The position numbers were made by a program, and so were the translations under genes. A model generated the notes under the pieces. The model saw nothing but the letters and a program-made list of their open reading frames with translations. It made no database searches and had not been told where the DNA came from. From the NCBI RefSeq assembly GCF_053078305.1, contig NZ_CP166879.1: DNA of 64,000 nucleotides; one strand, given 5' to 3'. Positions 1 through 64,000 of this stretch are shown here, one piece after another; the first letter of the stretch is position 1; each line of letters begins with the position of its first letter.

Positions 1-1
1 G

Positions 2-175
2 TTATGTGTGCTGATTGGACGCCGATGGTTCAGGGCTGGGCTGATTCGCTGCTGGCTGTTTTTAACCGTCTCGTTGCTATCGCACAGCATGCTGGATTCG
101 GTAACCACTGGCGGTAAGGGTGTTGGCTGGCTGTGGCCGTGGTCAGATGAACGCTTTTTCGCTCCCTGCAGGTGA
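2..175 (+). CDS. 3' end of an upstream membrane protein (ybcI-like by synteny), partial at window start
   Basis: Open frame from position 2 to TGA at 173-175 with hydrophobic, Trp-rich tail (..GVGWLWPWSDERFFAPCR); converges on cysS. Identity is inferred from K-12 gene order only. Confidence 0.35.
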   Translation, partial: LCVLIGRRWFRAGLIRCWLFLTVSLLSHSMLDSVTTGGKGVGWLWPWSDERFFAPCR

Positions 176-306
176 TTAAAGTCGCGCCGTTTGCATTGTC
201 TCGTTACACCACAGCGTACGGGCATCAGGTGATTATTTCTGAATTGATGTGGGTGTGGTTGCCGGGGATGCTACTGATGGGAATGTTGTGGTGGCGCAGA
301 CGATAA

Positions 307-330
307 CCGGATGCGAAAACTCGCATCCGG
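307..330. terminator. Inverted-repeat hairpin between convergent genes (REP-like or terminator)
   Basis: Perfect stem ccggatgcga/tcgcatccgg with aaac loop just downstream of the cysS stop; no clear U-run on either side. Confidence 0.3.
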
Positions 331-341
331 CAATAGCGCAA

Positions 342-1727
342 TTACTTACGACGCCAGGTGGTCCCTTGCGGGCCATCTTCCAGCACGATCCCCATCTCAT
401 TAAGACGGTCACGCGCCGCATCTGCCGCCGCCCAGTCTTTCGCTTTACGGGCATCCAGACGCTGTTGAATTAACGCTTCAATCTCAGCCACTTCGCTGTC
501 GTCTGCCTGCGCGCCGCTTTGCAGGAACGCTTCCGGTTCTTGCTCCAGCAGGCCCAATACGGCGGAAAGTTTACGCAGGTGAGATGCCATTGCATTCGCC
601 GCTGCCATATCTTCTGCTTTCAGACGGTTTACTTCACGCGCCATATCAAACAGCACGGAATAGGCTTCCGGGGTGTTGAAATCGTCGTCCATCGCTTCAA
701 TAAAGCGCGCTTCAAACGCTTCGCCACCGGCAGGAGCAACGGTTTTGTCTGTGCCGCGCAGGGCAGTGTAGAGACGCTCCAGCGCCGCACGCGCCTGCTT
801 CAGGTTCTCTTCGCTGTAGTTCAGCTGGCTGCGATAGTGTCCCGACATCAGGAAGTAACGCACGGTTTCGGCGTCGTAGTATTTCAGCACATCGCGCACG
901 GTAAAGAAGTTACCCAGCGATTTGGACATTTTCTCGCGGTCAACCATCACCATTCCGGAGTGCATCCAGTAGTTCACATACTGACCATCATGGGCACAGG
1001 TGGACTGCGCGATTTCGTTCTCGTGGTGCGGGAACATCAGGTCTGAACCGCCGCCGTGGATATCAAAGTGGTTACCCAGCTGCTTGCAGTTCATTGCCGA
1101 ACATTCAATGTGCCAGCCTGGACGGCCCGCGCCCCACGGAGACGGCCAGCTCGGTTCGCCCTCTTTCGACATCTTCCACAGAACGAAGTCCATCGGGTTG
1201 CGTTTGTCGTCGACCACGTCAACGCGCGCGCCTGCCTGCAGCTGGTCGAGATCCTGACGCGACAGCACGCCATAAGTCGGATCGGTCGGGACGTCGAACA
1301 TCACGTCGCCGTTGTCCGCCACATAAGCGTGACCTTTAGCGATCAGTTGTTCAGTGAGTTCAATAATTTCTGCGATATGGTGCGTCGCGCGCGGCTCCAT
1401 ATCCGGGCGCAGAATGTTCAACGCATCAAAATCTTTGTGCATTTCGGCGATCATGCGATCCACCAGCGCCACAAAGCTTTCGCCATTTTCATTGGCGCGT
1501 TTGATGATTTTGTCGTCGATATCGGTAATGTTGCGCACATACTTCAGCTTATAGCCGAGGAAACGCAGATAGCGCGCAACCACGTCAAAAGCAACAAAGG
1601 TACGCCCGTGACCGATATGACAGAGATCGTAAACGGTGATTCCACACACGTACATGCCGACTTCCCCGGCGTGAATAGGCTTAAATTCCTCTTTTTGGCG
1701 TGTCAGAGTATTGAAGATTTTTAGCAT
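342..1727 (-). CDS. cysS: Cysteine--tRNA ligase
   Basis: 461 aa ORF with class I aaRS HIGH motif (CHIGHGRT) and KMSKS motif; matches E. coli CysS over its full length as recalled. Confidence 0.97.
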
Positions 1728-1900
1728 CGAAGATTCCGTTTAGACATGTGTGGGTAATTGAGTTGCGTATAATACCCATATTTCCCGCGCGAATCAGCAT
1801 ACATTGCGTGATGATCCGATCGTGCGGTTATGCTATAACACCACCCTATATATGACCCGAACTGGGTTGAAGCACCAATCAAACGGAACAGGATGCAAAA

Positions 1901-2395
1901 ATGGTTACTTTCCACACCAATCACGGCGATATTGTCATCAAAACTTTTGACGATAAAGCACCTGAAACAGTTAAAAACTTCCTGGACTACTGCCGCGAAG
2001 GTTTTTACAACAACACCATTTTCCACCGTGTTATCAACGGCTTTATGATTCAGGGCGGTGGTTTTGAACCGGGCATGAAACAAAAAGCCACCAAAGAACC
2101 GATCAAAAACGAAGCCAACAACGGCCTGAAAAATACCCGTGGTACGCTGGCAATGGCCCGTACTCAGGCTCCGCACTCTGCAACTGCACAGTTCTTCATC
2201 AACGTGGTTGATAACGACTTCCTGAACTTCTCTGGCGAAAGCCTGCAAGGTTGGGGCTACTGCGTATTTGCTGAAGTGGTTGAAGGCATGGACGTGGTAG
2301 ACAAAATCAAAGGTGTTGCAACCGGTCGTAGCGGTATGCACCAGGACGTGCCAAAAGAAGACGTTATCATTGAAAGCGTGACCGTTAGCGAGTAA
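1901..2395 (+). CDS. ppiB: Peptidyl-prolyl cis-trans isomerase B (cyclophilin)
   Basis: 164 aa cyclophilin-type sequence ([27 protein letters not shown]...); divergent from cysS as in E. coli. Confidence 0.96.
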
Positions 2396-2397
2396 TC

Positions 2398-3120
2398 GTG
2401 GCGACACTCTTTATTGCAGATCTTCATCTCTGCGTGGAAGAACCGGCGATCACCGCCGGTTTTCTGCGTTTTTTAGCGGGGGAAGCTCGCAAGGCCGACG
2501 CGCTGTATATTCTTGGCGATCTGTTTGAAGCATGGATTGGCGACGACGATCCCAATCCACTCCATCGCCAGATGGCGGCAGCGATCAAAGCGGTGTCCGA
2601 TTCCGGCGTTCCCTGTTATTTCATTCATGGCAACCGTGATTTTCTGCTCGGCAAACGCTTTGCCCGTGAAAGTGGCATGACGTTATTGCCGGAAGAAAAG
2701 GTGCTCGAACTTTATGGTCGTCGGGTGTTGATTATGCATGGCGACACGCTGTGCACCGATGACGCGGGTTATCAGGCTTTTCGCGCCAAAGTCCACAAAC
2801 CCTGGCTGCAAACGCTATTCCTCGCCCTGCCGTTGTTTGTGCGCAAACGCATTGCCGCGCGAATGCGCGCGAACAGTAAAGAAGCCAACAGCAGTAAATC
2901 GCTGGCGATCATGGACGTTAACCAAAACGCGGTGGTCAGTGCGATGGAAAAACATCAGGTGCAATGGCTGATCCACGGGCATACCCATCGCCCGGCGGTA
3001 CATGAACTTATCGCCAATCAGCAGCCTGCTTTTCGCGTGGTACTGGGTGCCTGGCATACGGAAGGTTCGATGGTGAAAGTCACGGCGGATGACGTTGAGC
3101 TAATTCATTTTCCGTTTTAA
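2398..3120 (+). CDS. lpxH: UDP-2,3-diacylglucosamine hydrolase
   Basis: 240 aa calcineurin-like metallophosphoesterase (GDLFEAW, GNRD, HGHTH motifs); GTG start 3 nt after the ppiB stop. Confidence 0.94.
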
Positions 3121-3150
3121 AAAACCCGCAACTTTGCTGATTTCACAGCC

Positions 3151-3166
3151 ACGCAACCGTTTTCCT
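3151..3166 (+). promoter_or_regulatory. Candidate PurR operator (PUR box) upstream of purEK
   Basis: acgcaaccgttttcct resembles the PUR box consensus ACGCAAACGTTTTCNT, about 70 bp upstream of the purE ATG. Confidence 0.5.
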
Positions 3167-3237
3167 TGCTCTCTTTCCGTGCTATTCTCTGTGCCCTCTA
3201 AAGCCGAGAGTTGTGCACCACAGGAGTTTTAAGACGC

Positions 3238-3747
3238 ATGTCTTCCCGCAATAATCCGGCGCGTGTCGCCATCGTGATGGGGTCCAAAAGCGACTGGGCT
3301 ACCATGCAGTTCGCCGCCGAAATCTTCGAAATCCTGAATGTCCCGCACCACGTTGAAGTGGTTTCTGCTCACCGTACCCCCGATAAACTATTCAGCTTCG
3401 CCGAAAGTGCCGAAGAGAACGGTTATCAGGTGATTATTGCGGGCGCAGGCGGCGCAGCGCACCTGCCAGGCATGATTGCCGCCAAAACGCTGGTGCCAGT
3501 GCTGGGCGTGCCAGTACAGAGCGCCGCACTGAGCGGTGTCGATAGCCTCTACTCCATCGTACAAATGCCGCGCGGCATTCCGGTGGGTACGCTGGCGATT
3601 GGTAAAGCTGGCGCGGCAAACGCGGCGTTACTGGCAGCACAAATTCTTGCGACTCATGATAAAGAACTGCACCAGCGTCTGAATGACTGGCGCAAAGCCC
3701 AGACCGACGAAGTGCTGGAAAACCCGGACCCGCGAGGTGCGGCATGA
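3238..3747 (+). CDS. purE: N5-carboxyaminoimidazole ribonucleotide mutase
   Basis: 169 aa from ATG at 3238 ([20 protein letters not shown]...); the track ORF begins at an upstream TTG that I reject. Confidence 0.95.
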
Positions 3748-4811
3748 AACAGGTTTGCGTCCTCGGGAACGGGCAGTTAGGCCGTATGCTGCGTCAGGCA
3801 GGCGAACCGTTAGGCATTGCTGTCTGGCCAGTCGGGCTGGACGCTGAACCGGCGGCGGTGCCTTTTCAACAAAGCGTGATTACCGCTGAGATCGAACGCT
3901 GGCCGGAAACCGCATTAACCCGCGAGCTGGCGCGCCATCCGGCCTTTGTGAACCGCGATGTGTTCCCGATTATTGCTGACCGTCTGACTCAGAAGCAGCT
4001 TTTCGATAAGCTCCACCTGCCGACCGCACCGTGGCAGTTACTTGCCGATCGCAGCGAGTGGCCTGCGGTGTTTGATCGTTTAGGTGAGCTGGCGATTGTT
4101 AAGCGTCGCACTGGTGGCTATGACGGACGCGGTCAATGGCGTTTACGCGCCGATGAAACCGAGCAGTTACCGGCTGAATGCTACGGCGAATGTATTGTCG
4201 AGCAGGGCATAAACTTCTCTGGTGAAGTGTCGCTGGTTGGCGCGCGCGGCTTTGATGGCAGCACCGTGTTTTATCCGCTGACGCATAACCTGCATCAGGA
4301 CGGTATTTTGCGCACCAGCGTCGCTTTCCCGCAGGCCAATGCGCAGCAGCAAGCGCAAGCCGAAGAGATGCTTTCGGCGATTATGCAGGAGCTGGGCTAT
4401 GTAGGCGTGATGGCAATGGAGTGTTTTGTCACCCCGCAAGGTCTGTTGATCAACGAACTGGCACCGCGTGTGCATAACAGCGGTCACTGGACACAAAACG
4501 GTGCCAGCATCAGCCAGTTTGAGCTGCATCTGCGGGCGATTACCGATCTGCCGTTACCGCAACCGATAGTGAATAGTCCGTCGGTGATGATCAATCTGAT
4601 TGGTAGCGATGTGAATTATGACTGGCTGAAACTGCCGCTGGTGCATCTGCACTGGTACGACAAAGAAGTCCGTCCGGGCCGTAAAGTGGGGCATCTGAAT
4701 TTGACCGACAGCGACACATCGCGTCTGTCCGCGACGCTGGAAGCCTTAATCCCGCTGCTGCCGCCGGAGTATGCCAGCGGCGTGATGTGGGCACAGAGTA
4801 AGTTCAGTTAA
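3744..4811 (+). CDS. purK: N5-carboxyaminoimidazole ribonucleotide synthase
   Basis: 355 aa ATP-grasp protein; ATGA start/stop overlap with purE. Confidence 0.96.
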
Positions 4812-4825
4812 CCTGGTGCTCATTT

Positions 4826-4925
4826 GATTGCCGGATGCGGCGTGAACGCCTTATCCGGCCTACACCGATCCGGTACCCATTGTAGGCCTGATAAGACGCG
4901 TCAAGCGTCGCATCAGGCATGGTGC
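4826..4925. repeat. REP/BIME-type palindromic repeats
   Basis: gccggatgcggcgtgaacgccttatccggcctaca and gtaggcctgataagacgcg...cgtcgcatcaggc palindromic units between convergent purK and ybcF. Confidence 0.6.
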
Positions 4926-4949
4926 ACCGATTGCTGGATGCTCTCATCA

Positions 4950-5843
4950 CTACAGCGAAATACAGGTCCCCGCTTCGCCCGCCAGCGTCTCTTCAATTCG
5001 CGATAACGCCCCAATCCACGCGGGTTTACCACGGCTTCTGACATAACCACTCACCGCCGTTACCTTCGGCCCCATCGAACCATCGGCTTTGGCAAATGGC
5101 GCTAACTCATCCGGTGTGGCATGGCGAATGGCACGTTGCTGCGGCGTTCCCCAGTTTTCATATACCGCATCAGCATCGGTGAGGATCACCAGTCCATCTG
5201 CATTAATCTGCTCGGCGAGCAACGCAGCGGCGAGATCTTTATCAATCACCGCTTCACTCCCTGCTCCGTCATCCGTCACAGGCACACCGCCGCCGCCGCT
5301 GCAAATCACCACATGCCCCTCTTTGAGCAACAACTCAATGGCTTCGCTGTCGAGAATTTTACGCGGTTGCGGAGACGCCACCACCCGGCGCAAATATTTA
5401 CCATCACGTTTCATCTGCCAGCCGTAAGCCGCTTCCAGTGCCTCTTGTTCTTCTGGCTGATAAACCGGACCAATAAATTTCTCTGGCTGCAAAAACGCCG
5501 GATCATCAGGCGAAACTTCAATGCGCGTCAGCACCGTCGTGACAGGCGGCATCTGCGGCTGTGCGCTCAAACTCTGCGCCAGCATATAGCCAATCATCCC
5601 CTGACTTTCTGCCACCAGCACATCCAGCGGATACGGTTCTACCTCTTTCCACGCCAGATTCTGCAATGCCAGCAGCCCCACCTGCGGCCCGTTGCCGTGA
5701 ACAATCGCCAGCCGATAAGAACGGGCCAGGCGCGCCAGCGCGGGTACAGCACTGGCGATATTGCGATATTGATTTTCTGCCGTCAGCGCCTCACCGCGCT
5801 GGAGTAAGGCGTTGCCCCCAAGAGCCACAACCAGTGTTTTCAT
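4950..5843 (-). CDS. ybcF: Carbamate kinase-like protein
   Basis: 297 aa amino-acid-kinase fold ([13 protein letters not shown]...); last gene of the fdrA-ylbE-ylbF-ybcF cluster. Confidence 0.92.
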
Positions 5844-6655
5844 GGTTTTCCTTGTAATAATTGTTGGCCAAGCCAGAACCCCAGCAGCGTATCTGCCCCT
5901 GACGTATGCCCCAGCGCCAGCAGCGAATCAATCGCAACAGCGGTACGTTTCGGGCAACTCAGAGCATGAACAAAGTGCAGGAGTGGCGAGGCGAAATATC
6001 CTTGCGCGGCATAACGTAAATAACTGACGCTCACCGCTGTGGTAACGAGTTGAAGATTGTCGGAACAGGCAAAAAACGGGCGACCGGCGCGCGCATCTAA
6101 AGCACCATAATACCAGGCCGCCAGCAGCATTCCGCTCAACGTGTCATCATGACTTGGCGTTAATCCGGGGCCTTTACCCAGCCAGTGCCGCCAGTCGGTC
6201 TTAACGCCATTGAGCGCGGCCTGAAAACAGTGACGAAACTGGCGTAATTCAGCGGGCAGCGGATCGCTTGCCGCCATCGCCAGTGGCCCGAAAAGTCCGG
6301 TTTCCTCCGCGCGTTGCATCCATGCAGCTGCAAGCGGTTGAGGATGCGAAGGCGGCGTAATACGCAGCAAACAATAACGCTGTGGCTGTGTAACCGTGAA
6401 ACGCCCGAGGCGAATCCCTTGAGCCACAACCTGTGGTCGTTCATTGCCGCATAATCCACCGCATAACGCATCGAATTGCGCACGGCGAAGCACCCATCCT
6501 CCGGGGCCGAAACCACTACCCTGACGATGCAGCGTTAACAGTTCGCCGCTTTCCGTCATCAGGTTAATCGCCCGCCGCCACACTCCCGCTAACCGCCAGG
6601 ACTGGCGATAATTCGGTGCGCTACTACTGGCAAGCAGAGGATGGATGATCGTCAT
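5840..6655 (-). CDS. ylbF: DUF2877-type protein YlbF
   Basis: 271 aa from ATG at 6655 ([11 protein letters not shown]...); the track ORF extends to an upstream alternative start that would overlap ylbE. Confidence 0.85.
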
Positions 6656-6665
6656 TGCGCGTTCC

Positions 6666-7925
6666 TCAACCAATCCCCATGCTTTCAGCCAGTGCTTCCA
6701 GCGCCTGTTCAAAACACGCCAGCGGTGCCCGCACGGTGCCTGCGCCAATCTGCCCGATCCCCGCCTCTTTATGGGCAATACCGGTATTGATGAGTGGCGT
6801 AATGCCGGTTTCTACCACGCGACGAATGTCCAGCCCCAGGCACGCGCCCTGAAAATCCCAGCTTGGGATCTGCAACTGCATATTGCGTTCAAGGTAAATT
6901 TCCGCCATCTCTTCAGATACCGCCCTGGCCGCTTCCATGCCACCCGCACCGACAAAGCGCGTTACGCCAGGCGCTGCGATCATTGCCGCACCTCCGATAC
7001 CAAAGGTTTCGGTAATCGCGCTATCGCCCATATCCGGGTTCGCCTGCTCCTGCGAGAAGCCGGTGAAAAACAGACCTTGCGGAGTGTTTACAGGCGCAGT
7101 AAACCAGCGTTCGCCCAGCCCGCTTACCCGAATCCCGAACATATTACCGTTGCGGGTCATTGCCGTGACGATGCTGCCTGCACGGATCATCGCGCCAGCA
7201 TCCATCGCCGCCTTGCAGTAAGCCATCGCGAGGTTGAGGAAGAACTGATCGGTCACGCTGAGGAAATCCATCACTTCCGCGATGTGCTGTTTATCATGAT
7301 CGAGGCGAGCAATTTGTGGGGCCAGCGCACGCATTAACAGTGCTGAGGAAGCAATATTGCGTTGATGGAACTCATCGCCCATCGTAATGCCCTGCGCCAT
7401 CATCGCGGTAAGATCGATACCGCGCTCCATGCGCCCCAGCGCCGCGCTTAATACTGGCATTAACACATCGCGCATCCAGCGATGGCGAGTCAGGACATCT
7501 TCGCCGTAAGCGCCAAAACGCATCACTTTGCCGATACCTTCGTTGAGGTTGCAGTACGCCCGGTTGCCGTCGGTCACGTTCTCGACCACCAGCATCGGCA
7601 TACTGGCAGAAGTAATACCGCCCATTGGCCCGACGGCATTCACATGGTGACAAGGAATGAAGTTCACTTCCCCCTGCTCCAGTATTGCCAGCGCCTGCGC
7701 TTCATCTTTCGCCCAACCTTCGAACAGACATGCGCCCACGCACGCCCCTTTCATGGGTCCGGTCATCTCCTGCCAGCGCATTGGCGGCCCGGCGTGAAGC
7801 AGTGTTTTGCCCGGGTGTAGTTCGCTGATAAGTGAAGAAGCCGGTTGCACATCCAGCCAGTGTGGACGAGCGCGACGAATTTGTTCGATAACCGCAGCAT
7901 TGGCTTGCGCCACTGATGTAAACAT
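6666..7925 (-). CDS. ylbE: DUF1116-family protein YlbE (intact)
   Basis: Uninterrupted 419 aa ORF between fdrA and ylbF. Confidence 0.85.
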
Positions 7926-7934
7926 GGGAACCCC

Positions 7935-9602
7935 TTATTGCAAACGTTCTAATAAACGAGCCAGTTTTTTATTGCCGCCGGCGACTGGCGACCATTGGTA
8001 ATGCACAACCGGTTTGCTGGCGCTTTGTAGCTCCAGCGCAAAACTGCGTAATCCGATGTTAATCACGGCGACGTTTTCCAGTAATGACGGTGTGTGTTGC
8101 TGTGCGGCAGGCGAGAGCGGATGAATTAACGCTGCCGCCAGCAAGGTGGCTTCCGGTAGCGAACTCACGACCGCAATCCCCGCATCTTCCAGCGTGGCGA
8201 TTTGCTGCGAGCGGCATTGCGGGTCACGTTCGGTACCTGTCACCGTGGCAATGGCGTACAGCGGTTGGCTGTCTGAACGCGCGGCACAGGCTTTTTGCCA
8301 GGCGCTCACCAGCGAGGCGGCAGGATCGGCGGTCGCGCCGAAGCCAATCACGACATCAAGTAGCAATACGCGCACTGACAGTTTAGCGCCGAGATCGGCA
8401 ATTAACTGGTTGCGTAAGGTTGGGTCGATCATCGGATGGGGACGCCCGACGGTGTAGAAATCATCGCCAAGGTCAATAATCTGGTGACCATCGGCGTCGA
8501 GCATCATGCCGTGATGATGGGCATCATCGGCTTCCACGCCAAGGTGTCCGGCAAGTAATCCCGCCGCTTCGGCAGCCAGCGTACCGCCGGTATACAAACC
8601 GCAAATAAATCCGCTGCTGACAGGTGCTATTGCGTTACGTCGCGCCGTGACGCGTGAAAGCAGGCAAGCCAGGCGTGCGGCCTCATCCAGCGAGGAGGCA
8701 AACCAGACATTCTCGTCGCGGGCCACCGCCGGGGTATAACCTAAAAACAGCGCCACCGTCGGTTTGCCGGTTGCTTTCATGGCATTAACAATTTTCAGAC
8801 GCACCGCTTCGGCAGGTGGTTTTGAAACAAATGCCAGCACTTCGCTTTTCTCGTCTGCACTGAGCATTTCCAGCGCCGTCAGCGCACTGATGCCGCCCAC
8901 TTCACGGCTGAGGTCGCGGCCGCCAAGGCCAATCGCGTGAGTAATTCCCTCCCCTGCCAGCGCAATCTGCGAGCACAGCTCCTGAATCCCGGTACCGGAA
9001 GCGCCAATGACGCCAATATTGCCTTCCGGCATCACGTTAGCAAAAGCCAGCGGCGTGGCGGCAATCATCGACGTACCGCAGTCCGGCCCCATCACCAGCA
9101 AGCCTTTTTCTCGCGCGCGGGTTTTAAGTTGGATTTCATCTTCCAGCGTGACGTTATCGGAGAACATCATCACGTTGAGGTTGCGATCCAGCGCCTGATT
9201 CGCCAGCTCCGCCGCATACTCGCCAGCCACTGAAATCAGCGCCAGATTGGCATCGGGTAATTTCTGACAGGCACTGTCCCAGCGACGCACCTGCGTCAAG
9301 GACTGGCTGCTGCCTGCCCCCTGCGCCAGTTGTTTTAGCGCCTCTTCAAGCTGCTGCATAATCGCCTGCGCGATCCCCGCATCCGCCGCTTCGCTACGAA
9401 TTGCCACGCAAATATCGTTCGGCGTGGCGTTATTAAAATCGTCATGCCAGAAACCTGTGGTATCTAATAACGCTTTATTGGCGGGCGTACCCATCATTAC
9501 GGAAACATCATCAACATTTTCTGATTCGCTGAGTTTTCGTGAAATAATCATTAAACTGACCGAATCCTGAAAACACCCTTTTTTAATAAAGGCGTGGATC
9601 AT
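7935..9602 (-). CDS. fdrA: FdrA protein (succinyl-CoA synthetase alpha-like / CoA-binding)
   Basis: 555 aa ORF (MIHAFIKKGCFQDSVSLMIISRKL...) at the expected position. Confidence 0.9.
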   Translation of the reverse strand: MIHAFIKKGCFQDSVSLMIISRKLSESENVDDVSVMMGTPANKALLDTTGFWHDDFNNATPNDICVAIRSEAADAGIAQAIMQQLEEALKQLAQGAGSSQSLTQVRRWDSACQKLPDANLALISVAGEYAAELANQALDRNLNVMMFSDNVTLEDEIQLKTRAREKGLLVMGPDCGTSMIAATPLAFANVMPEGNIGVIGASGTGIQELCSQIALAGEGITHAIGLGGRDLSREVGGISALTALEMLSADEKSEVLAFVSKPPAEAVRLKIVNAMKATGKPTVALFLGYTPAVARDENVWFASSLDEAARLACLLSRVTARRNAIAPVSSGFICGLYTGGTLAAEAAGLLAGHLGVEADDAHHHGMMLDADGHQIIDLGDDFYTVGRPHPMIDPTLRNQLIADLGAKLSVRVLLLDVVIGFGATADPAASLVSAWQKACAARSDSQPLYAIATVTGTERDPQCRSQQIATLEDAGIAVVSSLPEATLLAAALIHPLSPAAQQHTPSLLENVAVINIGLRSFALELQSASKPVVHYQWSPVAGGNKKLARLLERLQ

Positions 9603-9840
9603 AACAACTCCTTAAAAATTGCACCCATGGCAATTGCACGAGCAGTGTTAATGTGGCGATTACGGTATCGATGACAACGGGTAAATAAGGTGATGAATAT
9701 CACACAGGGATTATTAACAAAAGAATTCAAATAACCGCCATGCTATTACGTGTTATTTTTTAATAAGCGTGGTTGTTTTAAAAACCAGGTTAAAAGCGAG
9801 CGGATTATCAAATAAATTCTAACTATATTTTTTTGCCTGT

Positions 9841-9858
9841 CTGGATCACATAATCCAG
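9841..9858. promoter_or_regulatory. Palindrome in fdrA-allD divergent promoter region (candidate regulator site)
   Basis: ctggat-cacata-atccag perfect 6-6-6 inverted repeat about 60 bp upstream of allD. Confidence 0.3.
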
Positions 9859-9918
9859 ATATTTTCCCTGTATGTTAATTGCAGTCATGCTTCACACCGT
9901 CGTTAAAAAGGAAGACAG

Positions 9919-10968
9919 ATGAAAATCAGTCGGGAAACACTCCACCAGCTAATTGAGAATAAACTCTGCCAGGCTGGGTTAAAACGTGAGCACGCTGCAA
10001 CCGTGGCTGAAGTATTGGTTTACGCCGATGCCAGAGGGATCCACTCTCATGGCGCGGTGCGCGTGGAATACTACGCGGAACGCATTTCAAAAGGCGGCAC
10101 CAACCGCGAACCGGAGTTTCGTCTTGAGGAAACCGGGCCGTGCTCGGCAATTTTACATGCCGACAATGCCGCCGGACAGGTCGCGGCGAAAATGGGTATG
10201 GAACATGCCATCAAAACCGCCCAGCAAAATGGCGTTGCGGTGGTCGGTATCAGCCGGATGGGTCACAGCGGCGCAATCTCTTATTTTGTGCAGCAGGCAG
10301 CCCGCGCCGGATTAATTGGCATTTCGATGTGTCAGTCCGATCCAATGGTGGTGCCGTTTGGCGGCGCGGAAATTTACTACGGTACTAACCCACTGGCCTT
10401 TGCCGCGCCGGGAGAAGGCGACGAGATCCTTACCTTTGATATGGCGACTACCGTACAGGCATGGGGAAAAGTGCTCGACGCCCGCTCGCGTAATATGTCT
10501 ATCCCGGATACCTGGGCGGTCGATAAAAACGGTGCACCAACAACCGATCCGTTCGCGGTACATGCTCTGCTCCCCGCAGCCGGGCCGAAAGGGTATGGCC
10601 TGATGATGATGATTGACGTCCTCTCAGGCGTCTTACTCGGCTTACCGTTCGGGCGACAGGTTAGTTCGATGTATGACGATTTACACGCCGGGCGTAATTT
10701 GGGGCAATTACATGTAGTTATTAACCCGAACTTTTTCTCCTCCAGCGAATTATTCCGTCAACATCTTAGCCAGACCATGCGCGAATTAAATGCCATTACC
10801 CCCGCGCCCGGTTTTAATCAGGTTTATTATCCCGGACAGGATCAGGATATTAAACAACGCCAAGCCGCCGTCGAAGGCATCGAAATTGTTGATGATATTT
10901 ACCAGTATTTAATTTCCGACGCGCTTTATAACACGTCATACGAAACGAAAAATCCCTTTGCGCAATAA
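9919..10968 (+). CDS. allD: Ureidoglycolate dehydrogenase
   Basis: 349 aa Ldh_2-family oxidoreductase; first gene of allDCE. Confidence 0.95.
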   Translation: MKISRETLHQLIENKLCQAGLKREHAATVAEVLVYADARGIHSHGAVRVEYYAERISKGGTNREPEFRLEETGPCSAILHADNAAGQVAAKMGMEHAIKTAQQNGVAVVGISRMGHSGAISYFVQQAARAGLIGISMCQSDPMVVPFGGAEIYYGTNPLAFAAPGEGDEILTFDMATTVQAWGKVLDARSRNMSIPDTWAVDKNGAPTTDPFAVHALLPAAGPKGYGLMMMIDVLSGVLLGLPFGRQVSSMYDDLHAGRNLGQLHVVINPNFFSSSELFRQHLSQTMRELNAITPAPGFNQVYYPGQDQDIKQRQAAVEGIEIVDDIYQYLISDALYNTSYETKNPFAQ

Positions 10969-10989
10969 TTATTGAGACAGGACTTTCTT

Positions 10990-12225
10990 ATGATTACACA
11001 TTTTCGTCAAGCCATAGAAGAAGCGCTGCCCTGGCTTTCCTCTTTTGGCGCTGACCCAGCGGGTGGGATGACCCGTTTACTTTATTCGCCGGAATGGCTG
11101 GAAACCCAGCAGCAATTTAAAAAAAGAATGGCCGCAAGTGGGCTGGAAACACGTTTCGATGAAGTGGGGAATTTATACGGTCGCCTGAGTGGCACCGAAT
11201 ATCCACAGGAAGTGATTCTGAGCGGTTCGCATATCGATACCGTGGTTAACGGCGGTAACCTCGACGGGCAATTCGGCGCGCTGGCGGCGTGGCTGGCAAT
11301 TGACTGGCTGAAAACTCAATACGGCGCACCGCTGCGTACGGTTGAAGTGGTGGCGATGGCGGAAGAAGAAGGCAGCCGCTTCCCGTATGTTTTCTGGGGC
11401 AGTAAAAATATCTTTGGGCTGGCGAATCCTGACGACGTGCGGAATATCTGTGATGCCAAAGGAAATAGTTTTGTCGATGCGATGAAGGCTTGCGGATTTA
11501 CTCTGCCGGACGCCCCGCTAACTCCGCGTCAGGATATTAAAGCCTTTGTCGAACTGCATATCGAACAGGGCTGTGTTCTGGAAAGTAATGGGCAATCAAT
11601 TGGCGTGGTGAATGCAATTGTCGGGCAACGTCGCTATACGGTGACGCTGAACGGCGAATCAAACCATGCAGGCACCACGCCGATGGGTTATCGTCGTGAT
11701 ACGGTTTACGCTTTCAGTCGCATTTGCCATCAGTCGATCGAAAAAGCGAAAAAGATGGGTGATCCGCTGGTTCTGACCTTTGGGAAAGTAGAGCCGCGCC
11801 CGAATACGGTGAATGTGGTGCCGGGTAAAACCACGTTCACCATTGATTGTCGTCATACCGACGCCGCCGTGCTGCGTGATTTCACCCAACAGTTAGAAAA
11901 CGACATGCGGGCGATTTGCGATGAAATGGACATTGGTATTGATATCGATTTATGGATGGACGAAGAACCCGTGCCGATGAATAAGGACCTGGTCGCCACC
12001 CTGACAGAATTGTGTGAAAGTGAAAAACTGAATTACCGGGTGATGCACAGTGGTGCCGGGCACGACGCGCAAATTTTCGCGCCTCGCGTACCAACCTGCA
12101 TGATTTTTATCCCCAGCATCAACGGGATCAGCCATAACCCGGCGGAACGCACCAATATTACCGACCTTGCCGAAGGGGTCAAAACGTTGGCACTCATGCT
12201 TTATCAACTTGCCTGGCAGAAATAA
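10990..12225 (+). CDS. allC: Allantoate amidohydrolase
   Basis: 411 aa M20-peptidase-family hydrolase from ATG at 10990 (MITHFRQAIEEALP...). Confidence 0.93.
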   Translation: MITHFRQAIEEALPWLSSFGADPAGGMTRLLYSPEWLETQQQFKKRMAASGLETRFDEVGNLYGRLSGTEYPQEVILSGSHIDTVVNGGNLDGQFGALAAWLAIDWLKTQYGAPLRTVEVVAMAEEEGSRFPYVFWGSKNIFGLANPDDVRNICDAKGNSFVDAMKACGFTLPDAPLTPRQDIKAFVELHIEQGCVLESNGQSIGVVNAIVGQRRYTVTLNGESNHAGTTPMGYRRDTVYAFSRICHQSIEKAKKMGDPLVLTFGKVEPRPNTVNVVPGKTTFTIDCRHTDAAVLRDFTQQLENDMRAICDEMDIGIDIDLWMDEEPVPMNKDLVATLTELCESEKLNYRVMHSGAGHDAQIFAPRVPTCMIFIPSINGISHNPAERTNITDLAEGVKTLALMLYQLAWQK

Positions 12226-12235
12226 GGAGTCATAA

Positions 12236-13021
12236 ATGGGATATTTAAATAACGTCACCGGTTACCGCGATGATTTACTGGCTAACCGTGCGATTGTGAA
12301 ACACGGTAATTTCGCACTGTTAACACCAGACGGTCTGGTAAAAAATATTATTCCGGGCTTTGAAAATTGTGACGCGACAATCCTCTCCACGCCAAAGCTG
12401 GGTGCCTCTTTTGTTGATTATCTGGTCACACTGCATCAAAACGGTGGCAACCAACAGGGCTTCGGTGGCGAAGGCATTGAAACGTTCCTGTATGTGATCT
12501 CTGGAAATATCACTGCCAAAGCCGAAGGCAAAACATTTGCCTTAAGCGAAGGTGGCTATCTTTATTGCCCGCCAGGCTCCTTAATGACGTTTGTTAACGC
12601 CCAGGCCAAAGACAGCCAAATCTTTTTATATAAGCGCCGCTATGTTCCGGTAGAAGGCCATGCACCGTGGCTGGTTTTTGGCAATGCCAGCGAACTGGAA
12701 CGCATTCATTATGAAGGCATGGACGATGTTATTCTGCTGGATTTTCTGCCCAAAGAGTTAGGTTTTGATATGAACATGCATATCCTCTCTTTTGCACCAG
12801 GTGCCAGCCACGGTTATATCGAAACACATGTTCAGGAACACGGTGCCTATATTCTTTCCGGTCAGGGGGTTTATAACCTCGACAATAACTGGATCCCGGT
12901 GAAAAAAGGCGATTACATCTTTATGGGCGCTTATTCTTTACAGGCTGGTTATGGCGTAGGGCGTGGTGAAGCGTTCAGCTATATTTACTCGAAAGATTGC
13001 AACCGCGACGTAGAGATTTAA
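12236..13021 (+). CDS. allE: (S)-ureidoglycine aminohydrolase (cupin)
   Basis: 261 aa bicupin protein directly after allC. Confidence 0.92.
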   Translation: MGYLNNVTGYRDDLLANRAIVKHGNFALLTPDGLVKNIIPGFENCDATILSTPKLGASFVDYLVTLHQNGGNQQGFGGEGIETFLYVISGNITAKAEGKTFALSEGGYLYCPPGSLMTFVNAQAKDSQIFLYKRRYVPVEGHAPWLVFGNASELERIHYEGMDDVILLDFLPKELGFDMNMHILSFAPGASHGYIETHVQEHGAYILSGQGVYNLDNNWIPVKKGDYIFMGAYSLQAGYGVGRGEAFSYIYSKDCNRDVEI

Positions 13022-13063
13022 GTCATACCACTCGCCTGATTATTTTTAGCTATGTTGGATTTT

Positions 13064-13090
13064 GCCACGGTTTATACCGTGGCTTTTTTT
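13064..13090 (+). terminator. Rho-independent terminator after allDCE
   Basis: GC stem gccacgg-tttata-ccgtggc followed by a 7-T run. Confidence 0.6.
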
Positions 13091-13248
13091 GTAACATTGC
13101 CTGATGCGCTTCGCTTATCAGGCCTACATGATCTCTGCAATATATAGAATTTGCGCGATTTTCAGGAAGGATATAGTGCTCATGCAGCATCCGGCATGAG
13201 CACTGCGCTCTTATACGAAATAAATAGCATCCGCTTTAAAGGCAAGAG

Positions 13249-14394
13249 TCAGTTTTTAATTCCCTGACCTATTTTAATGGCGCAGGCAATATTTCGCGCG
13301 CTGTTGAAGAGATTGGTTTCACCGCTGGCGAGCACTTCGGCTAAAGGTGCCAGACGTGGCAAAATGCTGAATACCGCATCAATGCCGTACTGGTGCACCA
13401 CTTCCACGCCATCACCCAATACGCCAGCAATCCCAATCACCGGCACATTAAACTGCTTCGCCACCGACGCAACGCCCAGCGGCGCTTTACCGCCTGCCGT
13501 TTGCGAGTCAATGCGCCCTTCCCCGGTGATCACCAGTGCTGCCCCCTGCACCGCCTGCTCCAGGTTGACCGCCCGCAGTACAATCTCAATACCCGGTTTA
13601 ATATCCGCATTGAGGAATACCGCCGCCGCAATACCCATACCGCCCGCAGCGCCGCCGCCCGCCATCTGACAGACATTAATTTCAGTTTGCTGTTGTAAAA
13701 CACGGGCGTAATTTTGCAGCCCCTGTTCCAGCTCTTCGACCATTTCCGGCGTTGCCCCTTTTTGCGGGCCAAACACCGCCGCCGCGCCGCGTGCCCCTAC
13801 CAGCGGGTTATCAACGTCACATGCTACTTCAATATGGCAATTCGCCAGACGCGGATCGCATTCATCCATCTCAATGCTTGCCACGCGCGCTAAATTACCA
13901 CCGTTTGCCGCCAGCGCCTGACCGTCGGCATCAAGGAAACGCACACCGAGCGCCTGCGCCATGCCCATACCGCCGTCGACCGTCGCACTGCCGCCAATGC
14001 CGAGAATAATATGGCGAATGCCGTTATCCAGCGCATGACGAATTAACTCCCCCGTACCAAAACTGGAGGCCAGCAACGGATTACGCTTTTCAGGCGCGAC
14101 CAGCATCAGGCCACTTGCTGCCGCCATCTCAATCACCGCCGTTTTCCCGTCGCCGGTAATGCCATAAAAAGCATTCACTTTTTCGCCCATCGGCCCGCAG
14201 ACTTCAAGCGTCACGATGTTGCCGCCCGTCGCGGCGACCATCGCATCCACCGTCCCTTCGCCGCCATCCGCTATCGGCAAACAGATATAGTTCGCATCGG
14301 GAAAGAGGGTCGAAAACCCGGCTTTAATTGCCTGACAACATTTTTCTGCACTTAAGCTCTCTTTAAAAGAGTCTGGCGCAATGACAATCTTCAT
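13249..14394 (-). CDS. glxK: Glycerate kinase II
   Basis: 381 aa glycerate kinase from ATG at 14394 ([14 protein letters not shown]...); the track ORF starts at TTG two codons upstream. Confidence 0.93.
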
Positions 14395-14415
14395 TATCAA
14401 TCCTTTTTCAACAAA

Positions 14416-15717
14416 TTATTCGATGCGTTCCCACGGAATAAGGTTATCCATAAGAACAGCCAGTAAAATCCCGACCAATAAGCCGTTACTGAGCAGAGGA
14501 CGAAGCGTTAATGGAAGGTCTTGCAGATACACAGGCGGTAATGCCATTAAAAATATGCCGACAAATAACGGCAATGCGAGTCGATAAATATTGCGAGCGG
14601 TAAACGTTATTTGCTGGCTAAACACCAGCGCGGAAAAGAGTAAAGGTAGATAAGAAACCAGCATGACCGCACTACTCACGGGTAAAGGGATACTGCAAAA
14701 CAGTCGCGTGAGTGCAGGAACCAGCGCCACCAGCAGGCAAATAACGCTGCCATAAATAAACGAACGCCGCGTGTAATCGCCAGTCTGGGTTAATAAACCA
14801 ATGGATGAAACAAACGGTGAAAATGGAATTACCGCCAGCGGTACGGTTATCAGCGTCATAAATCCGGTCGCCACAAAGCTACGACGATAACGCGTATTCC
14901 CCGCGCCCTGCTGCGGATAAAAAACATCCGTGCCCCGAATCGCACCGTAGGTATTGCTGATATTCACCAGACCTGTAATCACCGCCGTCAGAATAATCCC
15001 CGGAGACAAAGCACCGCCACTGCCGAGCGGGAACCACTGCCAGTGCAACTCACCGGAGAGCGAATGCGAAGAAGGAAAGCAAAAGTACCACAACAACCAG
15101 CCGGTTATCGTACCGACCAGCAGACCATAACGAGCAAAACGTTGCGGCAGGAAAATAATCATCGCCAGTACCAGGCACATCACCGCCACCGAGAGCGCGA
15201 ACGGCGGTAACTGAATTTTAAAATTCGGGTCGGCTATGCCAAACGGCAGCCCGAGCATACCTTTGAAAAAGATAGTGGTCAGCTGCGCGCCCAGCATCAA
15301 CATAAACAAGACCATCACCGACGGCGTAAATAACCGCGCCAGGCGATGACCTAATCCGCTAAAACCAATCAACATCGTCAGCACGCCGGAGAGTGCAATC
15401 CCCACCGCCAGGCTGGTGGCGATATCGTTGATCGGTGTCCCGCGCGATGCTTCGCCAAGGGTGATAGTTAGGATGGTTCCCCACCACAGGCCCCCCGGCC
15501 CTTCCATAATAGCGCGACGATGGCCACAGAACGCCTGAGCGAAGCAGGCCAGTGCGGTAGCAAGAAAAGCATATTGCGTGAGCGTAAGCAGGCTACTTTG
15601 CGGCAACTGAAAAGCAGAAAGTAGCGTAGGAGGAACCACAACCGTGTTGCAAAAAATAAAGAAAAACCACTGAAATCCTGATAACAGGCTTTCGCGGCTG
15701 ACTGCAAAATTGAACAT
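14416..15717 (-). CDS. ybbY: Putative purine/nucleobase permease
   Basis: Polytopic membrane protein of about 433 aa; exact start among adjacent Met codons is uncertain. Confidence 0.85.
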   Translation of the reverse strand: MFNFAVSRESLLSGFQWFFFIFCNTVVVPPTLLSAFQLPQSSLLTLTQYAFLATALACFAQAFCGHRRAIMEGPGGLWWGTILTITLGEASRGTPINDIATSLAVGIALSGVLTMLIGFSGLGHRLARLFTPSVMVLFMLMLGAQLTTIFFKGMLGLPFGIADPNFKIQLPPFALSVAVMCLVLAMIIFLPQRFARYGLLVGTITGWLLWYFCFPSSHSLSGELHWQWFPLGSGGALSPGIILTAVITGLVNISNTYGAIRGTDVFYPQQGAGNTRYRRSFVATGFMTLITVPLAVIPFSPFVSSIGLLTQTGDYTRRSFIYGSVICLLVALVPALTRLFCSIPLPVSSAVMLVSYLPLLFSALVFSQQITFTARNIYRLALPLFVGIFLMALPPVYLQDLPLTLRPLLSNGLLVGILLAVLMDNLIPWERIE

Positions 15718-15773
15718 AAACACACCTTAACCGGAGAATGCCCGCCGCAAGGACGGGCATTGCAGGGGCCAGA

Positions 15774-17135
15774 TTACTGCTGATATTTAAGGATAAATTG
15801 ACCTTTCGGCGCAACAGGGAAGCCCTGTTCAATGTCGTAAATCACATCACCACGTAAGATGGTTTTCGTGATACGCGCGCCAATGGTACGGCCAACATAC
15901 GGGCTGACTTTGTGGCGATATTCCAGATCGTCATTGGTAAGAACATAGCTGCTATTCGGCTGAATGAAGACGAAGTCGGCATCTTTTCCTGGGGCGATAC
16001 GGCCTTTTTGCTGCAGACCGAAAATATCTGCTGCGTTAGTCGCCATTAATTTGCCGAACATTGGCAGAGACATTCCGCGTTTCTGTACCGCTTCATCGAA
16101 CATCACGTCCATACAGTTTTGCAGACCGGCAATACCGCCCCATGCTTCCATGATGTTGCCGGCTTTCATTTCCGGAGGGCATGGTGAGTGGTCGGAAACC
16201 AGGCAGTCGATTTCACCGTTAAACAGTTTTTCCCACATGCCTTTCTGGTTTTCCAGATCGCGGATCGGCGGTGAACACTTCGCCAGAGTACCGATTTCTT
16301 CGAACTGATCGGTATCCAGTACAAAGTAATGCGGGCAGGATTCACAAGTAACGTCCTGACCTTCCTGACGTGCACGAGTCACTTCTTCAACGCCTTCCGG
16401 GCTGCTGATATGGCAAACGTGCAGACGGCAACCGGCAACTTTCGCCAGATACAGCACGCGGCGAATCGCTTCCACTTCGGTAAATACCGGACGCGAAGCC
16501 ACATAGTCATGTGCAGTTACGCGACCTTCACGTTTCGCTTCTTCGCCCAGTGCGTCACAGATCAGCGCGTTTTCGCAGTGCACCAGCACCGGCTGCCCCA
16601 GTTCGCCCAGCTTCTGCGCACCTTTGAAGAACTGCCAGTCGTTTACATCACGGAAGTCGTTGTCGATACCGCGATCGCCACAGGTCGCAACGAAGCATTT
16701 GAAGCCGACAACGCCCACTTCATCCAGCTCATGCAGACGGTCGATGTTGTAAGACACCAGGCCACCGAGTTGTGCCGCATCGATAGTCAGCTTGCCTTTA
16801 GCGGCATCGAACTTCAGTTCAATTGAAGCGCGGTCAACCGTTGCAGGCAGCTGGTTGAGCGGCATTTCGATCATGGTGGTGATACCACCTTTTGCCGCTG
16901 CGCGAGTACCGGTTTCATAACCTTCCCAGTGGCTACGACCCGGTTCAGAAATATGGGTGTGCGCATCAACCATGCCCGGCGAAACCACCAGACCAGACGC
17001 ATCCATAACTTCTTTTGCATCGCCCAGATCCTGACCGATAGCAGCAATTTTGCCGCCTTTAACGGCGATATCTATAACGCGAGCTTCGTTTTCTAAAATA
17101 ACGGTGCCGTTTTTAATGATTAAATCAAAAGACAT
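15774..17135 (-). CDS. allB: Allantoinase
   Basis: 453 aa cyclic amidohydrolase with metal-binding His motif (VDAHTHI). Confidence 0.96.
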
Positions 17136-17194
17136 AACAAACTCCTTGTAAAATACAGATTGGTTTTTAACTCAATGTTCAATATCGGGATTAA

Positions 17195-18649
17195 TTAACC
17201 TATTGTTTTTTGCTCTCCTGTTTTTTCTGCTGTTGTACGTTTCTTTAATAAGGCGTAGGCCGCAAAGGCGACGATGACGCCGACAAACCATGAAACACGC
17301 GATAACGGTTCCATTAAGGGAATAAACTTACCGCCAAGAGATAAAATAACGGCGACTAGAGTTACTGAAAACGCGGTGAGGTTAAAACCGTTATCGTAAT
17401 ATTTATAATCACCTGGTGCGGTGTACAGTTCATCAAGATTAATTTGCCCACGCATCACCACAAAATAATGCGCCATCATGACACCAATTACCGGACCAAG
17501 CATTCCGCCGATAATATCGAGGAACAGATAAATACTGTCCTGATTTTCCATTAATTTCCACGGGCAGATCAGCAGGCTGATAATACTGGCAATCAGTACG
17601 CCGTTTTTATAGGTCAGTTTTGTCGGTGCAATGGCAGCAATCTGATAACCGGCCGGAATAATATTACCGGTGGCGTTAGTGGAGATAGTCGTCATCAGAA
17701 TAACCAGTACCGCAAAGAACGAGGCGAACAAGCTGTCCCAACGCTGAACAATATCCAGCACGTTCCAGGTGTCAGCGCCGTAATGAATACTGGCTCCGGC
17801 AATAATACATACCCCCGCGACCGCAAACAGAATATAGGCCACAACTAAACCCAGCGTTTGCCCCAGCGCTTGCTCACGAAACGAGTGGGCGTTTTGCGTA
17901 AAGTCGGATGCGCTCACCGCCGGTGCCGCCCAGACCGCAACTACCGCGTTAATCACCACCAGGAACAAGAATCCACTGTTTTCTGCTTTCTGAATACCGC
18001 TCGGAATGTAGTCAAAGATTGGACCGAGCCCGACCAGTGAAATCGCCCAAATCGCCATACCGCCGAAAACGATATAGATGCACGGGTTAAGAATGGCAGT
18101 GAATTTATTTAAAACTTTGCCACCGCCAAAACCTATACCAACGTTGACCAGCCAGAAGAGTAAGAAAGTAATTAAGCCCGGTAGAGAAAGGCCTAACAGA
18201 GTGAAATCACCACCGAGAGTCAAAAATCCCGGCCAGATTTTGCCAATCAGAATCAAGCAGGCCAGTGACCCCGCGTAACATTGCAGGCCAAACCACATAA
18301 TGGCAGCAATACCGCCTCTTAATAATCCGGGAAACAGTGCGCCACGTACGCCGTAAGAAGCACGCAGGATCATGGCAAACGGTACGCCGTATTTACTGCC
18401 CGCAGCACCGTTTAATACCATTACCGCGGCAATGAAAAAGGCGCTGAGGATAATTGCCAACATAATACTAAAGGTAGACAAGCCGAGAATAAAAAAGCCG
18501 CCGACCATCACATAATTGGGAACGTTATGAACCGAACCCATCCATAAGGTAAAATAGTTAAATGTTTTCCAGGTCCGCTGGCTTTGCGTTTTCGGCAATA
18601 GATCTTCGCTATAGCCGCGTTGCTGGAATAGTTTTCTCTGATGTTCCAT
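17195..18649 (-). CDS. ybbW: Allantoin permease (NCS1 family)
   Basis: 484 aa polytopic transporter. Confidence 0.93.
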   Translation of the reverse strand: MEHQRKLFQQRGYSEDLLPKTQSQRTWKTFNYFTLWMGSVHNVPNYVMVGGFFILGLSTFSIMLAIILSAFFIAAVMVLNGAAGSKYGVPFAMILRASYGVRGALFPGLLRGGIAAIMWFGLQCYAGSLACLILIGKIWPGFLTLGGDFTLLGLSLPGLITFLLFWLVNVGIGFGGGKVLNKFTAILNPCIYIVFGGMAIWAISLVGLGPIFDYIPSGIQKAENSGFLFLVVINAVVAVWAAPAVSASDFTQNAHSFREQALGQTLGLVVAYILFAVAGVCIIAGASIHYGADTWNVLDIVQRWDSLFASFFAVLVILMTTISTNATGNIIPAGYQIAAIAPTKLTYKNGVLIASIISLLICPWKLMENQDSIYLFLDIIGGMLGPVIGVMMAHYFVVMRGQINLDELYTAPGDYKYYDNGFNLTAFSVTLVAVILSLGGKFIPLMEPLSRVSWFVGVIVAFAAYALLKKRTTAEKTGEQKTIG

Positions 18650-18786
18650 AAATCCCTCTTAATTTCACGTATCGAATAACGTTGTTTTAATCTAGCTATG
18701 AGGAACAAATAAAATAAAAATATTATTTTTAATACTGAAGCAACATCTTTGGCTGCTTTCTTTTTTAATATTGCTGGCCGATTCAT
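18508..18786 (-). CDS. ybbV: Small hypothetical ORF overlapping the ybbW 5' end (ybbV-like)
   Basis: 92 aa ORF in the position of K-12 ybbV; overlaps the ybbW start; coding status doubtful. Confidence 0.3.
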   Translation of the reverse strand: MNRPAILKKKAAKDVASVLKIIFLFYLFLIARLKQRYSIREIKRDLWNIRENYSSNAAIAKIYCRKRKASGPGKHLTILPYGWVRFITFPIM

Positions 18787-18817
18787 ATTCTGATATCGGC
18801 CATTTTTATTGCGGGTA

Positions 18818-19696
18818 TCAGGCCAGTTTATGATTCGCCATTAATTCCAGCGCCTGCACTAACGCAGAGTGATCCAACTGGCTGCCACCGTTTGCCGCAC
18901 AGGTATTAAATAACTCCTGGCAGGTCGCGGTGTTTGGCAGATTCAGCGCCAGTGTCTTCGCACTTTGCAGTGCCAGGTTGAGATCTTTCTGGTGCAGCGC
19001 AATTTTGAAACCTGGATTAAAGGTGCGTTTAATCATGCGCTCACCGTGAACTTCCAGAATACGTGAGGAAGCAAAGCCGCCCATCAGCGCCTGGCGCACA
19101 CGTACCGGGTCTGCACCGGCTTTTGAAGCAAACAGCAGAGCTTCAGAGACCGCTTCAATATTGAGCGCTACGATAATCTGATTTGCCACTTTGCAGGTTT
19201 GACCGTCGCCGTTACCGCCCACAAGGGTGATATTTTTACCGAGCAGTTCAAACAGCGGTTTAACACGTTCAAATACCGCTTCGTCACCGCCAACCATAAT
19301 TGACAACGTCCCTTCACGCGCGCCGATTTCGCCGCCGGAGACTGGCGCATCGAGATAACCACCGCCCAGTTCATTCACCTGACGAGCGAAACGTTTAGTT
19401 TCAATCGGGGAAATGGAGCTCATATCAACAATGGTTTTGCCCTTCAGCGAGGCTTTGGTACAACCATTTTCACCGAACAGAACTTCTTCAACCTGTGGTG
19501 TATCCGGCACCATAATAAAAATGATGTCCGATGCTTCCGTTACCTGGTGCGCAGTTTCAACACTGACGGCACCCAGTGACAGTAATTCATCAGCAACCGG
19601 ACCAATGGTTGTGACATGCAGTTGATGACCGGCACGCGCCAGATTAATGGCCATCGGTGTACCCATAATGCCTAAGCCAATAAATCCCAGTTTCAT
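18818..19696 (-). CDS. glxR: Tartronate semialdehyde reductase
   Basis: 292 aa with N-terminal NAD-binding GxGxxG (GLGIMG). Confidence 0.95.
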   Translation of the reverse strand: MKLGFIGLGIMGTPMAINLARAGHQLHVTTIGPVADELLSLGAVSVETAHQVTEASDIIFIMVPDTPQVEEVLFGENGCTKASLKGKTIVDMSSISPIETKRFARQVNELGGGYLDAPVSGGEIGAREGTLSIMVGGDEAVFERVKPLFELLGKNITLVGGNGDGQTCKVANQIIVALNIEAVSEALLFASKAGADPVRVRQALMGGFASSRILEVHGERMIKRTFNPGFKIALHQKDLNLALQSAKTLALNLPNTATCQELFNTCAANGGSQLDHSALVQALELMANHKLA

Positions 19697-19795
19697 AATT
19701 AACCTCTTTTAAATTTTGCTTTTCCTGGATTCAGACAACACGATCCCCTGCCAACTTAGCGGCCTAAAAAAGCATTGCCTGAACAGCGTTACGTT

Positions 19796-20572
19796 TTAAC
19801 GGTACGGATCCATCCAGCGTAAACCGGCTTCCGTGGTGGTTTGGGGTTTATATTCACAACCAACCCAACCGTTGTAGTCAGAATTTTCGATTACCTTAAA
19901 GAGATAATCATAATTAATTTCTCCGGTCCCCGGTTCGCCGCGATGCGGATTATCGGCAATTTGCAGGTGACCAATTTTATCAGCCCATTGCGTCATAGTG
20001 TTGGTTAATTCACCTTCCATCCGCTGCATGTGATAAATGTCATACTGAATTTTCAAATTGCAGCAACCAACATCATCAATCAATTTCAGCGCCTGCCGAG
20101 TTCCGGTGAGATGGAAACCAGGAATATCAAAATGGTTAATAGGTTCAATCAGTAATAAAATATCTTCTTTCATCAGCATATTCGCGGCATAACGCAGGTT
20201 TTCTACAAGCGTTGCGTGAATCTGTTCACTGCTGAAACCAGTCGGCGTTTTACCGACCAGACAGTTAATTTTTTTATTACCCAGCGCACGAGCATAACGA
20301 ATCGCTGCTGCTACGCCATCCCGAAACTCTTCTTCACGGCCAGGAATACAGGCAATACCCCGCTCGCCCGCCGCCCAGTCACCTGCCGGTAAATTGTGCA
20401 GCGTATGTTCGAGTTTATTATTCGCCAGCACCCGTTTTAATTCTTCAATGTCGTAGTCATAAGGAAACATAAATTCAACGCCGCGAAAACCACACTGCGC
20501 AGCTTTCTCAAAACGGGCGAGAAAATCATATTCACCAAATAACATCGATAAATTAGCAGAGAAACGTAACAT
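19796..20572 (-). CDS. hyi: Hydroxypyruvate isomerase
   Basis: 258 aa TIM-barrel xylose-isomerase-like protein. Confidence 0.95.
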   Translation of the reverse strand: MLRFSANLSMLFGEYDFLARFEKAAQCGFRGVEFMFPYDYDIEELKRVLANNKLEHTLHNLPAGDWAAGERGIACIPGREEEFRDGVAAAIRYARALGNKKINCLVGKTPTGFSSEQIHATLVENLRYAANMLMKEDILLLIEPINHFDIPGFHLTGTRQALKLIDDVGCCNLKIQYDIYHMQRMEGELTNTMTQWADKIGHLQIADNPHRGEPGTGEINYDYLFKVIENSDYNGWVGCEYKPQTTTEAGLRWMDPYR

Positions 20573-20584
20573 TATTTATCTCCC

Positions 20585-22366
20585 TTATTCATAGTGCATG
20601 AAGCAGGTTTCAGTCGGTGCATCCGCTGCGTTATCGGCGATATCTTCAAATTCCATGACGTTATCCAGTTCGCTGCCCATCGAAATATTGGTCACACGCT
20701 CGAGAATAACTTCCACGACTACCGGTACCCGATATTGCGCCATTAAGGCTTTCGCCTGTTCAAAGGCCGGTGCAATATCTTCCGGTTTGAAGACGCGAAT
20801 CGCTTTACAACCTAAACCTTCCGCTACTTTTACGTGGTCGACGCCGTAACCGTTCACTTCGCTGGAGTTGATATTCTCGAAAGCGAGTTGCACGCAGTAG
20901 TCCATGTCAAAGGCGCGTTGTGACTGACGAATCAGGCCGAGATAGGCGTTATTCACCAGCACATGGATGTACGGAATGTTGAACTGCGCGCCAACAGCTA
21001 ACTCTTCAATCAGGAACTGGAAGTCGAAGTCACCGGAAATCGCCACCACATTGCGTTTCGGATCAGCGGCACAAACCCCCAGCGCCGCCGGAATCGTCCA
21101 GCCTAACGGACCAGCCTGACCACAGTTGATCCAGTGGCGGTCTTTAAAGACATGCAGCATTTGTGCCGCAGCGATTTGTGACAGGCCAATGGTGGTGACA
21201 TAACAAACATCGCGACCAAAGGCTTTGTTCATCTCTTCATACACGCGCTGCGGTTTCACCGGCACGTTGTCGAAGTGGGTTTTGCGCAGCAAAGTGCGTT
21301 TGCGCTGCTGGCAGTCGGCGACCCATTCTTTACGACACGGCAGACGACCCGCTTTTTGCATCTCCTGCGCCACTTCAACCAGCAGTGTCAGCGCCGCTTT
21401 AGCATCAGAGACAATGCCGAGATCCGGACACAGCACGCGACCAATTTGCGTCGGCTCAATATCGATATGAACGATTTTGCGCCCTTCGGTGTATTTCTCT
21501 ACCGAACCGGTATGACGGTTAGCAAAACGGTTACCGATACCAAACACCATGTCGGACGCCAGCAACGTTGCGTTACCGTAACGATGCGCGGTTTGCAGAC
21601 CGACCATCCCGGCCATCAGTTCATGATCGTCCGGGATACAGCCCCAGCCCATCAGCGTTGGGATCACCGGAACGCTGGTCAGTTCAGCAAACTGTTGTAA
21701 CAGTGCAGCTGCGTCAGCATTGATTACCCCGCCCCCGGCAACAATCACCGGACGTTCGGCCTGGATTAACATTTCTACAGCTTTTTCGATCTGCATACGG
21801 CTGGCAGCAGGTTTGTAGACCGGCAGCGGTTCGTACATGTCAGGATCAAACTCGATTTCCGTAACCTGAACGTCGAACGGTAAATCCACCAGTACCGGAC
21901 CCGGACGACCAGAACGCATCAGGTGAAATGCCTGTTGCAGCACGCGAGGCACCAGCGCCGCTTCACGTACTGTAACCGCCATTTTGCTGACCGGTTTAGC
22001 AATTGCTTCAATATCTACGGCCTGAAAATCTTCTTTATGCAGACGGGCGCGCGGAGCCTGGCCGGTAATGCACAGAATAGGAATGGAATCAGCAGAAGCA
22101 GAATAGAGCGCGGTGATCATGTCCGTGCCCGCAGGACCGGAAGTCCCCAGACATACGCCGATATTCCCTGCCGTTGCGCGGGTATAACCTTCCGCCATGT
22201 GCGAAGCACCTTCCACATGACGCGCCAGAATGTGACGAATACCGCCGTGCTTACGCATCGCTGAGTAGAACGGATTGATTGCAGCTCCCGGAACACCGAA
22301 GGCGGTGGTGATACCTTCTTTCTCCAGCACATACATTGCCGCGTCAACGGCTCTCATTTTTGCCAT
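20585..22366 (-). CDS. gcl: Glyoxylate carboligase
   Basis: 593 aa ThDP enzyme from ATG at 22366 ([18 protein letters not shown]...); the 30-codon upstream extension in the track is rejected because it spans the promoter and operator. Confidence 0.95.
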
Positions 22367-22387
22367 TTTATTCCTACCTCTATTTAT

Positions 22388-22404
22388 TGGAAAAATTTTC
22401 CAAC
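22388..22404. promoter_or_regulatory. Candidate AllR operator in the gcl promoter
   Basis: Perfect palindrome ttggaaaa-a-ttttccaa between the allR terminator and the gcl start. Confidence 0.55.
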
Positions 22405-22418
22405 TTTCAAATTTTGTC

Positions 22419-22443
22419 AAAAAAACCCGCTCCGCAGAGCGGG
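22419..22443 (-). terminator. Rho-independent terminator downstream of allR
   Basis: On the minus strand, stem cccgctctgcggagcggg followed by a 7-U run. Confidence 0.5.
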
Positions 22444-22455
22444 ATGCGACAGACA

Positions 22456-23271
22456 TTATGGATGTGCTTTCAGTCCCAACGCCGTGCTGATATCGCGGGC
22501 GGTGTCTCTGACCAGCTCACCCTGACTGACAAAACGGTCTTCTGTCAGTCTTGATGAAGGCCCGGAGATGGAGATAGCGGCAACAACACTACCCACATCA
22601 TCGTAAATTGCTGAAGCTATGCAATTCAGACCTACAACATGCTCTTCTTTATCTACGGTATAGCCCAGTTCACGCGCTTGTTCCAGGTCCTTCAGCAGGG
22701 TGGGCATATCCACAAGCGTAGTTGGCGTAAACTGCTGCAAACCGGTTTGCAGAATGATGCTCATCAACTCCTCTTCCGCCAGCGGATAAAGCAGCGCTTT
22801 GCCCGCACCGGAAGCATGCAGTGGCAGACGACTGCCCAGTGGCGCACACATCCTGACCATCGATTTACACTCTAACTGACCAATTAATACCGCTTCATTG
22901 CCGTTACGGATCGCGACATTGACCGTTTCGCCGGAAAGTAACATCAGGCGGCGCATAAACGGCCCGGCGACGGAGAGGACATCGCGGTTATGGATGTACG
23001 CTGCACCGACGTTAAAGACACCTAATCCTATATGCCACCAGCCTAACTGACTGTCCTGATAGACAAAATCCGCTGCCTGTAAAACCTTCAGCAAGCGAAA
23101 GGTCGTGGAGAGCGGCAAATCCAGATTGAGAGAAATATCGCTAACCGACGAACTTCCCCCACTTTTTTCCAGATATTGCAGAATCGCAATTCCCCGCTCT
23201 AATGCCTGTGCGCCCTTCTGTGCCACAGGCTCCGCCTGTCCTGGCCTGCCGCGCCGTCTAACTTCCGTCAT
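22456..23271 (-). CDS. allR: Allantoin/glyoxylate regulon repressor (IclR family)
   Basis: 271 aa IclR-type regulator. Confidence 0.95.
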
Positions 23272-23348
23272 ACCTACGTTAACTCCGACCTACAAGTGAG
23301 CATAAACAATGAACAATTAGTTTATCTTATGCAAGTCGGTTGCAGGCG

Positions 23349-23831
23349 TCACGCAAAACAGAGTTCCTGTTCAGGAATACTTTCAACATCACAGTTGTCA
23401 CTGCCGCCGCGATCGATGGTCAGAAAATCGGTGACGCGCTGCCAGGCGAAAAGTGGGTGATGCCAGACGTTACGATGGTAATTCACTCCCTGTTCGCCGT
23501 TGGTAATAAACGCCCGCAGGGTTGACAGGTCTGGTTTGTCGTCACCTAACGCCACGACCACCACAAACACCTCACCTTTCATCGGGATAAAGGCCTGAGT
23601 ACCCAGCGGATGACGTTCGAGTTCGTGAATGGTCAGCGGCAGATTCGCCGGTTGCGCGCGGTTAATGCTGATAAGCGTACGGTCTTGCTCAAGAATCTCA
23701 ACCAGCGCCAAATCGTGGTAACGCTCCACCAGGCCATTGTTAATATGGAAAAAATCCCGTTGCTGCGTTTCGATTACGTCGCCATAAGCACTAAAGGCTT
23801 CCTGACTTAACGGTAATACCTGAAGTTTCAT
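23349..23831 (-). CDS. allA: Ureidoglycolate lyase
   Basis: 160 aa cupin protein divergent from allS. Confidence 0.95.
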
Positions 23832-23936
23832 CTTTTTGTCCTTGTAACATAATTCCGTTCAACCAGCGCCGACCGGTCAGCTTGGTTTCAATAACAGGCA
23901 ATCTAAAACCTTAAGAGAACAACATCAACACAAAAG

Positions 23937-23953
23937 TTGGAATATTTTTCCAA
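23937..23953. promoter_or_regulatory. Candidate AllR operator in the allS-allA intergenic region
   Basis: ttggaatatttttccaa, same TTGGAA-N5-TTCCAA architecture as the gcl site. Confidence 0.5.
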
Positions 23954-24060
23954 AACTAGATTTAGTCCACAAATTGAACAGGGTTATCATGTAAAAATAC
24001 TGATAAATCAGAGGATAAGAAAATCACGCAACTTGCGGATTTAAAAGGGGATACCTGAAG

Positions 24061-24987
24061 ATGTTCGATCCAGAAACCTTGCGGACTTTCATTGCGGTTG
24101 CTGAAACAGGAAGTTTTTCAAAAGCGGCAGAACGATTATGTAAAACCACGGCGACGATCAGTTATCGCATTAAACTTCTGGAAGAGAATACCGGAGTAGC
24201 GCTGTTTTTCCGCACGACTCGCAGCGTGACGTTGACAGCAGCTGGCGAGCATCTACTTTCCCAGGCCAGAGACTGGCTGAGCTGGCTGGAAAGTATGCCC
24301 AGCGAGCTGCAACAGGTGAATGATGGCGTGGAACGCCAGGTGAATATTGTCATCAACAACCTGCTCTACAACCCCCAGGCCGTCGCCCAGTTGCTGGCGT
24401 GGCTGAATGAACGTTACCCCTTTACCCAGTTTCACATCTCCCGACAAATCTATATGGGCGTCTGGGACTCGCTATTGTACGAAGGTTTTTCGCTGGCTAT
24501 CGGCGTCACGGGAACCGAGGCGCTGGCAAATACCTTTAGTCTTGATCCCTTAGGATCGGTGCAATGGCGATTTGTCATGGCGGCGGATCATCCGCTGGCG
24601 AACGTTGAAGAGCCGCTAACAGAAGCGCAGTTGCGGCGCTTTCCGGCGGTCAATATTGAAGACAGCGCCCGCACCTTAACCAAACGCGTCGCCTGGCGAT
24701 TGCCAGGGCAAAAAGAGATTATTGTTCCTGATATGGAAACGAAAATTGCCGCCCATCTGGCGGGCGTTGGCATTGGTTTTTTGCCAAAATCGCTTTGCCA
24801 GTCAATGATCGATAATCAACAACTGGTCAGCCGGGTAATCCCAACGATGCGCCCTCCTTCGCCATTGAGTCTGGCATGGCGCAAATTTGGCAGCGGCAAA
24901 GCGGTAGAAGATATTGTGACCTTGTTTACCCAGCGCAGGCCGGAAATCAGCGGATTTTTAGAAATTTTCGGCAACCCACGCAGTTAA
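24061..24987 (+). CDS. allS: LysR-type activator of allDCE
   Basis: 308 aa LTTR with N-terminal HTH. Confidence 0.93.
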
Positions 24988-25040
24988 AAATCAAGTTTCC
25001 TTGCGCGTTGGCGCGTAAAATAGCGCGCAAGCTGATTTGA

Positions 25041-26150
<1,110 letters not shown>

Positions 26151-26265
26151 TGAGGGACGTATTTGTATTAGTCGCGACTTGATCTGACACATGGCCTTGA
26201 AAGGTTGAGAGTTACCGGTTTTGATATGAGTGTCGAATCCTTATCCAAAACAAGAGGTAACTCTC

Positions 26266-26637
26266 ATGCTTCATACTGCCAATCCCGTCATCAAACACAA
26301 AGCCGGTTTGCTCAATCTGGCTGAAGAACTCAGCAACGTATCAAAAGCCTGTAAAATCATGGGCGTTTCGCGTGATACGTTTTATCGTTACCGCGAACTG
26401 GTCGCTGAAGGCGGTGTGGATGCGCAGATTAATCGTAGTCGCCGCGCTCCTAACCTTAAGAACCGTACCGATGAGGCAACTGAACAGGCTGTTGTTGATT
26501 ACGCCGTCGCTTTCCCGACACATGGTCAGCACCGGGCCAGCAACGAACTGCGTAAACAGGGGGTTTTTATCTCCGACAGTGGTGTCCGTTCTGTCTGGTT
26601 ACTCCATAACCTTGAGAATCTCAAAAGACGATACTGA
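26266..26637 (+). mobile_element. Truncated transposase (N-terminal HTH fragment, integrase-core IS type), likely pseudogene
   Basis: 124 aa from ATG at 26266 with SD aagagg; HTH-like segment (MGVSRDTFYRYRELV) but no catalytic DDE domain. Confidence 0.5.
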
Positions 26638-26669
26638 ACAAATTTTATCAGGTGACGTTCCGTAAAAAG

Positions 26670-26786
26670 TTGTATGGAGTTCTCGATGCAGTCGGCGCGA
26701 CTATCAGTACCCCCGCTGAACCCTGGACTATCGGGCCGCCGTACTGGGGCATGTCACCCTGGCGTGCCGCTGGTTTTCCGCTAATG
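26670..26786 (-). pseudogene. Vestigial rhs 5' (PAAR N-terminal) remnant with mutated start codon
   Basis: About 120 bp with clear nucleotide similarity to the 5' end of the main rhs gene (31740-31838); encodes [25 protein letters not shown], with the start ATG changed to ATT, then stops after about 45 codons. Confidence 0.55.
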
Positions 26787-27151
26787 GTTTATTTCCTCTT
26801 TCTTTCCCGGCAAGAATTTATTTTAATCCGGAAGGATTATTTATTTTCAGATAGGGACTCACATTAAACACGTAACATTTTAATTAATGCATGGCTGAAT
26901 ATGTATTACACAATGTCAGATATCGTAAAAGACCAGTGCAATTCTATGTAAACTCTCTGACTGTTCATTTTATTTGTTGTTTCAGGGTCGGAACTCACCC
27001 TCAATAAACAACTGAATACGAGTAGATATTCATCGTCTGAGCTATATGGCTTTACACAATAGTCGACATGTCTTTTCTCAGTCAGGAATTTTACTTTTCC
27101 TCACTACGAAGTTGACGACTTCGATATGGGATAGACTCTTAATTCAAGCAA

Positions 27152-27643
27152 TTACTCTGCACAAGCATCAGGCAATCCAGCTCCAATATTTGTTATAAAA
27201 TAATGCGTAACATTAATTTCACCAACAAAAAAAAGATTTACGCTATCCCCTTGCCCTGGTATTTTACCATATTTACACCACACTTTTTTTGTATCTGGAT
27301 CATTCTTTGATACGATTTTCGCCACTTGTTCCCTGGCCCTCACCGTCAATGTTTTCTTAAACCTCCCCCCATCATCGATTGTTAGGGAAAAATAAGAAAA
27401 AAAATAATCATCTTCTACATTTGTGGATATTGATATATCCACCGCTACGTGCGGAAAAAAATCTGGGAGCCATGTAAAAACTCCATCATTTTCTGGTATT
27501 GCCATATAGTTTATGTAATGCTTACTTACAAGAGATTCATCTTTGTGTAAATAAAGATAAGTAGTCACGCATAAAAAAACAACGATTATAATAGCAAAAA
27601 TAAATATTACCATCTTTGAGATGTTACTTGAGATAGCCAGCAT
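27152..27643 (-). CDS. Putative Rhs immunity protein (membrane-anchored)
   Basis: 163 aa ORF whose ATG overlaps the last codons of rhs; N-terminal TM helix ([22 protein letters not shown]); alternative start at 27613. Confidence 0.6.
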
Positions 27644-30600
27644 CTTGTAAAGCCTTTATCGTTTTTTTATGCTCTGGATTAATATAATCAATACATCTAT
27701 TTGAGCAATCTTGTGTTAATGGACATGTCAACCCATGTTCATTTACAGCCAAGTCTTTTTTATTATCTTCAATCATCTCAGAATGGGATAACTTTACTTT
27801 TCTGCCGTACATACCGAACATATTTAACCCGTAATCTCTAATCTCTTTTTCATAACCCAGCCCTTTCGCCGATCGGCTAACACCAGCGTCATTTAATTTA
27901 GACACTCGACAAAATGCCATACAATGGAAAAATTGATCAGTCCCACCTAAATTTAATCTCTTCATATCATCATAAGTATCAGATAATATATCCCATGCTC
28001 TTTGATGGTTTAGTTGTTCTTTTTTTCGCATTAACGCTACATCTGCAGGACTTAACCCTAATGGATCAATACCATTCACCGGATTCAGCGGATACGCATA
28101 CAGACTCCATCCCCCCGCCAGCCCAATCGGGTCCTGAGTAATATATCGTCCCAGCAACGGATTGTAGTACCGGTTCCGGTTATAATACAGCCCCGACTCC
28201 TCATCATACTGCTGCCCCGGCAGCCGGTACGGCTGGTGCAGGTGATGCGGGTTCTCCTCATTCAGCTGGTTGCCCCATTCATCATACTCCCCGCTCCACG
28301 CCGTATTGCCGTCTTCGCTGATGAGCGCCAGCGGCAGGCCCCGGTGGTCGCAGTGGTAAAGATGAACTTTTCTCGCCGGTGTGTATTCCGGCTCCACCTG
28401 TCTGGCCAGTTGCTCCACCGTCAGCCCGCACTGCGCAAGCCACGCCCGGCTTTCACTGCTCACGCGGTCTGCCCGGATTTCCCCCTCCAGCCTGTCCAGC
28501 AGCCCCACCAGTTCAGCCGGGAACACCACACCGTGGCCGTCTTCGCTCCCTTCCTGCTGCAGCTTCTCCGCCAGGCTGCGGCACTGCGCTTTCTCCCGTT
28601 CACCGTTGTCTGTTTCGATGCGGATGAGCGGCGCGAAGCTCCCCGGCTGGTATACCGTCTGGATACGCGTGGTGTCGGTCTGTACCGTCGTCAGCCGGTC
28701 GCCGTCCCATCCGTACCACGTCACCTCCGGTTTACGCGACAGCGACATCCATCCCGTCAGGTCACGCCCGCGACGCCACACCCGTTTTCCCGTCCGGCGG
28801 CCCAGCGGGTCGTAGAGGTAGCGGCTCTCGACCAGTGGCTCCTCATGCTGTATCCGCGTGTAAAACACCAGCCGGTGCTGGCTGTCGTAGTGGTAGTGGT
28901 GGGTCCGCTCGTCGTCCGTCCGTATCACACCCGTCGGGATGCGGTCCGTCTTCTCCGTCAGCCTGCCGTATTCATCGTAACGGTACAGGTAATGCGCGTC
29001 TTTGGTGATGCGGTTATCCGGCCACGCCGTGAGCGTGCTGTCCGGGTGCAGCTCCGGGTCCGGCAGGCGGTTGCCCGCCGGGTCGGTCGCATACGGGATG
29101 CGGATGTCCAGGTCCGGTGCGAGGGTGCGCACGCTCTCCAGCCTGCCCGTGGCGCTGTAGCCGTATTCCCGCGTCTGCCGGGGGGCGCTGATGCGCACCA
29201 GGTCGCCGTTGTCATTCCACCCGTAGTCACGGTCATATACCAGGCTGTTCAGGTGCTGGCTCTGTAACTGGCCTGCGGGGGTGTATGTGCTGGTCAGTTC
29301 GTATGCGGCATTACTGCCTGCCATGCTGCCGAAGCTGCGCACCGTCTCACGGTGCAGCCTGTCCCGCGTATACTCGACCAGCGGCGTCCCGCCCAGCTTC
29401 ATTCCCGCCAGGTAACCGCTGCCATACGTCAGCCACTCCACCGGCGGCAGGCTGTCCGGCGTGACGCGGTTTGCCAGCCCCTGTTCGTTGTATGCGTGTT
29501 TCGTCTCATGCTGCCACAGCAGTTCCCCCGTCTCCGGGTTCTCCACCGTCTGGCGTTCGCCGGTCAGGCGGCCCTTATCGTCGTAGCCGTAGTGGGCAGC
29601 GACACGGTGGCCTTCACTGAGATGGCTGATGTCTGTCAGCCAGCCGTGGCCGTCATACTGCCACTGCTCTGCCGGTTCACCGTTTACCGTGCGGTGAGTG
29701 ATACGGTCCGATTCATCGTAGTACCAGAGGATGACAAGTCCCTCATCCTCACTCTGTGTGAGTTTTCCGGTCAGGTCATAATGATAACGTTGCGTCCGCC
29801 CGTCAAAGCCGCCCTGCTGTACCAGCCGGTCCAGCGCATCGTAACTGAAGACGCTGTGGCTGCCGTTCTCGTTGGTCAGGCTGATGACACGTCCGGCAGC
29901 ATCGTACTCCATACTGCGCGTCAGCCCGCCCTGCGTGGTGCTGACCGCCTTTCCCCACGCATCGTACTGTGTCTCGCTCCGGTTGCCGTCCGGGGTGATA
30001 ACGGCAGTCAGGTCGCCTGCGGCGTTGTATTCATACCGCGTTTCACGGCCCTGTGCGTCTTTCACCGAGGTTAACCGGCCACGGTTGTCATAGCGGCGGT
30101 AAAGGCTGATGCCTTCCTCGCGGTGGACCGCCGTCATCTGGCCGAAGCGGTCGTATTCATAACGGGTCTGGTAGCCCGAGCAGTCGGTGAACGCCAGCAA
30201 CTGACCGTAGCGGCTCCACGTCATCTGCCGGGTGCTGCCCGTCGCATCTGTTGTTGTGGCCGGTAATTCACTGTGCGCATCATCATAGCGGTAGCGTACT
30301 GTCTCCCCGCTGCGCGATGTCTCCGTTACCAGCCTGTCCAGTTCATCATATGCCCGGCGGCTCTCCAGCCCGTCCGGGGACACCACCGCCGTCAGCTGGT
30401 TCCCGTCGTTATAGTAAAATTTCGTCTCCCGCCCGTCCGGTGTGGTGATGTCCGTGATGTCGCCTGACACCACATTCAGACCGTACTCTGTCCGCCGTCC
30501 CGCCGCGTCCGTCTGCGCCGTGAGCCTTCCTGCCGCGTCATACCCGCTGTGCGTGATGCTGCCGTCCGCCTGTTCCTTCATCACCACCCGTTTCAGCCCG

Positions 30601-31838
30601 GCCTCGCCTTCTGTATGCAGCACCTCACGCCGGTTCAGGCTGTCTGTGACGGTGATGCGGTCCTGCTCATACTGGTAGCAGTAACTCAGGCCTGCCGGGT
30701 TTAGTTGCTCCACCACCCGCCCCGCATCGTCGTAGCGGTAGCGCATCTCCGGCCTTCCCGCGTAACGGTGCGCCACCATCCGCCCGGGGTGCTGCGCGTC
30801 ATATGTGAAAGCGCGCACCTGCGTATTGCTGCGGTCATATACCGCCAGCAGTTCACCGGCCTCCGTATACGTGTACCGCGCCAGTGGCGCACCGGGCAGA
30901 TTCTCCGGGTATGCCGGGTCGTGCATCAGCCACACCGCCGAAAGGCGGATACCCCTGTCGGGGCCGTATTCGGTACCGGGCAGTGTGTCGGGGAACGCTG
31001 AGTCTGAAAGAGGGCGGGGGGTGTCAGGGGAAGATAAGGAAGCGGTGTGCTGTTTACGGGCCTCTTCCGCCCGCTGCGCCTGCGTGGTCAGCACCAGACG
31101 GAACTCCCGCCCGGCACCGTCCGTCACGCCGGTGATGTCCCCGGCCAGGTCGCCTGCGGCCTCACGCCGGTACACCAGCGTCCGCCCGAAGCGGTCCGCC
31201 ATCCCGGTAAGCACCCGGTACGGCGGCAGCGGCGCTGGCAGTACGTCCTCAGCACCCGGCACCCGCTCAGACCACCCCAGTATCCACCACGGCCCCTGTG
31301 CGCTGTTGGTCGCCAGGTAAAGATGCGGGCTTAACCGGATATCCGGCGGCAGCGACGCCCACAGCCGTGCCAGCGTATGGCCGTCCGGCTGTGCTGCCTT
31401 ACCACCGCGCACCAGCCACAGGGACTCGCTGCGGCTGTACACCGCCTCACCCGGCAGCAGCGGCTCAAAGTGAATGCTCCGTCCGCCGTCGTTGTCGTTG
31501 AGTACCAGTGCATCATCGCGTAGCTGTAAGCGGATATCAGAAGGCGCTTTCCAGCCGGGGCCAAAAATCCCCACCGGTGCAGGCGTCTTCGTCCGGTAGC
31601 TGCTGTAGGTGCGGGAGAGAATGAACGGCAGCGGGCCGGGCAGCGCAAGGTCCGTCTCGCCGGGCAGCACCTTCGCCCCCAGCAGCGGATTTACCGGGTT
31701 GCCCGAAGTCATCCCGCCCGGACACACCGAGCACGACACGCCAGTTGGCGCGCCAATTCTTACACCTGCCGAACCCTGGACAATGGGACCGCCATACTGA
31801 GTCATATCTCCCTGACGCGCCGCTGGTTTTCCGCTCAT
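27624..31838 (-). CDS. rhsD: Rhs-family polymorphic toxin (PAAR N-terminus, YD-repeat shell, C-terminal toxin)
   Basis: 1404 aa with PAAR-like N-terminus ([25 protein letters not shown]), many YD/RHS repeats, and DPxGL boundary ([10 protein letters not shown]) before a roughly 150 aa C-terminal tip. Gene symbol is by synteny only; the tip may differ from K-12. Confidence 0.92.
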
Positions 31839-32267
31839 ATAAAGTGCCCTTTTAGTTATTGTTCATATCCCTGTGTTAGCAACAAAAAAAAATAAAATGA
31901 CACACAAGACCAACTAATGTATTTATATATTTTTCACATAAACTTATTTGTTCTCAATCAACAACAACTGTTATTACAGGTCACTTTCAATATTTTATTA
32001 AACTAAAATTTTTAGCACAGATGAATTCATCATCAACAAATTCACTATATGGATAATATCCATTCAACGCATATGATTTATGATTTTATTAGTCTGAGTT
32101 ATTTTTGTAGGGCTATATTTAAATTATTAAACTCCACCGATTCAGATTAATATCAGCAATAGAAAGATAGGAAATCACCAATTCAATAACATCATCAATG
32201 AAACATATTGTAGAATTAATTTAAACAAGGCGTTCCATTCAACCAGAACGCCCCTTATTTACTCTCA

Positions 32268-34682
32268 TCACCCCGCAAACTGCCTGAACAGCGCCTTACC
32301 CTTAACCAGTCTCGCGCCCAGCCAGCCGCCGAAAAGCGACAGCAGCAGCGCACCGCTGCACGGCAGAACAATCCACAATCGCCAGTCTGGCTCCCACGGA
32401 AAATCAAACACTTTCGCCTGCAACACTGCCAGCGCCGTTTCCGCACCAATTGCGGCCACCAGGCCGGAAACAAACCCAAGCATGGCGAACTCACACCACA
32501 ACGTGGTACGCAGCAGTTTTTTCCCCGCACCGAGTGTGCGCCACACCACCAGCTCCTGATGACGCTGACGCATTCCCACCTGCACCTGTGCCAGCAACAG
32601 CAACATACCGCAGGCGGTGACCAGCACCACCATCACCTCCAGCGCCCGACTTACCTGCTCCAGCACCTGACCGACCTGTTTTAAAATCGCGCCAATGTCT
32701 AACAGGCTAATGGTAGGGAACTGGCGGTTGAGTTGCGTCAACATGCCGTTGCCATTCTCACAGCGGAAACTGGTAAGCCAGCTCTGCGGTTGCCCGTCTA
32801 ATGCCCCTTCAGGGAAAATAAAATAGAAATTAGGCCGCAAACTTTCCCAGTCCACTTTGCGCAGGCTGGTCACTTTAGCGCGGAACTCCTGGGTATCGCC
32901 CATAAAAGTCACGGTATCGCCGAGGGTAACGTTTAAGCGTTTCGCCAGCCCCTCTTCCATCGACACTTCATCAGCTTTTGGCGGCCAGTTACCGGCGACA
33001 ATCGGATTATGATCGGGCCGCGTATTTTGCCAGGTAAGATTGAGTTCGCGGTTGAGCGCCTCATCTTCATTGCCTTCTGTCGGCTTGCCGTTAATCGCCG
33101 TCAGCCGCGCTCGCACCACCGGATAAAACGATTCCGAGACTATCTGATGTTCCGCGAGGAACGCTTTTAGCGGCGTAACCTGTTCTGTGGCGATGTTGAT
33201 TAAAAAGTAGTTCGGGCTTTCTGGCGGTAGCTGTTGTTGCCAGCGGTCTAGCAGATCGCCACGCAACACCAGCAGCAGCGCCAGCAGCATAAAGGAGAGC
33301 GAAAAAGCTGAAAGCTGGCTTAACGTTGACCACGGCTGACGTAACAGGCGGCTAACCGCCAGGCGCAGAGGCAGCGATTTCAGCGTCATGCGGCGAAGTA
33401 CATTCAGCAGCATCCAGCCCAGCACACCGCACAGCAAAGCCAGTACTACCGCGCCCGCCAGCACCGCCCAGAGCAGCATACTGCCGCCCATTAATCCGGC
33501 AAGCAGCAGCACAACCACCACACTGACAATCGGCAGATAAAACTTCAGCGGCCAGACGTTCGCTACCACATCATTACGTAATACGCGTAAAGGCTGCGTT
33601 GCCAGCAACAAGCGGTACGGTCGTAGCCCCACCAGCAGCGAGATGACTGTCATGGTGCCAAGCGCCCACAGCCACGGCCAGAGACTGGCAGGCGGTAGTG
33701 CAGCAGGCAGAACGGGCTTGAGCAGCACCATCAACACGTTTTCGAACAACAGGCCTATCGCCCCACCGGTAACGGCTGAAAGCGCCAGCACCATCAACCA
33801 CTGACCGACGATTAGCTTACGCAGTTGCGCTCGCCCTGCCCCCAGCGTTTTGAGGATCGCCACCAGATCGTAGCGACTGCGACAGTAATGATTCATCGCT
33901 ACCGCCACTGCTGCCACTGCCAGCAGCAAGGTCAGAAGCGCCGAAAGCAGCAGGAACTGTTGCGAGCGTTCCATCGATCGCCCCAGCGCGCCTTCGTCCT
34001 GTTCCAGACCGTACCAGCGTTGTTCGGGTTTAAGCTGAGGTAACAACCATTTCTCATAGCTGTCGAGCTGGTTCTCGCTGCCGCCGAATTTATAACGCCA
34101 GGTGACCCGACTCCCCGGCTGCACGGCTCCGGTTTTATCGACATCAGCCAGATTCATCATTAGACGCGGAGCCATCTGGAAGGGGTTAAAACCGGAATCC
34201 GGTTCCTGAATCACTTCTCCGGCAATCCGCAAGGTGGCATCGCCCACGTCAATGGTGTCGCCCGTTTTCAGGTTAAGCAGTGCCATCAGGCGTGGGGCCA
34301 GCAATACGCTGCCCGCCTGCGGTTTCAGGCCAGGGGGATTGGTTTGCAGATCGCCATACATCGGGTAGATATCATCCACCGCTTTGACGTTCGCCAGCTG
34401 CGGTGTGTCGCCTGCAAATGTCATGGTGGCGAAAGTCAGCTGCTTGCCGACTTTCAGGCCGCGCTTTTGCGCTTCCTCCAGCCATGCTTGCGGCACTTCG
34501 CGCGAACTGCGCAACGCCCGATCGCCCGCCATAAACTCCCGGCTTTGTTGGCTTAAGCCCTTCTCCATGCGATCGCTGATATTGCCCAGCGCCAGCACGC
34601 AGGCCACCGCCAGGCTTAGCGCCAGCCAGACAATTAATAGCGACGGCGAACGCCATTCGCGCCAGAACCAGCGTGCAATCAT
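32268..34682 (-). CDS. ybbP: ABC transporter permease (FtsX/MacB-like)
   Basis: 804 aa polytopic permease; start overlaps the ybbA stop. Confidence 0.92.
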   Translation of the reverse strand: MIARWFWREWRSPSLLIVWLALSLAVACVLALGNISDRMEKGLSQQSREFMAGDRALRSSREVPQAWLEEAQKRGLKVGKQLTFATMTFAGDTPQLANVKAVDDIYPMYGDLQTNPPGLKPQAGSVLLAPRLMALLNLKTGDTIDVGDATLRIAGEVIQEPDSGFNPFQMAPRLMMNLADVDKTGAVQPGSRVTWRYKFGGSENQLDSYEKWLLPQLKPEQRWYGLEQDEGALGRSMERSQQFLLLSALLTLLLAVAAVAVAMNHYCRSRYDLVAILKTLGAGRAQLRKLIVGQWLMVLALSAVTGGAIGLLFENVLMVLLKPVLPAALPPASLWPWLWALGTMTVISLLVGLRPYRLLLATQPLRVLRNDVVANVWPLKFYLPIVSVVVVLLLAGLMGGSMLLWAVLAGAVVLALLCGVLGWMLLNVLRRMTLKSLPLRLAVSRLLRQPWSTLSQLSAFSLSFMLLALLLVLRGDLLDRWQQQLPPESPNYFLINIATEQVTPLKAFLAEHQIVSESFYPVVRARLTAINGKPTEGNEDEALNRELNLTWQNTRPDHNPIVAGNWPPKADEVSMEEGLAKRLNVTLGDTVTFMGDTQEFRAKVTSLRKVDWESLRPNFYFIFPEGALDGQPQSWLTSFRCENGNGMLTQLNRQFPTISLLDIGAILKQVGQVLEQVSRALEVMVVLVTACGMLLLLAQVQVGMRQRHQELVVWRTLGAGKKLLRTTLWCEFAMLGFVSGLVAAIGAETALAVLQAKVFDFPWEPDWRLWIVLPCSGALLLSLFGGWLGARLVKGKALFRQFAG

Positions 34683-44507: not shown

Positions 44508-45679
44508 CGTTCGCGCAACGCCTCCTGTGCTTTGTTAAAGGGTTTCAACAGATAATCCAGCACGCTTTTTTTGCCGGTGCGGATATCGACCGTCGCCACC
44601 ATACCGGGGAATATCGGAAACTGCTGTTTGCTTTTGTTTTCCAGATGGTTGCTGAAAGTGCGAATGTACACCCGATAGTAATAAACATCGCGCCGCACTT
44701 CATCCTGCACGGTGTCTGGTGATATCACCGCTACTTCTCCCGGCAGACCGCCGTAGATGGAGTAATCGTAGGCAGTTATTTTCACCAGCGATTTTTGCCC
44801 CGGATGGATAAACGCCACATCGCGCGGGGAGATTTTTGCCTCAATCAGCAGTTGCTCATCCAGCGGCACGATGGTCATCAGTTTACCACCGGGGGCGATG
44901 ACGCCGCCAACCGTGGTGACGTCAATATCCTGAACAATGCCACGAACTGGCGCAGTAAAGTTGAGCCTGGTGAGGGAGTCTTCACGCCCACGGATCACCG
45001 AACGCTGGGTTTCCACTTCCGCATTGGCTTTCGCTAACTCTTCCCGCGCCTGAACGTAGTATTGCGTGCGCACGTCGCTGAGTTTGTTTTCCAGTTCATT
45101 GGCCTGGCGTTGCAGGCGCAGCACTTCGACGCTGCTCGCCGCCCCCTGTTTCACCAGCGGCTGGGTCATCGCCAGTTCACGGTTGACCAGGCTAATCCCC
45201 TGCGTCAGCCCGGTGGTGGCTTTGTTCAACCCGTCGCGGCGAGTGTTGTACAACGCCGTTTCCGACTCGATAAGTTCGGGGAATTTATTCAGTTCGTCAG
45301 GGAAGACCAACGGTTTATTGCTCACTTCCGCCCGCAGCCGCGCCGAGGTTGCCAGCGCAGCGTACAGCCGCGACATCGCTTCCTGGACGTCGGATTCCGT
45401 TTTAGTGCGGTTAAGCTGCGCCAGCGGCTGGCCCTGTTCGACAATATCGCCAACTTTCACGTTCAGATGATACAGAATTCCGCCTTCCAGCGACTGCACC
45501 ACCTGTTCGCGCCCGGAAGGTTCTACCGTGCCGCTGCCGGTGGTGACTTCATCAAGCTGGAAGTACCACGCCCAGCCGAGAAAACAGAGCAGCATCACAG
45601 CGGTAACGCGTACCGCCAGCGCCGAACGCGGCAAGCGGGGTTCAGTCAGGCCACGGTTGTATTGCAGTTGTCCGTTCAT
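44504..45679 (-). CDS. Type I secretion periplasmic adaptor (HlyD family membrane fusion protein)
   Basis: 391 aa: cytoplasmic N-terminus, one TM helix ([14 protein letters not shown]), long coiled-coil and lipoyl/beta-barrel regions; ATGA-coupled to the upstream ABC gene. Confidence 0.88.
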
Positions 45680-47838
45680 GCAGCAGACCCCTTATTCTTC
45701 TCCTGCAACACCACCCGTCGCGCCGTGGGTTCGCTCTGTTCACGCAAAATGGCCTCTTTCGCGCCATCCATCACAATCCGCCCCTGATCCATCACGATTA
45801 TCCTGTCCACCAGCTGCAGCATCGCCGTGCGGTGAGTGGCGATGACCAGCGTGCGATGTCCAATCCACTGTTTCAGATGTTCGATTAAATGCGCTTCTGC
45901 CATTTCGTCCAGCGAGGCGCTGGGTTCGTCGAGCAGCACGATATTGGGTTGAGAGATGAGTAGCCGCGCCAGCAACAGCGTTTGTCGCTGACCGCCAGAG
46001 AGGCCAAATCCTCCTTCCTGAATCATGTAGTTGAGACCGTTTTTCTGCTTCTGCACAAAGGGCAGCGCCCCGCTGAGGGTTAACGCGCGTTCGATATCTT
46101 CATCGCTGGCCTCCGGCATCCCCATGGTGAGGTTTTCCCGCAGCGAACCAAAGAACAGTCGCCCGGTCTGGCTGAGTAGCCCCATGTCTCGCCGCAGATC
46201 TGCCGGATCAAGCTGCCCGATACTGATGTTATCCAGCAACACCTGCCCCTGCTGGGCGATACGCATTCCAGCGAGCATTTGCAGTAGCGTCGATTTACCC
46301 GCGCCGTTGCGCCCGAGAATGGCGATTTTCTCACCAGCCTGAATGTTGAGTTTGCCAATCGCTACATCGGCAATCTTCTCTTCTTCGTCGTAATAAAACA
46401 CCGCGTTGCTGAACTGATAATTACCGTGCAGCACCGCTTTATGCACCAGTTTGCCGTGTTCCGGCTGATCCACCGGGCGCTTCATCAGTTCATCCAGGCC
46501 GTTACGCGCCACCTTTGCCTGCTGCCAGCGCGAGAGCACGCCGGATATCTGCGACAGCGGCGCGATGGTGCGCGAAGCCAGGATCGTCGTCCCGACCAGC
46601 GCGCCGGTGGTCATGTCGCCGTTCATCACCATAAAGCAGCCCACCAACAGCACCACGACGTAGACGATGGATTGCACTTCCTGGGTCCAGGTGAGCAGTA
46701 GCCCGGTGAGAAAACGTTGCTTCATGCTGATGGACGAGGCCACATCGTTGGTGTGATTCCACTGATTCTGGAAACGCTGTTCGGCGCGCAGCAGTTTAAT
46801 ATCTTCAATCGACTGCACGGCTTCGACAAGCGTAGCGTTACGTACCGCCGACTCGCGCATCCCTTCGTTCGCCAGCCGCGCCAGCGGGCGTTGTACCAGC
46901 AGGCCGGGGATCACCAGCAACGGCAGCGCCAGTAAAACCACCAGCACCAGCCAGCCGCCAATCATCCACAAAATAAAGACAAACAGCAGGAAGAACGGCA
47001 GATCCGCCACCGCGCCGATGGTGGTGGACGTAATAAGCTCCCGCACTGATTCCAGTTCGCGGATCTGCGAGATAAACGATCCGGTGGATTTCGATCGCAC
47101 GTTGTTTTTCAGCCGTAGCGCATGACCAAAAACGCGATCCGAAATACGCAGGTCTGCCCGCTTGCCGATCACATCAGATAGATGCGTACGCACCATGCGC
47201 ATACAGAACTCAAACAGGATCGCCATCATCACCCCGGCGAACAGCACCCACAGAGTCGGGTACGATTGCGCCGGAACCACCCGATCGTAAACCTGCATCG
47301 AGAAAATCATCGCCGCCAGCGCCAGCACGTTCGCCACCAGTGACGCCAGCATAATATCGCCGTAGCGCCGCCAGTCTTTTAGCGAAAGACTCCAGAACCA
47401 GTTCGCCTGATACGGGCGAATATAGTCATCTACCCGCGCGTCAGGGATGGCGCTGAGCGGGCGCAGTAGCGCCAGTTCAACGATTTTATCCTCGACATCC
47501 GCGACGTTAAGCGTGGTTTCCAGCCCTTCGTCACCGCTGAACTGAACGCTGATATTGTCATGATTGTCGCGACGGGTGATCACGCCAATCTGCTGATTAT
47601 CAAACACCGCGATCAGCGGCAGACGCCAGGGGTTAAGCGAATCGGCGGAAAACTCCACCAGCCGTAACCCCATTCCCAACTGCCGCGCCATGTCGGTGAG
47701 CAACTCTTCCCGCTTACTGTCGCGCTCCCAGTTGACGGTCGCGCGCACATTCTCCTGAGAAAAATCGAGCCGATAATAGCGCGCCACGGCGATCATCGCC
47801 TCCAGCCAGGCTTCCACGGACTGGGCATTTTTTTTCAT
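45676..47838 (-). CDS. Type I secretion ABC exporter (HlyB type, N-terminal C39-like domain, TMD and NBD)
   Basis: 720 aa: N-terminal roughly 130 aa C39-like domain with no candidate catalytic Cys, six-helix TMD, Walker A (GRNGAGKST), signature (LSGGQRQ), Walker B (LLDEPSASLD); ATG 3 nt after the adhesin stop. Confidence 0.9.
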   Translation of the reverse strand: MKKNAQSVEAWLEAMIAVARYYRLDFSQENVRATVNWERDSKREELLTDMARQLGMGLRLVEFSADSLNPWRLPLIAVFDNQQIGVITRRDNHDNISVQFSGDEGLETTLNVADVEDKIVELALLRPLSAIPDARVDDYIRPYQANWFWSLSLKDWRRYGDIMLASLVANVLALAAMIFSMQVYDRVVPAQSYPTLWVLFAGVMMAILFEFCMRMVRTHLSDVIGKRADLRISDRVFGHALRLKNNVRSKSTGSFISQIRELESVRELITSTTIGAVADLPFFLLFVFILWMIGGWLVLVVLLALPLLVIPGLLVQRPLARLANEGMRESAVRNATLVEAVQSIEDIKLLRAEQRFQNQWNHTNDVASSISMKQRFLTGLLLTWTQEVQSIVYVVVLLVGCFMVMNGDMTTGALVGTTILASRTIAPLSQISGVLSRWQQAKVARNGLDELMKRPVDQPEHGKLVHKAVLHGNYQFSNAVFYYDEEEKIADVAIGKLNIQAGEKIAILGRNGAGKSTLLQMLAGMRIAQQGQVLLDNISIGQLDPADLRRDMGLLSQTGRLFFGSLRENLTMGMPEASDEDIERALTLSGALPFVQKQKNGLNYMIQEGGFGLSGGQRQTLLLARLLISQPNIVLLDEPSASLDEMAEAHLIEHLKQWIGHRTLVIATHRTAMLQLVDRIIVMDQGRIVMDGAKEAILREQSEPTARRVVLQEKNKGSAA

Positions 47839-47841
47839 TAT

Positions 47842-50800
47842 CTACACCACCATCAACTGATGATTCGCCAGCAAAGTGGCGAGGTCGGTGTGCACGCCCG
47901 TCAGCGTGACCACGTTAGTTGTCGCAAAAGTGCCGCCCGTGCCGTCGCGGTCGATCTGCACGATGGTGTCGCTGCCGCTCTGGGTGACTTTGACAAAGTC
48001 ACCGATGTTTCCGGCCTGCGCATCCAGCGTCGCCACGCCGTTGACATAGCTGGCTTTGCCGTTTCCGGTGTAGCCGCTGCCCTGCAACAACTCGCGGATA
48101 TCAATGCGATCGGTGTCGGCAGTGCCTTCCCAGGTGCCTACCGTAAAGCCATTCACCACATCCGAACCGTTGCCGCCAGTGGCGTCGCTGGCGTTGAGCA
48201 GTTTATAGAGCAAGGTGTCGTGGCCGCCGTTGCCGATGTTGAGCGTGTCGTTGCCGCCGCGCCCTTCCAGTTGGTTATCGCCGCTGCTGCCGGTCAGAGT
48301 GTCGTTAAAATTCGAGCCGGAAATACCTTCGATATTGGTAAATGTCGAGGTGTTAAAGCCGGTGGCCTGCGCGGCAGTGCTGCTTAAGTTCGCGGTCACG
48401 CCCACCGTCGAAAGCCGGAAATCAACCACGTCCATCCCGCCGTTCGCCAGCCACGTTCCGGTGCCGGAGCTGTACACCCAGCCGCCGGAACCGTCGTAAG
48501 TGTCGGTGCCTGCGGTGGCAAAGAAGGTGTCGTTATAGCCCGTACCAACGAACTTGCCGTTGTTGCTCGCGGTGCCCGCTTCAGCGCTGAGATCGTAAGC
48601 GTGAGTGGCATCGGTAGCCTGCAAACCACCCCAGCTGGTGTTGACCGTCTGGTCGATATTGCTGGCGGTGGTGCCGGTGGATTTGATCAGCACCGCGTTG
48701 TAGGTTTCTCCGGCATTCAGCCCGTAGAAGTTGACCAGCGCCGAGGTGTCGTTAACCCCCATACCCGACTGCGGGTTGATGATTTGCGTGGCGACCAGCA
48801 CTCCCGCCGAGTTGTACAGCTTCACGGTATTGCCGTAATAGACGTTAATGCCGTTGGGATCGGTGATGCGCAGGTGTAGCGAAGTGCCGTAGCTCACCGT
48901 GTTGGTGTTGCGGATCAGGAACACGCTGCCCGACTGTTTGGTCACCAGTACATCAACCGCGCCGTCCCAGTCGTAATCCATTGCCGCCACGCCGCTGGTG
49001 GTACCGCTCTGGCTGCCGCCGAGGGCCGATTGCGTCCAGTTGCTGGCACCACCAACGTTGGTGTAAAGATACGATTGTCCGGTCTGGGCGATACGGGCGA
49101 TATCCATCAGGCCGTCATGGTTCCAGTCCACCGCCAGGCTAAACTGGCTGGCGTAGGTGGTTGCCGTTGCGCCCACCGCCACCGGGCTACCCAGTACGCC
49201 GTTGGTGTTGAATAACAGCGAGCCGTAGTTAGCTCTTCCCTGGCTGGCGGGCAGGAAGAGATCCATATCGCCGTCACCATCGAAATCGGCCCAGGTCATG
49301 GAAACGCTGCTGCTCATAGCGCCACTGCCCGCCCCGCTCAAGAAGGTATTGGTGGTGTTCTGCCCCCAGACAAACGTCCCATTCCCCTGGTTGATGAGCG
49401 AAGATAGCGTGTAATAGTTGTTCAGGTTGTAGGTGTGCTGAACCAGGTCGATCCTGCCGTCATTGTTCAGATCGACGCCAGAACCTTCGTTGAGCGAAAG
49501 ATACCCCGTCACCGCCCCGCCCACCGTGGCGCTACCGCCGCTGTTCGACGTGGTGGAGTTACCTACCAGCGTACCTGCGTTGTTCCACAGGAAGGTGTTG
49601 GAGTCCGGCCCGCCCGCGTCGCCAATCCAGAAGTCGAGATAGCCGTCGCCCTCTTTATCAAATGCCACAATCGAGCCGTACCACGTCAGGGTGCCGACGG
49701 TGACCTGAATAGCGCTGGAAAAGGTGCCGTCGCCGTTATTGGTAAAGCCGTTGATATAGCCTGTACCGTAGTCATCACGGGTGATAAACAGATCGCCCGT
49801 GCCGTTACGGTCGTAATCGGCGATGGAGCTGGTGGCGTAGTTGTTGCCGCTCTGATACAGCGTCAGCGCGGTCTTCGACCAGGTGAGTGGGTCAGTCGAT
49901 TGCATTACCTGCTGGTTTGCCAGCACCGTCCACATCCCGTGCGAGTCGAGGCCGTAGGTCAGCCCCCAGGCGGTGGTTTTGCTGGCGGTAGTCCAGGTCG
50001 GTGTGTAATCAATCGCCGCGTTAACCGTCACCGTGCCGTTGCTAATATTGGCGTTATTGCCGTTACCCGCCGAACTTTTTACCTGCGCAGTAACGGTATA
50101 GGCGGTCGCGGAAACTGTCAGCGCATCGGTATCCGGCAACTGTACATACCAGGTGTTGTGCGCCGGATCGACCACTACCGCGCCGCCCGGTTCAGAGGTG
50201 TAGGTTTTGCCGTTGATCACCACTTCAACATACTGCCCACTGGCAAGCGCGGCGGTGATCACCCCGCTGATAATCGGCGTAGTATCGCGCGTGGTCTGGC
50301 TGGTGATTTGCGCCAGCGTGGTCGGAATAGAGGTATCGACCGTCAGGACAAAATCACTGGAGGAGGTGATATTCCCCGCCAAATCCACCACTCGCGCGCT
50401 GTAGGTATAGGCACCGCTCACCAGCCCGCTGTCGCTGTAGGTCCAGTTCAGAGCGCCGACCATCGTCACCGCCCCTAACAGCAGCCCGTTACGGTAGAGG
50501 TAAACCACTTCACCGCTGGCAAGCGGCGCGGAAAGTACACCGTTCAGCAGCGGCGTAGTGTCGTCGGTGGCCTGCGAACTGCTTAATGTCCCCTGCCGCT
50601 GCCCGACATCATCGGTATACGACACAATGGTTGGCGTGGCGGTAGGGTTAATCGTATCGACCACCACCGTTTTCGATACCACCGGGCCGGTGTTCCCCGC
50701 CAGATCCAGCACCCGCACCTGATAAACGTAGCTGCCGTCGGTCAGCGTGCGGCTATCGGTGTAAGTCCACTGCGTGCCGTTGGTGGTAAGCGTGATCCAG

Positions 50801-53800
50801 GTCGCGCCGCTATCAAGGCTAATCTGCGCCACTTCGCCGCTGGCAAGCCCCGCTCCCAGCGAACCGGTCAGCGTGAGCGTGGTATCGCTGGTGATAAAGT
50901 CAGTTGCCGAACTCCCCGTGTCGGTGCTAATGCTGGCGATGGTCAACACCTGCGCCGGGTTAACGGTGTCAATCTGCGCCGACTGGCTGCCGGTTGCGCC
51001 AACGTTGCCCGCCAGATCGACCACCCGCACCTGCCAGGTGGTGGTGCCGTTGGTGAGGGTTCGTCCGTCAACGTAACTCCAGTTCAGGCCGTCTGCTGCT
51101 AGCGTCACGTTCACCCAGGTTGCGCCGTTGTCGGTACTGATTTGTGCGAACTCATTAGCGCCGAGCGCCGCGCCCAACACGCCGCGCACGGTAAGCGTGG
51201 TGTCGCTGGTAATAAAATCGCTGCTGCTGGTTCCGGTGTCATCGCTGATGCCGGTAATGGTGATACTTTTCGCCGCTTCCGGGCTGGTGGTATCGACCAC
51301 CACGTTTTGCGTTGCGGTCTGCCCAACGTTCCCCGCCAGATCCACCACCCGCACCGTGTAGTTCCAGGTGCCGTCAGTCAGTGTGCGACCATCGGCATAG
51401 CTCCAGCTGGTGCCGATAACGGTTAACGTAGTCCAGGTGACGCCGCCGTCGAGGCTGATTTGCGCCCGTTCATCGGCGGCAAGCGCCGCGCCGAGCGTGC
51501 CGCGCACGGTCAGCGTGGTGTCGCGTGTAACAAAATCGCTGCTGCTTAACCCGGTGTCATCGCTGATGCTCGCAATGGCGATGGTTTTGCTCGCCAGCGG
51601 CGCGGTGGTATCCACAGTGACTATCTGGCTGGCGGTCGCGCCGATATTTCCGGCGGTGTCGATCACCCGCACCTGGTAGTTGTAGTTGCCATCGGTCAGC
51701 GTACGCCCGTCAAGATAGCTCCAGGTCAAACCGCTTACCGAAAGATTCTGCCAGGTGGTGCCGCCATCAATGCTGATTTGCGCGAACTCACCGGCAGAAA
51801 GCGTCGCCCCCAGCGTGCCGCTCACCGCAAGCGTCGTGTCGCTGGTGACAAAATCGTTAGTGATCAAGCCCGTATCGGTGGTGATCGCGCTGATGGCGAT
51901 GGTTTTCACCGCGGGATCTGGCGCGGTAGTGTCGATCACCACATTCTGGCTGTCGGTCGCGCCAACGTTGCCCGCTGCGTCAATCACCCGCACCTGATAG
52001 AGATAGTTGCCATCGGTCAGCGTGCGGCTGTCGTTATAGCGCCAGGTCGTGCCGGTAACGGTAAGCGTGGTCCAGGTTGTGCCGCCGTCGATACTTATTT
52101 GCGCCGTCTCGTTACTGGCAAGCGCGGCGGTGAGCGAGCCGTTGACCACTACCGGACTGACGCTGGTGATAAAGTCGCTGGCGCTAAGGCCAGTGTCGGC
52201 TTGCAGGGAATCGATATTAATGCCCATCGCCGGAGCGCTGAGATCGACGGTAATGGTGTGATTACTGCTACCGGTGTTGCCAATGGCATTGCTCACCGAG
52301 GCGTTAATCACGTAAGCATTGCCGTCCGCCAGCGCGGTAACATCGGCGCTGCCTAGGGTGTAGCTCCAGCTACCGCCGGTCTGTACCGTGGTGGTGTAGG
52401 TTTTGCCGTTTAAGGTCAGGGTCAGCGTCTGTCCGACCGGCGCGGTGGTGGTGCCGCTGATCACCAGCGACGAGCCGTGTTCTGCTGCATTCACCACATC
52501 ATCGCCCGCAAAGGTGTTGATGGTGACGGTGGGCACGTCGCCGTTCAGCGTCACGCCACGGCTGGCGCTGCCGGGGTTTCCGGCCTGATCGCTAACCGTC
52601 GCGCTAATGGTGTAGCTGCCGTCGCTTAATCCAGCAAACTGCTGCGCCGGAATAAACACCGACCAGCTTCCGCCGCTGCCGACCGTTGTGGTCCAGGTTT
52701 GCCCGTTAAAGGTAACGGTCACCGTCTGGCCCACTTCGGCGGTGGTGGTGCCGCTGATGGTCTGCCCGGCAAGCTGCTCGGCGTTGTTGATAATATCGTC
52801 ACCCGCCACCGTGGCGATGGTGACCGTTGGCGCAACGGTATCGACGGTCAGGGCGTGCGTGGTTTGACCGGGGTTACCGGCACGATCGTTCACGCTGGCG
52901 GTAATGGTCTGCGCACCCTGCCCGAGCGATGCCAGATCCGCCGCAGGCACGTTAAGCGCCCAGGTGCCATTGGCGGCAACCGTGGCGGTATAGGTTTTGC
53001 CGCCAAAGATCACGGTGACCGTCTGCCCTACTTCCGCGCTGGTCGAGCCGTTAAGGGTTAACGGCTGCTGCTGTTCGGCGGCGTTGAGTCGGTCGTCCGT
53101 CGAAACGGTGTTAATACTGATAACCGGCGCGGTGAGATCCACCGTCACGCTGCGTGAGGCCGTGGCGCTGTTTCCGGCACTGTCCTGAGCGGAGGCGCTA
53201 ACCGTGTAGCTGGTGCCATCCGCCAGTGCCGCGACGTCTGCCGCCGGCACATTCACGCTCCAGCTCCCGTTGCTCTGAATGGCAGCGCTGTAGCCTTTGC
53301 CGTTAAGCAACACGGTCACCACTGTACCTGTCGCGAAATTAGTGCCAGTGCCGCTCAGGGTCAGCGCACTGCCCGCTTCGGCGGCGTTAATAATATTATC
53401 GCCGCTGATGGTGCTGACCGAGAGCGACACCGCCGCCGTATTGACCTGCACGTTGTGCGTCTGCGTGCTGCTGTTGCCTGCGCTATCGGTGATGGTGGCG
53501 CTGATGGTCACCGTGCCGTCTGCAAGGCCGGAAATCACGCTGGCAGGCACGCCAACGCTCCAGTTGCCGCTGGCATCGGTGCTGGTGACATACTGCTGCC
53601 CGGCGATGGTCACCACCAGGCGGTCGCCTGCGACCGCGCCCGTGGCGGTGCCGCTGATAATCTGCGCCTGAGTGTGTTCGACGTTGTTAATCACATCATC
53701 GCCCGCCACGGTGTTAAAGCTGATCACCGGCGCGGTGGTATCGACGGTCACACCTTTGCTGGCGCTGCCAGGGTTACCCGCCAGATCGCTGACCGTAGCG

Positions 53801-56800
53801 GTCAGGGTGTAGCCGTTATTGGCCAGTGCGGTTAAGTCGCTGGCGGGCAGCGTTAAGCTCCAACTGCCGTCTGCCTGCACCGTGGTCTGGTAGTTAGTGC
53901 CGTTAAGCGTGACGGTGAGCGTCTGCCCGGTTTGCGCCGTGCTGGTGCCGGACACCGTTACGCCCGCCGCCGCTTCGCTGGCGTTGATGATGTTATCGCT
54001 GGCAATGGTGTTGATGGTGACCGTTGGCGCGGCGCTATCGACGCTGTATTCGTGCGTTGCCGTGGCGCTGTTGCCGTTGACGTTAGTCACCCGCACCTGG
54101 GCGCTGGCATCGCCGTCACGCAGCGCCGCCAAATCCGCAGCCGGAACGGTGGTGCTCCAGCTACCGTTAGCCGCCACCGTGGAGGTGTAGGTTTTGCCGC
54201 CAAAGGTGACGGTGACGGTTTGCCCCGCTTCGACGCCGGACGTGCTGCCGGAGAGCATTAGCGCCGCGCCTTTTTCGGCGGCGTTAATCACATCATCAGG
54301 GGTAATAGCGTTAATGCTGATGGCAACGGTAGTGAGATCAACAGTCAGCGGATGGGTAATGCTGGTTTGCGTTCCGGCACTGTTCGCGCCGCTAACGGTA
54401 ATATTCAGCGTTCCCGCAGGCCAGTTACTGACATCCGCCGCCGGAACGCCGACGCTCCAGCTGCCGTTCGCCAGCACCGTGGCGGCGTAAGTTTGGTTGT
54501 TAATCACCACCGTCAACGCCGTGCCTGCGGCAAAGCCGGAGCTGCTGCCGGTGATCACCTGCGCCTGAGCGTGTTCGATGATATTGACCACATCATCACC
54601 CGCGACGGTATCCACCCGCAGGCCAGGCAGACTGGCATCGATGGTGATATCGCGCGTGCCGCTACCGGTGTTGCCAACGGCGTTGGTCACCGAGGCATTA
54701 ACCGTTAACTCACCGTTACCCAGCGCCTGCCAGTCGGCGGCAGGTACGCTCACATTCCAGCTTAAATCAGCCTGGACGGTGGCGGTGTAAGTTTTACCGC
54801 CCAGTTCAACGGTGACGGTGCTGCCCGCCGCCGCCCCGGTGACCTGGCCGCTGATAGTTTGCGCGCTGCCTGCCTCTGAAGCGTTGATAATATCGTCCGT
54901 CGCCACCGGATTAATGGTGATGCCCGGCAGCGCGGTATTAACCTGCACGTTATGGCTGGCGGTGCTGCTGTTACCCTGAGCATTGGTGACGCTCGCCGTC
55001 ACGCTGTAGGTCGCTTCGCCCAGCGCACTGACTGCCGAGGCGGGCACAGTAACGCTCCAGTTGCCGGAGGCGTCGGTAGTGGCGCTGTAGTTTTGTCCGT
55101 TCAGCGTGACGGTGATCGCCGTACCCGCAGGCTGATCGCTGGTGCCAGAAAGCGCCAGATCAGATCCTTTTTCCGTCGCGTTGATCACATCATCGCCCGC
55201 GATGGTGTTGATGCTAATCACTGGCGCGCTGAGGCTGACGGTCACGGTGCGGCTGGCGTCGTCGCTGTTGCCTGCCCGATCGCTGACGCTGGCGGTGATG
55301 GTCTGTGCGCCGCTACCCAGCGCCGCAACATCCGCCGCCGGTACGCCGACGCTCCAGTTACCGGAGGCATCCAGCGTGGTGGTGTAGGTTTTGCCATTGA
55401 GCACAACGCTCACCACATCGCCCGCTTCCCCGCCCGTGCTGGTACCGGAGATCACCAGCGCCTGGGCGTGTTCGGCGTCGTTGATGATGTCATCGCCCGC
55501 CACGGTGTTAATGGTGAGAACCGGCGCGGTGGTATCTACCGCCAGATTGTGGCTGGCGCTGCCGGGGTTGCCCGCTTTGTCGTTGACCGTGGCGCTGACG
55601 GTGTAATTGCTTGCGGTCAGCGCGCCTAAGGCTGAAGTGGGAACGCTGACGCTCCAGCTACCGTCCGCCTGCACAGTGCCGGTGTAGGTTGCGCCGTTAA
55701 GGGTGACGGTCACCGTCTGCCCGGTTTCGGCGGTGCTGGTGCCGCTGATGGTGAGCGGGCTTCCTGCCTCTGCGGCGTTAAGGATGTCATCGCTGGCGAT
55801 GGTGTTAATGGTGAGCGTCGGCGCGCTGGCGTCAACGCTATACGCATGGGTCGCCGAGGCGCTGTTGCCGCTCGCGCTGCTGACGCTGGCCTGCACGTTC
55901 GCCGCGCCGTCTGGCAGAGCTGCCAGATCCGCCGCCGGAACCGTTACGCTCCAGCTTCCGTTGGCGGCGACGATTGCGGTGTAGGTTTTGCCGCCAAAAG
56001 TGACGGTGACGGTTTGCCCGCTTTCAATCCCGCTGGTGCTGCCGGAGAGGGTCAGGCCAGTGCCTTTTTCGGCAGCGTTAATTACGTCGTCGCTGGCAAC
56101 GGTGTTGATGCTGATTGCCACCGCCGTTAAATCGACGGTGAACGGATGGCTGACGCTGACCGGGTTTCCGGCGCTGCTCTGTCCTGCCACGTCAACGGTT
56201 AACGCCCCCGCAGGCCAGGCGCTGACGTTTGCCGCCGGAATGCCGACGCTCCAGCTCCCGTCCGCCTGTACCGTGGCGGAATACGCCACACTGTTGATGG
56301 TAACCGTCAGCACAGCACCTGCATTCAGGCCGCTACTGCCGCCGGTGATCACCTGCGCCTGTCCGTGTTCAATGCTGTTGACGATATCATCGCCCGCTAC
56401 CGTATCCACCCGCAGCCCCGGCAGGTTGGCATCAATGGTGATATCCCGCGTGCCGCTGCCCGTATTGCCATTAGCGTTGGTGACCGAGGCGGTAATGGTC
56501 AAATCACCATTGCCCAACGCCTGGAGATCGGCTGCCGGAACGCTGATACTCCAGCTTAAATCGGGCTGAACCTCCGCTGTGTAAGTGTTCCCGCCCAGCG
56601 TCACGGTGACCGTATCGCCAGCGGCGGCGCGAGTCACCACCCCGCTGATGGTTTGATCGGCCCCCGCTTCGGCGGCGTTGATAATATCGTCGCCTGCCAC
56701 GGTGTTGATGGTGACGTCCGGCAGGCCGCTGTCGACCAGTAAATTCGCCTGGCTGCTGGCGGTGTTGCCTGCTGCACTGGTGGCGCTGGCGCTGACCGTA

Positions 56801-64000: not shown

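Follow-up and report, generated by a model that had tools for sequence, protein, structure and literature searches.

Whether an intact ylbE gene beside the allantoin genes distinguishes this strain from Escherichia coli K-12, where the gene has been recorded as split by a frameshift, is the question raised by this locus. The window, which is the whole stretch of 64,000 nucleotides that was analysed, carries ylbE as part of a compact four-gene cluster, fdrA-ylbE-ylbF-ybcF. This region is almost certainly an ordinary E. coli allFGHK operon, which encodes the oxamate branch, comprising the two final steps in allantoin degradation under anaerobiosis. Because ylbE is intact in K-12 as well, its integrity here does not set the strain apart from K-12.

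Organization and identity of the four genes

The four genes were arranged in the order F-G-H-K with operon-like spacing and diverged from allDCE (Table 1). A gap of 9 nt separated the fdrA stop from the ylbE ATG, the ylbF ATG followed the ylbE stop after 10 nt, and ylbF and ybcF overlapped by 4 nt (ATGA), confirming the tight packing beside the allantoin genes described in the initial annotation. The range given there for the cluster, 5840-9602, was accurate for fdrA, ylbE and ylbF but left ybcF outside. The ylbF start was placed at the ATG at 6655, giving 271 aa, and not at the upstream TTG (6778) of the mechanical ORF list. In the ORF listing of the window, ylbE appeared as an ATG-initiated frame without any internal stop, as had been noted before; the chance of a random stretch of this length staying open is ~(61/64)^419, or roughly 2e-9. 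The whole allantoin regulon within the window was intact and colinear with that of K-12, including an intact allD-allC-allE with 97.2-99.0% nucleotide identity.

Table 1 Features of the allFGHK region (positions in the window)
Feature	Position	Strand	Description
fdrA / allF	7935..9602	-	555 aa; large oxamic transcarbamylase subunit; built of succinyl-CoA synthetase alpha-like modules
ylbE / allG	6666..7925	-	419 aa, intact; oxamic transcarbamylase subunit (formerly DUF1116)
ylbF / allH	5840..6655	-	271 aa; small oxamic transcarbamylase subunit (formerly DUF2877)
ybcF / allK	4950..5843	-	297 aa; catabolic carbamate kinase; part of the operon
Divergent allD-allF intergenic region	9603..9918	.	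allF promoter and AllS-/ArcA-binding fragments
allD-allC-allE	9919..13021	+	upstream pathway steps, including ureidoglycolate dehydrogenase
GGGGG run	7670..7674	-	ylbE nt 252-256; GGGG in legacy K-12 records
ylbE codons 37-38	7812..7817	-	CAC CCG (His-Pro) here; AAC GAG (Asn-Glu) in K-12

All four products matched their expected families. FdrA aligned with NCBIfam NF004760 'FdrA' over positions 1-555 of 555 (1039 bits, cut-off 433), matched the Pfam CoA_binding and Ligase_CoA domains, and had a close structural counterpart in PDB 3DMY (E 1.9e-301); its RefSeq product name is 'acyl-CoA synthetase FdrA'. YlbE scored 326.7 bits against Pfam PF06545 'AllG' (cut-off 27), was identical to UniProt ALLG_ECOLI at 417/419 aa, and had a homologue of solved structure in PDB 3CLQ (E 2e-111). 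YlbF matched Pfam PF11392 'AllH' with 101.5 bits (cut-off 25), and a structure database search returned no solved structural homologue of YlbF/AllH. YbcF reached 620.9 bits against the equivalog model NCBIfam NF006926 (cut-off 416) and matched carbamate kinase structures such as 8CRV (E 1.6e-89). The dN/dS values of 0.03-0.13 across all four genes indicated purifying selection.

Gene order, spacing, lengths and neighbours were all identical to those of the allFGHK operon of K-12 MG1655 (b0518, b4572, b0520, b0521). The four-gene block measured 4653 nt in both genomes and differed by 79 substitutions (98.3% identity), with no indels across the four genes. At the protein level, identity to K-12 was 545/555 for FdrA, 417/419 for YlbE, 267/271 for YlbF and 296/297 for YbcF, so that point substitutions alone separate the two operons (10 in FdrA, four in YlbF, one in YbcF, and 10 nucleotide changes in the promoter region). 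N37H/E38P were the sole amino-acid differences of YlbE; a YlbE identical to that of the window was encoded by 236 contigs, and at least 1000 encoded the K-12 form.

Function of AllFGH and AllK

Experiments in K-12 have established AllF-AllG-AllH as oxamic transcarbamylase (OXTCase), with the carbamate kinase AllK encoded downstream (PMC9843812, 2022; PMC11326118, 2024), which bears out the carbamoyl-phosphate-yielding catabolism ending in the carbamate kinase YbcF that the initial annotation had put forward. The K-12 operon was assigned to oxamic transcarbamylase and a catabolic carbamate kinase by Kim & Kim (2022, 2024, 2025). Purified AllFGH cloned from MG1655 exhibited OXTCase activity, three different subunits were required, and oxamate production was lost in each of the MG1655 delta-allF, delta-allG and delta-allH mutants. 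Wild-type MG1655 converted approximately 90% of allantoin into oxamate, and this conversion was abolished by delta-allG; complementation of delta-allG with the single gene failed in the K-12 work. YbcF was an active carbamate kinase, and co-transcription of all four genes was detected by RT-PCR. With protein identities of 98-99.7%, the enzyme activities, the need for three subunits, the co-transcription and the regulation probably carry over from K-12 to the operon in the window.

Oxalurate, the product of ureidoglycolate dehydrogenase, is the substrate of AllFGH. In the pathway expected here, ureidoglycolate would be oxidized to oxalurate by AllD, after which AllF-AllG-AllH (EC 2.1.3.5) would convert oxalurate and Pi into oxamate and carbamoyl phosphate. 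AllK would pass the phosphate of carbamoyl phosphate to ADP, giving ATP and carbamate, and the carbamate would decompose to NH3 and CO2. All four genes would be transcribed as a unit starting in the allD-allF intergenic region, turned on by AllS in response to allantoin and by ArcA under anaerobiosis. The oxamate branch is ATP- and NH3-yielding.

Variation in the promoter region

In K-12, the operon is activated by AllS and ArcA with support from EMSA, for which fragments spanning -203/-144 (AllS) and -142/-83 (ArcA) were used (PMC12535856). The allD-allF intergenic region had the same length of 316 nt in the window and in K-12 and contained 10 substitutions, all located between -195 and -78 from the allF ATG. 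Nine of the 10 fell within the EMSA fragments, six in that of AllS and three in that of ArcA, whose precise binding motifs are predictions. We calculate a probability of ~0.001 that all 10 would lie by chance inside a span of 118 nt out of the 316 nt. Such clustering could suggest that this lineage has intact genes but a differently regulated or silent operon, owing to divergence of the AllS/ArcA-binding region from K-12. Against this, the promoter allele of the window (at least 99% identity) occurred in 1982 of the 5338 complete genomes, indicating a common and long-standing haplotype, and the strong purifying selection on the coding genes speaks for their expression and use. The AllS and ArcA motifs are, moreover, predictions, and altered or lost regulation appears very improbable. 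Since nine of the substitutions lie inside the EMSA fragments, quantitative differences in expression are possible within an otherwise ordinary allFGHK operon. A scan of 4780-9960 yielded two promoter-like and three terminator-like sites, no more than in shuffled sequences; none of the terminator-like sites was downstream of ybcF, in a scan that performed no better than the shuffles.

A further idea is that the lineage-specific haplotype as a whole, comprising the 10 promoter substitutions, AllG N37H/E38P and the 10 AllF changes, might tune the flow of ureidoglycolate between the oxamate and glyoxylate branches. We regard this as very unlikely; if true, natural E. coli alleles would differ in anaerobic purine-nitrogen salvage. 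The haplotype is a common one, and the purifying selection on its genes is of the ordinary kind.

Origin of the K-12 ylbE frameshift

In the current MG1655 sequence, NC_000913.3, ylbE is an intact CDS (b4572, 1260 nt, 419 aa, YP_009029994.1). The initial annotation had taken K-12 ylbE to be split and had itself named an intact K-12 gene as refuting this; the claim is abandoned here. It had also proposed an alignment that would place the K-12 frameshift. No indel was found relative to current MG1655; the legacy sequences lack one G of a G5 run. Both the window and NC_000913.3 carry GGGGG at ylbE nt 252-256. The legacy K-12 'ylbE pseudogene' (ylbE_1/ylbE_2 in older MG1655 releases; W3110 record NC_007779.1, in which ylbE is flagged 'frameshifted') represents the same locus with otherwise the same sequence, except that the legacy records contain GGGG at nt 252-256 and A at nt 114. 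When the 4-G allele was reconstructed, the frame ran into LEQGK* and stopped after codon 86.

The distribution of the two alleles was determined with paired 94/95-nt queries over 5417 complete E. coli genomes. The 4-G allele was present in only 4/5417 records, namely the 2006 W3110 record NC_007779.1 and three records with the allele at identical legacy coordinates; these three are probably reference-guided assemblies. The exact 5-G stretch was found in 1272 records, other K-12 derivatives included, and was carried by resequenced MG1655, C600, J53, ME8067 and ER1709. Published resequencing contradicts the split state. An extra G relative to the legacy sequence was reported in MG1655 and W3110 laboratory stocks (PMC4404585, PMC5979011, PMC5460176, PMC3045373), as an insertion at ylbE nt 253 (PMC4404585) and, in resequencing of K-12 laboratory stocks, as +G at 547,831, with breseq tables mirroring the older MG1655 releases that annotate ylbE as frameshifted (PMC5460176, PMC5979011). 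The CanOE study had already stated in 2012 that no other E. coli had the frameshift, which was probably a sequencing error (PMC3364942).

A reading in which ylbE is truly a pseudogene in K-12, so that the oxamate branch is complete here and incomplete there, draws on the annotation that persists in the W3110 RefSeq record and was likewise present in the older MG1655 releases. It is extremely improbable: it is refuted by the intact 419-aa gene in NC_000913.3, the GGGGG run in other K-12 derivative genomes and the allG-dependent formation of oxamate by MG1655 described above, and the additional G in W3110 and MG1655 laboratory stocks also speaks against it. The 'K-12 frameshift' reflects one G left out of old reference sequences, an error since put right in MG1655; essentially all E. 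coli, K-12 included, have an intact ylbE, and this is why the gene is intact here. The possibility that the G5 run acts as a hot spot for slippage or as a phase switch was rejected, as essentially no independent genome had G4.

Relationship of FdrA to CoA ligases and transcarbamylases

FdrA shares its CoA_binding and Ligase_CoA domains with SucD and the ADP-forming acyl-CoA synthetase superfamily. In one pairwise BLASTP alignment, residues 118-290 of FdrA aligned with residues 66-238 of SucD (E 2e-9, 22% identity), and the alignment stopped 8-9 residues short of the SucD catalytic His. No GHAGA-like or phosphohistidine-loop motif followed the aligned part of FdrA, as judged from its sequence and not from the 3DMY structure; the activity-raising FdrA substitution D296Y falls in the stretch just after it. 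FdrA thus differs from SucD in having no detectable counterpart of the phosphohistidine loop, and BLASTP gave no significant match between FdrA and SucC. Chemistry in the succinyl-CoA synthetase alpha family proceeds via acyl phosphates. From this kinship, we think that phosphorolysis to carbamoyl phosphate may take place on the FdrA scaffold without a phosphohistidine.

The same domains, together with the RefSeq name, would fit an acyl-CoA synthetase, or the oxamate:CoA ligase proposed in CanOE 2012 (PMC3364942), accompanied by accessory proteins without an assigned function, a reading that persists in many genome annotations, but FdrA reached only 53.8 bits against the succinate-CoA ligase equivalog cut-off of 336 and the complex purified with all three proteins acts as a transcarbamylase, making this reading most improbable.

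The reaction of AllFGH is a transcarbamylation, in contrast to the CoA ligation of the succinyl-CoA synthetase family. ATCase PyrB, OTCase ArgI/ArgF and YgeW belong to the same reaction class, namely carbamoyl transfer to or from carbamoyl phosphate. However, these classical transcarbamylases exhibit no sequence similarity to AllFGH, which needs three different subunits. OTCase/ATCase Pfam domains were absent from FdrA at the default threshold and from YlbE and YlbF at E up to 10; at this permissive level, YlbE and YlbF matched only AllG and AllH, with no concealed transcarbamylase or CoA-ligase domain. The same reaction was first described biochemically for the oxamic transcarbamylase of Streptococcus allantoicus, as this work is cited in PMC3364942 (Bojanowski et al. 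1964). That activity was never tied to genes; for the reaction, this was achieved with E. coli in 2024.

Implications

The finding is already known and nothing is unusual at this locus. The allFGHK operon has been textbook-level since 2022-2024, and transcarbamylase catalysis by three subunits unrelated to ATCase/OTCase is an E. coli-wide matter to which the window adds nothing special. The analysis serves mainly to set the record straight: the 'split ylbE of K-12' survives from the older MG1655 sequence and from the W3110 record, and it should be taken neither as a strain difference nor as a sign that K-12 is without the oxamate branch.

The fdrA-ylbE-ylbF-ybcF cluster is intact and conserved in E. 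coli

The window is E. coli sequence, and its ORF listing contained four closely packed genes, all on the minus strand: fdrA, ylbE, ylbF and ybcF (now allF, allG, allH and allK). The start of ylbF was taken as the ATG at 6655; the mechanical ORF list runs on to an upstream TTG at 6778. The genes are separated by 9 nt (fdrA-ylbE) and 10 nt (ylbE-ylbF), while ylbF and ybcF overlap by 4 nt (ATGA). The allD-allC-allE genes (9919-13021) are divergent from the cluster across a 316-nt intergenic region. The range 5840-9602, assigned to all four genes in the initial annotation, holds fdrA, ylbE and ylbF, but ybcF lies outside it. The description of ylbE as one continuous ORF was borne out, and no internal stops were found in any of the four genes.

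Coordinates of the four clustered genes in the window
Gene	Position	Strand	Product
fdrA	7935-9602	-	555 aa
ylbE	6666-7925	-	419 aa
ylbF	5840-6655	-	271 aa, ATG start
ybcF	4950-5843	-	297 aa

A 3763-nt stretch of the cluster had matches in 5421 of 5426 complete genomes, with at least 95% identity for all but two and the best match in XH990 (99.9%); fdrA, ylbE, ylbF and ybcF were annotated genes under all full-length matches listed. The four-gene block measured 4653 nt in both the window and K-12; the two versions were 98.3% identical, differing by 79 substitutions without any indel. FdrA, YlbF and YbcF differed from K-12 by 10, 4 and 1 amino acids, respectively. YlbE differed at residues 37-38 alone, where His-Pro replaces the Asn-Glu of K-12 through three substitutions within five bases (AACGAG to CACCCG, window 7812-7817); this form is a minority allele, found in 236 contigs, whereas the K-12 form was found in at least 1000. 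The change also gives rise to a CCCGGG site, and the third base of codon 38 is nt 114, the site of a silent difference in legacy references. The dN/dS values against K-12 (fdrA 0.13, ylbE 0.075, ylbF 0.13, ybcF 0.03) reflect ordinary purifying selection. The rest of the allantoin regulon, allS through allD, was likewise intact and colinear with K-12.

The ylbE frameshift belongs to outdated K-12 sequence records

The initial annotation had set the intact ylbE of the window against a frameshift-split K-12 gene. In the current MG1655 reference, NC_000913.3, ylbE (b4572) is a normal 1260-nt CDS encoding YP_009029994.1, and GGGGG occupies nt 252-256 of the gene both there and in the window (7670-7674). 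Resequencing of K-12 stocks against older references has revealed two shared ylbE differences, a silent A to G at nt 114 and an extra G at nt 253, genome coordinate 547,831 (MG1655 derivatives, PMC4404585, PMC5460176; laboratory W3110, PMC5979011; PMC3045373); in NCM3722 the change "restored an intact ancestral gene" (PMC3045373). When the legacy allele was reconstructed by deleting one G, the reading frame ended in ...LEQGK, with a stop after codon 86.

Both alleles were counted in complete E. coli records using a 94-nt GGGG query and a 95-nt GGGGG query. Of 5417 records, just four contained a perfect match to the former: W3110 (NC_007779.1) and strains CIT, LIM and CAR, each at the legacy position 547,787-8. 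The remaining records fell below 99% identity, owing to a one-base gap in those listed, and included the K-12 derivatives resequenced MG1655, C600, J53, ME8067 and ER1709. The GGGGG query gave at least 99% identity in 1272 records. NC_007779.1 lists ylbE as a pseudogene of 1259 nt with the flag "frameshifted". Since CIT, LIM and CAR share the exact coordinate of the old reference, their allele suggests a reference-guided consensus rather than independent evidence; the four-G form persists in the public complete-genome records NC_007779.1 and NZ_CP026026-CP026028 (CIT, LIM and CAR). The split ylbE is therefore accurate for the legacy annotation, but the frameshift is absent from K-12 cells and from the current reference, and the alleged contrast is an artefact of outdated sequence. 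An intact K-12 ylbE is also the very outcome that the initial annotation had named as refuting its claim.

The allD-allF promoter region and other regions of the window

The allD-allF intergenic region (9603-9918) was equal in length to that of K-12 and carried 10 substitutions, all confined to positions -195 to -78 relative to the allF ATG. The published AllS EMSA fragment contains six of them and the ArcA EMSA fragment three (PMC12535856), with the remaining one at -78; the flanks of 121 nt beside allD and 77 nt beside allF are invariant. Such clustering is unlikely to have arisen by chance. Because the allele occurred at 99% identity or more in 1982 of 5338 genomes, it is a common haplotype and no peculiarity of the window strain.

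Nothing in the K-12 488-556 kb region corresponds to window segments 40696-44099 and 44604-64000, which have the look of an island that has inserted between ybbJ and cueR. XH990 was annotated there with the K-12 gene order, cueR following ybbJ directly and no inserted genes. In its best E. coli matches, the annotated products of the island were a giant SiiEA/BapA-related Ig-like adhesin, a type I secretion ATPase/permease, an HlyD adaptor and a YadA-like protein. Of 5426 complete genomes, 638 carried 80% or more of the island, at identities no higher than 95-96%. The K-12 alignment also broke and overlapped in the rhs region (about 28090-28301), and about 1 kb of the K-12 rhsD C-terminal tip/ybbC region (526,997-527,982) lacked a colinear match in the window. 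Rhs tips are normally variable, and the break fits that variability. In XH990 the annotation of the rhs region lists another RHS core protein, with a hypothetical gene downstream of it.

The 90%-identity protein cluster of YlbE (15,957 members; representative, a 555-aa FdrA) also contained full-length FdrA, presumably because fused or mis-called fdrA-ylbE gene models link the two. This mixture is a database artefact that calls for caution over cluster sizes.

The cluster encodes oxamic transcarbamylase and carbamate kinase

Family models assigned all four proteins without ambiguity: FdrA to NF004760 (1039 bits, cut-off 433), YlbE to PF06545 "Oxamate carbamoyltransferase subunit AllG" (326.7 bits), YlbF to PF11392 "AllH" (101.5 bits) and YbcF to the carbamate kinase equivalog NF006926 (620.9 bits, cut-off 416). 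In K-12 MG1655 the four genes are co-transcribed and YbcF is the catabolic carbamate kinase (PMC9843812). Purified AllF-AllG-AllH from the same strain interconverts oxamate plus carbamoyl phosphate and oxalurate plus Pi, and both the pathway steps and the need for three subunits were shown experimentally: single deletion of allF, allG or allH ends oxamate formation from allantoin (residual 1.2 mM in the allH mutant versus 17.7 mM in wild type), which only allFGH jointly restores in full (PMC11326118). Allantoin induces the operon under anaerobic conditions via AllS and ArcA (PMC12535856).

FdrA residues 118-290 aligned with residues 66-238 of E. coli SucD, the succinyl-CoA synthetase (SCS) alpha subunit (22% identity, E 2e-9); FdrA showed no similarity to SucC. 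The shared alignment ended 8-9 residues short of the SucD catalytic histidine. Unlike SucD, FdrA had no GHAGA-like motif past this point, reading PAVARDENVWF instead. This stretch includes D296, which is retained in the window and whose substitution D296Y raises oxamate production (PMC8550087). With modest confidence, the complex would generate carbamoyl phosphate through phosphorolysis on a scaffold resembling SCS alpha, with no phosphohistidine involved. Solved structures cover FdrA residues 82-555 (3DMY) and a YlbE homologue (3CLQ); none was found for YlbF.

The role in carbamoyl phosphate-yielding catabolism suggested in the initial annotation was correct and is no longer speculative, being previously established by published K-12 biochemistry (PMC9843812, PMC11326118), and protein identities of 98-99.7% to K-12 argue for the same function in the window strain. 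The cluster is an ordinary, conserved and previously characterised operon.

Follow-up and report, generated by a model that had tools for sequence, protein, structure and literature searches.

The perfect palindrome in front of the allD gene is probably an incidental symmetry and not itself a functional unit, because the heptamer GATCACA, which runs from its left arm into its spacer, is unchanged in 36 loci while its right arm is found only in Escherichia. From their conservation and position, the left arm and the start of the spacer, TCTGGATCACAT (9840-9851), very probably constitute a promoter-proximal element that contacts an activator; this element is most likely one half, the promoter-proximal one, of an activator site of the class II type. 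We propose that TCTGGATCACAT is part of an ancient one-sided element of the allD promoter, located at about -43 to -32, and that ATCCAG arose only in the Escherichia lineage, within an unconstrained stretch, the symmetry having come about by accident. Taken as a whole, this account, an incidental palindrome superimposed on a conserved, one-sided, class-II-type contact for an activator of allD, is in our estimate evenly balanced between holding and failing.

The palindrome, ctggatcacataatccag, occupies positions 9841-9858 of the 64-kb window (the entire stretch of DNA that was analyzed) and consists, on direct reading, of the arms CTGGAT and ATCCAG separated by the spacer CACATA. It is also perfect in a 7-6-7 form at 9840-9859 (TCTGGAT/ATCCAGA), and in its widest form, at 9838-9861, 8 of 9 positions are paired in each arm (TGTCTGGAT/ATCCAGATA). 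The intergenic region between fdrA (allF) and allD of E. coli is 316 bp long, with 36% GC; 61 bp separate the end of the palindrome from the allD ATG, and allC and allE come next after allD. Thus, the location given in the original prediction, about 60 bp upstream of allD in a 316-bp AT-rich divergent region, is confirmed from the sequence, and its description of a divergent fdrA-allD promoter with AllS-dependent allDCE was right, judging by the gene map and by Rintoul 2002 as cited in PMC12535856. The coordinates of all relevant features are collected in the table.

Inverted repeats of this kind are frequent in the window: the perfect 6-6-6 form occurs 26 times, and arms of six bases with a spacer anywhere from 0 to 12 give 304 repeats; among repeats with seven-base arms, there are 9 with a spacer of 6 and 93 with spacers of 0-12. 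In dinucleotide shuffles of the intergenic region, a 6-6-6 palindrome was found in 14% and any six-base inverted repeat in 75%; the corresponding values for seven-base arms were 3.75% for the 7-6-7 form and 33% for any inverted repeat with a spacer of 0-12. The palindrome does not exceed chance expectation and is not statistically unusual.

Table. Features of the fdrA-allD region and AllR operators of the window (positions in window coordinates; TSS, transcription start site)
Feature	Position	Strand	Basis or remarks
fdrA (= allF) CDS	7935-9602	minus	
Putative allF -10, TACCGT	9662-9667	minus	3 key positions >=90% conserved in the Enterobacteriaceae alignment
Full CRP site aaGGTGAtgaataTCACAca	9687-9706	.	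Centre 9696.5; -41.5 from predicted allF TSS; conserved in orthologues
AllS-binding EMSA fragment	9746-9805	.	PMC12535856, coordinates converted
Block GATTATCAAATAAATTCTAACTAT	9803-9826	.	Nearly invariant; -80 to -57, centred at about -64 to -68 from predicted allD TSS; ATA-N9-TAT (T-N11-A box)
One-sided motif TCT(G/A)GATCACAT, core GATCACA at 9844-9850	9840-9851	plus	Invariance in alignments and 36 loci; near-consensus CRP half-site
6-6-6 palindrome CTGGAT-CACATA-ATCCAG	9841-9858	.	Direct reading; perfect 7-6-7 at 9840-9859
Right arm ATCCAG(A)	9853-9859	.	Escherichia-specific; about -30 to -24, between conserved motif and -10
Putative allD -10, TATGTT	9871-9876	plus	Fixed offset from GATCACA, 35 loci
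Predicted allD TSS	9883-9884	plus	7 nt downstream of conserved -10; CA at 9882-9883; 36 nt before ATG
allD CDS, ureidoglycolate dehydrogenase	9919-10968	plus	
AllR operator TTGGAAAAATTTTCCAA, gcl promoter	22387-22403		Perfect 6-5-6 palindrome
AllR operator TTGGAATATTTTTCCAA, allS-allA region	23937-23953		Perfect 6-5-6 palindrome

A scan of one genome per species yielded 80 allD loci, with fdrA divergent from allD in 34 of these; the 36 loci containing the motif comprise these 34 and 2 with incomplete flanks. Alignments were built for 18 Enterobacteriaceae and for more distant Enterobacterales (Serratia, Erwinia, Pantoea, Budvicia, Pragia, Providencia, and Rahnella). GATCACA was unchanged in both alignments and in all 36 Enterobacterales loci, as the core of a wider conserved motif, TCT(G/A)GATCACAT, and the left half of the palindrome is among the most conserved non-coding bases of the region. 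The right arm ATCCAG was present only in E. coli and E. whittamii; at the same position, Citrobacter has ATCAAT or TTAGAT, and Klebsiella has TTTAAG. Among the 35 loci scored, 33 matched the right arm at four or fewer of its six positions and one at five, and none of those outside Escherichia had an inverted partner for its own left arm. Conservation across Enterobacteriaceae, which the original prediction had put forward as a check, with poor conservation counting against the palindrome, is indeed poor, the right arm being confined to Escherichia.

In E. coli, 5296 genomes contain the exact 30-mer that spans the palindrome, and the neighboring 30-mers at 9803-9832 and 9886-9915 were found in 5311 and 5148 genomes, respectively. 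Ten Escherichia sequences varied at 47 intergenic positions, of which 45 fell in 9625-9802 and two in 9803-9918. This invariance is not specific to the palindrome: the whole 116-bp allD-proximal region (9803-9918) is equally invariant.

The GATCACA motif accompanies the divergent fdrA-allD arrangement of Enterobacterales. The allD homologues of Proteus (loci L026-L031, L037, L044, L051, and L054) and of Firmicutes (L043-L080) have neither a divergent fdrA nor GATCACA, and many Bacillales loci have fdrA on the allD strand, downstream of that gene. Further matches to the motif across the window were at chance level only. A check for co-occurrence with allS found this gene within the fetched flanks at only one locus. 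A direct repeat, ATCA(A/C)ATAA, at 9807 and 9845 is lost in Klebsiella, and we took it to be a coincidence.

Some genomes carry insertions at this locus. The fdrA-allD intergenic regions of Klebsiella spallanzanii (L017:2561-3003) and Serratia sp. Ag1 (L024) each contain about 125 bp of inserted sequence whose long ends are inverted copies (..CACCCCAGTCAC..CTCCTGGGG..); the insertion looks like an ERIC/IRU-type repeat. In Serratia sp. Ag1, it is located between the putative -10 and the allD ATG, and the motif is 206 bp from the ATG. In E. coli GCEC19 (NZ_CP137765.1, 3696091-3697583), an IS1 transposase separates the two pieces in which the 716-bp query matched, so that in this one strain IS1 has inserted within the fdrA-allD control region or beside it.

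The position of the motif within the allD promoter was derived from 35 loci anchored on GATCACA, in which every offset was scored with a sigma-70 -10 matrix. The best offset places a hexamer 27 nt after the G of GATCACA, with a mean score of 4.72 bits compared to 1.49 for the second-best offset across these loci. The hexamers found there include TATGTT, TATTTT, TACATT, TATTGT, TATGGT, and TATGCT, with T1, A2, and T6 fixed and a variable middle, a conservation pattern that is the signature of a real -10. The gap between GATCACA and this T-A-N3-T hexamer is constant at 20 nt. No conserved canonical -35 was found alongside the allD -10 in the 35 loci; a missing functional -35 is expected of activator-dependent promoters. 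Spacing from the -10 suggests that allD transcription starts near 9883. Relative to this predicted start, the motif spans -43 to -32 and the palindrome -42 to -25, and the right arm falls in the otherwise variable stretch that separates the motif from the -10.

Two sigma-70-like matches on the minus strand point toward allF, namely, TTAACA-17-GATTAT at 9878-9850, with its -10 inside the palindrome, and CAGACA-16-TAGAAT at 9843-9816. Their number does not exceed that in shuffles (mean 1.4), and their hexamers are unconserved in other genera.

The conserved element matches the CRP consensus half-site (..TCTAGATCACATTT), and the motif TCT(G/A)GATCACAT(T/A) corresponds to the right half of the consensus CRP site AAATGTGATCTAGATCACATTT together with its spacer. 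A CRP weight matrix was derived from 39 high-affinity sites listed in Table 1 of the Footprint-seq preprint (PMC12871828), which includes only sites below 10 nM, the full list consisting of 1,217 regions. With this matrix, the half-site at 9843-9852 scored 12.5 bits, ranking second among the approximately 64,000 window positions; the median for the better half in the training set is 11.2. The other half, GCCTG, scored -11 bits, and the full E. coli site only 1.6 bits compared to 10.5 for the weakest training site. In other words, of the two inverted half-sites TGTGA-N6-TCACA, the right TCACA is perfect and the left is poor. Across the orthologues, the good half scored 11-13.4 bits throughout, and the left half averaged -5.5, barely above random AT-rich sequence (-10.1 +/- 5.9); so weak and unconserved a left half is odd for a dimer site. 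Full-site scores of 11-14.5 bits, within the high-affinity range, were obtained for Rahnella, Providencia, Atlantibacter, an Erwinia MAG, and Budvicia.

In the CRP register, the site would be centred at 9842.5, that is, at -40.5/-41.5 from the predicted allD start, which is the class II position; the 20-nt gap between motif and -10, giving -40.5, compares with the canonical 21. At class II CRP-dependent promoters, for example, galP1, the CRP site is centred at -41.5 and replaces the -35. Strong reliance on one half has precedents: the galS CRP site aaTGTGAtccagaTCGTTatc has a Kd of 7.5 nM despite a poor second half (PMC12871828, Table 1), and the weakest CRP sites lean mainly on one half-site (PMC12871828). 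CRP also has a precedent in the allantoin regulon because allS is regulated by CRP in K. pneumoniae, as reported by Xue et al. 2016 according to work that cites it. That the conserved allD half is specifically a CRP contact appears plausible to us, at slightly below even chances.

The layout shared by the two divergent promoters is the best argument from context for interpreting the allD-side motif as a contact of the CRP type. On the allF side, GTGA-N6-TCACA at 9689-9704 is invariant and, at 19.4 bits, is the top-ranking CRP site of the window. Footprint-seq detected a novel CRP site centred at NC_000913.3 546586, labelled "allD / fdrA," with a Kd of 9.8 nM in vitro (PMC12871828, Table 1). 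The conversion MG1655 = 556282 - window position is exact here, with substitutions only and no indels, and places this site at window 9696, so that it is the allF-side site. In the same table of sites below 10 nM, the allF-side site is present and the allD-side half-site is absent (PMC12871828). Exactly 21 nt past the CRP core toward fdrA, 30 of the 34 loci have a T-A-N3-T hexamer (TACCGT, TAGCCT, TAGCTT, TAGTTT, and others). The allF transcript would then start near 9655, and relative to this predicted start, 9687-9706 would be a class II (-41.5) CRP site for allF.

Another palindrome, AATTGCACCCATGGCAATT at 9616-9637 (minus strand, 9622-9644), immediately precedes the ribosome-binding site of allF within the putative 5' UTR. 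Most Enterobacteriaceae retain it as AATTGCACCCATTGCAATTG, and in the minus-strand direction it was flagged as terminator-like; it could be a translational or attenuation element.

The same intergenic region has been studied from the allF side by Kim & Kim 2025, whose model comprises AllS and ArcA (PMC12535856). We converted the coordinates of that work from the allF ATG at window 9602, which puts the palindrome at -239 to -256. The EMSA fragment shifted by AllS, allFp -203/-144, corresponds to window 9746-9805, and the PRODORIC AllS prediction (score 1.0, centred at -181) corresponds to approximately 9783; the ArcA predictions map to 9719, 9736, and 9765, and the ArcA EMSA fragment maps to 9685-9744 (PMC12535856). 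The AllS shifts were obtained with crude lysates, an unrelated protein being the sole control (PMC12535856). Matrix matches for OxyR and SoxS map to 9826 and 9839 and were judged to be without a direct role, deletion of oxyR or soxS having no direct effect on the allF reporter (PMC12535856); we rejected SoxS and OxyR as regulators near 9826-9839 on these grounds. The palindrome lies outside every fragment tested in that study and at least 36 bp from the AllS fragment, and the annotated site at approximately 9783 misses it as well. The original prediction had offered the palindrome as a site for AllS or some other regulator; as an AllS operator, it is poorly supported, the AllS-binding fragment excluding it, and the alternative of another regulator survives for the left half, which is invariant and, lying where an LTTR activation site would be, may also be contacted by AllS.

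Sequence conservation points to other locations for AllS. The block at 9803-9826 resembles the published motif of the AllS paralogue AdnB/YdhB (TsttwTCAAwAwwwTTGaaGGCA). A second conserved AT-rich block, GATTATTAACAAAAGAATTCAAATAAC at 9710-9734, is similar to GATTATCAAATAAATTCTAACTAT, lies at about -67 from the predicted allF start, and overlaps the predicted ArcA sites. We consider these two blocks candidates for the true AllS recognition sites and, by their conservation, better candidates than the annotated site at approximately 9783. The AllS EMSA fragment holds only 3 bp of the 9803-9826 block and contains neither block in full. Between genera, no part of the intergenic region is less conserved than the stretch at 9741-9802, which includes the annotated AllS site and most of the AllS EMSA fragment. 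This stretch is also a polymorphism hot spot within E. coli: the 30-mer at 9765-9794 was found in 2125 genomes compared to more than 5100 for the allD-proximal 30-mers, and MG1655 differs from the window at 9771, 9785, and 9797.

In the mechanism that we favor, cAMP-CRP, weakly bound through one half-site, would co-activate allD, probably aided in synergy by RNA polymerase and by AllS bound upstream, and AllS would supply the pathway-specific signal. A more detailed version is tentative and, in our judgment, somewhat unlikely to hold in full: allD and allF would form a mirrored class-II CRP-type pair, in which allF has a full site at -41.5 and allD a half-site at about -41 that works only with AllS at the block near -65, and the real AllS sites would be 9803-9826 and 9710-9734 instead of approximately 9783.

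The most serious competitor of a CRP-type contact is an activation-binding site (ABS) for AllS. Here, the conserved element, or in E. coli perhaps the whole palindrome, would be the promoter-proximal contact of an AllS tetramer that sits on about -65 and about -40 and touches RNA polymerase. LTTR sites combine a T-N11-A recognition dyad near -65 with an activation site near -35 to -45, and the geometry, reckoned from the predicted start, is compatible: the AdnB-like T-N11-A block at 9803-9826, at -64 to -68, would be in the classic recognition position, and the motif would fall within the -45 to -25 expected of an ABS. Being one-sided, the motif also suits an ABS better than a CRP dimer site, and AllS is needed for allD expression (Rintoul 2002, as cited in PMC12535856). 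The palindrome, however, is not an LTTR dyad, given that GAT-N6-ATC amounts to T-N14-A and is lost outside Escherichia. Furthermore, neither the AllS fragment at 9746-9805 nor the database site at approximately 9783 contains the motif, and the motif has no counterpart in the fragment shifted by AllS. Poor conservation is usual for activation sites, but GATCACA is unchanged all the way from Escherichia to Providencia, and both the match to the CRP consensus and the mirrored layout of allF would have to be coincidences. We consider an AllS activation site rather unlikely.

Alternatively, GATCACA could be a feature of the core promoter, such as a displaced -35-like ATCACA, and not a regulator site, the palindrome being pure chance. 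ATCACA matches TTGACA at 4 of 6 positions and lies upstream of a conserved -10 that has no conserved canonical -35. This reading appears improbable, however, because the spacer of 20 bp is beyond the usual 16-18, the invariance extends to the G and A at 9844-9845 and the T at 9851, which fits a CRP half-site better than a -35, and an activator-dependent promoter is expected to have no functional -35 at all.

The full palindrome might, in turn, be an Escherichia-specific operator for some dimeric regulator, for example, an aerobic repressor covering -42 to -25, or might function as a hairpin in DNA or RNA. It covers part of the core promoter, a place of action for repressors, its 7-6-7 form is perfect, and the exact sequence recurs in 5296 E. 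coli genomes. As RNA, it folds with -10.9 kcal/mol (z = -3.6), and none of 200 shuffles folded as well; a scan for terminator-like structures also flagged it as a stem followed by TTTTCCCTGT. Nevertheless, the right arm is unconserved even in Citrobacter, the consensus fold of 12 orthologues has zero conserved or covarying pairs, the invariance in E. coli is common to all of 9803-9918, and the window contains 26 such palindromes. A transcription start at 9883 would place the hairpin outside the allD mRNA, and the window gene map contains no upstream gene on the plus strand to terminate. Nor do the geometries of AllR, FNR, or LTTR sites match, and the oxyR and soxS deletions had no direct effect on allF (PMC12535856). 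Altogether, we judge an operator or hairpin function very improbable.

Several specific candidates were rejected. An RNA hairpin or attenuator is at odds with the lack of conserved structure among the 12 orthologues, and an intrinsic terminator with only 3 G-C among 9 stem pairs, a broken T run (TATTTTCCC), and no conserved pairs. FNR (TTGAT-N4-ATCAA) was rejected because the palindrome, TGGAT-N6-ATCCA, has the wrong spacing and its conserved half is ATCAC, with the CRP-type C, instead of ATCAA, and sigma-54 because of mismatches to the consensus, with both the GG and the right arm unconserved.

Direct repression of allD through an operator for the IclR-type AllR, a reading that the original prediction had also left in play, is scarcely credible: the palindrome shares a TGGA...TCCA core with TTGGAAAAATTTTCCAA and TTGGAATATTTTTCCAA, but its spacing is TGGA-N8-TCCA versus TGGA-N7-TCCA, its inner bases differ, its right arm is unconserved, and a search of the 64-kb window for TTGGAA-N5-TTCCAA with up to two mismatches matched only 22387-22403 and 23937-23953. 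Consistently, VirtualFootprint finds no AllR site in the fdrA-allD intergenic region, and allR deletion leaves allF'-'lacZ unchanged (PMC12535856).

If the proposed role of CRP is correct, the anaerobic oxamate branch of allantoin catabolism would be under direct catabolite control. The published model of how allantoin is used anaerobically relies on AllS and ArcA and does not include CRP for allF; confirmation would bring in cAMP-CRP as a further component. As a common, chance-type symmetry, the palindrome does not merit annotation as an operator for AllS or AllR. A by-product of this analysis is a testable map of allD and allF that consists of a conserved -10 and a predicted transcription start for each gene, a CRP site bound in vitro (allF), a CRP-like half-site (allD), and two blocks near -65.

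Among known systems, the AllR operators share with the palindrome a location in an allantoin-regulon promoter and perfect inverted symmetry around TGGA/TCCA; the palindrome, however, is 1 bp longer between these cores and has other inner bases. Like an intrinsic terminator or a 5' stem-loop, it has a 9-pair stem and a 6-nt loop followed by a T-rich stretch, but only 3 of the stem pairs are G-C, the T stretch is interrupted, and the structure probably lies upstream of the transcription start and is unconserved in orthologues. The likeness to LTTR systems concerns the motif, which would occupy the activation-site position downstream of a T-N11-A block at about -64 in the promoter of a gene with AllS as its known activator; the palindrome itself is T-N14-A and outside the AllS fragment, and the motif is far more conserved than typical activation sites. 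CRP sites with one strong half, galS and yidL, are present in Table 1 of the Footprint-seq preprint (PMC12871828), and the right half plus spacer on the allD side, tctggaTCACAt, is identical to the strong half of galS. As in class II CRP promoters, the allD-side centre would be at -40.5/-41.5, with no -35; the divergent allF promoter carries a full CRP site at -41.5 from its predicted start. Unlike in known CRP sites, the distal half on the allD side is GCCTG, neither TGTGA nor conserved, the full site scores 1.6 bits, and the gap is 20 nt. The paired class-II CRP-type model would add modestly, and in a testable way, to a kind of system that is already known.

Follow-up and report, generated by a model that had tools for sequence, protein, structure and literature searches.

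Two palindromes flanking allR in the Escherichia coli allantoin gene cluster match the published AllR operators and are conserved across enterobacterial genera

The regulator AllR represses gcl, allA and allS, and binds to the allS-allA control region and to the gcl promoter; glyoxylate releases AllR and relieves the repression, and AllS then activates allD and allF (PMC12535856, PMC11323563). For the binding of AllR and its release by glyoxylate, the later literature cites Rintoul 2002, Walker 2006 and Hasegawa 2008. The operators of AllR have been known since 2002 and are included in motif collections, and so are not novel. An AllR box, KTTGGAAWAWTWTTCCAAC, was defined by Suvorova & Gelfand 2021 based on Rintoul 2002 and on their own comparative genomics (PMC8222616 Table 1), and a 37-bp ‘AllR recognition site’, AAATCTAGTTTTGGAAAAATATTCCAACTTTTGTATT, is attributed to Rintoul et al. 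2002 as quoted by a 2026 paper (PMC13300388); this 37-bp sequence is found exactly in K-12 MG1655 at 532319-532355. A ∼77-bp K-12 fragment that starts right after the allR stop and reaches the gcl ribosome-binding site has been employed as the gcl promoter in a lux reporter (PMC13300388), and gcl promoter-lux is already in biosensor use. For IclR, a paralogue of AllR and the regulator of the glyoxylate shunt, the box TGGAAATNATTTCCA has been defined (PMC8222616 Table 1).

The window analysed here, i.e. the whole 64-kb stretch of DNA, contains the E. coli allantoin cluster. By transferring the RefSeq annotation to the window, gcl (glyoxylate carboligase, the first gene of the gcl operon) was located at 20585-22366, allR (IclR-family repressor) at 22456-23271 and allA (ureidoglycolate lyase) at 23349-23831, all on the minus strand, and allS, which encodes the LysR-type activator of allD and allF (PMC12535856), at 24061-24987 on the plus strand and divergent from allA; Pfam further identified allR, allA and allS, and tblastn gcl, allA and allS. 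The AllR protein comprises the Pfam domains HTH_IclR and IclR_C, and its effector domain matches PDB 1TF1, a solved structure of the AllR effector domain with four chains that is named ‘negative regulator of allantoin and glyoxylate utilization operons’. Thus, the annotation agrees with the four gene identities given in an earlier note made from the sequence, and the Pfam domains with its description of AllR as an IclR-type repressor. A 2-kb segment covering the locus (22200-24200) shares 99.7% identity with E. coli chromosomes, and 5,404 of the 5,426 complete E. coli genomes contain it. As side observations, the allR region is absent from 22 of these 5,426 genomes, and a copy of it is found on a replicon labelled as a plasmid in two E. 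coli records; beyond allS and mnmH/selU (26230-31838), a truncated ylbG pseudogene and an ORF of an RHS-element core protein (27624-31838, minus strand, 1,404 aa) are present, which are unrelated to the palindromes.

Querying the 64-kb window for TTGGAANNNNNTTCCAA yielded two exact matches, at 22387-22403 and 23937-23953, with allR lying between them. The gcl-promoter palindrome, TTGGAAAAATTTTCCAA on the plus strand, is a perfect 6+5+6 repeat and a putative AllR operator; it follows the allR intrinsic terminator within the 89-bp allR-gcl spacer, and 20 nt separate its end from the gcl ATG (22366, minus strand). The allS-allA palindrome, TTGGAATATTTTTCCAA, is placed at the near-exact middle of the 229-bp intergenic region, at distances of 107 and 105 nt from the start codons (ATG) of allS and allA, respectively, as a putative AllR operator common to the two divergent genes. 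The earlier note had called this pair, and both palindromes are indeed present, the second exactly in the interval given; only the first, reported at 22388-22404, was displaced by +1. No TTGGAA-N5-TTCCAA match appeared in 100 dinucleotide-preserving shuffles of the window, and the base composition of the window predicts 0.0024 matches by chance per 64 kb, or ∼0.18 per 4.64-Mb genome; the two palindromes are real and far beyond chance. When up to two mismatches were allowed, no further sites were found in the 64-kb window, and the three-mismatch matches (14 observed versus 22 expected) did not exceed the chance level. Two of the three-mismatch matches adjoin the operators, namely 22360-22376, which overlaps the gcl start and ribosome-binding site, and 23842-23858, which overlaps the allA ribosome-binding site; both were rejected as additional AllR sites, as the alignments displayed no AllR half-site conservation there.

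A search for AllR relatives, taking one genome per species, collected 22 loci with an AllR orthologue, plus one IclR-family locus that is unrelated. The AllR orthologues have 66-100% identity to the query and are distributed in nine genera, i.e. Escherichia, Superficieibacter, Klebsiella, Raoultella, Citrobacter, Buttiauxella, Izhakiella, Atlantibacter and Providencia, and in other Enterobacteriaceae as well, and the allS / allA-allR-gcl order was kept, based on tblastn, in all orthologous loci of sufficient length. Sites were counted in 21 loci, comprising the window and 20 fetched loci, and both palindromes were found at the same two positions in every locus covering them. The gcl core is exact in 20 of the 21 loci with one mismatch in the remaining one, the allS-allA core is exact in 18 with one mismatch in the other three, and no further exact match was found in 148.6 kb of the orthologous loci. 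MAFFT alignments of the two spacers determined mean column identities of 0.996 and 0.989 for the arms, 0.81 and 0.91 for the 5-bp centres, and 0.60 and 0.55 for the other intergenic columns, and the 17-column window with the highest conservation coincided exactly with the palindrome in each alignment. The same behaviour was seen in the most divergent E. coli alleles fetched, in which the flanks and the dyad-centre base change and the arms stay intact.

This conservation bears on two readings in which AllR has no part. Both sites reside in A/T-rich intergenic DNA and their central 5 bp are A/T only, which could point to a chance or compositional feature of A/T-rich promoter DNA, like a UP element, having no specific protein partner; however, the arms keep their G and C bases unchanged in 20 to 21 of the 21 loci while the adjoining A/T-rich DNA drifts, and this pattern and the above statistics (0/100 shuffles, ∼0.002 expected per window) together exclude such an origin for all practical purposes. 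The inverted repeats might otherwise work at the RNA level, forming hairpins in the leaders of gcl, allS or allA, as an attenuator or an element of stability or processing, given that each repeat can fold into a 6-8 bp stem with a 3-5 nt loop and that the gcl repeat is near enough to the ATG to be partially transcribed. But the predicted hairpins are of low stability (−4.4 to −6.5 kcal/mol) and no better than those of shuffled sequences (z −0.9 to −1.6), the identical sequence is present in two unrelated transcripts, and the arms are conserved across genera as sequence with no compensatory changes, the rare variants TTTCAA, TTAGAA and ATGGAA being one-sided and so breaking the pairing. The repeats do not group with terminators or structured RNAs either, as their stems are A/U-rich and the true allR terminator is a separate element at 22426-22443. 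An RNA-level function is therefore hardly credible.

Regarding variation within E. coli, the dyad centre of the gcl operator (22395) is polymorphic, and the 41 nt around the gcl site are identical to those of the window in only 9 of 5,380 genomes. Separately, the record CACSKA010000001.1, labelled Chryseobacterium sp. 18061, was observed to carry a typical enterobacterial allS-allA-allR-gcl cluster, whose operator positions and site sequences are the same as those of the Citrobacter sp. 18056 locus from the same study; this record is probably mislabelled or contaminated.

Both palindromes are situated in the control regions of genes that are reported to be AllR-repressed, i.e. the gcl operon, allS and allA, and were compared with the published AllR sites. 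The allS-allA site, in its minus-strand reading TTTGGAAAAATATTCCAAC, matches the AllR box at 19 of 19 positions, and the gcl site, GTTGGAAAATTTTTCCAAT, at 18 of 19, with the last flank base alone being different. The equivalent of the 37-bp recognition site is found at 23927-23963 (minus strand), centred on the 23937-23953 palindrome and identical at 36 of 37 positions, the sole mismatch being a G for A at the flank position 23929 (plus strand). The allS-allA palindrome thus coincides with the 37-bp site as quoted, and the gcl site is supported via the consensus motif and the prose statements of the papers cited.

The sites also resemble the IclR box, matching it at 12 (gcl) and 11 (allS-allA) of the 14 specified positions, IclR is second only to AllR itself in structural relatedness to AllR, and both regulators respond to glyoxylate (PMC11323563), so it was considered whether the palindromes are, or are also, operators of IclR, with the regulator of the glyoxylate shunt cross-regulating the allantoin genes. 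However, neither site fully matches the IclR box, and the mismatches fall on the inner positions 6/7 and 9/10, namely those separating the IclR box from the AllR box. Moreover, the sites strictly accompany allR in cis, both regions are assigned to AllR only (PMC12535856, PMC11323563), and no report of IclR binding was found in the literature searched. Binding by IclR is thus very unlikely, whereas the match with the published box and site, together with the strict conservation alongside allR, supports that the two palindromes are almost certainly operators of the IclR-family repressor AllR, whose gene separates them. The earlier note had assigned the pair to two places of known AllR action and proposed conserved operators. 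This conforms to the literature, which names the same two regions (PMC12535856, PMC11323563), and to the published footprints so far as secondary quotations relay them, which place AllR at these regions and none elsewhere, and it is borne out by the recurrence of both sites in 21 loci of nine genera, wherever an allR orthologue is present.

In the gcl promoter region, a candidate −35 hexamer, TTGACA, is located at 22415-22420 (minus strand), 11 nt upstream of the palindrome, with the T-run of the terminator supplying part of it; most orthologues retain TTGnnn here. Assuming a 17-nt spacer from TTGACA, the −10 element would fall in the palindrome centre and the operator would span from about −18 to −2, which, if this geometry predicted from the sequence holds, would be the classical position for the exclusion of RNA polymerase. 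The only promoter-scan prediction, TTTCCA-17-TAAAAT (22393 to 22365), was rejected because its −10 falls on the gcl start codon. The allR intrinsic terminator, detected via a terminator scan at 22419-22443 on the minus strand, consists of the hairpin CCCGCTC-N4-GAGCGGG (22426-22443) followed by a T-run; it marks the 3′-end of the sRNA AllZ in K-12 and bounds the gcl control region. It was also observed that the hairpin and T-run merge into TTGACA at the 22415-22443 junction, namely that terminator, promoter and operator are accommodated within ∼60 bp, and that the hairpin, T-run and TTGnnn are conserved across the 22 loci. AllZ (b4831), a 3′UTR-derived sRNA that was reported in a RIL-seq study together with its partner grcA (PMC8175672), maps to K-12 533629-533863, corresponding to ∼22419-22653 of the window on the minus strand, so that it covers the last part of allR and ends at the terminator of this gene, a short distance before the gcl operator.

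The allS-allA intergenic region contains three further conserved elements, i.e. a candidate allA promoter, TTGATG-17-TAGATT, running from 23928 to 23900 toward allA, an extended −10-like sequence, TGTAAAAAT, at 23990-23998 toward allS, and a CCACA block at 23967-23971 that is conserved across genera. With these candidate promoters, the operator core would lie upstream of either core promoter, with its centre near −52 and −60, and the published 37-bp site just reaches the candidate allA −35. Such a placement would not be a textbook position for steric repression, and the geometry at this side is uncertain. As allS is also controlled by nitrogen limitation, independently of NtrC and Nac (PMC12535856), the conserved blocks at 23896-24000 are candidates for this control.

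How the two operators may work can be proposed as follows. In an AllR dimer, each helix-turn-helix probably recognizes one 6-bp arm (TTGGAA/TTCCAA), with the A/T-only 5-bp centre serving presumably as a spacer and not as a recognition element. AllR bound at the gcl operator should exclude RNA polymerase from the −10 and start region, and the single central operator between allS and allA would serve both divergent genes. Glyoxylate, the product of AllA, would then free AllR from the DNA and de-repress gcl, allA and allS, and AllS, once de-repressed, would activate allD and allF. Most likely, AllR occludes the promoters and is released by glyoxylate, with the geometry relative to the transcription start sites being a prediction.

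AllR reportedly acts as a tetramer (Walker 2006), and one tetramer might hold both operators and loop the ∼1.55-kb allA-allR segment between them; if true, the two sites would constitute one cooperative switch that also sets the AllR level. Among the 21 loci, the inter-operator distance ranges from 1541 to 1636 bp, always in cis, and displays no conservation of helical phase. Since the operator spacing simply follows the gene order in this way, nothing argues for looping, and we consider it unlikely.

The contribution of this analysis is a cross-genus footprint, in which virtually no change is seen in the 6-bp arms whereas the dyad centre and flanks vary, and which can be useful for annotation transfer and for the design of AllR-based glyoxylate sensors. 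Compared with the known systems, KdgR operators and other A/T-rich IclR-family motifs share the same inverted-repeat architecture and are bound by the same family of DNA-binding domains (PMC8222616), but the KdgR operators have half-sites of the GAAA...TTTC type and belong to the pectin pathway. The IclR box of aceBAK/iclR is an A/T-rich palindrome with a TGGAA/TTCCA core that is recognized by a glyoxylate-responsive repressor of the IclR family, and differs from the sites described here in the inner positions and in the regulon. The K-12 AllR operators (Rintoul et al. 2002, J Mol Biol 324:599) are the closest of all, from which the window differs at the strain level only, as exemplified by the dyad centre of the gcl site, which in the gcl sense is T in the window versus A in K-12.

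Follow-up and report, generated by a model that had tools for sequence, protein, structure and literature searches.

A probable deletion scar of an rhs gene and an IS481-family element, the same as K-12 ylbI and ylbG, at the selU-proximal edge of the Escherichia coli RhsD island

In Escherichia coli K-12 MG1655, two small features are annotated between ybbD and selU, the pseudogene ylbI (96 bp) and ylbG (372 bp), the latter listed as a “putative DNA-binding transcriptional regulator”. In O157:H7 and other strains the equivalents of both are labelled incomplete pseudogenes by PGAP. The ORF carries the name ylbG in both K-12 and O157, and its annotated product is an HTH protein or a partial transposase. 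The nearest described systems are of two kinds. Orphan rhs tips, which arise by C-terminal displacement, comprise a 3′ core fragment, a toxin tip and an immunity gene, and can be reused by recombination (Jackson et al. 2009, PMC2935791). IS481-family copies, found in E. coli, E. albertii, Salmonella, Serratia and Klebsiella plasmids, possess a left inverted repeat, a leader and a helix-turn-helix (HTH) domain, and full-length copies also have a DDE domain and a right inverted repeat (IRR).

Here we describe the corresponding locus in a stretch of 64,000 nucleotides, referred to as the window (Table 1). A first-pass annotation of this DNA had proposed a comparison with the ylbH/ybbD/ylbI region of K-12, which we carried out, and the region proved to be exactly ylbI (b4632) plus ylbG (b0502). 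The two sequences are 99.6% identical over 26100–27200 and lie in the same place, with the order ybbD, spacer, ylbI, ylbG, selU retained, features of 96 and 372 nt, and ATT at the start of ylbI. The locus is thus already known and catalogued as pseudogene debris of E. coli. We consider it very probable that the feature is a non-functional deletion scar forming the selU-proximal edge of the RhsD island, and that it is the same as ylbI and ylbG of K-12.

K-12 differs from the window upstream of the scar, where an extra RhsD tip and ybbC have been inserted, displacing ylbH and ybbD. K-12 positions 8952–11200 (locus L001) are collinear with window positions 28332–26083 at 97% identity, and the main rhs gene of the window is 95% identical to K-12 rhsD and then 97% identical to ylbH. 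Furthermore, the YbbD-family open reading frame (ORF) is collinear with K-12 ybbD, which is a pseudogene in that strain, whereas in the window it is intact. At window positions 27152–28332 the main rhs gene retains its ylbH-type tip and is followed by an undisrupted YbbD-family ORF, hence these positions show the arrangement before the K-12 tip displacement.

Like the orphan rhs tips, ylbI is an rhs fragment in a GC-poor region downstream of a full-length rhs/immunity pair. It differs in being a 5′ fragment, encoding a PAAR-like N-terminus without core, tip or immunity gene. No immunity-like ORF follows it, the only sequences beyond being IS481 DNA and selU, hence it is not an orphan rhs-CT/immunity module. 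The longest exact match between ylbI and the main rhs gene is 17 nt, and as this is too short and the sequence too diverged, ylbI seems unlikely to act as a recombination substrate.

Table 1. Coordinates of the features of the RhsD island and its selU-proximal scar in the window.
Feature	Positions	Strand	Basis
Rhs island, 6.1 kb, selU (mnmH) stop to ybbP stop	26158–32261		Comparison with the empty site and other occupants
IS481-family relic, ~527 of ~1199 bp	26164–26689/90	plus	Alignment to full-length copies L004 and L005
ylbG ORF, 123 aa, IS481 transposase HTH N-terminal domain	26266–26637	plus	Pfam, NCBIfam
ylbI read-through tail, ASRTPYNFLRNVT then TGA at 26650–26648	26648–26689	minus	Translation; antisense of IS481-derived DNA, no rhs
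ylbI, rhs 5′ fragment, 32 codons, PAAR-like N-terminus	26690–26785	minus	Alignment to the 5′ end of main rhs
AT-rich spacer (35% GC), YbbD-family gene to ylbI	26786–27151	minus	Sequence comparison
YbbD-family ORF, intact, 163 aa, presumed immunity partner of main rhs	27152–27643	minus	NCBIfam PRK14710.1-3, E = 6e-113
Main rhs, 1404 aa, RhsD-type core and ylbH-type C-terminal tip	27624–31838	minus	Pfam RHS_repeat, DUF6531, RHS

The first-pass annotation had reported a degenerate rhs 5′ remnant in which the start codon ATG had become ATT, and this remnant is real. Aligned with the first 96 nt of the main rhs gene (31838–31743), ylbI shows no gaps and is identical at 76 of 96 nucleotides (79%) and 28 of 32 amino acids. 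Read on the minus strand from 26785 to 26690, it reads ATT AGC GGA AAA CCA GCG GCA CGC CAG GGT GAC ATG CCC CAG TAC GGC GGC CCG ATA GTC CAG GGT TCA GCG GGG GTA CTG ATA GTC GCG CCG ACT. The encoded residues correspond to the PAAR-like leader found at Rhs N-termini, with 28 of 32 also identical to K-12 RhsD and 27 of 32 to RhsA, RhsB and RhsC, and Pfam returned a PAAR_motif hit (E = 6e-5) under the gathering score. Beyond codon 32 the homology ends, and the YD/RHS-repeat core, the hyperconserved PxxxxDPxGL region and the variable C-terminal toxin tip of Rhs proteins are all absent from ylbI, which is a gene fragment and no functional member of the family.

A short stretch of 96 nt invites the question of whether its similarity is due to chance or low complexity, with no true homologue behind it, and shortness is all that could be put forward for such an explanation. 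The local alignment score of ylbI against main rhs is 57, compared with 9.5 ± 1.2 for 500 dinucleotide shuffles (z ~40), and BLAST gives E-values of ~1e-17 to 1e-18. The stretch contains 45 distinct trinucleotides, its exact match to main rhs includes the 17-nt run noted above, and its GC content of 63.5% is like that of an rhs core, against 35% in the adjoining spacer. The same 32 residues also open rhsA–D. The low-complexity objection that accompanied the first-pass annotation therefore fails, and we reject chance resemblance outright.

The remnant is shorter than first described. Instead of about 120 bp and some 40 codons, rhs homology covers 96–97 nt (32 codons) and ends at 26690, and positions 26639–26689 derive from IS481 and not from rhs. 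Indeed, 26622–26690 is 81–82% identical to the IS481 copies L004 (3930–3997) and L005. On the 5′ side, similarity to the leaders of other rhs genes extends only ~20 nt upstream of the ATT. This triplet occupies 26785–26783 (minus strand), not the edge at 26786 given previously.

Early termination of the reading frame was correctly noted: after the rhs part it runs through 13 unrelated codons to the TGA, making 45 codons in all, and with ATT at its start ylbI offers neither a usable start codon nor the open frame of an Rhs gene. None of 2,796 carrier genomes perfectly matches a version of the start region with ATG, so that loss of the start codon appears to be fixed among carriers.

Although the homology to the main rhs gene some 5 kb away was correctly recognised, ylbI appears from its pattern of divergence to be what is left of a distinct rhs lineage that was once functional, and no decayed copy of its neighbour. 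Over the 96 nt it is 79% identical to the main rhs gene of the window, 78% to K-12 rhsD and 74–77% to rhsA, rhsB and rhsC, i.e. 74–79% to rhsA–D as a whole, whereas the rhsD and rhsA/B/C subfamilies show 81–85% identity over the same positions. The 20 differences between ylbI and rhsD are distributed 2/2/16 over codon positions 1/2/3, and this preponderance of third-position changes indicates that ylbI diverged while it was protein-coding (chi-square ~19.6, p ~5e-5 against the even spread of neutral decay, our own calculation). Four replacements (M1I, T13P, R27L and G29V) affect positions at which the other five sequences all agree, which makes them candidates for change after inactivation.

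These figures also bear on whether ylbI could be a recent partial duplication of the 5′ end of main rhs (31743–31838) followed by neutral decay. The two sequences share their orientation and the same island, ~5 kb apart, and have 28 of 32 amino acids in common, all as a duplication would have it. Their nucleotide identity is only 79%, however, with 16 of 20 differences at third positions, and sequence more than ~20 nt upstream of the start is unrelated. Furthermore, carrier genomes are at least 99% identical to one another, which leaves too little time for 21% neutral divergence. Contradicted by this divergence pattern, a recent duplication is scarcely credible.

Relatives of the separate lineage to which we assign ylbI are remote. 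Its closest other match in a distant BLAST search of 5,426 E. coli genomes was ~82% identical or lower. A search of 100,044 species-representative genomes with a 29-mer covering leader and start, in which the ATT/ATG position was left free, retrieved only a mis-binned E. coli contig. This contig (CASFSC010000074.1, L011), 4 kb long and part of the metagenome-assembled genome of an “uncultured Alistipes sp.”, is 97.5% identical to and collinear with window positions 25517–28332, and is an E. coli contig wrongly placed in a Bacteroidota genome.

The other half of the scar is a relic of an IS481-family element. A truncated transposase N-terminal fragment had been reported as adjoining the rhs remnant, and the ylbG ORF is just that, directly fused to the rhs fragment. 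Pfam identified HTH_29 (E = 1.8e-20) and HTH_32 in the ORF, and NCBIfam transpos_IS481 (NF033577) matched with E = 2e-25 over profile positions 2–112 of 284. The protein being partial, its score of 89.9 bits stays below the cutoff of 224. At the nucleotide level the ylbG region is 94% identical to annotated IS481-family transposase genes, and across the left inverted repeat, leader and HTH domain the relic is 94–96% identical to the copies in E. coli, E. albertii, Salmonella, Serratia and Klebsiella plasmids.

For its extent the relic was compared with near-full-length copies on a chromosome (L004), on a plasmid (L005) and on many Enterobacteriaceae plasmids. The complete element measures ~1199 bp, with inverted repeats at L004 3001–3026 and 4174–4199. 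Window positions 26164–26630 correspond to L004 3001–3466 and begin exactly at the left inverted repeat (TGTATTAG...), which is authentic (TGTATTAGTCGCGACTTGATCTGACA, 26164–26189), and 26622–26690 corresponds to L004 3930–3997. Relative to L004 and L005, ~463 bp are hence missing internally, at ~26622–26630, flanked by short repeats (CAAAA(A/G)ACG..CTGAA-type microhomology), and ~202 bp including IRR are missing from the right end. In agreement, the 527-nt relic used as a query is spread across 999 bp of a plasmid IS481 copy (H167).

The internal loss removed the DDE region and created the stop codon of ylbG. Only HTH domains, and no DDE (rve) domain, were found in ylbG by the Pfam search. Of the features of an IS481 element, the relic therefore has the N-terminal HTH and the left inverted repeat (IRL) and is without the DDE domain and the second inverted repeat. 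With neither DDE domain nor IRR, it cannot transpose.

An Rfam scan of 26000–27700 returned nothing besides a sub-threshold match to psRNA2 (RF02349) at 26092–26263 on the minus strand (31 bits against a gathering score of 65, E ~6e-6). It falls opposite the left inverted repeat and leader of IS481, on the antisense strand, has no bearing on ylbI, and suggests that the psRNA2 family may itself derive from IS481-type ends.

The junction between rhs and IS481 DNA lies at 26689/26690, where IS homology extends to 26690 and rhs homology sets in at 26689, so that the two overlap by a CA dinucleotide only. Its equivalent in the full-length element is L004 position 3997, within the transposase gene and ~202 bp short of the right inverted repeat, and the rhs fragment and the transposase gene meet there in convergent orientation. 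Breakpoints such as this one, like the homologies, the identity with K-12 and the distribution among genomes, are direct observations. As the junction is internal to the transposase gene and coincides with no IS terminus, it would have been made by deletion and not by simple insertion of the element, and the rhs/IS fusion, judged by its breakpoints, appears to carry the signature of illegitimate deletion and none of transposition.

The first-pass annotation had left the choice between the scar of an older rhs rearrangement and that of an IS insertion. The scar is confirmed, and simple insertional disruption, in which codon 32 of an rhs gene was the target of a transposing IS481-family element, is highly improbable. 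It would account for the direct contact of the rhs fragment with IS481-derived DNA, and other rhs 5′ stubs do adjoin IS elements, for example the one beside ISEc1 downstream of vgrG in strain 142. No inverted repeat is present at the junction, however, the right one lying at 4174–4199 of the full-length copy, and the other end of the element (IRL, 26164) faces selU, away from any remainder of an rhs gene. Breakpoint mapping thus contradicts simple insertion.

The stub in strain 142 (L003 8335–8369) lies between vgrG and ISEc1, consists of ~18 nt of leader and 17 nt of coding sequence, and is 83% identical to window positions 26769–26803.

Formation of the scar by deletion would have begun with two neighbours at this end of the island. 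One, lying 3′ of today's rhs/ybbD pair, would have been a second rhs gene, belonging to none of the lineages rhsA–E, with its start at 26785 and its reading direction towards selU. The other, at the island edge, would have been an IS481-family element whose left end was 6 nt away from the selU-side boundary. An illegitimate deletion could then have fused rhs codon 32 to the convergent transposase gene near its codon 298, taking with it the remainder of the second rhs gene and the right end of the element. A second deletion, of ~463 bp within the element and between CTGAA-type short repeats, would have eliminated most of the catalytic domain, leaving the 123-aa, HTH-only ylbG. That the second rhs gene was once complete, and in what order these events took place, is what we infer from the remains, as no intact parent rhs gene and no undeleted intermediate was found among 5,426 E. 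coli genomes. The rhs/IS fusion may also predate the arrival of the island and have taken place in a donor.

The IS481 relic and ylbI together form the selU-proximal edge of the island, with the left end of the element 6 nt inside the boundary. Elsewhere, the selU–ybbP intergenic site is empty or differently occupied (loci L008, L009 and L010 were compared): Nissle 1917 has only 140 bp of REP-like sequence, ACN002 a dinQ-like type I toxin, and strain S3 an extended Hcp (TssD) effector with three DUF2931 genes. The site is a multi-occupancy hotspot.

A megablast search with 26140–27160 returned matches of at least 99% identity in ~2,800 records, and the scar is carried by ~2,800 of 5,426 complete E. 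coli genomes, about half, including K-12, the B strain ATCC 11303, and O157, O111, O121 and O45 strains. Among the eroded loci compared (L007, L016 and L017), VE-T2 and EC21 have IS3 in place of everything from ~26610 to ybbD, and in MB30 the main rhs gene has been removed by IS1 while ylbG, ylbI and part of the spacer remain, the erosion being placed at ~26610 and ~26951 in the window.

Within the spacer, a piece of 183 bp (26834–27016) is 86% identical to DNA of the RhsE/vgrG locus in strain 142 (L003 6001–6185), where the copy stops abruptly beside ISEc1 (H-repeat) and bears no annotation. A second copy of the piece is present in ~80 genomes. We considered the spacer as a YbbD/YdcD-type immunity module shared with RhsE, and rejected this since the adjacent proteins are unrelated, K-12 RhsE gives no match and only the 183 bp are shared.

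AT-rich DNA of the H-NS type is a frequent source of ChIP and SELEX signal. Two published signals fall on this locus. SELEX with RpoD holoenzyme identified a “constitutive promoter”, TCGTCA-19-TAAAAT, in the ybbD–ylbI spacer (PMC3946193), which we locate at 27118–27088 on the minus strand, just 3′ of the YbbD-family stop and pointing to ylbI, and an FNR ChIP-chip peak without an FNR site was assigned to ylbI (PMC1802558). Each can be explained by promiscuous binding to DNA rich in AT, or by a promoter left over from the lost gene, and neither shows function. Our own sigma-70 scan of 26100–27250, with a spacer range of 16–18 nt that leaves the published promoter (19 nt) outside, found no promoter-like sites, and the single terminator-like hairpin is at chance level. 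The published signals leave room for some transcription, which may run through the relic.

These signals could be taken as a hint of co-option, in which the spacer promoter drives a transcript through ylbI, either antisense to ylbG or encoding a 34-aa ORF (26648–26752), or in which YlbG, reduced to its HTH, binds DNA as a regulator or inhibits transposition. Besides the SELEX site and the FNR peak, the uninterrupted 123-aa HTH ORF of ylbG, with its K-12 annotation as a putative regulator, can be cited in favour. Against it, about half of E. coli are without the locus, elsewhere it has been deleted by IS3 or IS1, and ylbG is flagged as an incomplete pseudogene by PGAP in other strains. The scan for promoters and terminators lends co-option no support, and signals of the ChIP and SELEX kind are common on such AT-rich DNA. 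Moreover, the ybbD–ylbG interval serves as a K-12 landing pad for 7-kb constructs and reporter libraries, with viable integrants (PMC2847246; bioRxiv 10.1101/2020.01.04.894907). We regard co-option as very unlikely, also when put as a relic that is not fully inert, in which the spacer keeps the promoter of the lost rhs gene or YlbG is a domesticated fragment of the IS481 transposase.

The scar is almost certainly non-functional, as ylbI has lost its start codon and breaks off at codon 32, half of the species does without the locus, secondary deletions are tolerated and the site is used as a landing pad. By itself it matters little. In annotation, ylbI and ylbG are to be treated as pseudogene debris, and the scar supports continued use of the ybbD–ylbG interval as a neutral integration site. 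It is also a tidy example of the decay of an Rhs island by illegitimate deletions at microhomologies of 2–9 nt. Finally, ylbI preserves 96 nt of an rhs lineage for which the 5,426 complete E. coli genomes yielded no close relative, and is in this respect a minor fossil of how toxin genes have come and gone at the selU–ybbP hotspot.

Follow-up and report, generated by a model that had tools for sequence, protein, structure and literature searches.

Does the rhs gene near the middle of this 64-kb stretch of Escherichia coli DNA (hereafter the window) encode a polymorphic toxin whose C-terminal tip can be assigned to a family, and is the open reading frame overlapping its 3' end the matching immunity gene? 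An earlier note, made from the letters alone, described a PAAR-Rhs toxin with a tip of uncertain family. The analysis below indicates that the tip is, by its sequence, a bacterial serum amyloid A (SAA)-like domain (prok-SAA, Lipocone superfamily), followed by an intact copy of ybbD. Taken as a whole, the explanation that we favor, in which an Rhs protein of the rhsD locus would deliver an SAA-like, periplasm-acting tip that is neutralized by YbbD, has in our estimate a probability of roughly 55%.

The rhs gene and its locus

The gene occupies the rhsD locus, flanked by ybbP/ybbA and, at the opposite end, by an rhs 5' remnant, ylbG and selU, in synteny with the ybbA-ybbP-rhsD...selU-allS order of K-12. 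The following features were delineated in and around it:

31839..32267, strand not applicable: AT-rich intergenic region upstream of rhs (∼29-40% GC); presumed promoter and silencing region, from composition
27624..31838, minus: full-length rhs gene (1404 aa plus stop; ORF list)
31752..31835, minus: short PAAR-like motif, one repeat (aa 2-29; visible in the sequence)
31479..31703, minus: DUF6531 Rhs header domain (aa 46-120; Pfam PF20148, i-E 6.1e-18)
28090..28301, minus: core segment that aligns with the K-12 rhsD core at its 3' end and also with the start of ylbH (two overlapping BLAST alignments to K-12)
28053..28286, minus: Rhs-associated core domain with the two-aspartate autoproteolysis motif DPIGL...DPLGL (aa 1185-1262)
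27627..28052, minus: AT-rich C-terminal toxin tip of 142 aa (aa 1263-1404 of Rhs)

Residues 1-1262 match the NCBIfam RHS_core equivalog with 2733.6 bits (cut-off 2000), YD_repeat_2x matches fall in seven stretches of the protein, as in a YD-repeat shell, and the Rhs-associated core domain model (TIGR03696) scores 83.4 bits (cut-off 32.5). The DPIGL...DPLGL motif spans aa 1236-1262, with PVNGI preceding the DPLGL at aa 1258-1262; by analogy with solved Rhs/Tc cocoon structures, the cleavage that releases the tip is predicted directly after DPLGL. The earlier note had correctly placed the end of the core at DPLGL, and both strings that it quoted from the tip are found there, but the tip measures 142 aa rather than roughly 150. 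Its label needs a similar adjustment: the class to which such Rhs proteins belong has been named ‘PAAR-Rhs’ (PMC6730261, PMC7216683), and the Rhs assignment, including the DUF6531 header, is clear, but Pfam PAAR_motif matches to the single repeat-like motif at aa 2-29 are not significant (i-E 0.14 and 1.6).

The tip has the marks of the variable module of an Rhs polymorphic toxin, namely a shift in composition (60-69% GC in the Rhs core vs. 31-37% over the tip and immunity gene), a different tip at the corresponding K-12 site, and the overlapping ybbD. One promoter-like site was found upstream of rhs (31957-31929), where site counts do not exceed chance. No T6SS, vgrG, hcp or eagR genes, and hence no T6SS linkage, were found in the 64-kb window, and the protein corresponds to the ‘neighbourless’ Rhs class; according to the account of Ma et al. 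2017 given in PMC6730261, neighbourless E. coli Rhs-CTs with this architecture, among them O157:H7 Rhs-CT5, act via T6SS.

The C-terminal tip

Within the tip, one domain was delineated:

27678..28004, minus: SAA-like (prok-SAA, Lipocone) domain (tip residues 17-125)

Pfam SAA matches the tip alone with an i-E of 2.5e-4, and 31 of the 48 members of its family match this model individually at E≤1e-3 (best 6.7e-24). A profile of five close relatives, run against a set of 1.8 billion, retrieved 116 representative proteins with E≤1e-3, including canonical SAA-domain proteins such as P0077 (E 4.9e-9), which bears PF00277, and the only significant matches to a profile of all 48 members were solved SAA chains (E 3e-14 to 1e-11). 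When the tip's own subclade was compared with 19 published Prok-SAA sequences using hhalign, the two aligned with 97.9% probability (E 4.5e-13); the published list includes two sequences that share 57-59% identity with the tip. The subclade profile alone reaches an E of only about 0.2 against animal SAA structures in the PDB, so that the tip is linked to SAA by way of intermediates from bacteria. AF2 gave an all-helical model of low confidence for the tip (pLDDT 66.9), and a Foldseek search with this low-confidence model ranked the SAA structures 4ip8, 6pxz and 4q5g first (E 0.75-2, TM 0.38-0.50).

The family that the earlier note could not name had thus already been published in silico, for EHEC RhsD in 2020 (PMC7216683) and as the Prok-SAA set in 2025 (PMC12419801). 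It is not ‘well-characterised’ in the strict sense, as SAA-like toxins are defined by computation; a literature search found no experiments on toxicity, secretion, substrate or protection for this tip or any SAA-like toxin.

Twelve tip residues are conserved (D39, H43, C44, C48, E70, D73, D96, D100, N104, G107, C116 and C120). In the 48-sequence alignment, where identity falls to 23%, the invariant positions are H43, E70, D100, N104, G107 and the cysteines C44 and C120, and the nearly invariant ones are D73, D96 and the cysteines C48 and C116. H43, E70 and D100 coincide with the H2-His, H3-Glu and H4-Asp positions of PMC12419801, and D73 with the acidic position that closes H3; the tip retains the His, Glu and Asp proposed to be catalytic in the superfamily, whose activity on phosphate-linked lipid head groups is itself a prediction drawn from TelC and PTDSS1/2 only (PMC12419801). 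The sNxxGR motif of H4 reads A-V-N-E-H-G-L in the tip, with N104 and G107 invariant and Leu replacing Arg in the subclade. The tip is not hydrophobic (maximum 19-residue Kyte-Doolittle hydropathy 0.55), as expected of a soluble domain, and the window allele, like those of K-12 and O157:H7, retains every conserved catalytic and cysteine position.

The partner gene ybbD

Four features were delineated in the overlapping gene:

27152..27643, minus: ybbD, intact 163-aa form, predicted cognate immunity protein (N-terminal membrane anchor plus alpha/beta domain)
27624..27643, minus: 20-nt overlap between the rhs end and the ybbD start (ORF coordinates)
27548..27622, minus: YbbD transmembrane (TM) helix (about aa 8-32; hydropathy and model)
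27397..27404, minus: T8 homopolymer within ybbD (nucleotide alignment, coordinates, genome counts)

The ybbD ATG at 27643 lies 20 nt within the rhs frame, which ends with the stop codon at 27624-27626, and YbbD residues 8-26 have a 19-residue Kyte-Doolittle mean of 3.03, indicative of a TM helix; an ORF that begins inside the last rhs codons and carries an N-terminal TM helix is just what had been noted. A search with this 163-aa ORF, which the earlier note had suggested, returned NCBIfam NF011298 over its entire length (374.6 bits, cut-off 326; 1-163 of 163), the model from which the RefSeq name ‘YbbD family protein’ derives. The AF2 model (pLDDT 85) consists of a helix at residues 3-32 followed by eight strands and two helices; Pfam PF26610 (YbbD_head) is recorded on YbbD homologues, and AFDB neighbors are named ‘YbbD head domain-containing protein’.

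YbbD-family genes also directly follow SAA-like tips that are only 35-56% identical to the window tip (loci L004, L007, L008, L009 and L011), and the pairing of tip and membrane-anchored partner recurs in enterobacteria, Xanthomonas and metagenomes. In L009, L011 and Xanthomonas, lipoboxes (LLAAC, LALSGC) take the place of the TM helix. A family whose members are TM-anchored or lipoproteins and follow divergent SAA-like tips is consistent with a periplasmic immunity protein. Family membership, gene context and this recurrence together support the toxin and overlapping, membrane-anchored immunity gene that had been postulated.

A length-variable T run

The module of tip and ybbD is carried by about half of complete E. 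coli genomes, and an identical YbbD sequence occurs on 822 contigs. In the T7 allele, found in K-12 and O157:H7, a shift of frame leaves an 86-aa ‘YbbD head’. A 90-nt ybbD probe matched 2684 complete genomes, of which 1695 + 7 have the frameshifting T7 and 523 + 249 the in-frame T8; ∼63% of carrier genomes have a T7 ybbD while their tip is intact, among them O157:H7 with a full-length Rhs. Both allelic backgrounds show a change in run length. Downstream of the run, K-12 ybbD retains an open frame that differs by just two amino acids, and O157:H7 ybbD has a second 1-nt deletion farther along.

Unless the locus is kept silent or protection comes from the 86-aa head, so frequent a combination of broken ybbD and intact tip is difficult to reconcile with an active, expressed toxin. 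A K-12 TraDIS study recorded no insertions in the 86-aa ‘head’ ORF. That YbbD immunity might be switchable (T8/T7), or might reside in the first 86 residues, strikes us as improbable. Were it so, either the head (TM helix plus conserved WLPDFFP motif) would protect or slippage in the T run would restore the full-length protein, making immunity tunable, and a switchable YbbD would offer a natural genetic handle on the biochemistry of the SAA family.

Proposed mechanism and alternative explanations

Gene structures, family memberships, conserved residues and the recurring pairing of tip and YbbD are the observations from which we infer a secretion route, compartment, substrate and mode of immunity. 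The YD-repeat cocoon would cut off the 142-aa tip by means of its aspartyl-protease motif, and the Rhs protein would be fired into neighboring cells, probably by a T6SS encoded elsewhere in the genome. The tip may then act in the periplasm, at the outer face of the inner membrane, where it would cleave or exchange phosphate-linked lipid head groups in a manner comparable to TelC. YbbD, anchored in the inner membrane with a predicted periplasmic alpha/beta domain, would bind and block the tip in sibling cells. Periplasmic action is favored by the cysteines and non-hydrophobic character of the tip, by the TM helix of YbbD and the lipoboxes of its homologues, by the published Lipocone immunity proteins (all TM proteins or lipoproteins) and by TelC, which is toxic only outside the cytoplasm (PMC12419801). 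Counting against the mechanism are the absence of T6SS genes from the window, the non-significant PAAR match, the Leu in VNEHGL and the H-NS/StpA-bound state of the K-12 region.

That last observation bears on a rather unlikely alternative, in which the module would be no more than a relic, silenced or in decay: an AT-rich element kept off by H-NS/StpA, rarely or never deployed and persisting by drift and recombination among rhs elements, with the window pair representing an allele that has not yet broken. Functional rhs and T6SS loci are commonly silenced by H-NS, and silencing by itself is no sign that function has been lost. Binding of H-NS and StpA over the ybbC-rhsH-ybbD stretch, a result for K-12 rather than for the window (PMC9948719), would nonetheless suit a relic, as would the T7 majority, the second deletion in O157:H7, the annotation of both ylbH and ybbD as pseudogenes in K-12, and the lack of T6SS genes nearby. 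It is harder to reconcile decay with a 1404-aa Rhs and a 163-aa YbbD that are both uninterrupted in the window, with one YbbD sequence shared by so many contigs, with conserved positions kept in three tip alleles, or with the open downstream frame of K-12 ybbD.

The remaining alternatives concern what the tip does. It could be a non-enzymatic, SAA-like lipid-binding or membrane-perturbing protein, harming cells by lipid sequestration or permeabilization: animal SAA binds lipid, retinol and OmpA, with no catalysis demonstrated (PMC12419801), solved SAA3-retinol structures are among the Foldseek matches, and the Arg of sNxxGR is Leu here. We consider this unlikely, given that the three proposed catalytic positions, together with D39, D73, D96 and N104, remain polar down to 23% identity, which suits an active site better, and that the tip has no notable hydrophobic or amphipathic segment. 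A mimic of serum amyloid A that modulates inflammation or chemotaxis in the host, in line with the host-directed role proposed for RhsD in PMC7216683 on the basis of the similarity between human SAA1 and the C-terminus of EDL933 RhsD as modelled in silico (TM-score 0.623), appears very improbable: a dedicated membrane-anchored partner, found with this tip and its divergent relatives, is the signature of an inter-bacterial toxin-immunity pair, so that gene context argues for an antibacterial role, the tip is just 20% identical to human SAA1 (structure-based Foldseek alignment), and the module is equally frequent in commensal and laboratory E. coli. Expression of tip and YbbD from internal promoters as a type II toxin-antitoxin-like pair inside the producer would have a parallel in S. 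Typhimurium Rhs-CT, for which internal promoters and intracellular toxicity have been shown (PMC7043789), and K-12 ylbH has its own Met in core sequence. A cysteine-containing tip without a signal peptide would, however, not encounter in the cytoplasm a partner with a predicted periplasmic domain, and an intact tip is tolerated beside a truncated YbbD in K-12 and O157:H7, making such a pair most unlikely as well.

Significance

The locus itself holds nothing new: databases or papers already contain the gene, its SAA-likeness and its partner family. Although serum amyloid A has served for decades as a clinical marker, its biochemical activity is still disputed; in the proposal of a computational study from 2025, SAA and its relatives in bacteria would be enzymes acting on lipid head groups, with an origin as bacterial toxins (PMC12419801). 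The window provides an intact example in an ordinary E. coli (full-length Rhs, SAA-like tip, intact ybbD). As K-12 naturally lacks an intact ybbD, it offers a simple genetic system in which the proposed activity, compartment and immunity mechanism could be addressed.

Comparison with known systems

One close counterpart is the rhsD-ybbC-ylbH-ybbD element of K-12, which occupies the same chromosomal site and shares the same core (95% DNA identity). As the earlier note suspected, the modules differ: K-12 has an extra 984 bp (L001 7999-8982), encoding the RhsD-CT tip (annotated DUF4329) and its immunity protein YbbC, that has no counterpart in the window. These displace the SAA-like tip to an orphan position, where ylbH starts at its own Met; in the window, the tip is fused to full-length rhs. 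The orphan ylbH/ybbD pair corresponds to the window tip and immunity gene (97.7% DNA identity), with ybbD frameshifted in K-12 and intact in the window. The core segment at 28090..28301 is a likely recombination substrate for displacement or deletion of the tip. RhsD of EHEC O157:H7 EDL933 (z0651), in which a Pfam SAA motif and likeness to SAA1 were noted in silico (PMC7216683, 2020), shares locus and tip allele family with the window; the O157:H7 tip differs at about 11 of 142 residues and, like the K-12 ylbH tip, has 93% protein identity to the window tip. In O157:H7 strain SS TX 313-1, ybbD is cut to 86 aa by T7 and also has the second deletion, in contrast to the intact gene of the window.

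The Prok-SAA family of the Lipocone superfamily was described by Burroughs, Nicastro & Aravind (eLife 2025, PMC12419801), and the window tip shares with it the His/Glu/Asp positions, the N-x-x-G motif, the C-terminal cysteine pair and the location at an Rhs tip. The subclade of the window tip is distinguished by DQFFHC-AFCRVSK and VNE-GL-CP, where canonical Prok-SAA has DKYFHCKANCEA and ANxxGR, by a longer H3-H4 insert (LYG...LSHxEM) and by an extra C-terminal helix ending in GYL. The immunity family of that study, Imm-SAA, has one alpha-helix, four beta-strands and four absolutely conserved cysteines. YbbD resembles it in having a TM or lipoprotein anchor and a gene directly after the toxin, but departs from its verbal description, the basis of this comparison, in the strand number of its model and in cysteines (at most two conserved outside the anchor, none in some family members). 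The working model proposed here is shared with TelC/TipC of Streptococcus intermedius, a T7SS lipid II phosphatase and its membrane-anchored immunity protein: a soluble Lipocone toxin, met by membrane-tethered, extracytoplasmic immunity. TelC, which cleaves lipid II, is the only characterized Lipocone toxin (PMC12419801).

Locus organization and comparison with K-12

The window carries the E. coli rhsD locus in the orientation opposite to that of K-12, with the gene order tesA-ybbA-ybbP, then rhs, then ylbG-selU-allS. Two overlapping open reading frames (ORFs) form its predicted toxin-immunity module:

27624-31838, minus strand: rhs ORF, 1404 aa
27152-27643, minus strand: ybbD ORF, 163 aa

The NCBIfam model RHS_core covers Rhs residues 1-1262 at 2733.6 bits (cut-off 2000), with a TIGR03696 match at residues 1185-1262 and a clear DUF6531 header domain at residues 46-120. 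The DPLGL motif occupies residues 1258-1262, leaving a C-terminal tip of 142 aa that contains both strings quoted in the earlier note. The ybbD gene starts 20 nt inside rhs, residues 8-26 of its product are strongly hydrophobic, and GC content falls from 60-69% in the core to 31-37% in the tip and small ORF. These features, with the RHS_core match, confirm an Rhs tip overlapping a small ORF with an N-terminal transmembrane (TM) helix, as previously proposed. The accompanying label ‘PAAR-Rhs’ holds for its Rhs half; the PAAR half corresponds to a single PAAR-like repeat (residues 2-29) that Pfam does not call (i-E 0.14). The locus belongs among the Rhs polymorphic toxins; its PAAR and T6SS-linkage features are not demonstrated. 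Promoter and terminator scans of 26600-32400 returned site counts no higher than those of shuffled sequences.

In K-12, rhsD is followed by ybbC and then by two pseudogenes, ylbH (a C-terminal Rhs fragment in orphan position) and ybbD. BLAST comparison revealed that K-12 locus positions 7999-8982, encoding the rhsD toxin tip and its partner (RhsD-CT/ybbC), are absent from the window, that a 212-bp core segment (28090-28301) aligns with two K-12 stretches, the final part of the rhsD core and the beginning of ylbH, and that beyond this segment the window matches K-12 ylbH-ybbD at 97.7%. The full-length gene of the window therefore bears the tip that K-12 has as an orphan, an arrangement representing either the state that preceded displacement or the product of recombination between repeated core segments.

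Both arrangements occur among E. coli in RefSeq annotation, the full-length form (the window, O157:H7) as ‘RHS element core protein’ and the orphan form as ‘RHS repeat-associated core domain-containing protein’. DNA matching the tip and ybbD is present in 3202 of 5426 complete E. coli genomes (at least 80% of the query in 2722 of these), and the RhsD-CT/ybbC segment in 1896. Proteins identical to the YbbD of the window occur on 822 contigs, and those identical to its Rhs on 17.

Two further elements lie 3′ of ybbD. One, of 97 nt (26689-26785, minus strand), is left over from the 5′ end of an rhs gene; it is 79% identical to 31742-31838 and corresponds to the K-12 pseudogene ylbI. The other, an ORF at 26230-26637 (plus strand), is the counterpart of K-12 ylbG and forms the outer boundary of the Rhs element; ylbG is annotated in other genomes as a helix-turn-helix fragment, ‘incomplete; missing C-terminus’.

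The Rhs tip is a bacterial serum amyloid A-like domain

With i-E values of 2.5e-4 to 4.3e-4, the tip matches the Pfam serum amyloid A (SAA) model (PF00277). Among 1.8 billion representative proteins, a search with a profile built from five close relatives (A1) recovered 116 matches at E<=1e-3; the domain lies at the extreme C-terminus in almost all of them and follows a DPxGL motif in many. These matches grade continuously from the subclade of the tip (DQFFHC-AFCRVSK ... VNE-GL-CP) to canonical bacterial SAA-like sequences (DKYFHCKANCEA ... ANxxGR). Across the 48 sequences of alignment A2, whose identity to the tip falls as low as 23%, positions D39, H43, C44, E70, D100, N104, G107 and C120 (tip numbering) are invariant, and C48, D73, D96 and C116 nearly so. 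Pfam SAA is matched individually by 31 of the 48 members at E<=1e-3 (best 6.7e-24), and the A2 profile finds solved SAA chains in the PDB (E 3e-14 to 1e-11), with no other significant match.

A profile of the tip subclade alone (A5) provided a stricter test: SAA still ranked first in the PDB, yet only at E 0.2-0.7, which makes the connection to animal SAA dependent on bacterial intermediates. Aligned with 19 canonical published sequences of the bacterial relatives of SAA (Prok-SAA; profile A6) using hhalign, A5 matched over tip residues 20-125 with a probability of 97.9% (E 4.5e-13). The tip alone, searched against PDB sequences, gave matches limited to shared Rhs core residues, with SAA at E 0.19. 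An AF2 model built on a shallow alignment of five close sequences is all-helical and weak (pLDDT 66.9); SAA structures head its Foldseek list, below significance. PADLOC defence models yielded no meaningful match to the tip or YbbD. Judged by sequence, the tip is a member of the Prok-SAA family, and its homology to animal SAA is established through the bacterial intermediates.

The earlier note had left the family of the tip uncertain; that family is in fact already in the literature. Burroughs, Nicastro and Aravind (eLife 2025, PMC12419801) defined the Lipocone superfamily and its Prok-SAA family, described Prok-SAA domains at the tips of polymorphic toxins, PAAR/T6SS and RHS architectures among them, and proposed for Lipocone domains a His/Glu/Asp active site operating on phosphate-linked lipid head groups. 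Their Prok-SAA table includes two relatives of the window tip, HAU8267270.1 at 57% identity and WP_074823867.1 at 59%. An in-silico survey of EHEC had modeled the C-terminus of EDL933 RhsD (z0651) onto human SAA1 and reported PF00277 in seven O157:H7 PAAR-Rhs proteins (PMC7216683). The tip thus matches a described toxin family, though not an experimentally characterized one: a literature search for experiments on this tip or any SAA-like toxin, including Lipocone follow-ups, returned in-silico statements only, and one for ylbH/ybbD as a toxin-immunity pair returned no experiments, ybbD appearing only in TraDIS and H-NS reports. The sequence of the locus is 99.8% identical to annotated genes of other E. 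coli, and the SAA-likeness of this tip is in print.

YbbD represents a recurrent partner family

YbbD matches NCBIfam NF011298 end to end, and database records assign Pfam PF26610 (‘YbbD_head’) to its relatives; a Pfam scan of YbbD itself gave only a chance match (Ac76, i-E 0.53), with no PF26610 match in the Pfam copy used. Foldseek comparison of the YbbD model with AFDB50 returned unannotated YbbD-head proteins and lipoproteins, together with weak matches to DUF1254, DUF4830 and DUF4825. A second NCBIfam match, to NF007301 (PRK09781.1; residues 34-153, E 1.2e-16), scores below the cut-off (60.8 bits vs. 373) against a 181-position ‘hypothetical protein’ model; kinship with K-12 YbfC, from the rhsC orphan module, had been a guess for NF007301 and was ruled out (BLASTP E 0.65).

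A YbbD-like gene lies directly 3′ of divergent SAA-like tips in all six of the loci tabulated from other genomes.

Table. Divergent SAA-like tips and their downstream genes (locus; identity of tip to window tip; downstream product).
L004; 56%; 173 aa, YbbD_head
L006; 48%; 168 aa
L007; 44%; uncalled 171-aa ORF
L008; 40%; 156 aa
L009; 35%; 143 aa
L011; about 33%; uncalled 160-aa ORF

YbbD-like proteins share a motif around WLPDFFP...DI, with P64 and I70 invariant and two cysteines in many, and are anchored at the N-terminus by a TM helix or, alternatively, through a lipobox (LLAAC in L009; LALSGC in L011 and Xanthomonas proteins). In contrast, the Imm-SAA family as described (PMC12419801) comprises one helix, four strands and four absolutely conserved cysteines, which the YbbD family does not fit; on this comparison with a verbal description, YbbD is therefore probably a separate, further immunity family for SAA-like tips.

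L004 and L005 (GCA_003324795.1 CP029992.1; GCA_025072755.1) also carry an array of orphan Rhs modules after the main rhs (1832-5667), in the order Ntox16-like fragment and DUF6714, SAA-like tip and YbbD_head, TseH-like and Imm58. It illustrates well how displaced tips can stack up, and one of its modules is related to that of the window.

A homopolymeric run in ybbD is a site of frameshifting

Within ybbD, the window has a T8 run at 27397-27404 (minus strand) that is T7 in K-12 and O157:H7, truncating YbbD to an 86-aa ‘head’. At a second T8 run (27227-27234, minus strand), O157:H7 has a further 1-nt deletion (T7). Exact matches to 89-90-nt probes in complete genomes place the frameshift in about 63% of 2684 carrier genomes.

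Table. Genomes carrying each allele of the first T run (ybbD background; T7, frameshifted; T8, in frame).
K-12-type; 1695; 523
Window-type; 7; 249

Since T7 and T8 are each found on both backgrounds, we infer that the T run is a recurrent site of mutation.

In O157:H7 SS TX 313-1 (L014, 1826-6263), a 1398-aa full-length Rhs with an SAA-like tip retaining all conserved residues adjoins the 86-aa truncated ybbD, so that a toxin gene which looks undamaged stands beside a broken immunity gene. This pairing and the widespread T7 frameshift lend support to a rival view, in which the module is largely silent in many strains; the window is unaffected, both genes being intact there. Silencing may make immunity dispensable, the head by itself may be enough, or slippage may bring the frame back. 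In K-12, the ybbD head ORF passes the TraDIS essentiality threshold (bioRxiv 10.1101/237842), and a later study ascribes the absence of insertions across ybbC-rhsH-ybbD to H-NS/StpA binding (PMC9948719).

Other features of the window

Segments 40696-44099 and 44604-64000 lack a counterpart in the portions of K-12 used for comparison (488-562 kb); between them lies a fragment matching the K-12 cueR region. ORFs here encode a YadA-like protein (41586-43388), an HlyD-family adaptor (44504-45679), a type I secretion ABC permease/ATPase (45676-47838) and, at 47842-63981, a giant product of at least 5379 aa whose start lies at or beyond the right edge; other genomes annotate it as SiiEA, a BapA-related adhesin. 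Coverage of 40600-52000 reaches at least 80% in 835 complete genomes. At about 4867-4941, two neighbouring BLAST alignments to K-12 share 75 nt of the window, and on the K-12 side they meet end to end at about 551.4 kb, in the ybcF-purK interval. This suggests that, compared with K-12, the window has a short segment that is duplicated or belongs to a repeat element.

Proposed mechanism and comparison with known systems

The window encodes a complete Rhs cocoon with an autoproteolysis motif, a tip that keeps the proposed catalytic residues and four conserved cysteines, and a membrane-anchored partner of a kind that recurs alongside divergent tips. In the model we propose, the tip would be freed inside the cocoon and then delivered by a T6SS encoded elsewhere; T6SS action has been reported for ‘neighbourless’ E. 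coli Rhs-CTs of the same build (Ma et al. 2017, summarized in PMC6730261). The tip would act in the periplasm, as suggested by the cysteines conserved in it, the way its partner is anchored (by a TM helix or as a lipoprotein), the TelC precedent and the anchors of published Lipocone immunity proteins, all of which are TM proteins or lipoproteins (PMC12419801). There it may, by analogy with TelC, cleave phosphate-linked lipid head groups, such as those of lipid II or other undecaprenyl carriers, and YbbD would neutralize it through binding. The identities of the Rhs protein, SAA-like tip and YbbD family are highly probable; the compartment and substrate are more tentative, with odds slightly short of even. 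We put the probability of the explanation as a whole at roughly 0.55.

The value of the locus lies mainly in offering a tractable test system for the enzymology proposed for the SAA family and in the puzzling condition of ybbD in the species. Among known systems, TelC/TipC is likened to the pair encoded here in its mode of working, by analogy only.

Follow-up and report, generated by a model that had tools for sequence, protein, structure and literature searches.

The closest described counterpart of the DNA studied here is the intergenic region between ybbP and rhsD of Escherichia coli K-12. Under the designation 522099_304 ybbP(+)/rhsD(+) it is one of the 78 "promoter islands" listed by Panyukov and Ozoline (2013, PMC3661553, Table 1), a class of AT-rich regions with dense potential start sites that are bound by RNA polymerase and yield little productive transcription. 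This island carries the mark "A", denoting that it was H-NS-bound in all three compiled ChIP data sets (Grainger, Kahramanoglou, Oshima), and it is regarded as foreign by four predictors (GIST, Nakamura, Lawrence, Price) (PMC3661553). For promoter islands as a class, deletion of hns raised the output of at least four, with ybbP/rhsD not named among them (PMC3661553). Genomic SELEX with RpoD holoenzyme gave two peaks between ybbP and rhsD, located at W3110 positions 522060 and 522472 (Shimada et al, 2014, PMC3946193). In the same study the spacer was flagged for H-NS sites, and a sigma-70 promoter, TTAATA-17-TGTAAT, was proposed for it (PMC3946193).

A second point of reference is provided by the Rhs elements themselves. 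The composite described by Jackson et al (2009, PMC2935791) consists of a GC-rich core, an AT-rich tip with AT-rich adjacent DNA, and a downstream remnant of an rhs 5' end. The locus between ybbA/ybbP and ybbB (mnmH) is "locus 3" in that study, the main text of which makes no mention of a promoter, an AT-rich region or ybbP. In EDL933 the rhs gene of this locus is z0651, "RhsD" (PMC7216683). Silencing by H-NS is known from type VI secretion (T6SS) loci: the T6SS/rhs region of Salmonella SPI-6 is H-NS-silenced (PMC7043789), and the T6SS of EHEC is active solely in an hns mutant (PMC7216683).

We analysed a window of 64,000 nucleotides from contig NZ_CP166879.1 (assembly GCF_053078305.1), in which the corresponding locus is organized as follows.

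32268..34682, minus strand: ybbP, 804 aa, an FtsX-like ABC permease (Pfam) and the backbone gene upstream.
31839..32267, minus strand: AT-rich spacer filling the gap from the stop of ybbP to the start of rhs, probably the leader of the RhsD element and its regulatory region.
31836..31851, minus strand: Shine-Dalgarno-like AAGGG (31851..31847) and rhs ATG (31838..31836), read from the sequence.
27624..31838, minus strand: rhs, 1404 aa, with Pfam matches to RHS_repeat (2.7e-70), RHS and DUF6531.
28081-31838, minus strand: GC-rich core of rhs, 63.8% GC.
27624-28080, minus strand: AT-rich C-terminal tip of rhs, 35.4% GC.

In near-identical genomes RefSeq names the two genes ybbP and "RHS element core protein" or rhsD, and the rhs start used here is the annotated start of K-12 rhsD. 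All features by which an Rhs element is recognized are present, namely an ORF with RHS/YD repeats, the GC-rich core, the AT-rich tip and a 163-aa ORF overlapping the stop. The closest match to the region is O157:H7 strain 493/89 with 99.4% identity over 31700-32400. In that strain, which is also the closest complete genome (L001, 5372-9139), the orthologous rhs is annotated as a frameshifted pseudogene; the ORF of 1404 aa is intact here.

The spacer extends over 429 bp (31839-32267), exactly from the stop of ybbP, whose TGA lies at 32270..32268 on the minus strand, to the start of rhs. Its GC content is 27.7% compared to a window mean of 54.8% (sd 7.0% for windows of 429 bp), and the adjoining 500 bp contain 64.4% GC on the rhs side and 59.0% on the ybbP side. 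No other stretch of this length in the 64 kb is as poor in GC: 0.013% of the 429-bp windows are equally low, every one of them overlapping the spacer. In steps of 50 bp the GC content stays between 20 and 32% from end to end, with abrupt edges at ybbP and rhs. Runs of at least 8 nt made up of A and T only occur seven times more often than in the window (21/kb vs 2.9/kb), and TpA steps 2.6 times more often (10.7% vs 4.1%). Other low-GC patches of the window, likewise measured over 429 bp, are found at 41112-41770 (minimum 30.8%) and 9450-9960 (minimum 35.4%). A first-pass annotation made from the letters alone had called this stretch an AT-rich region reaching from the ybbP stop to the start of rhs, markedly richer in AT than its flanks, lacking a credible ORF and situated upstream of rhs. 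The coordinates are exact (the length being 429 bp), the composition agrees, and "upstream" is correct in the transcriptional sense because ybbP and rhs both lie on the minus strand.

As to the coding content, the longest ORF on either strand of the spacer is 33 aa long and none is credible. We regard it as extremely unlikely that an unannotated gene, be it a small RNA or a micro-protein, is hidden in the spacer. Several tiny ORFs of 20-33 aa do exist, and the spacer is annotated in none of the RefSeq E. coli genomes carrying it, which leaves some room for such a gene; however, these ORFs are short, rich in AT codons and without evident Shine-Dalgarno context. A scan of positions 27000-36000 with the Rfam 15 covariance models returned no match even at E<=1, and the presumed leader RNA of 131 nt folds no better than its shuffled versions (z = +0.74). 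At identities of 98-99.5% between carriers, no protein-coding or structural signal is extractable from the alignment. The repeats within the spacer are merely pairs of 10-14 nt, which is the level expected by chance.

The K-12 MG1655 orthologue of the spacer is 98.8% identical and differs by four substitutions and one indel. The published binding data can thereby be mapped onto the present sequence, together with the other elements of the spacer.

31921..32223, minus strand: approximate equivalent of K-12 promoter island 522099_304, placed by its offset from the ybbP stop and probably correct within a few nt.
31973..32001, minus strand: proposed sigma-70 promoter TTAATA-17-TGTAAT (PMC3946193), with its -10 hexamer at 31978..31973.
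31929..31957, minus strand: second promoter-like site TTGAGA-17-AAAAAT, a 9/12 match to the consensus, pointing in the direction of rhs.
32009..32013, minus strand: A5 run equivalent to MG1655 position 523086 in the K-12 alignment, 7 nt upstream of the proposed -35.
32227..32254, minus strand: stem-loop GGGGCGTTC-N10-GAACGCCTT, then GTTTAAATTAATT, from a terminator-like scan; it starts 14 nt after the ybbP TGA.
31884..31892, minus strand: T9 homopolymer in the leader, length-polymorphic, its last T 46 nt upstream of the rhs ATG.

In our view the spacer likely acts as leader and control region for an accessory RhsD polymorphic-toxin island at ybbP-mnmH which is subject to xenogeneic silencing by H-NS. 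That the region is an H-NS-bound promoter region had been suggested by the first-pass annotation, along with a look at H-NS ChIP data from related strains. The binding part of this suggestion is supported by the published ChIP on the 98.8%-identical K-12 orthologue, which was bound in all ChIP studies compiled in PMC3661553. Given this degree of identity, the same binding of H-NS and RNA polymerase would be expected in the strain analysed here. Such H-NS binding would lower the transcription of rhs, and the spacer may thus control rhs expression. Our literature search, which extended to K-12 and excluded the supplements of Kahramanoglou 2011 and Ueda 2013, returned no reporter or hns-mutant expression study of rhsD.

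The properties by which promoter islands are delimited are found in the spacer, that is, high AT content over at least 300 bp, a high density of promoter-like sites and the association with a strain-variable gene. Promoter-like -35/-10 pairs occur approximately 5 times more often in the spacer than in the window (23/kb vs 4.7/kb, five on each strand) according to a consensus scan, the published criterion for promoter islands being PlatProm. Compared to random sequence of matched composition there is no excess of such sites (10 observed vs 15.3 +/- 5.3), and a second promoter scan gave a similar picture (2 vs 1.4). The density is that expected from composition, so the "promoter island" character follows from the richness in AT. 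The proposed promoter as a 29-mer has a single exact match in the 64 kb (32001..31973) and none in shuffled sequence, and it is identical in 7 out of 7 aligned strains. If it is used, the transcription start site would fall near 31966, leaving a 5' UTR of about 128 nt.

We further looked at two sequence properties connected with H-NS. Lang et al in 2007 reportedly derived the consensus TCGATAAATT (10 bp) as a high-affinity nucleation motif for H-NS. The spacer contains one match to TCGATAAATT with two mismatches (32033-32042), and the window-wide counts are not above those of shuffled sequence. Curvature, a further property the first-pass annotation had proposed to check, was judged by the helical phasing of AA/TT as a proxy. 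A phasing of 10-11 bp is absent from the spacer: the band power observed is matched by 465 out of 500 shuffles. There is thus no indication of strong intrinsic curvature.

These observations bear on the idea that the spacer is nothing but a relic of composition: non-coding filler of the Rhs element, bound by H-NS incidentally, with rhs read through from ybbAP or elsewhere and the spacer itself without any regulatory role. We think this unlikely. That composition fully accounts for the promoter-like density agrees with it, and so does the AT richness of other parts of the island (34-35% GC); with 27.7% GC, however, the spacer is distinctly richer in AT than these. A 1-bp deletion at MG1655 position 523086, adjoining the proposed -35, was fixed in 4 out of 4 motility-selection lines and proved phenotypically neutral when rebuilt (PMC5441876), which is also in line with the idea. 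That a neutral change was fixed four times might be due to a pre-existing double mutant or to hitch-hiking with clpX. Against the idea speak the binding of the K-12 spacer by RNA polymerase holoenzyme on its own, at two peaks (PMC3946193), and the invariance of the proposed promoter in every aligned strain. The stem-loop behind ybbP points in both directions. It is significantly stable (32254..32227, -17.4 kcal/mol, z = -2.94, none out of 200 shuffles equally stable), which counts against the idea, but its tail GUUUAAAUUAAUU is an interrupted, weak U tract, which makes read-through conceivable. We take the stem-loop 32227..32254 to be a probable weak terminator of ybbAP of the intrinsic type, leaky because its U tract is weak.

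Under the reading we prefer, that of an H-NS-silenced control region, the course of events might be the following. The stem-loop just after the ybbP stop would end most ybbAP transcription. It would be followed by approximately 300 bp of 72-80% AT DNA that could be bound by sigma-70 RNA polymerase holoenzyme alone and be coated by H-NS in vivo, and then by a leader of about 130 nt with a slippage-prone T run and a modest ribosome-binding site. H-NS together with StpA or Hha may polymerise on the AT-rich tract and occlude or trap RNA polymerase at the one or more promoters of rhs, which would keep the toxin gene essentially silent in ordinary growth. Its expression would be possible only once H-NS repression is relieved.

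The T run in the leader deserves separate consideration. Its length is T9 in the present strain, in K-12 and in O157 strain 493/89, T8 in O157:H7 strain F8798 and in strain C, and T7 in EBJ003 and PCP07014. The length differs even between near-identical leaders (K-12 with T9 vs strain C with T8, and 493/89 with T9 vs F8798 with T8). With a 61-bp probe over the run 1283 genomes were identical and 1591 matched at 95-99%, the sampled rows of the latter being mostly 1 bp shorter; about half of the carrier genomes thus differ from the T9 allele over this probe, and some of the length calls may reflect errors of long-read assembly at homopolymers. A (T)9->10 change in the rhs leader also arose in laboratory evolution (PMC11541549).

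One could conclude from the natural alleles in otherwise near-identical leaders, from the share of carriers deviating from T9 and from the laboratory change that the T7-T9 homopolymer renders rhs phase-variable, as a contingency locus, on top of or instead of control by H-NS. We hold this to be very unlikely. The run lies outside the coding sequence and is not located between the two hexamers of any recognisable -35/-10 pair, which makes neutral slippage the default reading; it is also part of no terminator-like or other significant structure, as the leader fold given above indicates. Simple neutral slippage accounts for the data, and possible long-read errors further reduce the weight of the length differences. 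The wider proposal of a functional T7-T10 contingency tract, by which slippage tunes or switches RhsD toxin expression both within a population and from lineage to lineage, is to be considered equally improbable. If it were true, an "orphan" T6SS effector would be phase-variable in E. coli. A phase switch of this kind is compatible with silencing by H-NS and does not exclude it.

The spacer is found in 2867 out of 5426 complete E. coli genomes (53%) with 98-99.5% identity and is single-copy per genome. Exact 24- and 25-mer leader probes gave no match each in 100,044 species-representative genomes, a search which misses diverged copies and in which the E. coli representative is evidently without the RhsD island; the leader therefore is undetected outside of E. 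coli by exact probes. No match to the spacer was obtained in a phage collection. A plasmid collection yielded four, two of them in "plasmid" records of chromosome size (4.8 Mb and 1.3 Mb) that are probably mis-filed, one in a Klebsiella oxytoca record of 19 kb and one, a partial match, on an E. coli plasmid of 129 kb.

The comparison with strains lacking rhsD places the spacer within a larger variable unit.

26153..32261, unstranded: strain-variable island between mnmH and ybbP, with blast boundaries from the comparison with two rhsD-less strains (L002, L003).

In the rhsD-less strains similarity to the window ends at 32258-32262, which is 6-10 nt short of the ybbP stop codon, and restarts at 26152, 2 nt beyond the stop of mnmH. 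The whole spacer is therefore part of the variable island and not of the backbone. The first-pass annotation had assumed a horizontal acquisition, and the location inside the island as well as the presence in 53% of the E. coli genomes bear this out in the sense that the spacer is accessory. Besides the leader and rhs, two further elements lie in the island, a ylbI-like rhs 5' remnant (26691-26785) and an ORF of immunity-like type (27152..27643). By segment the GC content is 27.7% in the leader, 63.8% in the core, 35.4% in the tip, 34.3% in the immunity-like ORF, 35.2% in the next spacer and 64.2% in the rhs 5' remnant. The contents of the island types diverge starting a few nt after the ybbP stop: one of the rhsD-less strains (L002) has IS200C, a dinQ-like gene (toxin) and REP sequences, another (L003) has a tssD effector of the Hcp-ET type and four DUF2931 genes, and a third strain (L005) has an IS1-associated deletion with 42 bp of the leader left.

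In a comparison aimed at purifying selection, the leader differs from that of K-12 by fewer substitutions than the third codon positions of the neighboring ybbP (0.93% vs 5.7%, p = 1e-5). Compared to the pooled third positions of mnmH, ybbA, tesA and ybbO (1.85%) there is no difference (p = 0.26).

Some further observations concern the rhs gene itself. Its 5' end (31400-31838, the first 438 nt) shows 9-16 differing sites between strains with leaders that differ at 0-5 sites; between K-12 and strain C we counted no substitution in the leader and 13 in the rhs 5' end. This variation suggests gene conversion among rhs paralogues that ends at the start codon, by which the divergence of the rhs 5' end between the window and K-12 is probably inflated. 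The ylbI-like remnant at the far end of the island (26691-26785) shares 79% identity with the initial 95 nt of rhs. We also considered whether the rhsD leader is homologous to the DNA upstream of this remnant (26786-27151, 35% GC) and rejected it, as the similarity ends exactly at the ATG. In the rhs gene analysed here, the RhsD core continues into a C-terminal tip which in K-12 exists separately as the orphan pseudogene ylbH, and next to it lies an intact 163-aa ybbD homologue (27152..27643) as the immunity-like ORF. Neither the rhsD tip of K-12 nor the ybbC module is present. The junction of core and tip lies in a repeated core segment of 252 bp (28081-28332). The exchange of the tip (27152-28332) looks like a C-terminal displacement or a recombination with an orphan tip, and the arrangement fits the C-terminal displacement model (PMC2935791).

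As the case indicates, a control region probably silenced by H-NS can be flagged correctly from base composition at a first reading. The ybbP-mnmH locus is a recombination hot spot whose T6SS effector cassette differs between E. coli lineages, every cassette having an AT-rich leader of its own. How and when rhsD escapes from silencing is a general question for orphan Rhs toxins, for which the locus offers a convenient test case in view of the published H-NS and RNA polymerase maps and the natural alleles of the T run.

Returning to the known systems, K-12 island 522099_304 is the orthologous locus: it is flanked by the same genes, is 98.8% identical over the spacer and has the proposed promoter, the hairpin and the T9 run in identical form. 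The spacer is the O157-lineage copy of this H-NS-bound promoter island, already known and not a new kind of element; as the published island is its orthologue, it is ordinary and already explained. The locus differs from K-12 in its O157-like background, a lineage with a functional-type T6SS, and in the other C-terminal tip on rhs; the H-NS and RNA polymerase binding data refer to K-12 and not to the O157-like strain analysed here.

With SPI-6 and the EHEC T6SS the locus shares an AT-rich control region before variable T6SS-effector genes and, probably, the silence in laboratory culture. In contrast to these systems, to which there is no sequence homology, rhsD here is an "orphan" effector located away from the T6SS cluster. 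H-NS is the silencer in SPI-6 and EHEC, and for rhsD derepression is suggested by analogy.

The Rhs composite of Jackson et al (PMC2935791) has the same succession of GC-rich core, AT-rich tip with adjacent DNA and downstream rhs 5' remnant, while in the present island no piece is as rich in AT as the upstream leader. The leader is single-copy in nearly all genomes, so it is not common to other rhs loci. The Hcp-ET island (tssD-toxin and DUF2931 genes), finally, shares the position between ybbP and mnmH and likewise has a hairpin directly after the ybbP stop and then an AT-rich spacer. Its leader is different, being non-homologous, shorter (168 bp, 23.8% GC) and associated with another effector family. 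As the RhsD and the Hcp-ET island each possess a hairpin and an AT-rich leader, the layout recurs at this hot spot.

Follow-up and report, generated by a model that had tools for sequence, protein, structure and literature searches.

[quoted passage not shown] Deletion of hlyB28, hlyD28, tolC28, rtxA28, or rtxB28 each lowers adherence and mouse colonization, and complementation has been achieved for the hlyB28, hlyD28, and tolC28 deletions, i.e., for the three T1SS genes (Niu et al. 2025, PMC12758282). In the available part of that article, the phenotypes are adherence and colonization, with no direct demonstration of ABC-dependent secretion of the adhesin SiiEA; the article leaves the C39-like domain unmentioned (0 occurrences of “C39”). 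LapB-like transporters are known to carry N-terminal domains without the C39 cysteine and without the HlyB-type tryptophan, and these domains fall into a clade of their own, distinct from that of the C39-like domains found in transporters of RTX toxins (Smith et al. 2017 preprint, bioRxiv 10.1101/198937).

The window is a stretch of 64,000 nucleotides of contig NZ_CP166879.1 (NCBI RefSeq assembly GCF_053078305.1), and for its exporter locus we show by computation how the N-terminal domain folds, that its catalytic triad has been lost, to which subfamily the ABC protein belongs, how the operon is arranged, and where the cargo carries its signal. ORF calling, the TIGR03375 model, and orthology to ECs_0543 identified a type I secretion ABC permease/ATPase of 720 amino acids (aa) at positions 45676 to 47838 on the minus strand, beginning with MKKNAQSVEAWLEAMIAVARYYRL in translation. 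A preliminary description had placed this reading frame exactly and left its strand unstated. The protein is identical to ECs_0543 (“lapB”) of EHEC O157:H7 Sakai at 715 of 720 residues; judged by this 99% identity to a characterized locus, which settled its identity, the system is one already known. It comprises a transmembrane domain (residues 162 to 423; positions 46570 to 47355, minus strand; PF00664 ABC_membrane, 110.5 bits) and a nucleotide-binding domain (positions 45730 to 46350, minus strand; PF00005, 96.7 bits). A motif scan found the motifs of the latter intact, namely, Walker A (GRNGAGKS, 509), the Q-loop (LSQ, 555), the signature (LSGGQ, 613), Walker B with the catalytic Glu (IVLLDE, 633), and the H-loop (ATHR, 667). 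Full-length alignments paired residues 10 to 701 with residues 9 to 694 of HlyB (E = 1e-80) and recovered an overall ABC architecture shared with PCAT1 (E = 2e-58).

Residues 1 to 130 of the exporter (positions 47449 to 47838, minus strand) are predicted by AlphaFold2, Foldseek, and a profile search of the PDB to form a catalytically dead C39-like (papain-fold) domain, in agreement with the C39-like N-terminal domain proposed in the preliminary description. The AlphaFold2 model of this N-domain (~130 residues) had a pLDDT of 90.2, and its best 23 Foldseek matches were all C39 or C39-like domains (E = 4e-8 to 2e-4, probability 1.0, TM 0.6 to 0.75), including 3B79, 7N87, 3ZUA, 7SGR, 6MPZ, and 3K8U; the probability was 1.0 against the peptidase domains of PCAT1, ComA, and LahT. 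Pfam alone was insufficient for the C39 call, as the ABC sequence by itself scored 15.5 bits with PF03412, below the cut-off of 22 (E = 0.015), and the call needed a profile of the family together with a modeled structure. Searched against the PDB, the 33-sequence family profile matched 3B79 (E = 1e-11), the C39-like domain of HlyB (1.3e-6), PCAT1 (1.6e-5), ComA (2e-3), and LahT (3e-3). Kinship to C39, weak from the single sequence, is robust with the family profile, and it is equally robust by structure, as seen from the AlphaFold2 model and its Foldseek matches.

Within the 33-sequence N-domain family, W11 is present in 30 members and P74 in all 33, and the motifs WRLP, FSG, LRP, and DARVDxYI are kept at 20 to 46% overall identity. 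Columns conserved at 90% or more are W11, A19, S27, G55, L56, P74, P127, D133, and R135. The N-domain was also retained in all full-length relatives examined, and its conservation pattern indicates that it is under constraint. A homologue search with the N-domain profile gave 42 matches, nearly all of them short pieces of the E. coli protein, and thus added neither informative names nor diversity.

Comparison with active C39 peptidases indicates that the whole catalytic triad has been replaced (Cys by Ala10, His by Ile84, and Asp by Ser101). Ala10 (codon at 47809 to 47811, minus strand) occupies the catalytic-Cys position in three independent alignments: it pairs with C21 of PCAT1 (the residue mutated to Ala in 7N87) in a phmmer alignment against the PCAT1 C39 domain, with Tyr9 in the full-length HlyB alignment, and with the catalytic-Cys position when the 33-sequence profile is aligned with the HlyB C39-like domain (3ZUA/8DCK). 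The column is variable across the family, with Cys in 1 of the 33 members (P0069, a distant one), and the ABC protein itself has no Cys upstream of residue 212; its 2 Cys residues, 212 and 401, both lie within the membrane domain. The profile alignment further places Ile84 (47587 to 47589, minus strand) at the catalytic-His position (HlyB H83), where V, I, or L is found in 31/33 family members and where no member (0/33) has a His within 2 residues on either side; the sole His in residues 1 to 160, H93, is not conserved in the family. Ser101 (47536 to 47538, minus strand) stands at the catalytic-Asp position (HlyB “IFDLE”), a column with Ser in 17 and Asp in none of the 33 sequences. The lack of a catalytic cysteine asserted in the preliminary description is therefore upheld and extends to the other two residues, with no conserved Cys/His pair emerging from the alignments. 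As the triad is wholly lost, the N-domain cannot cleave anything; a dead domain of this kind is what one would expect in a pump for giant adhesins.

The exporter is, as had been proposed, an ABC protein of type I secretion, but its placement among the subfamilies calls for a change of label. It scores 838.2 bits with TIGR03375 (type_I_sec_LssB; residues 10 to 703) against a cut-off of 693.1, whereas the HlyB subfamily model, TIGR01846, gives 387 bits, below its cut-off of 725.55. TIGR03375 was likewise the top-scoring model in 6 of 6 distant full-length relatives having an N-domain of the same kind, of which 5 pass it (720 to 801 bits) and one scores 686.5 against the 693.1 required. At the position of HlyB Trp77, the profile alignment shows Val78, in a family column that is mostly E or Q; with Ala10 and Val78, the domain has neither the C39 cysteine nor the HlyB-type tryptophan, as described for LapB-like N-domains. 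Because the protein fails TIGR01846, passes TIGR03375, and has no Trp77/His83 pair, it is best classified, on model scores and residues, as LssB/LapB type and not as a strict member of the HlyB subfamily. The earlier designation “HlyB-type” is incorrect in the strict sense; the C39-like fold and the replaced nucleophile are shared with HlyB.

The exporter gene belongs to a tightly coupled operon, in which the giant adhesin gene is followed by the ABC gene, an HlyD-type adaptor gene, and then cueR. The HlyD-family periplasmic adaptor (391 aa; positions 44504 to 45679, minus strand; TIGR01843, 328 versus 209 bits required) has a start codon that overlaps the ABC stop codon (ATGA) in the junction sequence, and the adhesin stop codon lies 3 nt from the ABC start codon. 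Upstream of the adhesin gene, at a position outside the window, the complete genomes of E. coli PapM-32-1 and Sakai have a gene of the TolC family, so that adaptor, TolC-like channel, and giant repeat adhesin are encoded together across the window and these complete loci. The distant relatives, too, are encoded next to giant ORFs (cut, >2,000 aa) and an adaptor, and some of them also next to an outer membrane channel.

The presumed cargo, assigned by homology, is the giant Ig-repeat adhesin SiiEA, of which the window holds the C-terminal 5,385 codons (positions 47842 to 64000, minus strand) before the ORF exits. This part is 97% identical to residues 1541 to 6925 of WP_164476688, the full-length siiEA product in PapM-32-1 being 6,925 aa. 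Its repeats match NF033510 (Ca_tandemer) and Big_13. Toward the C terminus are about four degenerate RTX nonapeptide repeats (positions 48214 to 48318, minus strand; PF00353, 27.5 versus 23 bits at the cut-off; also found by regular expression) and a T1SS C-terminal target domain, presumably the uncleaved signal region (positions 47854 to 48162, minus strand; TIGR03661 T1SS_VCA0849, 34.6 versus 17.6 bits). The RTX repeats, the target domain, and the 3-nt spacing fit the view, already put forward in the preliminary description, that the adjacent adhesin is the cargo. This assignment also agrees with the genetics of the 99%-identical EHEC orthologue, which show the genetic requirement for the transporter (PMC12758282).

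At its N terminus, SiiEA has a BapA_N prefix domain (PF22783, 71.5 bits; NF033677, 71.3 bits) followed by TAAG and a Gly-rich stretch; a double-glycine leader of 15 to 30 residues is absent there. A single-sequence AlphaFold2 model of SiiEA residues 1 to 130 had a pLDDT of 45, and a PDB sequence search with the N terminus returned only chance matches to NDUFA11. A homologue search with the same region found only near-identical E. coli and Shigella fragments, an alignment too shallow for structural purposes. SiiEA still has a putative LapG-type TAAG site, although in PapM-32-1 and Sakai no gene within the island or flanking it carries a lapG or lapD annotation.

Taken together, we consider it very probable that the LapB/LssB-type T1SS ABC protein of OI-28 exports SiiEA and that its N-domain is a dead C39 fold, most likely a docking or assembly module. 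The ABC protein would act as the inner membrane energizer of a LapB/LssB-type T1SS on E. coli O-island 28 and, with the neighboring HlyD-type adaptor and the dedicated TolC-like channel, would export the giant Ig-repeat/RTX adhesin by means of an uncleaved, C-terminal signal. The N-domain has kept the papain-like fold known from C39 peptidases that process bacteriocin leaders, minus the whole catalytic triad, and its role is most likely cytosolic docking and holding of the unfolded cargo and/or an assembly contact within the complex of ABC protein and adaptor. Both the cargo-tethering role, which is transferred from HlyB although the interaction-linked W77 and H83 of HlyB are unconserved here, and the binding partner of the N-domain are ones that we infer.

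If the protein were a true member of the HlyB type and its C39-like domain bound the cargo through the RTX repeats, as HlyB binds HlyA, this would account for the long HlyB alignment, for the presence of the HlyB C39-like domain among the best structural matches, and for a cargo with RTX repeats and a C-terminal signal. We regard it as unlikely, as the LssB model is passed and the HlyB model is not, the Trp77 and His83 positions carry Val78 and Ile84, and the nearest solved structure is Vibrio 3B79 rather than HlyB. The separation of the LapB-like clade from the RTX-toxin transporters reported by Smith et al. also speaks against it, and with no more than about four degenerate RTX nonapeptides in the cargo, the case for RTX binding is less obvious here than it is for HlyA. 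It is possible, if doubtful, that the LapB/LssB-type N-domain is no weaker copy of the HlyB C39-like domain but has been re-purposed with a conserved surface of its own (Trp11, adjacent to the former nucleophile, WRLP, and FSG) that recognizes a non-RTX target, which may be, for instance, the VCA0849-type C-terminal target domain or the N-terminal plug of the adhesin. Were the N-domain re-purposed in this way in a system that bears TAAG and has no lapG/lapD, release and retention would be controlled differently or not at all.

The docking or assembly role that we favor also has to be weighed against two readings that give the N-domain either more or less to do. The complete loss of the triad would suit a functionless relic, with cargo recognized by the membrane domain, the nucleotide-binding domain, and the adaptor alone, as in HasD and PrtD, and T1SS without an N-terminal appendix do work well (Chem Rev review PMC8277102). 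Strong family-specific conservation despite low overall identity (W11, P74, and the other columns at 90% or more), a confident fold prediction, and retention of the domain in every full-length relative examined make this very unlikely. An active leader peptidase of the PCAT/bacteriocin type with unconventional catalytic residues is barely conceivable and is already contradicted by the sequence, even though the domain has a C39/papain fold and one distant family member (P0069) has Cys in the former nucleophile column. The first Cys of the exporter comes at residue 212, the family has no His near the His column and no Asp in the Asp column, the Pfam C39 score is under its threshold, and the cargo is an adhesin of ~6,900 aa with no double-glycine leader. 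A peptidase using alternative residues was rejected as well, because H93, the only His of the domain, is unconserved and a Ser101/His93 pair is without family support.

Beyond annotation, the significance of these results is small: they confirm that, within type I secretion, the OI-28 pump falls in the LapB/LssB branch and not in that of the hemolysins, and that its N-terminal appendage cannot be a protease. They are useful for studies of SiiEA display in EHEC and other E. coli, for which the N-domain is the obvious target for cargo-recognition mutants.

Among known proteins, the best match to the N-domain by both profile and structure is 3B79, the peptidase C39-like domain of a toxin secretion ATP-binding protein of Vibrio parahaemolyticus (Foldseek E = 4e-8, target TM 0.75). 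Its catalytic positions are likewise without Cys (Pro) and without His (Ser), but it is only ~20% identical to our domain and has Leu instead of the family Trp11. 3B79 is a structural genomics entry from 2007 and is not known to have a published function. The C39-like domain of HlyB (3ZUA; HlyB/D complex 7SGR/8DCK) shares the fold and the N-terminal position in a T1SS ABC protein and is also without the nucleophile (Tyr9 there, Ala10 here). However, HlyB keeps His83 stacked on Trp77 plus the Asp, where ours has Ile84, Val78, and Ser101, and it belongs to another NCBIfam subfamily. The PCAT/AMS transporters PCAT1, ComA, and LahT have the papain-like fold in common with our N-domain, but they possess the Cys/His/Asp triad and act on small peptides, from which they remove double-glycine leaders, whereas our exporter has a giant adhesin as its cargo, with the signal at the C terminus. 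The exporter is likened to LapB of Pseudomonas fluorescens and LssB of Legionella pneumophila through the TIGR03375 model. The N-terminal layout of SiiEA (BapA prefix, TAAG, Gly-rich stretch) is similar to that of the LapA retention module and makes the region a candidate for such a module; the locus differs from LapB/LssB-type systems in its want of an annotated lapG/lapD. The OI-28 T1SS is the nearest relative, with ybaT, the TolC-like gene, the adhesin, the ABC gene, the adaptor, and cueR syntenic between the two loci. The O157 adhesin is divided between two ORFs, ECs_0541 (1,461 aa) and ECs_0542 (5,291 aa), whereas ours is open over all 5,385 in-window codons, like the single siiEA of PapM-32-1.

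The 720-aa T1SS permease/ATPase encoded on the minus strand at 45676-47838 (N-terminus MKKNAQSVEAWLEAMIAVARYYRL; here called ABC) is a LapB/LssB-type transporter, not an HlyB-type one. Against the NCBIfam models, it scored 838.2 bits with TIGR03375 (type I secretion permease/ATPase, LssB type; residues 10-703), well over the cut-off of 693.1, and did not pass the HlyB subfamily model TIGR01846 (387 bits versus a cut-off of 725.55). Six distant full-length relatives were tested as well; each scored highest with TIGR03375, five above the cut-off and one just under it. Pfam placed the transmembrane domain at residues 162-423 (110.5 bits) and the ATPase domain at residues 497-640 (96.7 bits), and the Walker A, signature, Walker B (including the catalytic Glu), and H-loop motifs are intact. 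The ORF is real, and both an intact ABC engine and LssB/LapB subfamily membership are directly established.

The preliminary description had assigned a C39-like domain to the N terminus, and this was borne out by profile and structure comparisons. As a single sequence, the domain (the first ~130 residues) scored 15.5 bits with Pfam PF03412, under the cut-off of 22 (E = 0.015), and its phmmer match to the PCAT1 peptidase domain was weak (E = 0.04). A search of 1.84 billion representative proteins with residues 1-159 gave 154 matches at E ≤ 1e-3, of which we aligned 33 covering the domain, at 20 to 46% identity to the query. Searched against the PDB, the profile of this alignment matched 3B79 (E = 1e-11), a peptidase C39-like domain from the N terminus of a toxin-secretion ATP-binding protein of Vibrio parahaemolyticus, followed by the HlyB C39-like domain (3ZUA; 1.3e-6), the PCAT1 C39 domain (1.6e-5), ComA (2e-3), and LahT (3e-3). 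An AlphaFold2 model built with the same alignment had a mean pLDDT of 90.2 (mostly >94 for residues 11-130) and a pTM of 0.80, and its top 23 Foldseek matches in the PDB were all C39 or C39-like domains, led by 3B79 (E = 4e-8), 7N87 (9e-8), and 3ZUA (4.5e-7), with 7SGR, 6MPZ, and 3K8U next; the top matches had probability 1.0 throughout and TM scores of ~0.6 to 0.75. Taken together, the profile matches, the model, and the Foldseek matches place kinship to the C39 fold well beyond chance.

This fold is dead as a peptidase, as directly established by alignment to HlyB and C39 peptidases, and the absence of a catalytic Cys noted previously thus holds. Three independent alignments put Ala10 at the nucleophile position: it pairs with C21 of PCAT1 (phmmer), with Tyr9 of HlyB (full-length alignment; query residue 10, HlyB residue 9), and again with the nucleophile position when the profile is aligned to the HlyB domain. 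In the last alignment, Ile84 stands at HlyB His83, so the Cys/His pair is absent, Ser101 stands at the HlyB Asp (IFDLE), and Val78 stands at Trp77. Among the 33 relatives, residues in the Cys column vary (A, P, S, G, and others; one sequence has Cys), and V, I, or L fills the His column in 31, with no His within two residues of it in any sequence. In the Asp column, 17 have Ser and none has Asp, and E or Q predominates in the Trp77 column. The only two Cys residues of the whole protein (212 and 401) lie in the membrane domain, and the single His in residues 1-160 (H93) is not conserved. Judged from sequence, the domain is clearly maintained despite its dead active site: P74 is invariant, W11 is kept in 30 of the 33 relatives, conservation reaches at least 90% at A19, S27, G55, L56, P127, D133, and R135, and the motifs WRLP, FSG, LRP, and DARVDxYI recur.

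In one distant relative, from a metagenome contig (4495-6606), the residue aligned to the former nucleophile is a Cys ("KICWLNS"), but the His position holds no His. This protein is above the TIGR03375 cut-off, at 744 bits, and its gene lies in an outer-membrane channel/ABC/adaptor cluster beside an IS21-type element.

The gene is tightly coupled in an operon to those for an adaptor and a giant adhesin that carries a T1SS target domain. The minus-strand order is adhesin (SiiEA; 47842 to beyond 64000, where the ORF leaves the window), ABC, HlyD-family adaptor (44504-45679; TIGR01843, 328 bits), and cueR (44100-44507), with 3 nt between the adhesin stop codon and the ABC start and ATGA overlaps at the ABC/adaptor and adaptor/cueR junctions. 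The 5,385 uninterrupted adhesin codons in the window match residues 1541-6925 of the E. coli PapM-32-1 adhesin at 97% identity; in PapM-32-1 the adhesin is a single 6,925-aa ORF ("BapA-related adhesin SiiEA") with a TolC-family gene directly upstream and ybaT farther out. The C terminus of this cargo has FG-GAP/VCBS repeats, about four degenerate RTX nonapeptides (48214-48318, minus strand; PF00353, 27.5 bits), and a T1SS C-terminal target domain (47854-48162, minus strand; TIGR03661, 34.6 bits versus a cut-off of 17.6). Its N terminus, known from the related genome only and outside the window, has a BapA-prefix domain (PF22783, 71.5 bits; NF047714 SiiEA, 508 bits) in place of a double-glycine leader. 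Two distant relatives of ABC likewise adjoin cut giant ORFs of >2,000 aa and an AprE/HlyD-type adaptor. The earlier interpretation, a transporter for the adjacent adhesin with an uncleaved signal, is supported by the RTX repeats, the target domain, and the operon; its HlyB-type label is corrected to LapB/LssB type.

In the PapM-32-1 locus (481-21258, minus strand), SiiEA residues ~90-156, outside the window, include "FADTAAGGLAPVE" after the BapA-prefix domain. The TAAG dialanine motif resembles the LapG cleavage site of LapA and is followed by a Gly/Ala-rich hydrophobic stretch, FPWGWLAGAAVGGGALGALLASGGDGD; in PapM-32-1 and Sakai, the island and its flanks have no annotated lapG or lapD. The O157:H7 adhesin (11354-31822 of the Sakai locus) is annotated as two ORFs ~200 nt apart, ECs_0541 (1,461 aa) and ECs_0542 (5,291 aa).

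The window is from E. coli (99.2% identity across 25 kb of core genes), and its island is O-island 28, which Sakai O157:H7 carries between ybaT and cueR, with an ABC gene (ECs_0543, annotated "lapB") whose product is identical at 715 of 720 positions. Among 5,426 complete E. coli genomes, 958 carry the ABC-adaptor segment at ≥80% coverage. In the K-12 ybaT-cueR intergenic region (2400-2493 of the MG1655 locus), ~95 nt homologous to the hlyD28 3' end (window 44508-44600, minus strand) persist at roughly 90% identity with one 1-nt deletion and reach the cueR ATG. K-12 thus bears a deletion scar of the island, and O-island 28 seems to be ancestral and lost from K-12, not inserted in EHEC. Because the cueR start codon overlaps the adaptor stop (ATGA, 44504-44507), the copper regulator gene cueR is, in island-bearing strains, the fifth member of the adhesin/T1SS cluster and translationally coupled to it, and any cueR promoter has to sit within hlyD28. 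The product of a YadA-anchor trimeric autotransporter gene (41586-43388, plus strand; PF03895, 44.8 bits) has a signal peptide and an extended coiled-coil stalk. Its ~590 aa, versus 338 aa in PapM-32-1 and Sakai, result from a tandem duplication of 369 bp (123 aa) at 41901-42615, with copies 94% identical. The gene is flanked by small ORFs at 40875-41237 (minus strand) and 43474-43896 (plus strand), one encoding 120 aa and the other 140 aa (a putative lipoprotein in the Sakai annotation), and neither has a significant Pfam or NCBIfam match. Both occupy the interval from ybbJ to cueR, which is closed in K-12: ybbJ begins there at 514401, directly after the cueR stop.

The island genes have been named tolC28, rtxA28, rtxB28, hlyB28, and hlyD28 (Niu et al., Gut Microbes 2025, PMC12758282). 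In that study, in which a C39 domain goes unmentioned, Caco-2 adherence and mouse colonization both fell on deletion of any one of the five genes, deletions of the three T1SS genes were complementable, and the orthologous transporter was genetically required for adhesin-dependent adherence. The N-terminal domain may dock or hold unfolded cargo and/or stabilize the ABC-adaptor assembly, a role that has been proposed for HlyB; this is the weak step, since ABC does not conserve the residues tied to such a role in HlyB. Whereas the HlyB C39-like domain retains the His and Asp, that of ABC lacks both, and its old active site is, at the sequence level, more degenerate. An ABC transporter with a dead C39-like N-terminal domain is already known: the association of such domains with large cargo and a C-terminal signal is a textbook correlation (Chem Rev review, PMC8277102), and LapB-type transporters are reported to form a clade apart from RTX-toxin transporters and to have an N-terminal domain without the C39 Cys and without the HlyB-type Trp (Smith, Font, Kelly, Sondermann, O'Toole, bioRxiv 10.1101/198937).

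Follow-up and report, generated by a model that had tools for sequence, protein, structure and literature searches.

We analysed a window of 64,000 nucleotides (GCF_053078305.1, NZ_CP166879.1) in which the minus strand carries the coding sequence considered here. Positions 47842-52251 translate in frame into a fragment of 1,469 amino acids followed by a stop codon, and the plus strand as well as the other minus-strand frame are rich in stops over the same stretch. The fragment is the C-terminus of an open reading frame that continues without a stop over 5,385 codons and runs off the end of the window. A preliminary description of this DNA had placed a C-terminal module of roughly 1,470 residues at 47842-52250; region and length agree with the translation, while the in-frame end lies at 52251. 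The gene is E. coli siiEA, which encodes a giant surface adhesin ("BapA-related adhesin SiiEA"); out of 5,426 E. coli genomes that are complete, 958 contain megablast matches annotated siiEA, with 90-99.7% identity. SiiEA as a protein is thus already known; what is added here is the likeness of its predicted calcium-binding propeller to the animal protein CRTAC1, so that this propeller becomes a candidate binding tip that can be tested. The features are listed below, with residue numbers referring to the fragment.

44504..45679, minus strand: HlyD-family periplasmic adaptor, same type I system as the ABC gene (TIGR01843, 328 bits, cutoff 209; annotation of PS10-3 and Sakai)
45676..47838, minus strand: type I secretion ABC permease/ATPase of LssB/LapB type (TIGR03375, 838 bits, cutoff 693; RefSeq annotation of PS10-3, Sakai)
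47842..48162, minus strand: type I secretion C-terminal target domain, VCA0849 subclass, residues 1364-1469, plus the stop codon at 47842-47844 (TIGR03661)
48163..48636, minus strand: RTX region, predicted to form a short beta-roll broken by an insert, residues 1206-1363 (Pfam, PDB, regular expression, AlphaFold2, Foldseek)
48637..48906, minus strand: predicted beta-sandwich packed after the propeller, residues 1116-1205, in the UnbV/ASPIC position of CRTAC1-family proteins
48907..50001, minus strand: predicted seven-bladed FG-GAP/VCBS beta-propeller with six calcium loops, residues 751-1115
50002..50322, minus strand: seventh Ig-like module, strongly divergent, linking stalk and head, residues 644-750 (HMM, alignment)
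50323..50643, minus strand: sixth module, divergent but of the same type as the five close copies, residues 537-643 (42 bits on the five-copy HMM; alignment)
50644..52251, minus strand: second type of Ig-like repeat in five closely similar copies, each of 104-111 aa, residues 1-536 (MAFFT, HMM, Big_13)
52252..64000, minus strand: upstream stalk in the same reading frame, about 39 Ca_tandemer-type Ig-like repeats of about 100 aa (period analysis, NF033510)

The ABC gene lies three bases past the adhesin stop codon and shares 4 nt with the HlyD gene. In PS10-3 the locus reads TolC-family gene, siiEA (6,925 aa), T1SS ABC, HlyD and cueR, the same order as in O157:H7 Sakai (ybaT, TolC-like, adhesin, ABC, HlyD, cueR); the position of the TolC-family gene, upstream of siiEA in both genomes, falls outside the window. 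With two secretion genes scoring above their family cutoffs and the TolC-family gene present in the full-length loci, the gene set expected of an RTX adhesin is represented. The locus is O-island 28 (OI-28) of O157:H7, and the two adhesins belong to the same protein family at the level of orthologues, their C-termini being about 99% identical from residue ~266 to the end. The window allele differs in carrying one extra 106-aa repeat and in being open throughout the part that lies in the window; in Sakai, a single in-frame stop divides the gene. The N-terminus was read from a full-length orthologue (L001), which shows 99.7% identity across the 4.4 kb used as query, the window gene's own N-terminus lying outside the window. 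On this orthologue, PF22783 BapA_N matches at E 8e-19 and both NF033677 and NF047714 (adhesin_SiiEA) score above their cutoffs, which identifies the N-terminal retention or BapA-prefix module of RTX adhesins. The L001 protein has a TAAG motif at residues ~96-99. Within the 44-kb PS10-3 locus, no annotation names lapG or lapD, which control proteolytic release in the LapA subfamily.

The Ig-like repeats change in type at the start of the fragment. Best self-identity is found at periods of 100 and 299 aa upstream, the longer one being a super-period of three domains, against 106 aa in residues 3901-4500 of the reading frame. Upstream, the NCBIfam model NF033510 (Ca_tandemer) reaches 920 and 892 bits for 1,000 aa, in 10 stretches each and at about 90 bits per repeat, compared with a total of 84 bits over five stretches in the C-terminal modules, where the best stretch, residues 636-730, falls largely on the seventh module. 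These scores and the periodicity reveal a long tandem Ig-like extender array of the Ca_tandemer class, as is typical of RTX adhesins. The five close copies align with the consensus ISxDTGxSxxDFxTxD ... QVRVxDxAGN ... VDTTxP (MAFFT). A repeat HMM built from them returns 161-172 bits on the same five copies, as expected by construction, 42 bits (E 5e-15) on the sixth module, which is absent from the model, and 3.8 bits on the seventh; no repeat upstream exceeds 11 bits. From these scores we count five, one and one modules, seven in all, where "six or seven" had been proposed at the outset; the alignment agrees. The fragment has four Pfam Big_13 matches (E 3e-13 to 8e-6), and these modules match BIg50-52 of Salmonella SiiE in the PDB (2yn3, E 9e-8). 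The "second Ig type" of the preliminary description is a different subfamily but not an unrelated fold, as both types belong to the Big_13 superfamily. SiiE, encoded in SPI-4, is likewise a giant type I-secreted Ig-repeat adhesin, and the name siiEA derives from it. SiiEA, however, has a BapA-type N-terminus, a propeller head and RTX repeats, and neither siiA- nor siiB-like accessory genes are annotated in the PS10-3 locus. Membership of the SiiE family, which would call for a siiABCDEF locus with MotAB-like SiiAB and for an N-terminus of SiiE type, was therefore rejected: the locus comprises only TolC-like, ABC and HlyD genes beside the adhesin, the N-terminus is BapA_N, and the likeness is confined to the Ig modules.

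At the other end of the fragment, three strict nonapeptides occur at residues 1321-1348 (GSSGDNQLE, GRGGNDTLN and GNGGHDTLL, the first in addition to the two already pointed out), preceded in the RTX region by about five degenerate units. Pfam HemolysinCabind matches this region at E 2e-4 and CyaA RTX structures in the PDB match it at E 0.002-0.008. The AlphaFold2 model of the C-terminal 265 aa (pLDDT 84) has short strands every ~9 residues, and Foldseek returns RTX beta-roll proteins only (serralysin, PrtC, CyaA RTX blocks, AlgE R-modules; E ~3e-7), albeit with low TM-scores of 0.26-0.37 despite the good E-values. HMM match, nonapeptides and model together place a nonapeptide beta-roll near the C-terminus, as in other RTX adhesins, with the low TM-scores as a qualification of the fold. 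Residues 1364-1466 match TIGR03661 (T1SS_VCA0849) with 33.4 bits against a cutoff of 17.6, which predicts the non-cleaved C-terminal type I secretion domain of this class of adhesins. The tail described earlier as ending in LLANHQLMVV is present, its motif TDLATLLANHQ is kept in 18 of 18 aligned homologues, and L256, L257, N259 and Q261 of homologue alignment A2 are invariant. RTX repeats, an adjoining type I secretion system and the weak CyaA matches could also suggest a pore-forming cytolysin of the HlyA/CyaA kind, and the published gene names rtxA28 and rtxB28 and the wording "RTX toxins" lean the same way (PMC12758282). We regard this as hardly credible: the CyaA matches are confined to the nonapeptide block, the remainder being Ig-like repeats and propeller, no acyltransferase gene of hlyC/rtxC type is annotated in the PS10-3 or Sakai locus, and the fragment has no Pfam toxin-domain match. 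Assignment to the pore-forming RTX toxin class, defined by an acyltransferase gene within the operon and a pore-forming domain of hydrophobic character, was rejected accordingly.

Between stalk and RTX region lies the predicted head. Six Dx[DNE]x[DN]G loops lie at residues 812, 865, 927, 989, 1042 and 1092, spaced by 50-62 aa; the motif has no further occurrence elsewhere in the 5,385 aa, and none of 20,000 composition-preserving shuffles of the 360-aa loop region exceeded three motifs. Pfam PF13517 (FG-GAP_3) matches three times (E 3e-9, 9e-8 and 3e-7), and classical PF01839 reaches E 0.014 at best. AlphaFold2, run on a 39-sequence alignment (pLDDT 82, pTM 0.89), predicts 27 strands in seven four-stranded groups followed by a beta-sandwich, with each calcium loop falling between consecutive blades, after the final strand of one group and before the opening strand of the next. 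Propellers are the best structural matches of this model; the blade count was taken from the secondary-structure string and the matches to seven-bladed folds rather than from inspected coordinates. Repeat HMM matches, calcium hairpins at the level of the motif and a predicted seven-bladed fold are thus all those of an FG-GAP/VCBS propeller. The significant FG-GAP and RTX HMM matches and the predicted propeller and beta-roll are what the preliminary description had proposed as checks of its domain reading, which is supported, including the six loops typical of FG-GAP repeats.

By a wide margin, the closest known structure to the predicted head is CRTAC1 (cartilage acidic protein 1; murine crystal structure 9etn), and the match covers both the propeller and the domain behind it at 16% identity. 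The proposed likeness to integrin alpha holds in so far as both are seven-bladed FG-GAP propellers whose calcium hairpins have the form Dx[DN]xDG, and Foldseek pairs them at E ~1e-7 and a probability of 1.0, but the integrin match is much weaker (TM 0.25-0.39), and SiiEA has neither a beta-subunit partner nor thigh or calf domains. Integrin alpha-subunit propellers carry three or four calcium loops, compared with six in SiiEA. Since the CRTAC1 match is far closer and includes the post-propeller domain, we treat integrin alpha as a more distant relative. The succession of propeller and UnbV_ASPIC beta-sandwich that characterises the CRTAC1 family is recovered by the predicted structure together with the whole-module profile alignment, on which the UnbV/ASPIC assignment is based; the isolated 93-aa sandwich domain does not match UnbV_ASPIC significantly (hhalign E 0.094). 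Neither Pfam PF07593 (UnbV_ASPIC) nor the NCBIfam CRTAC1 family matches the fragment, even at a permissive E-value, and we therefore call the head structurally CRTAC1-like without filing it as a member of that family. SiiEA differs from CRTAC1 and the bacterial "CRTAC1 family / UnbV-ASPIC" proteins in having no EGF-like domain and in the setting of its module, which forms part of the tip of a secreted fibre of 6,900 aa and has RTX repeats behind it.

The head recurs in other bacteria as part of a larger cassette. At E <= 1e-30 it matches 112 cluster representatives, and of the 56 listed matches whose coverage of the head query is ~85% or more, 46 have 257-294 residues behind the head, a range that includes the 264 residues of the window SiiEA. 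In Diaphorobacter and Enterobacter the head sits behind giant BapA_N/Big_6/Big_13 reading frames, and homologous heads are also found in Pseudomonas zeae and Acinetobacter. Comparison with the O157 allele gives 77 synonymous and 16 non-synonymous differences (dN/dS 0.065 overall, 0.067 in the propeller), which points to purifying selection. The invariant or near-invariant columns of the head alignment are D, G or N residues concentrated in the calcium loops, plus the UnbV-motif glycine G408. This bears on whether the CRTAC1-like module could be an enzyme or a domain handling small molecules instead of a binding head, as might be suspected from distant bacterial homologues of the same propeller and UnbV_ASPIC layout, which bear the label "enediyne biosynthesis protein E4 / UnbV". 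The label does not stand for a tested activity, the module is located at the tip of a secreted fibre, and no catalytic-type residue is found among those conserved columns; such a role is very improbable.

The organisation described so far follows the LapA/BapA class of adhesins (P. fluorescens LapA, Salmonella BapA, M. primoryensis MpIBP, V. cholerae FrhA, A. hydrophila RTX adhesin), which share with SiiEA an N-terminal retention or prefix module, a long Ig-like extender stiffened by Ca2+, non-repeat domains that immediately precede a short RTX roll, and a C-terminal secretion signal served by a dedicated LapB-type ABC/MFP/OMP system. Following the established model for RTX adhesins, the C-terminal domain would be recognised by the ABC transporter and the chain exported unfolded, C-terminus first; extracellular Ca2+ would fold the beta-roll, then the six-site propeller head, and would then stiffen the Ig stalk, while the N-terminal BapA-prefix module would hold the protein plugged in the outer-membrane channel. 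Export and retention in this manner would leave propeller and sandwich some 5,000-6,900 stalk residues away from the cell, as the tip that contacts the ligand. Taken as a whole, we consider this model of architecture, secretion and tip adhesion probable. By analogy, the calcium-dependent ligand-binding head that had been suggested would fit the general architecture of RTX adhesins; the predicted structure puts a non-repeat two-domain module where these carry their ligand binders. In the portions of the literature searched, the binders described for the class are sugar-binding, peptide-binding, carbohydrate-binding-module, vWA and ice-binding domains, with no mention of a CRTAC1-like propeller; nor was a CRTAC1-like head of an RTX adhesin found in that literature. 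We slightly favour the view that the propeller-sandwich is the ligand-binding domain of SiiEA, and our leading guess for the ligand is a host or mucus glycan or protein.

In the sole functional paper, published in 2025, deletion of OI-28 or loss of any one of its genes lowers adherence to Caco-2 cells, scored at 3 h, and colonisation of mice, and the effect depends on Ca2+ (PMC12758282). As the O157:H7 gene contains an in-frame stop, this phenotype may not stem from an intact, surface-retained adhesin. The paper credits adhesion to the Ig-like repeats and mentions Ig-like and RTX domains only, the terms FG-GAP, propeller and VCBS not occurring in it. Its constructs with two Ig-like copies complement partly, which would accord with the Ig-like repeats touching the targets and the propeller-sandwich serving mainly as a calcium-driven folding and stabilising unit, a large extracellular "stopper" that helps to pull the chain out and caps the stalk; the position of the six calcium loops directly upstream of the RTX roll, a known folding nucleus, is in keeping with this. 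Whether the constructs retained the head is not stated, however, and in adhesins without a propeller the RTX roll and Ig linkers already provide calcium-dependent folding. A conserved two-domain module of 455 aa, with dN/dS ~0.07 and found as a cassette in those 46 cluster representatives among the listed matches, also exceeds what a cap would need, and non-repeat domains at the matching position of characterised RTX adhesins, as far as the sources consulted describe them, are ligand binders. We consider a mainly structural role quite unlikely.

The ligand-binding reading extends, more tentatively, to the wider group: a CRTAC1-like propeller and sandwich followed by a ~260-aa RTX/secretion block may form an undescribed class of ligand-binding heads for RTX adhesins in E. 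coli (including EHEC O157:H7), Enterobacter, Acinetobacter, Pseudomonas and Comamonadaceae, and in E. coli might be the source of the calcium-dependent target specificity in the early adherence that relies on OI-28, a proposal that we hold to be slightly less likely than not. The head could alternatively bind a component of bacteria or of the matrix, for instance exopolysaccharide or a second SiiEA molecule, and act mainly in aggregation and biofilm formation in the manner of Salmonella BapA, rather than as an adhesin for host receptors. The N-terminus and the NCBI name group SiiEA with BapA, which is described as a biofilm protein, and head homologues occur in soil and water genera without a gut host (Diaphorobacter, Pseudomonas zeae, Acinetobacter). 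Set against the early Caco-2 adherence and mouse colonisation defects of the OI-28 mutants, a mainly aggregative function seems somewhat unlikely, although roles in biofilm and in host adhesion are not mutually exclusive.

In translation, stops occur throughout the plus strand and the other minus-strand frame of the region, and the in-frame piece at 47842-52251 (-) comprises 1,469 residues and a stop, in which all motifs quoted in the preliminary description are present. These residues, whose numbering is used here for the fragment, are the C-terminus of the ORF listed at 47842-63981 (-), which spans 5,385 codons up to the window edge, where it is open, and contains a single, terminal stop. 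A megablast search with the 4.4-kb region matched a single chromosomal copy, 90-99.7% identical, in 958 of the 5,426 complete E. coli genomes, the matches being annotated as 'siiEA: BapA-related adhesin SiiEA'. The N-terminus of the full-length orthologue is of the BapA type. In PS10-3, siiEA measures 20,778 nt (6,925 aa) and is flanked by a TolC-family gene on one side and by a type I secretion ABC gene, an HlyD gene and cueR on the other. The same arrangement is found in O157:H7 Sakai as ECs0540-ECs0544 between ybaT and cueR, which is O-island 28 (OI-28). The O157:H7 adhesin gene carries an in-frame stop at codon 1462, and strains such as PS10-3 and PapM-32-1 have an intact siiEA. In the window, the adhesin gene is followed by:

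45676-47838: type I secretion ABC gene, adjoining the adhesin gene; TIGR03375 (LssB/LapB type) above the curated cutoff
44504-45679: HlyD gene, after the ABC gene; TIGR01843 above the curated cutoff
44100-44507 (-): cueR; its start codon and the stop of the HlyD gene overlap by 4 nt (44504-44507), which links the copper regulator physically to the tail of the adhesin/secretion operon

The adhesin was already known, with its name, locus and role in adherence, and it and its secretion system had been partly characterised; the region is therefore not itself a discovery. OI-28 and each gene in it are required for Caco-2 adherence and mouse colonisation, the locus is activated by RstA and its effect is promoted by Ca2+ (PMC12758282, 2025). 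Ig-like and RTX domains are the only ones described in that paper, whose text contains none of the terms 'FG-GAP', 'propeller' and 'VCBS'. Within the limited collection of literature searched, we found no RTX adhesin described as having a propeller, FG-GAP, VCBS or CRTAC1 domain, and none with a CRTAC1-like propeller as its distal domain.

Such a propeller, followed by a beta-sandwich, is predicted at fragment residues 751-1205 (455 aa; 48637-50001 (-)), and the two domains together are referred to here as the head. A stretch of 360 residues holds six Dx[DNE]x[DN]G motifs at a spacing of 50-62 aa, with none elsewhere in the 5,385-aa protein, and 20,000 shuffles never produced more than three. 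Pfam FG-GAP_3 matches three times (E 3e-9 to 3e-7). An AlphaFold2 model built from an alignment of 39 homologues of fragment residues 770-1290 (mean pLDDT 82, pTM 0.89) has its 27 strands arranged as seven sets of four, followed by a small beta-sandwich and the start of a beta-roll, and each calcium motif is located in a loop between successive strand groups, in high-confidence blocks.

The more distant homologues of the head at the sequence level belong to the CRTAC1 family or are named 'enediyne biosynthesis E4', and carry PF07593 (UnbV_ASPIC). The adhesin group has an FYGL motif that aligns with HFGLG of the CRTAC1 family, and profile-profile comparison of the whole module gave an E-value of 6e-24, collinear through the sandwich. 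Assigning UnbV_ASPIC from sequence alone was dropped, as the Pfam scan of the query returned no PF07593 match and the isolated 93-aa sandwich did not reach significance in hhalign (E 0.094); the putative assignment is drawn only from the whole-module profile alignment and structure comparison. Since the whole module aligns strongly, yet the sandwich by itself does not and PF07593 gives no match, we call the predicted head structurally CRTAC1-like without placing it in the family. CRTAC1 is an extracellular protein of vertebrates, and we know of no function for its bacterial relatives.

Beyond the head, three strict nonapeptides (GSSGDNQLE, GRGGNDTLN and GNGGHDTLL) occur together with several degenerate ones, HemolysinCabind matches with an E-value of 2e-4, and a PDB sequence search returned a weak match to the CyaA RTX domain. 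A second AlphaFold2 model, which covers the final 265 aa (pLDDT 84, pTM 0.84), contains short strands at a spacing of about nine residues, and Foldseek retrieved exclusively RTX beta-roll proteins with it (E ~3e-7), at low TM-scores. The last ~100 residues score above cutoff for TIGR03661, the VCA0849-type secretion target domain, and the tail motif TDLATLLANHQ is kept in all aligned homologues. This extreme C-terminus, with the 2-4 hydrophobic residues that follow it (47845-47880 (-)), is nearly invariant in the alignment of C-terminal homologues, which are 41-66% identical overall, and may be the portion of the signal that the LapB-type transporter recognises. Standard HMMs recovered the domains that the preliminary description had proposed, and its reading of this known protein was correct.

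The head is preceded by a stalk of Ig-like repeats that changes type near the start of the fragment. Self-identity is highest at periods of 100 and 299 aa upstream, and at 106 aa in residues 3901-4500. Upstream, each repeat scores about 90 bits as an NCBIfam Ca_tandemer domain, and the whole C-terminal fragment reaches only 84 bits in total on that model. The C-terminal modules comprise five that align closely, each of 104-111 aa, and two that are divergent, an HMM of the five copies giving the sixth 42 bits, the seventh 3.8 and the upstream repeats at most 11; the count of five plus one plus one agrees with the 'six or seven' of the preliminary description. As this HMM aligns in register on the upstream repeats despite the low score, and Pfam Big_13 matches both types, the C-terminal repeats are, by sequence, a second subfamily within the same Ig-like superfamily. 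They also match the crystal structure of Salmonella SiiE BIg50-52 (E 9e-8). In the Ca_tandemer stalk (52252-64000 (-)), the 299-aa super-period is strong and exceeds the 100-aa period in most windows, which suggests that the recent unit of duplication comprises three Ig domains. From fragment residue ~266 to the end, the window allele and the C-terminus in Sakai share ~99% identity. Across the first ~260 residues the alignment slips by one repeat, the O157:H7 allele (22414-26820 of the Sakai locus) having one 106-aa repeat fewer than the window at 50644-52251 (-); the copy number of this repeat varies between alleles.

We scanned 1.84 billion cluster representatives in full with the 455 aa of the head and obtained 9,966 proteins at E <= 1e-3, 1,601 at <= 1e-10 and 112 at <= 1e-30. 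Among the matches listed with at least ~85% head coverage, 257-294 residues follow the head in 46 of 56 (264 here); the proteins concerned measure 700-4,900 aa. Relatives with an assigned name are from Enterobacter hormaechei, Huaxiibacter, E. fergusonii, Pseudomonas zeae, Acinetobacter and Diaphorobacter. Homologues of 600-900 aa could be taken for free-standing propeller and RTX proteins, a reading rejected for the three placed on contigs: there the head comes after giant BapA_N/Big_6/Big_13 ORFs, and the short proteins are C-terminal pieces of giant adhesin genes that are broken up by split ORFs, by an inserted IS or by the end of the contig. On the Enterobacter hormaechei contig (8702-9930), an IS transposase gene separates a stalk ORF of >4,562 aa (Big_6/Big_13) from the head ORF, so this adhesin is disrupted by insertion. 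Between the window and O157 alleles the module differs at 77 synonymous and 16 non-synonymous positions (dN/dS 0.065).

The domain order, the adjoining secretion genes and an N-terminus of BapA type in the full-length orthologue are observed, and the adherence phenotype of the locus is published; to these the established RTX-adhesin model adds a probable course of export, folding and retention. The chain would leave C-terminus first through the ABC/HlyD/TolC-like channel, Ca2+ outside the cell would fold the roll, then the head and then the stalk, and the N-terminal module would keep the protein retained, which would place the head at the far tip, where the ligand-binding domains of such adhesins lie. 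Ligand binding is the best reading of the head and one that we favour by a little; the chief alternatives are that it serves above all in structure or folding, or that it binds matrix or itself. A role as a toxin was rejected because no acyltransferase gene is annotated in the locus, Pfam returned no toxin domain, and Ig repeats make up the bulk of the protein. A CRTAC1-like propeller in a known adhesin is a useful, testable refinement and ties a widespread bacterial cassette to CRTAC1. The 455-residue domain pair, discrete and well predicted, stands out as the candidate binding tip of an adhesin that early EHEC adherence requires, and provides a defined fragment for expression, for glycan or mucin screening and for blocking ligands or antibodies, a strategy already pursued against other RTX adhesins.

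Several further observations concern the protein and its surroundings. In the locus with the full-length orthologue (N-terminus at 40029-40778 (-)), a TAAG motif, the consensus at which LapG cleaves LapA-like adhesins, lies at residues ~96-99, right after the BapA_N domain, and a Gly/Ala-rich hydrophobic stretch, FPWGWLAGAAVGGGALGALLASGG, follows at residues ~130-153; neither lapG nor lapD is annotated in this locus. About 16 kb from the adhesin operon, the window encodes a complete RHS element core protein at 27624-31838 (-) (NF041261, 2,734 bits); Sakai carries rhsD at that place, and PS10-3 has no rhs gene annotated there. At 41586-43388 (+), a 600-aa ORF with a TTG start, possibly over-extended, has only weak matches of coiled-coil type (Rad50/SMC). 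PS10-3 and Sakai carry the annotation 'YadA-like family protein' or 'adhesin' at the corresponding place, so the island seems to have a second adhesin gene beside it.
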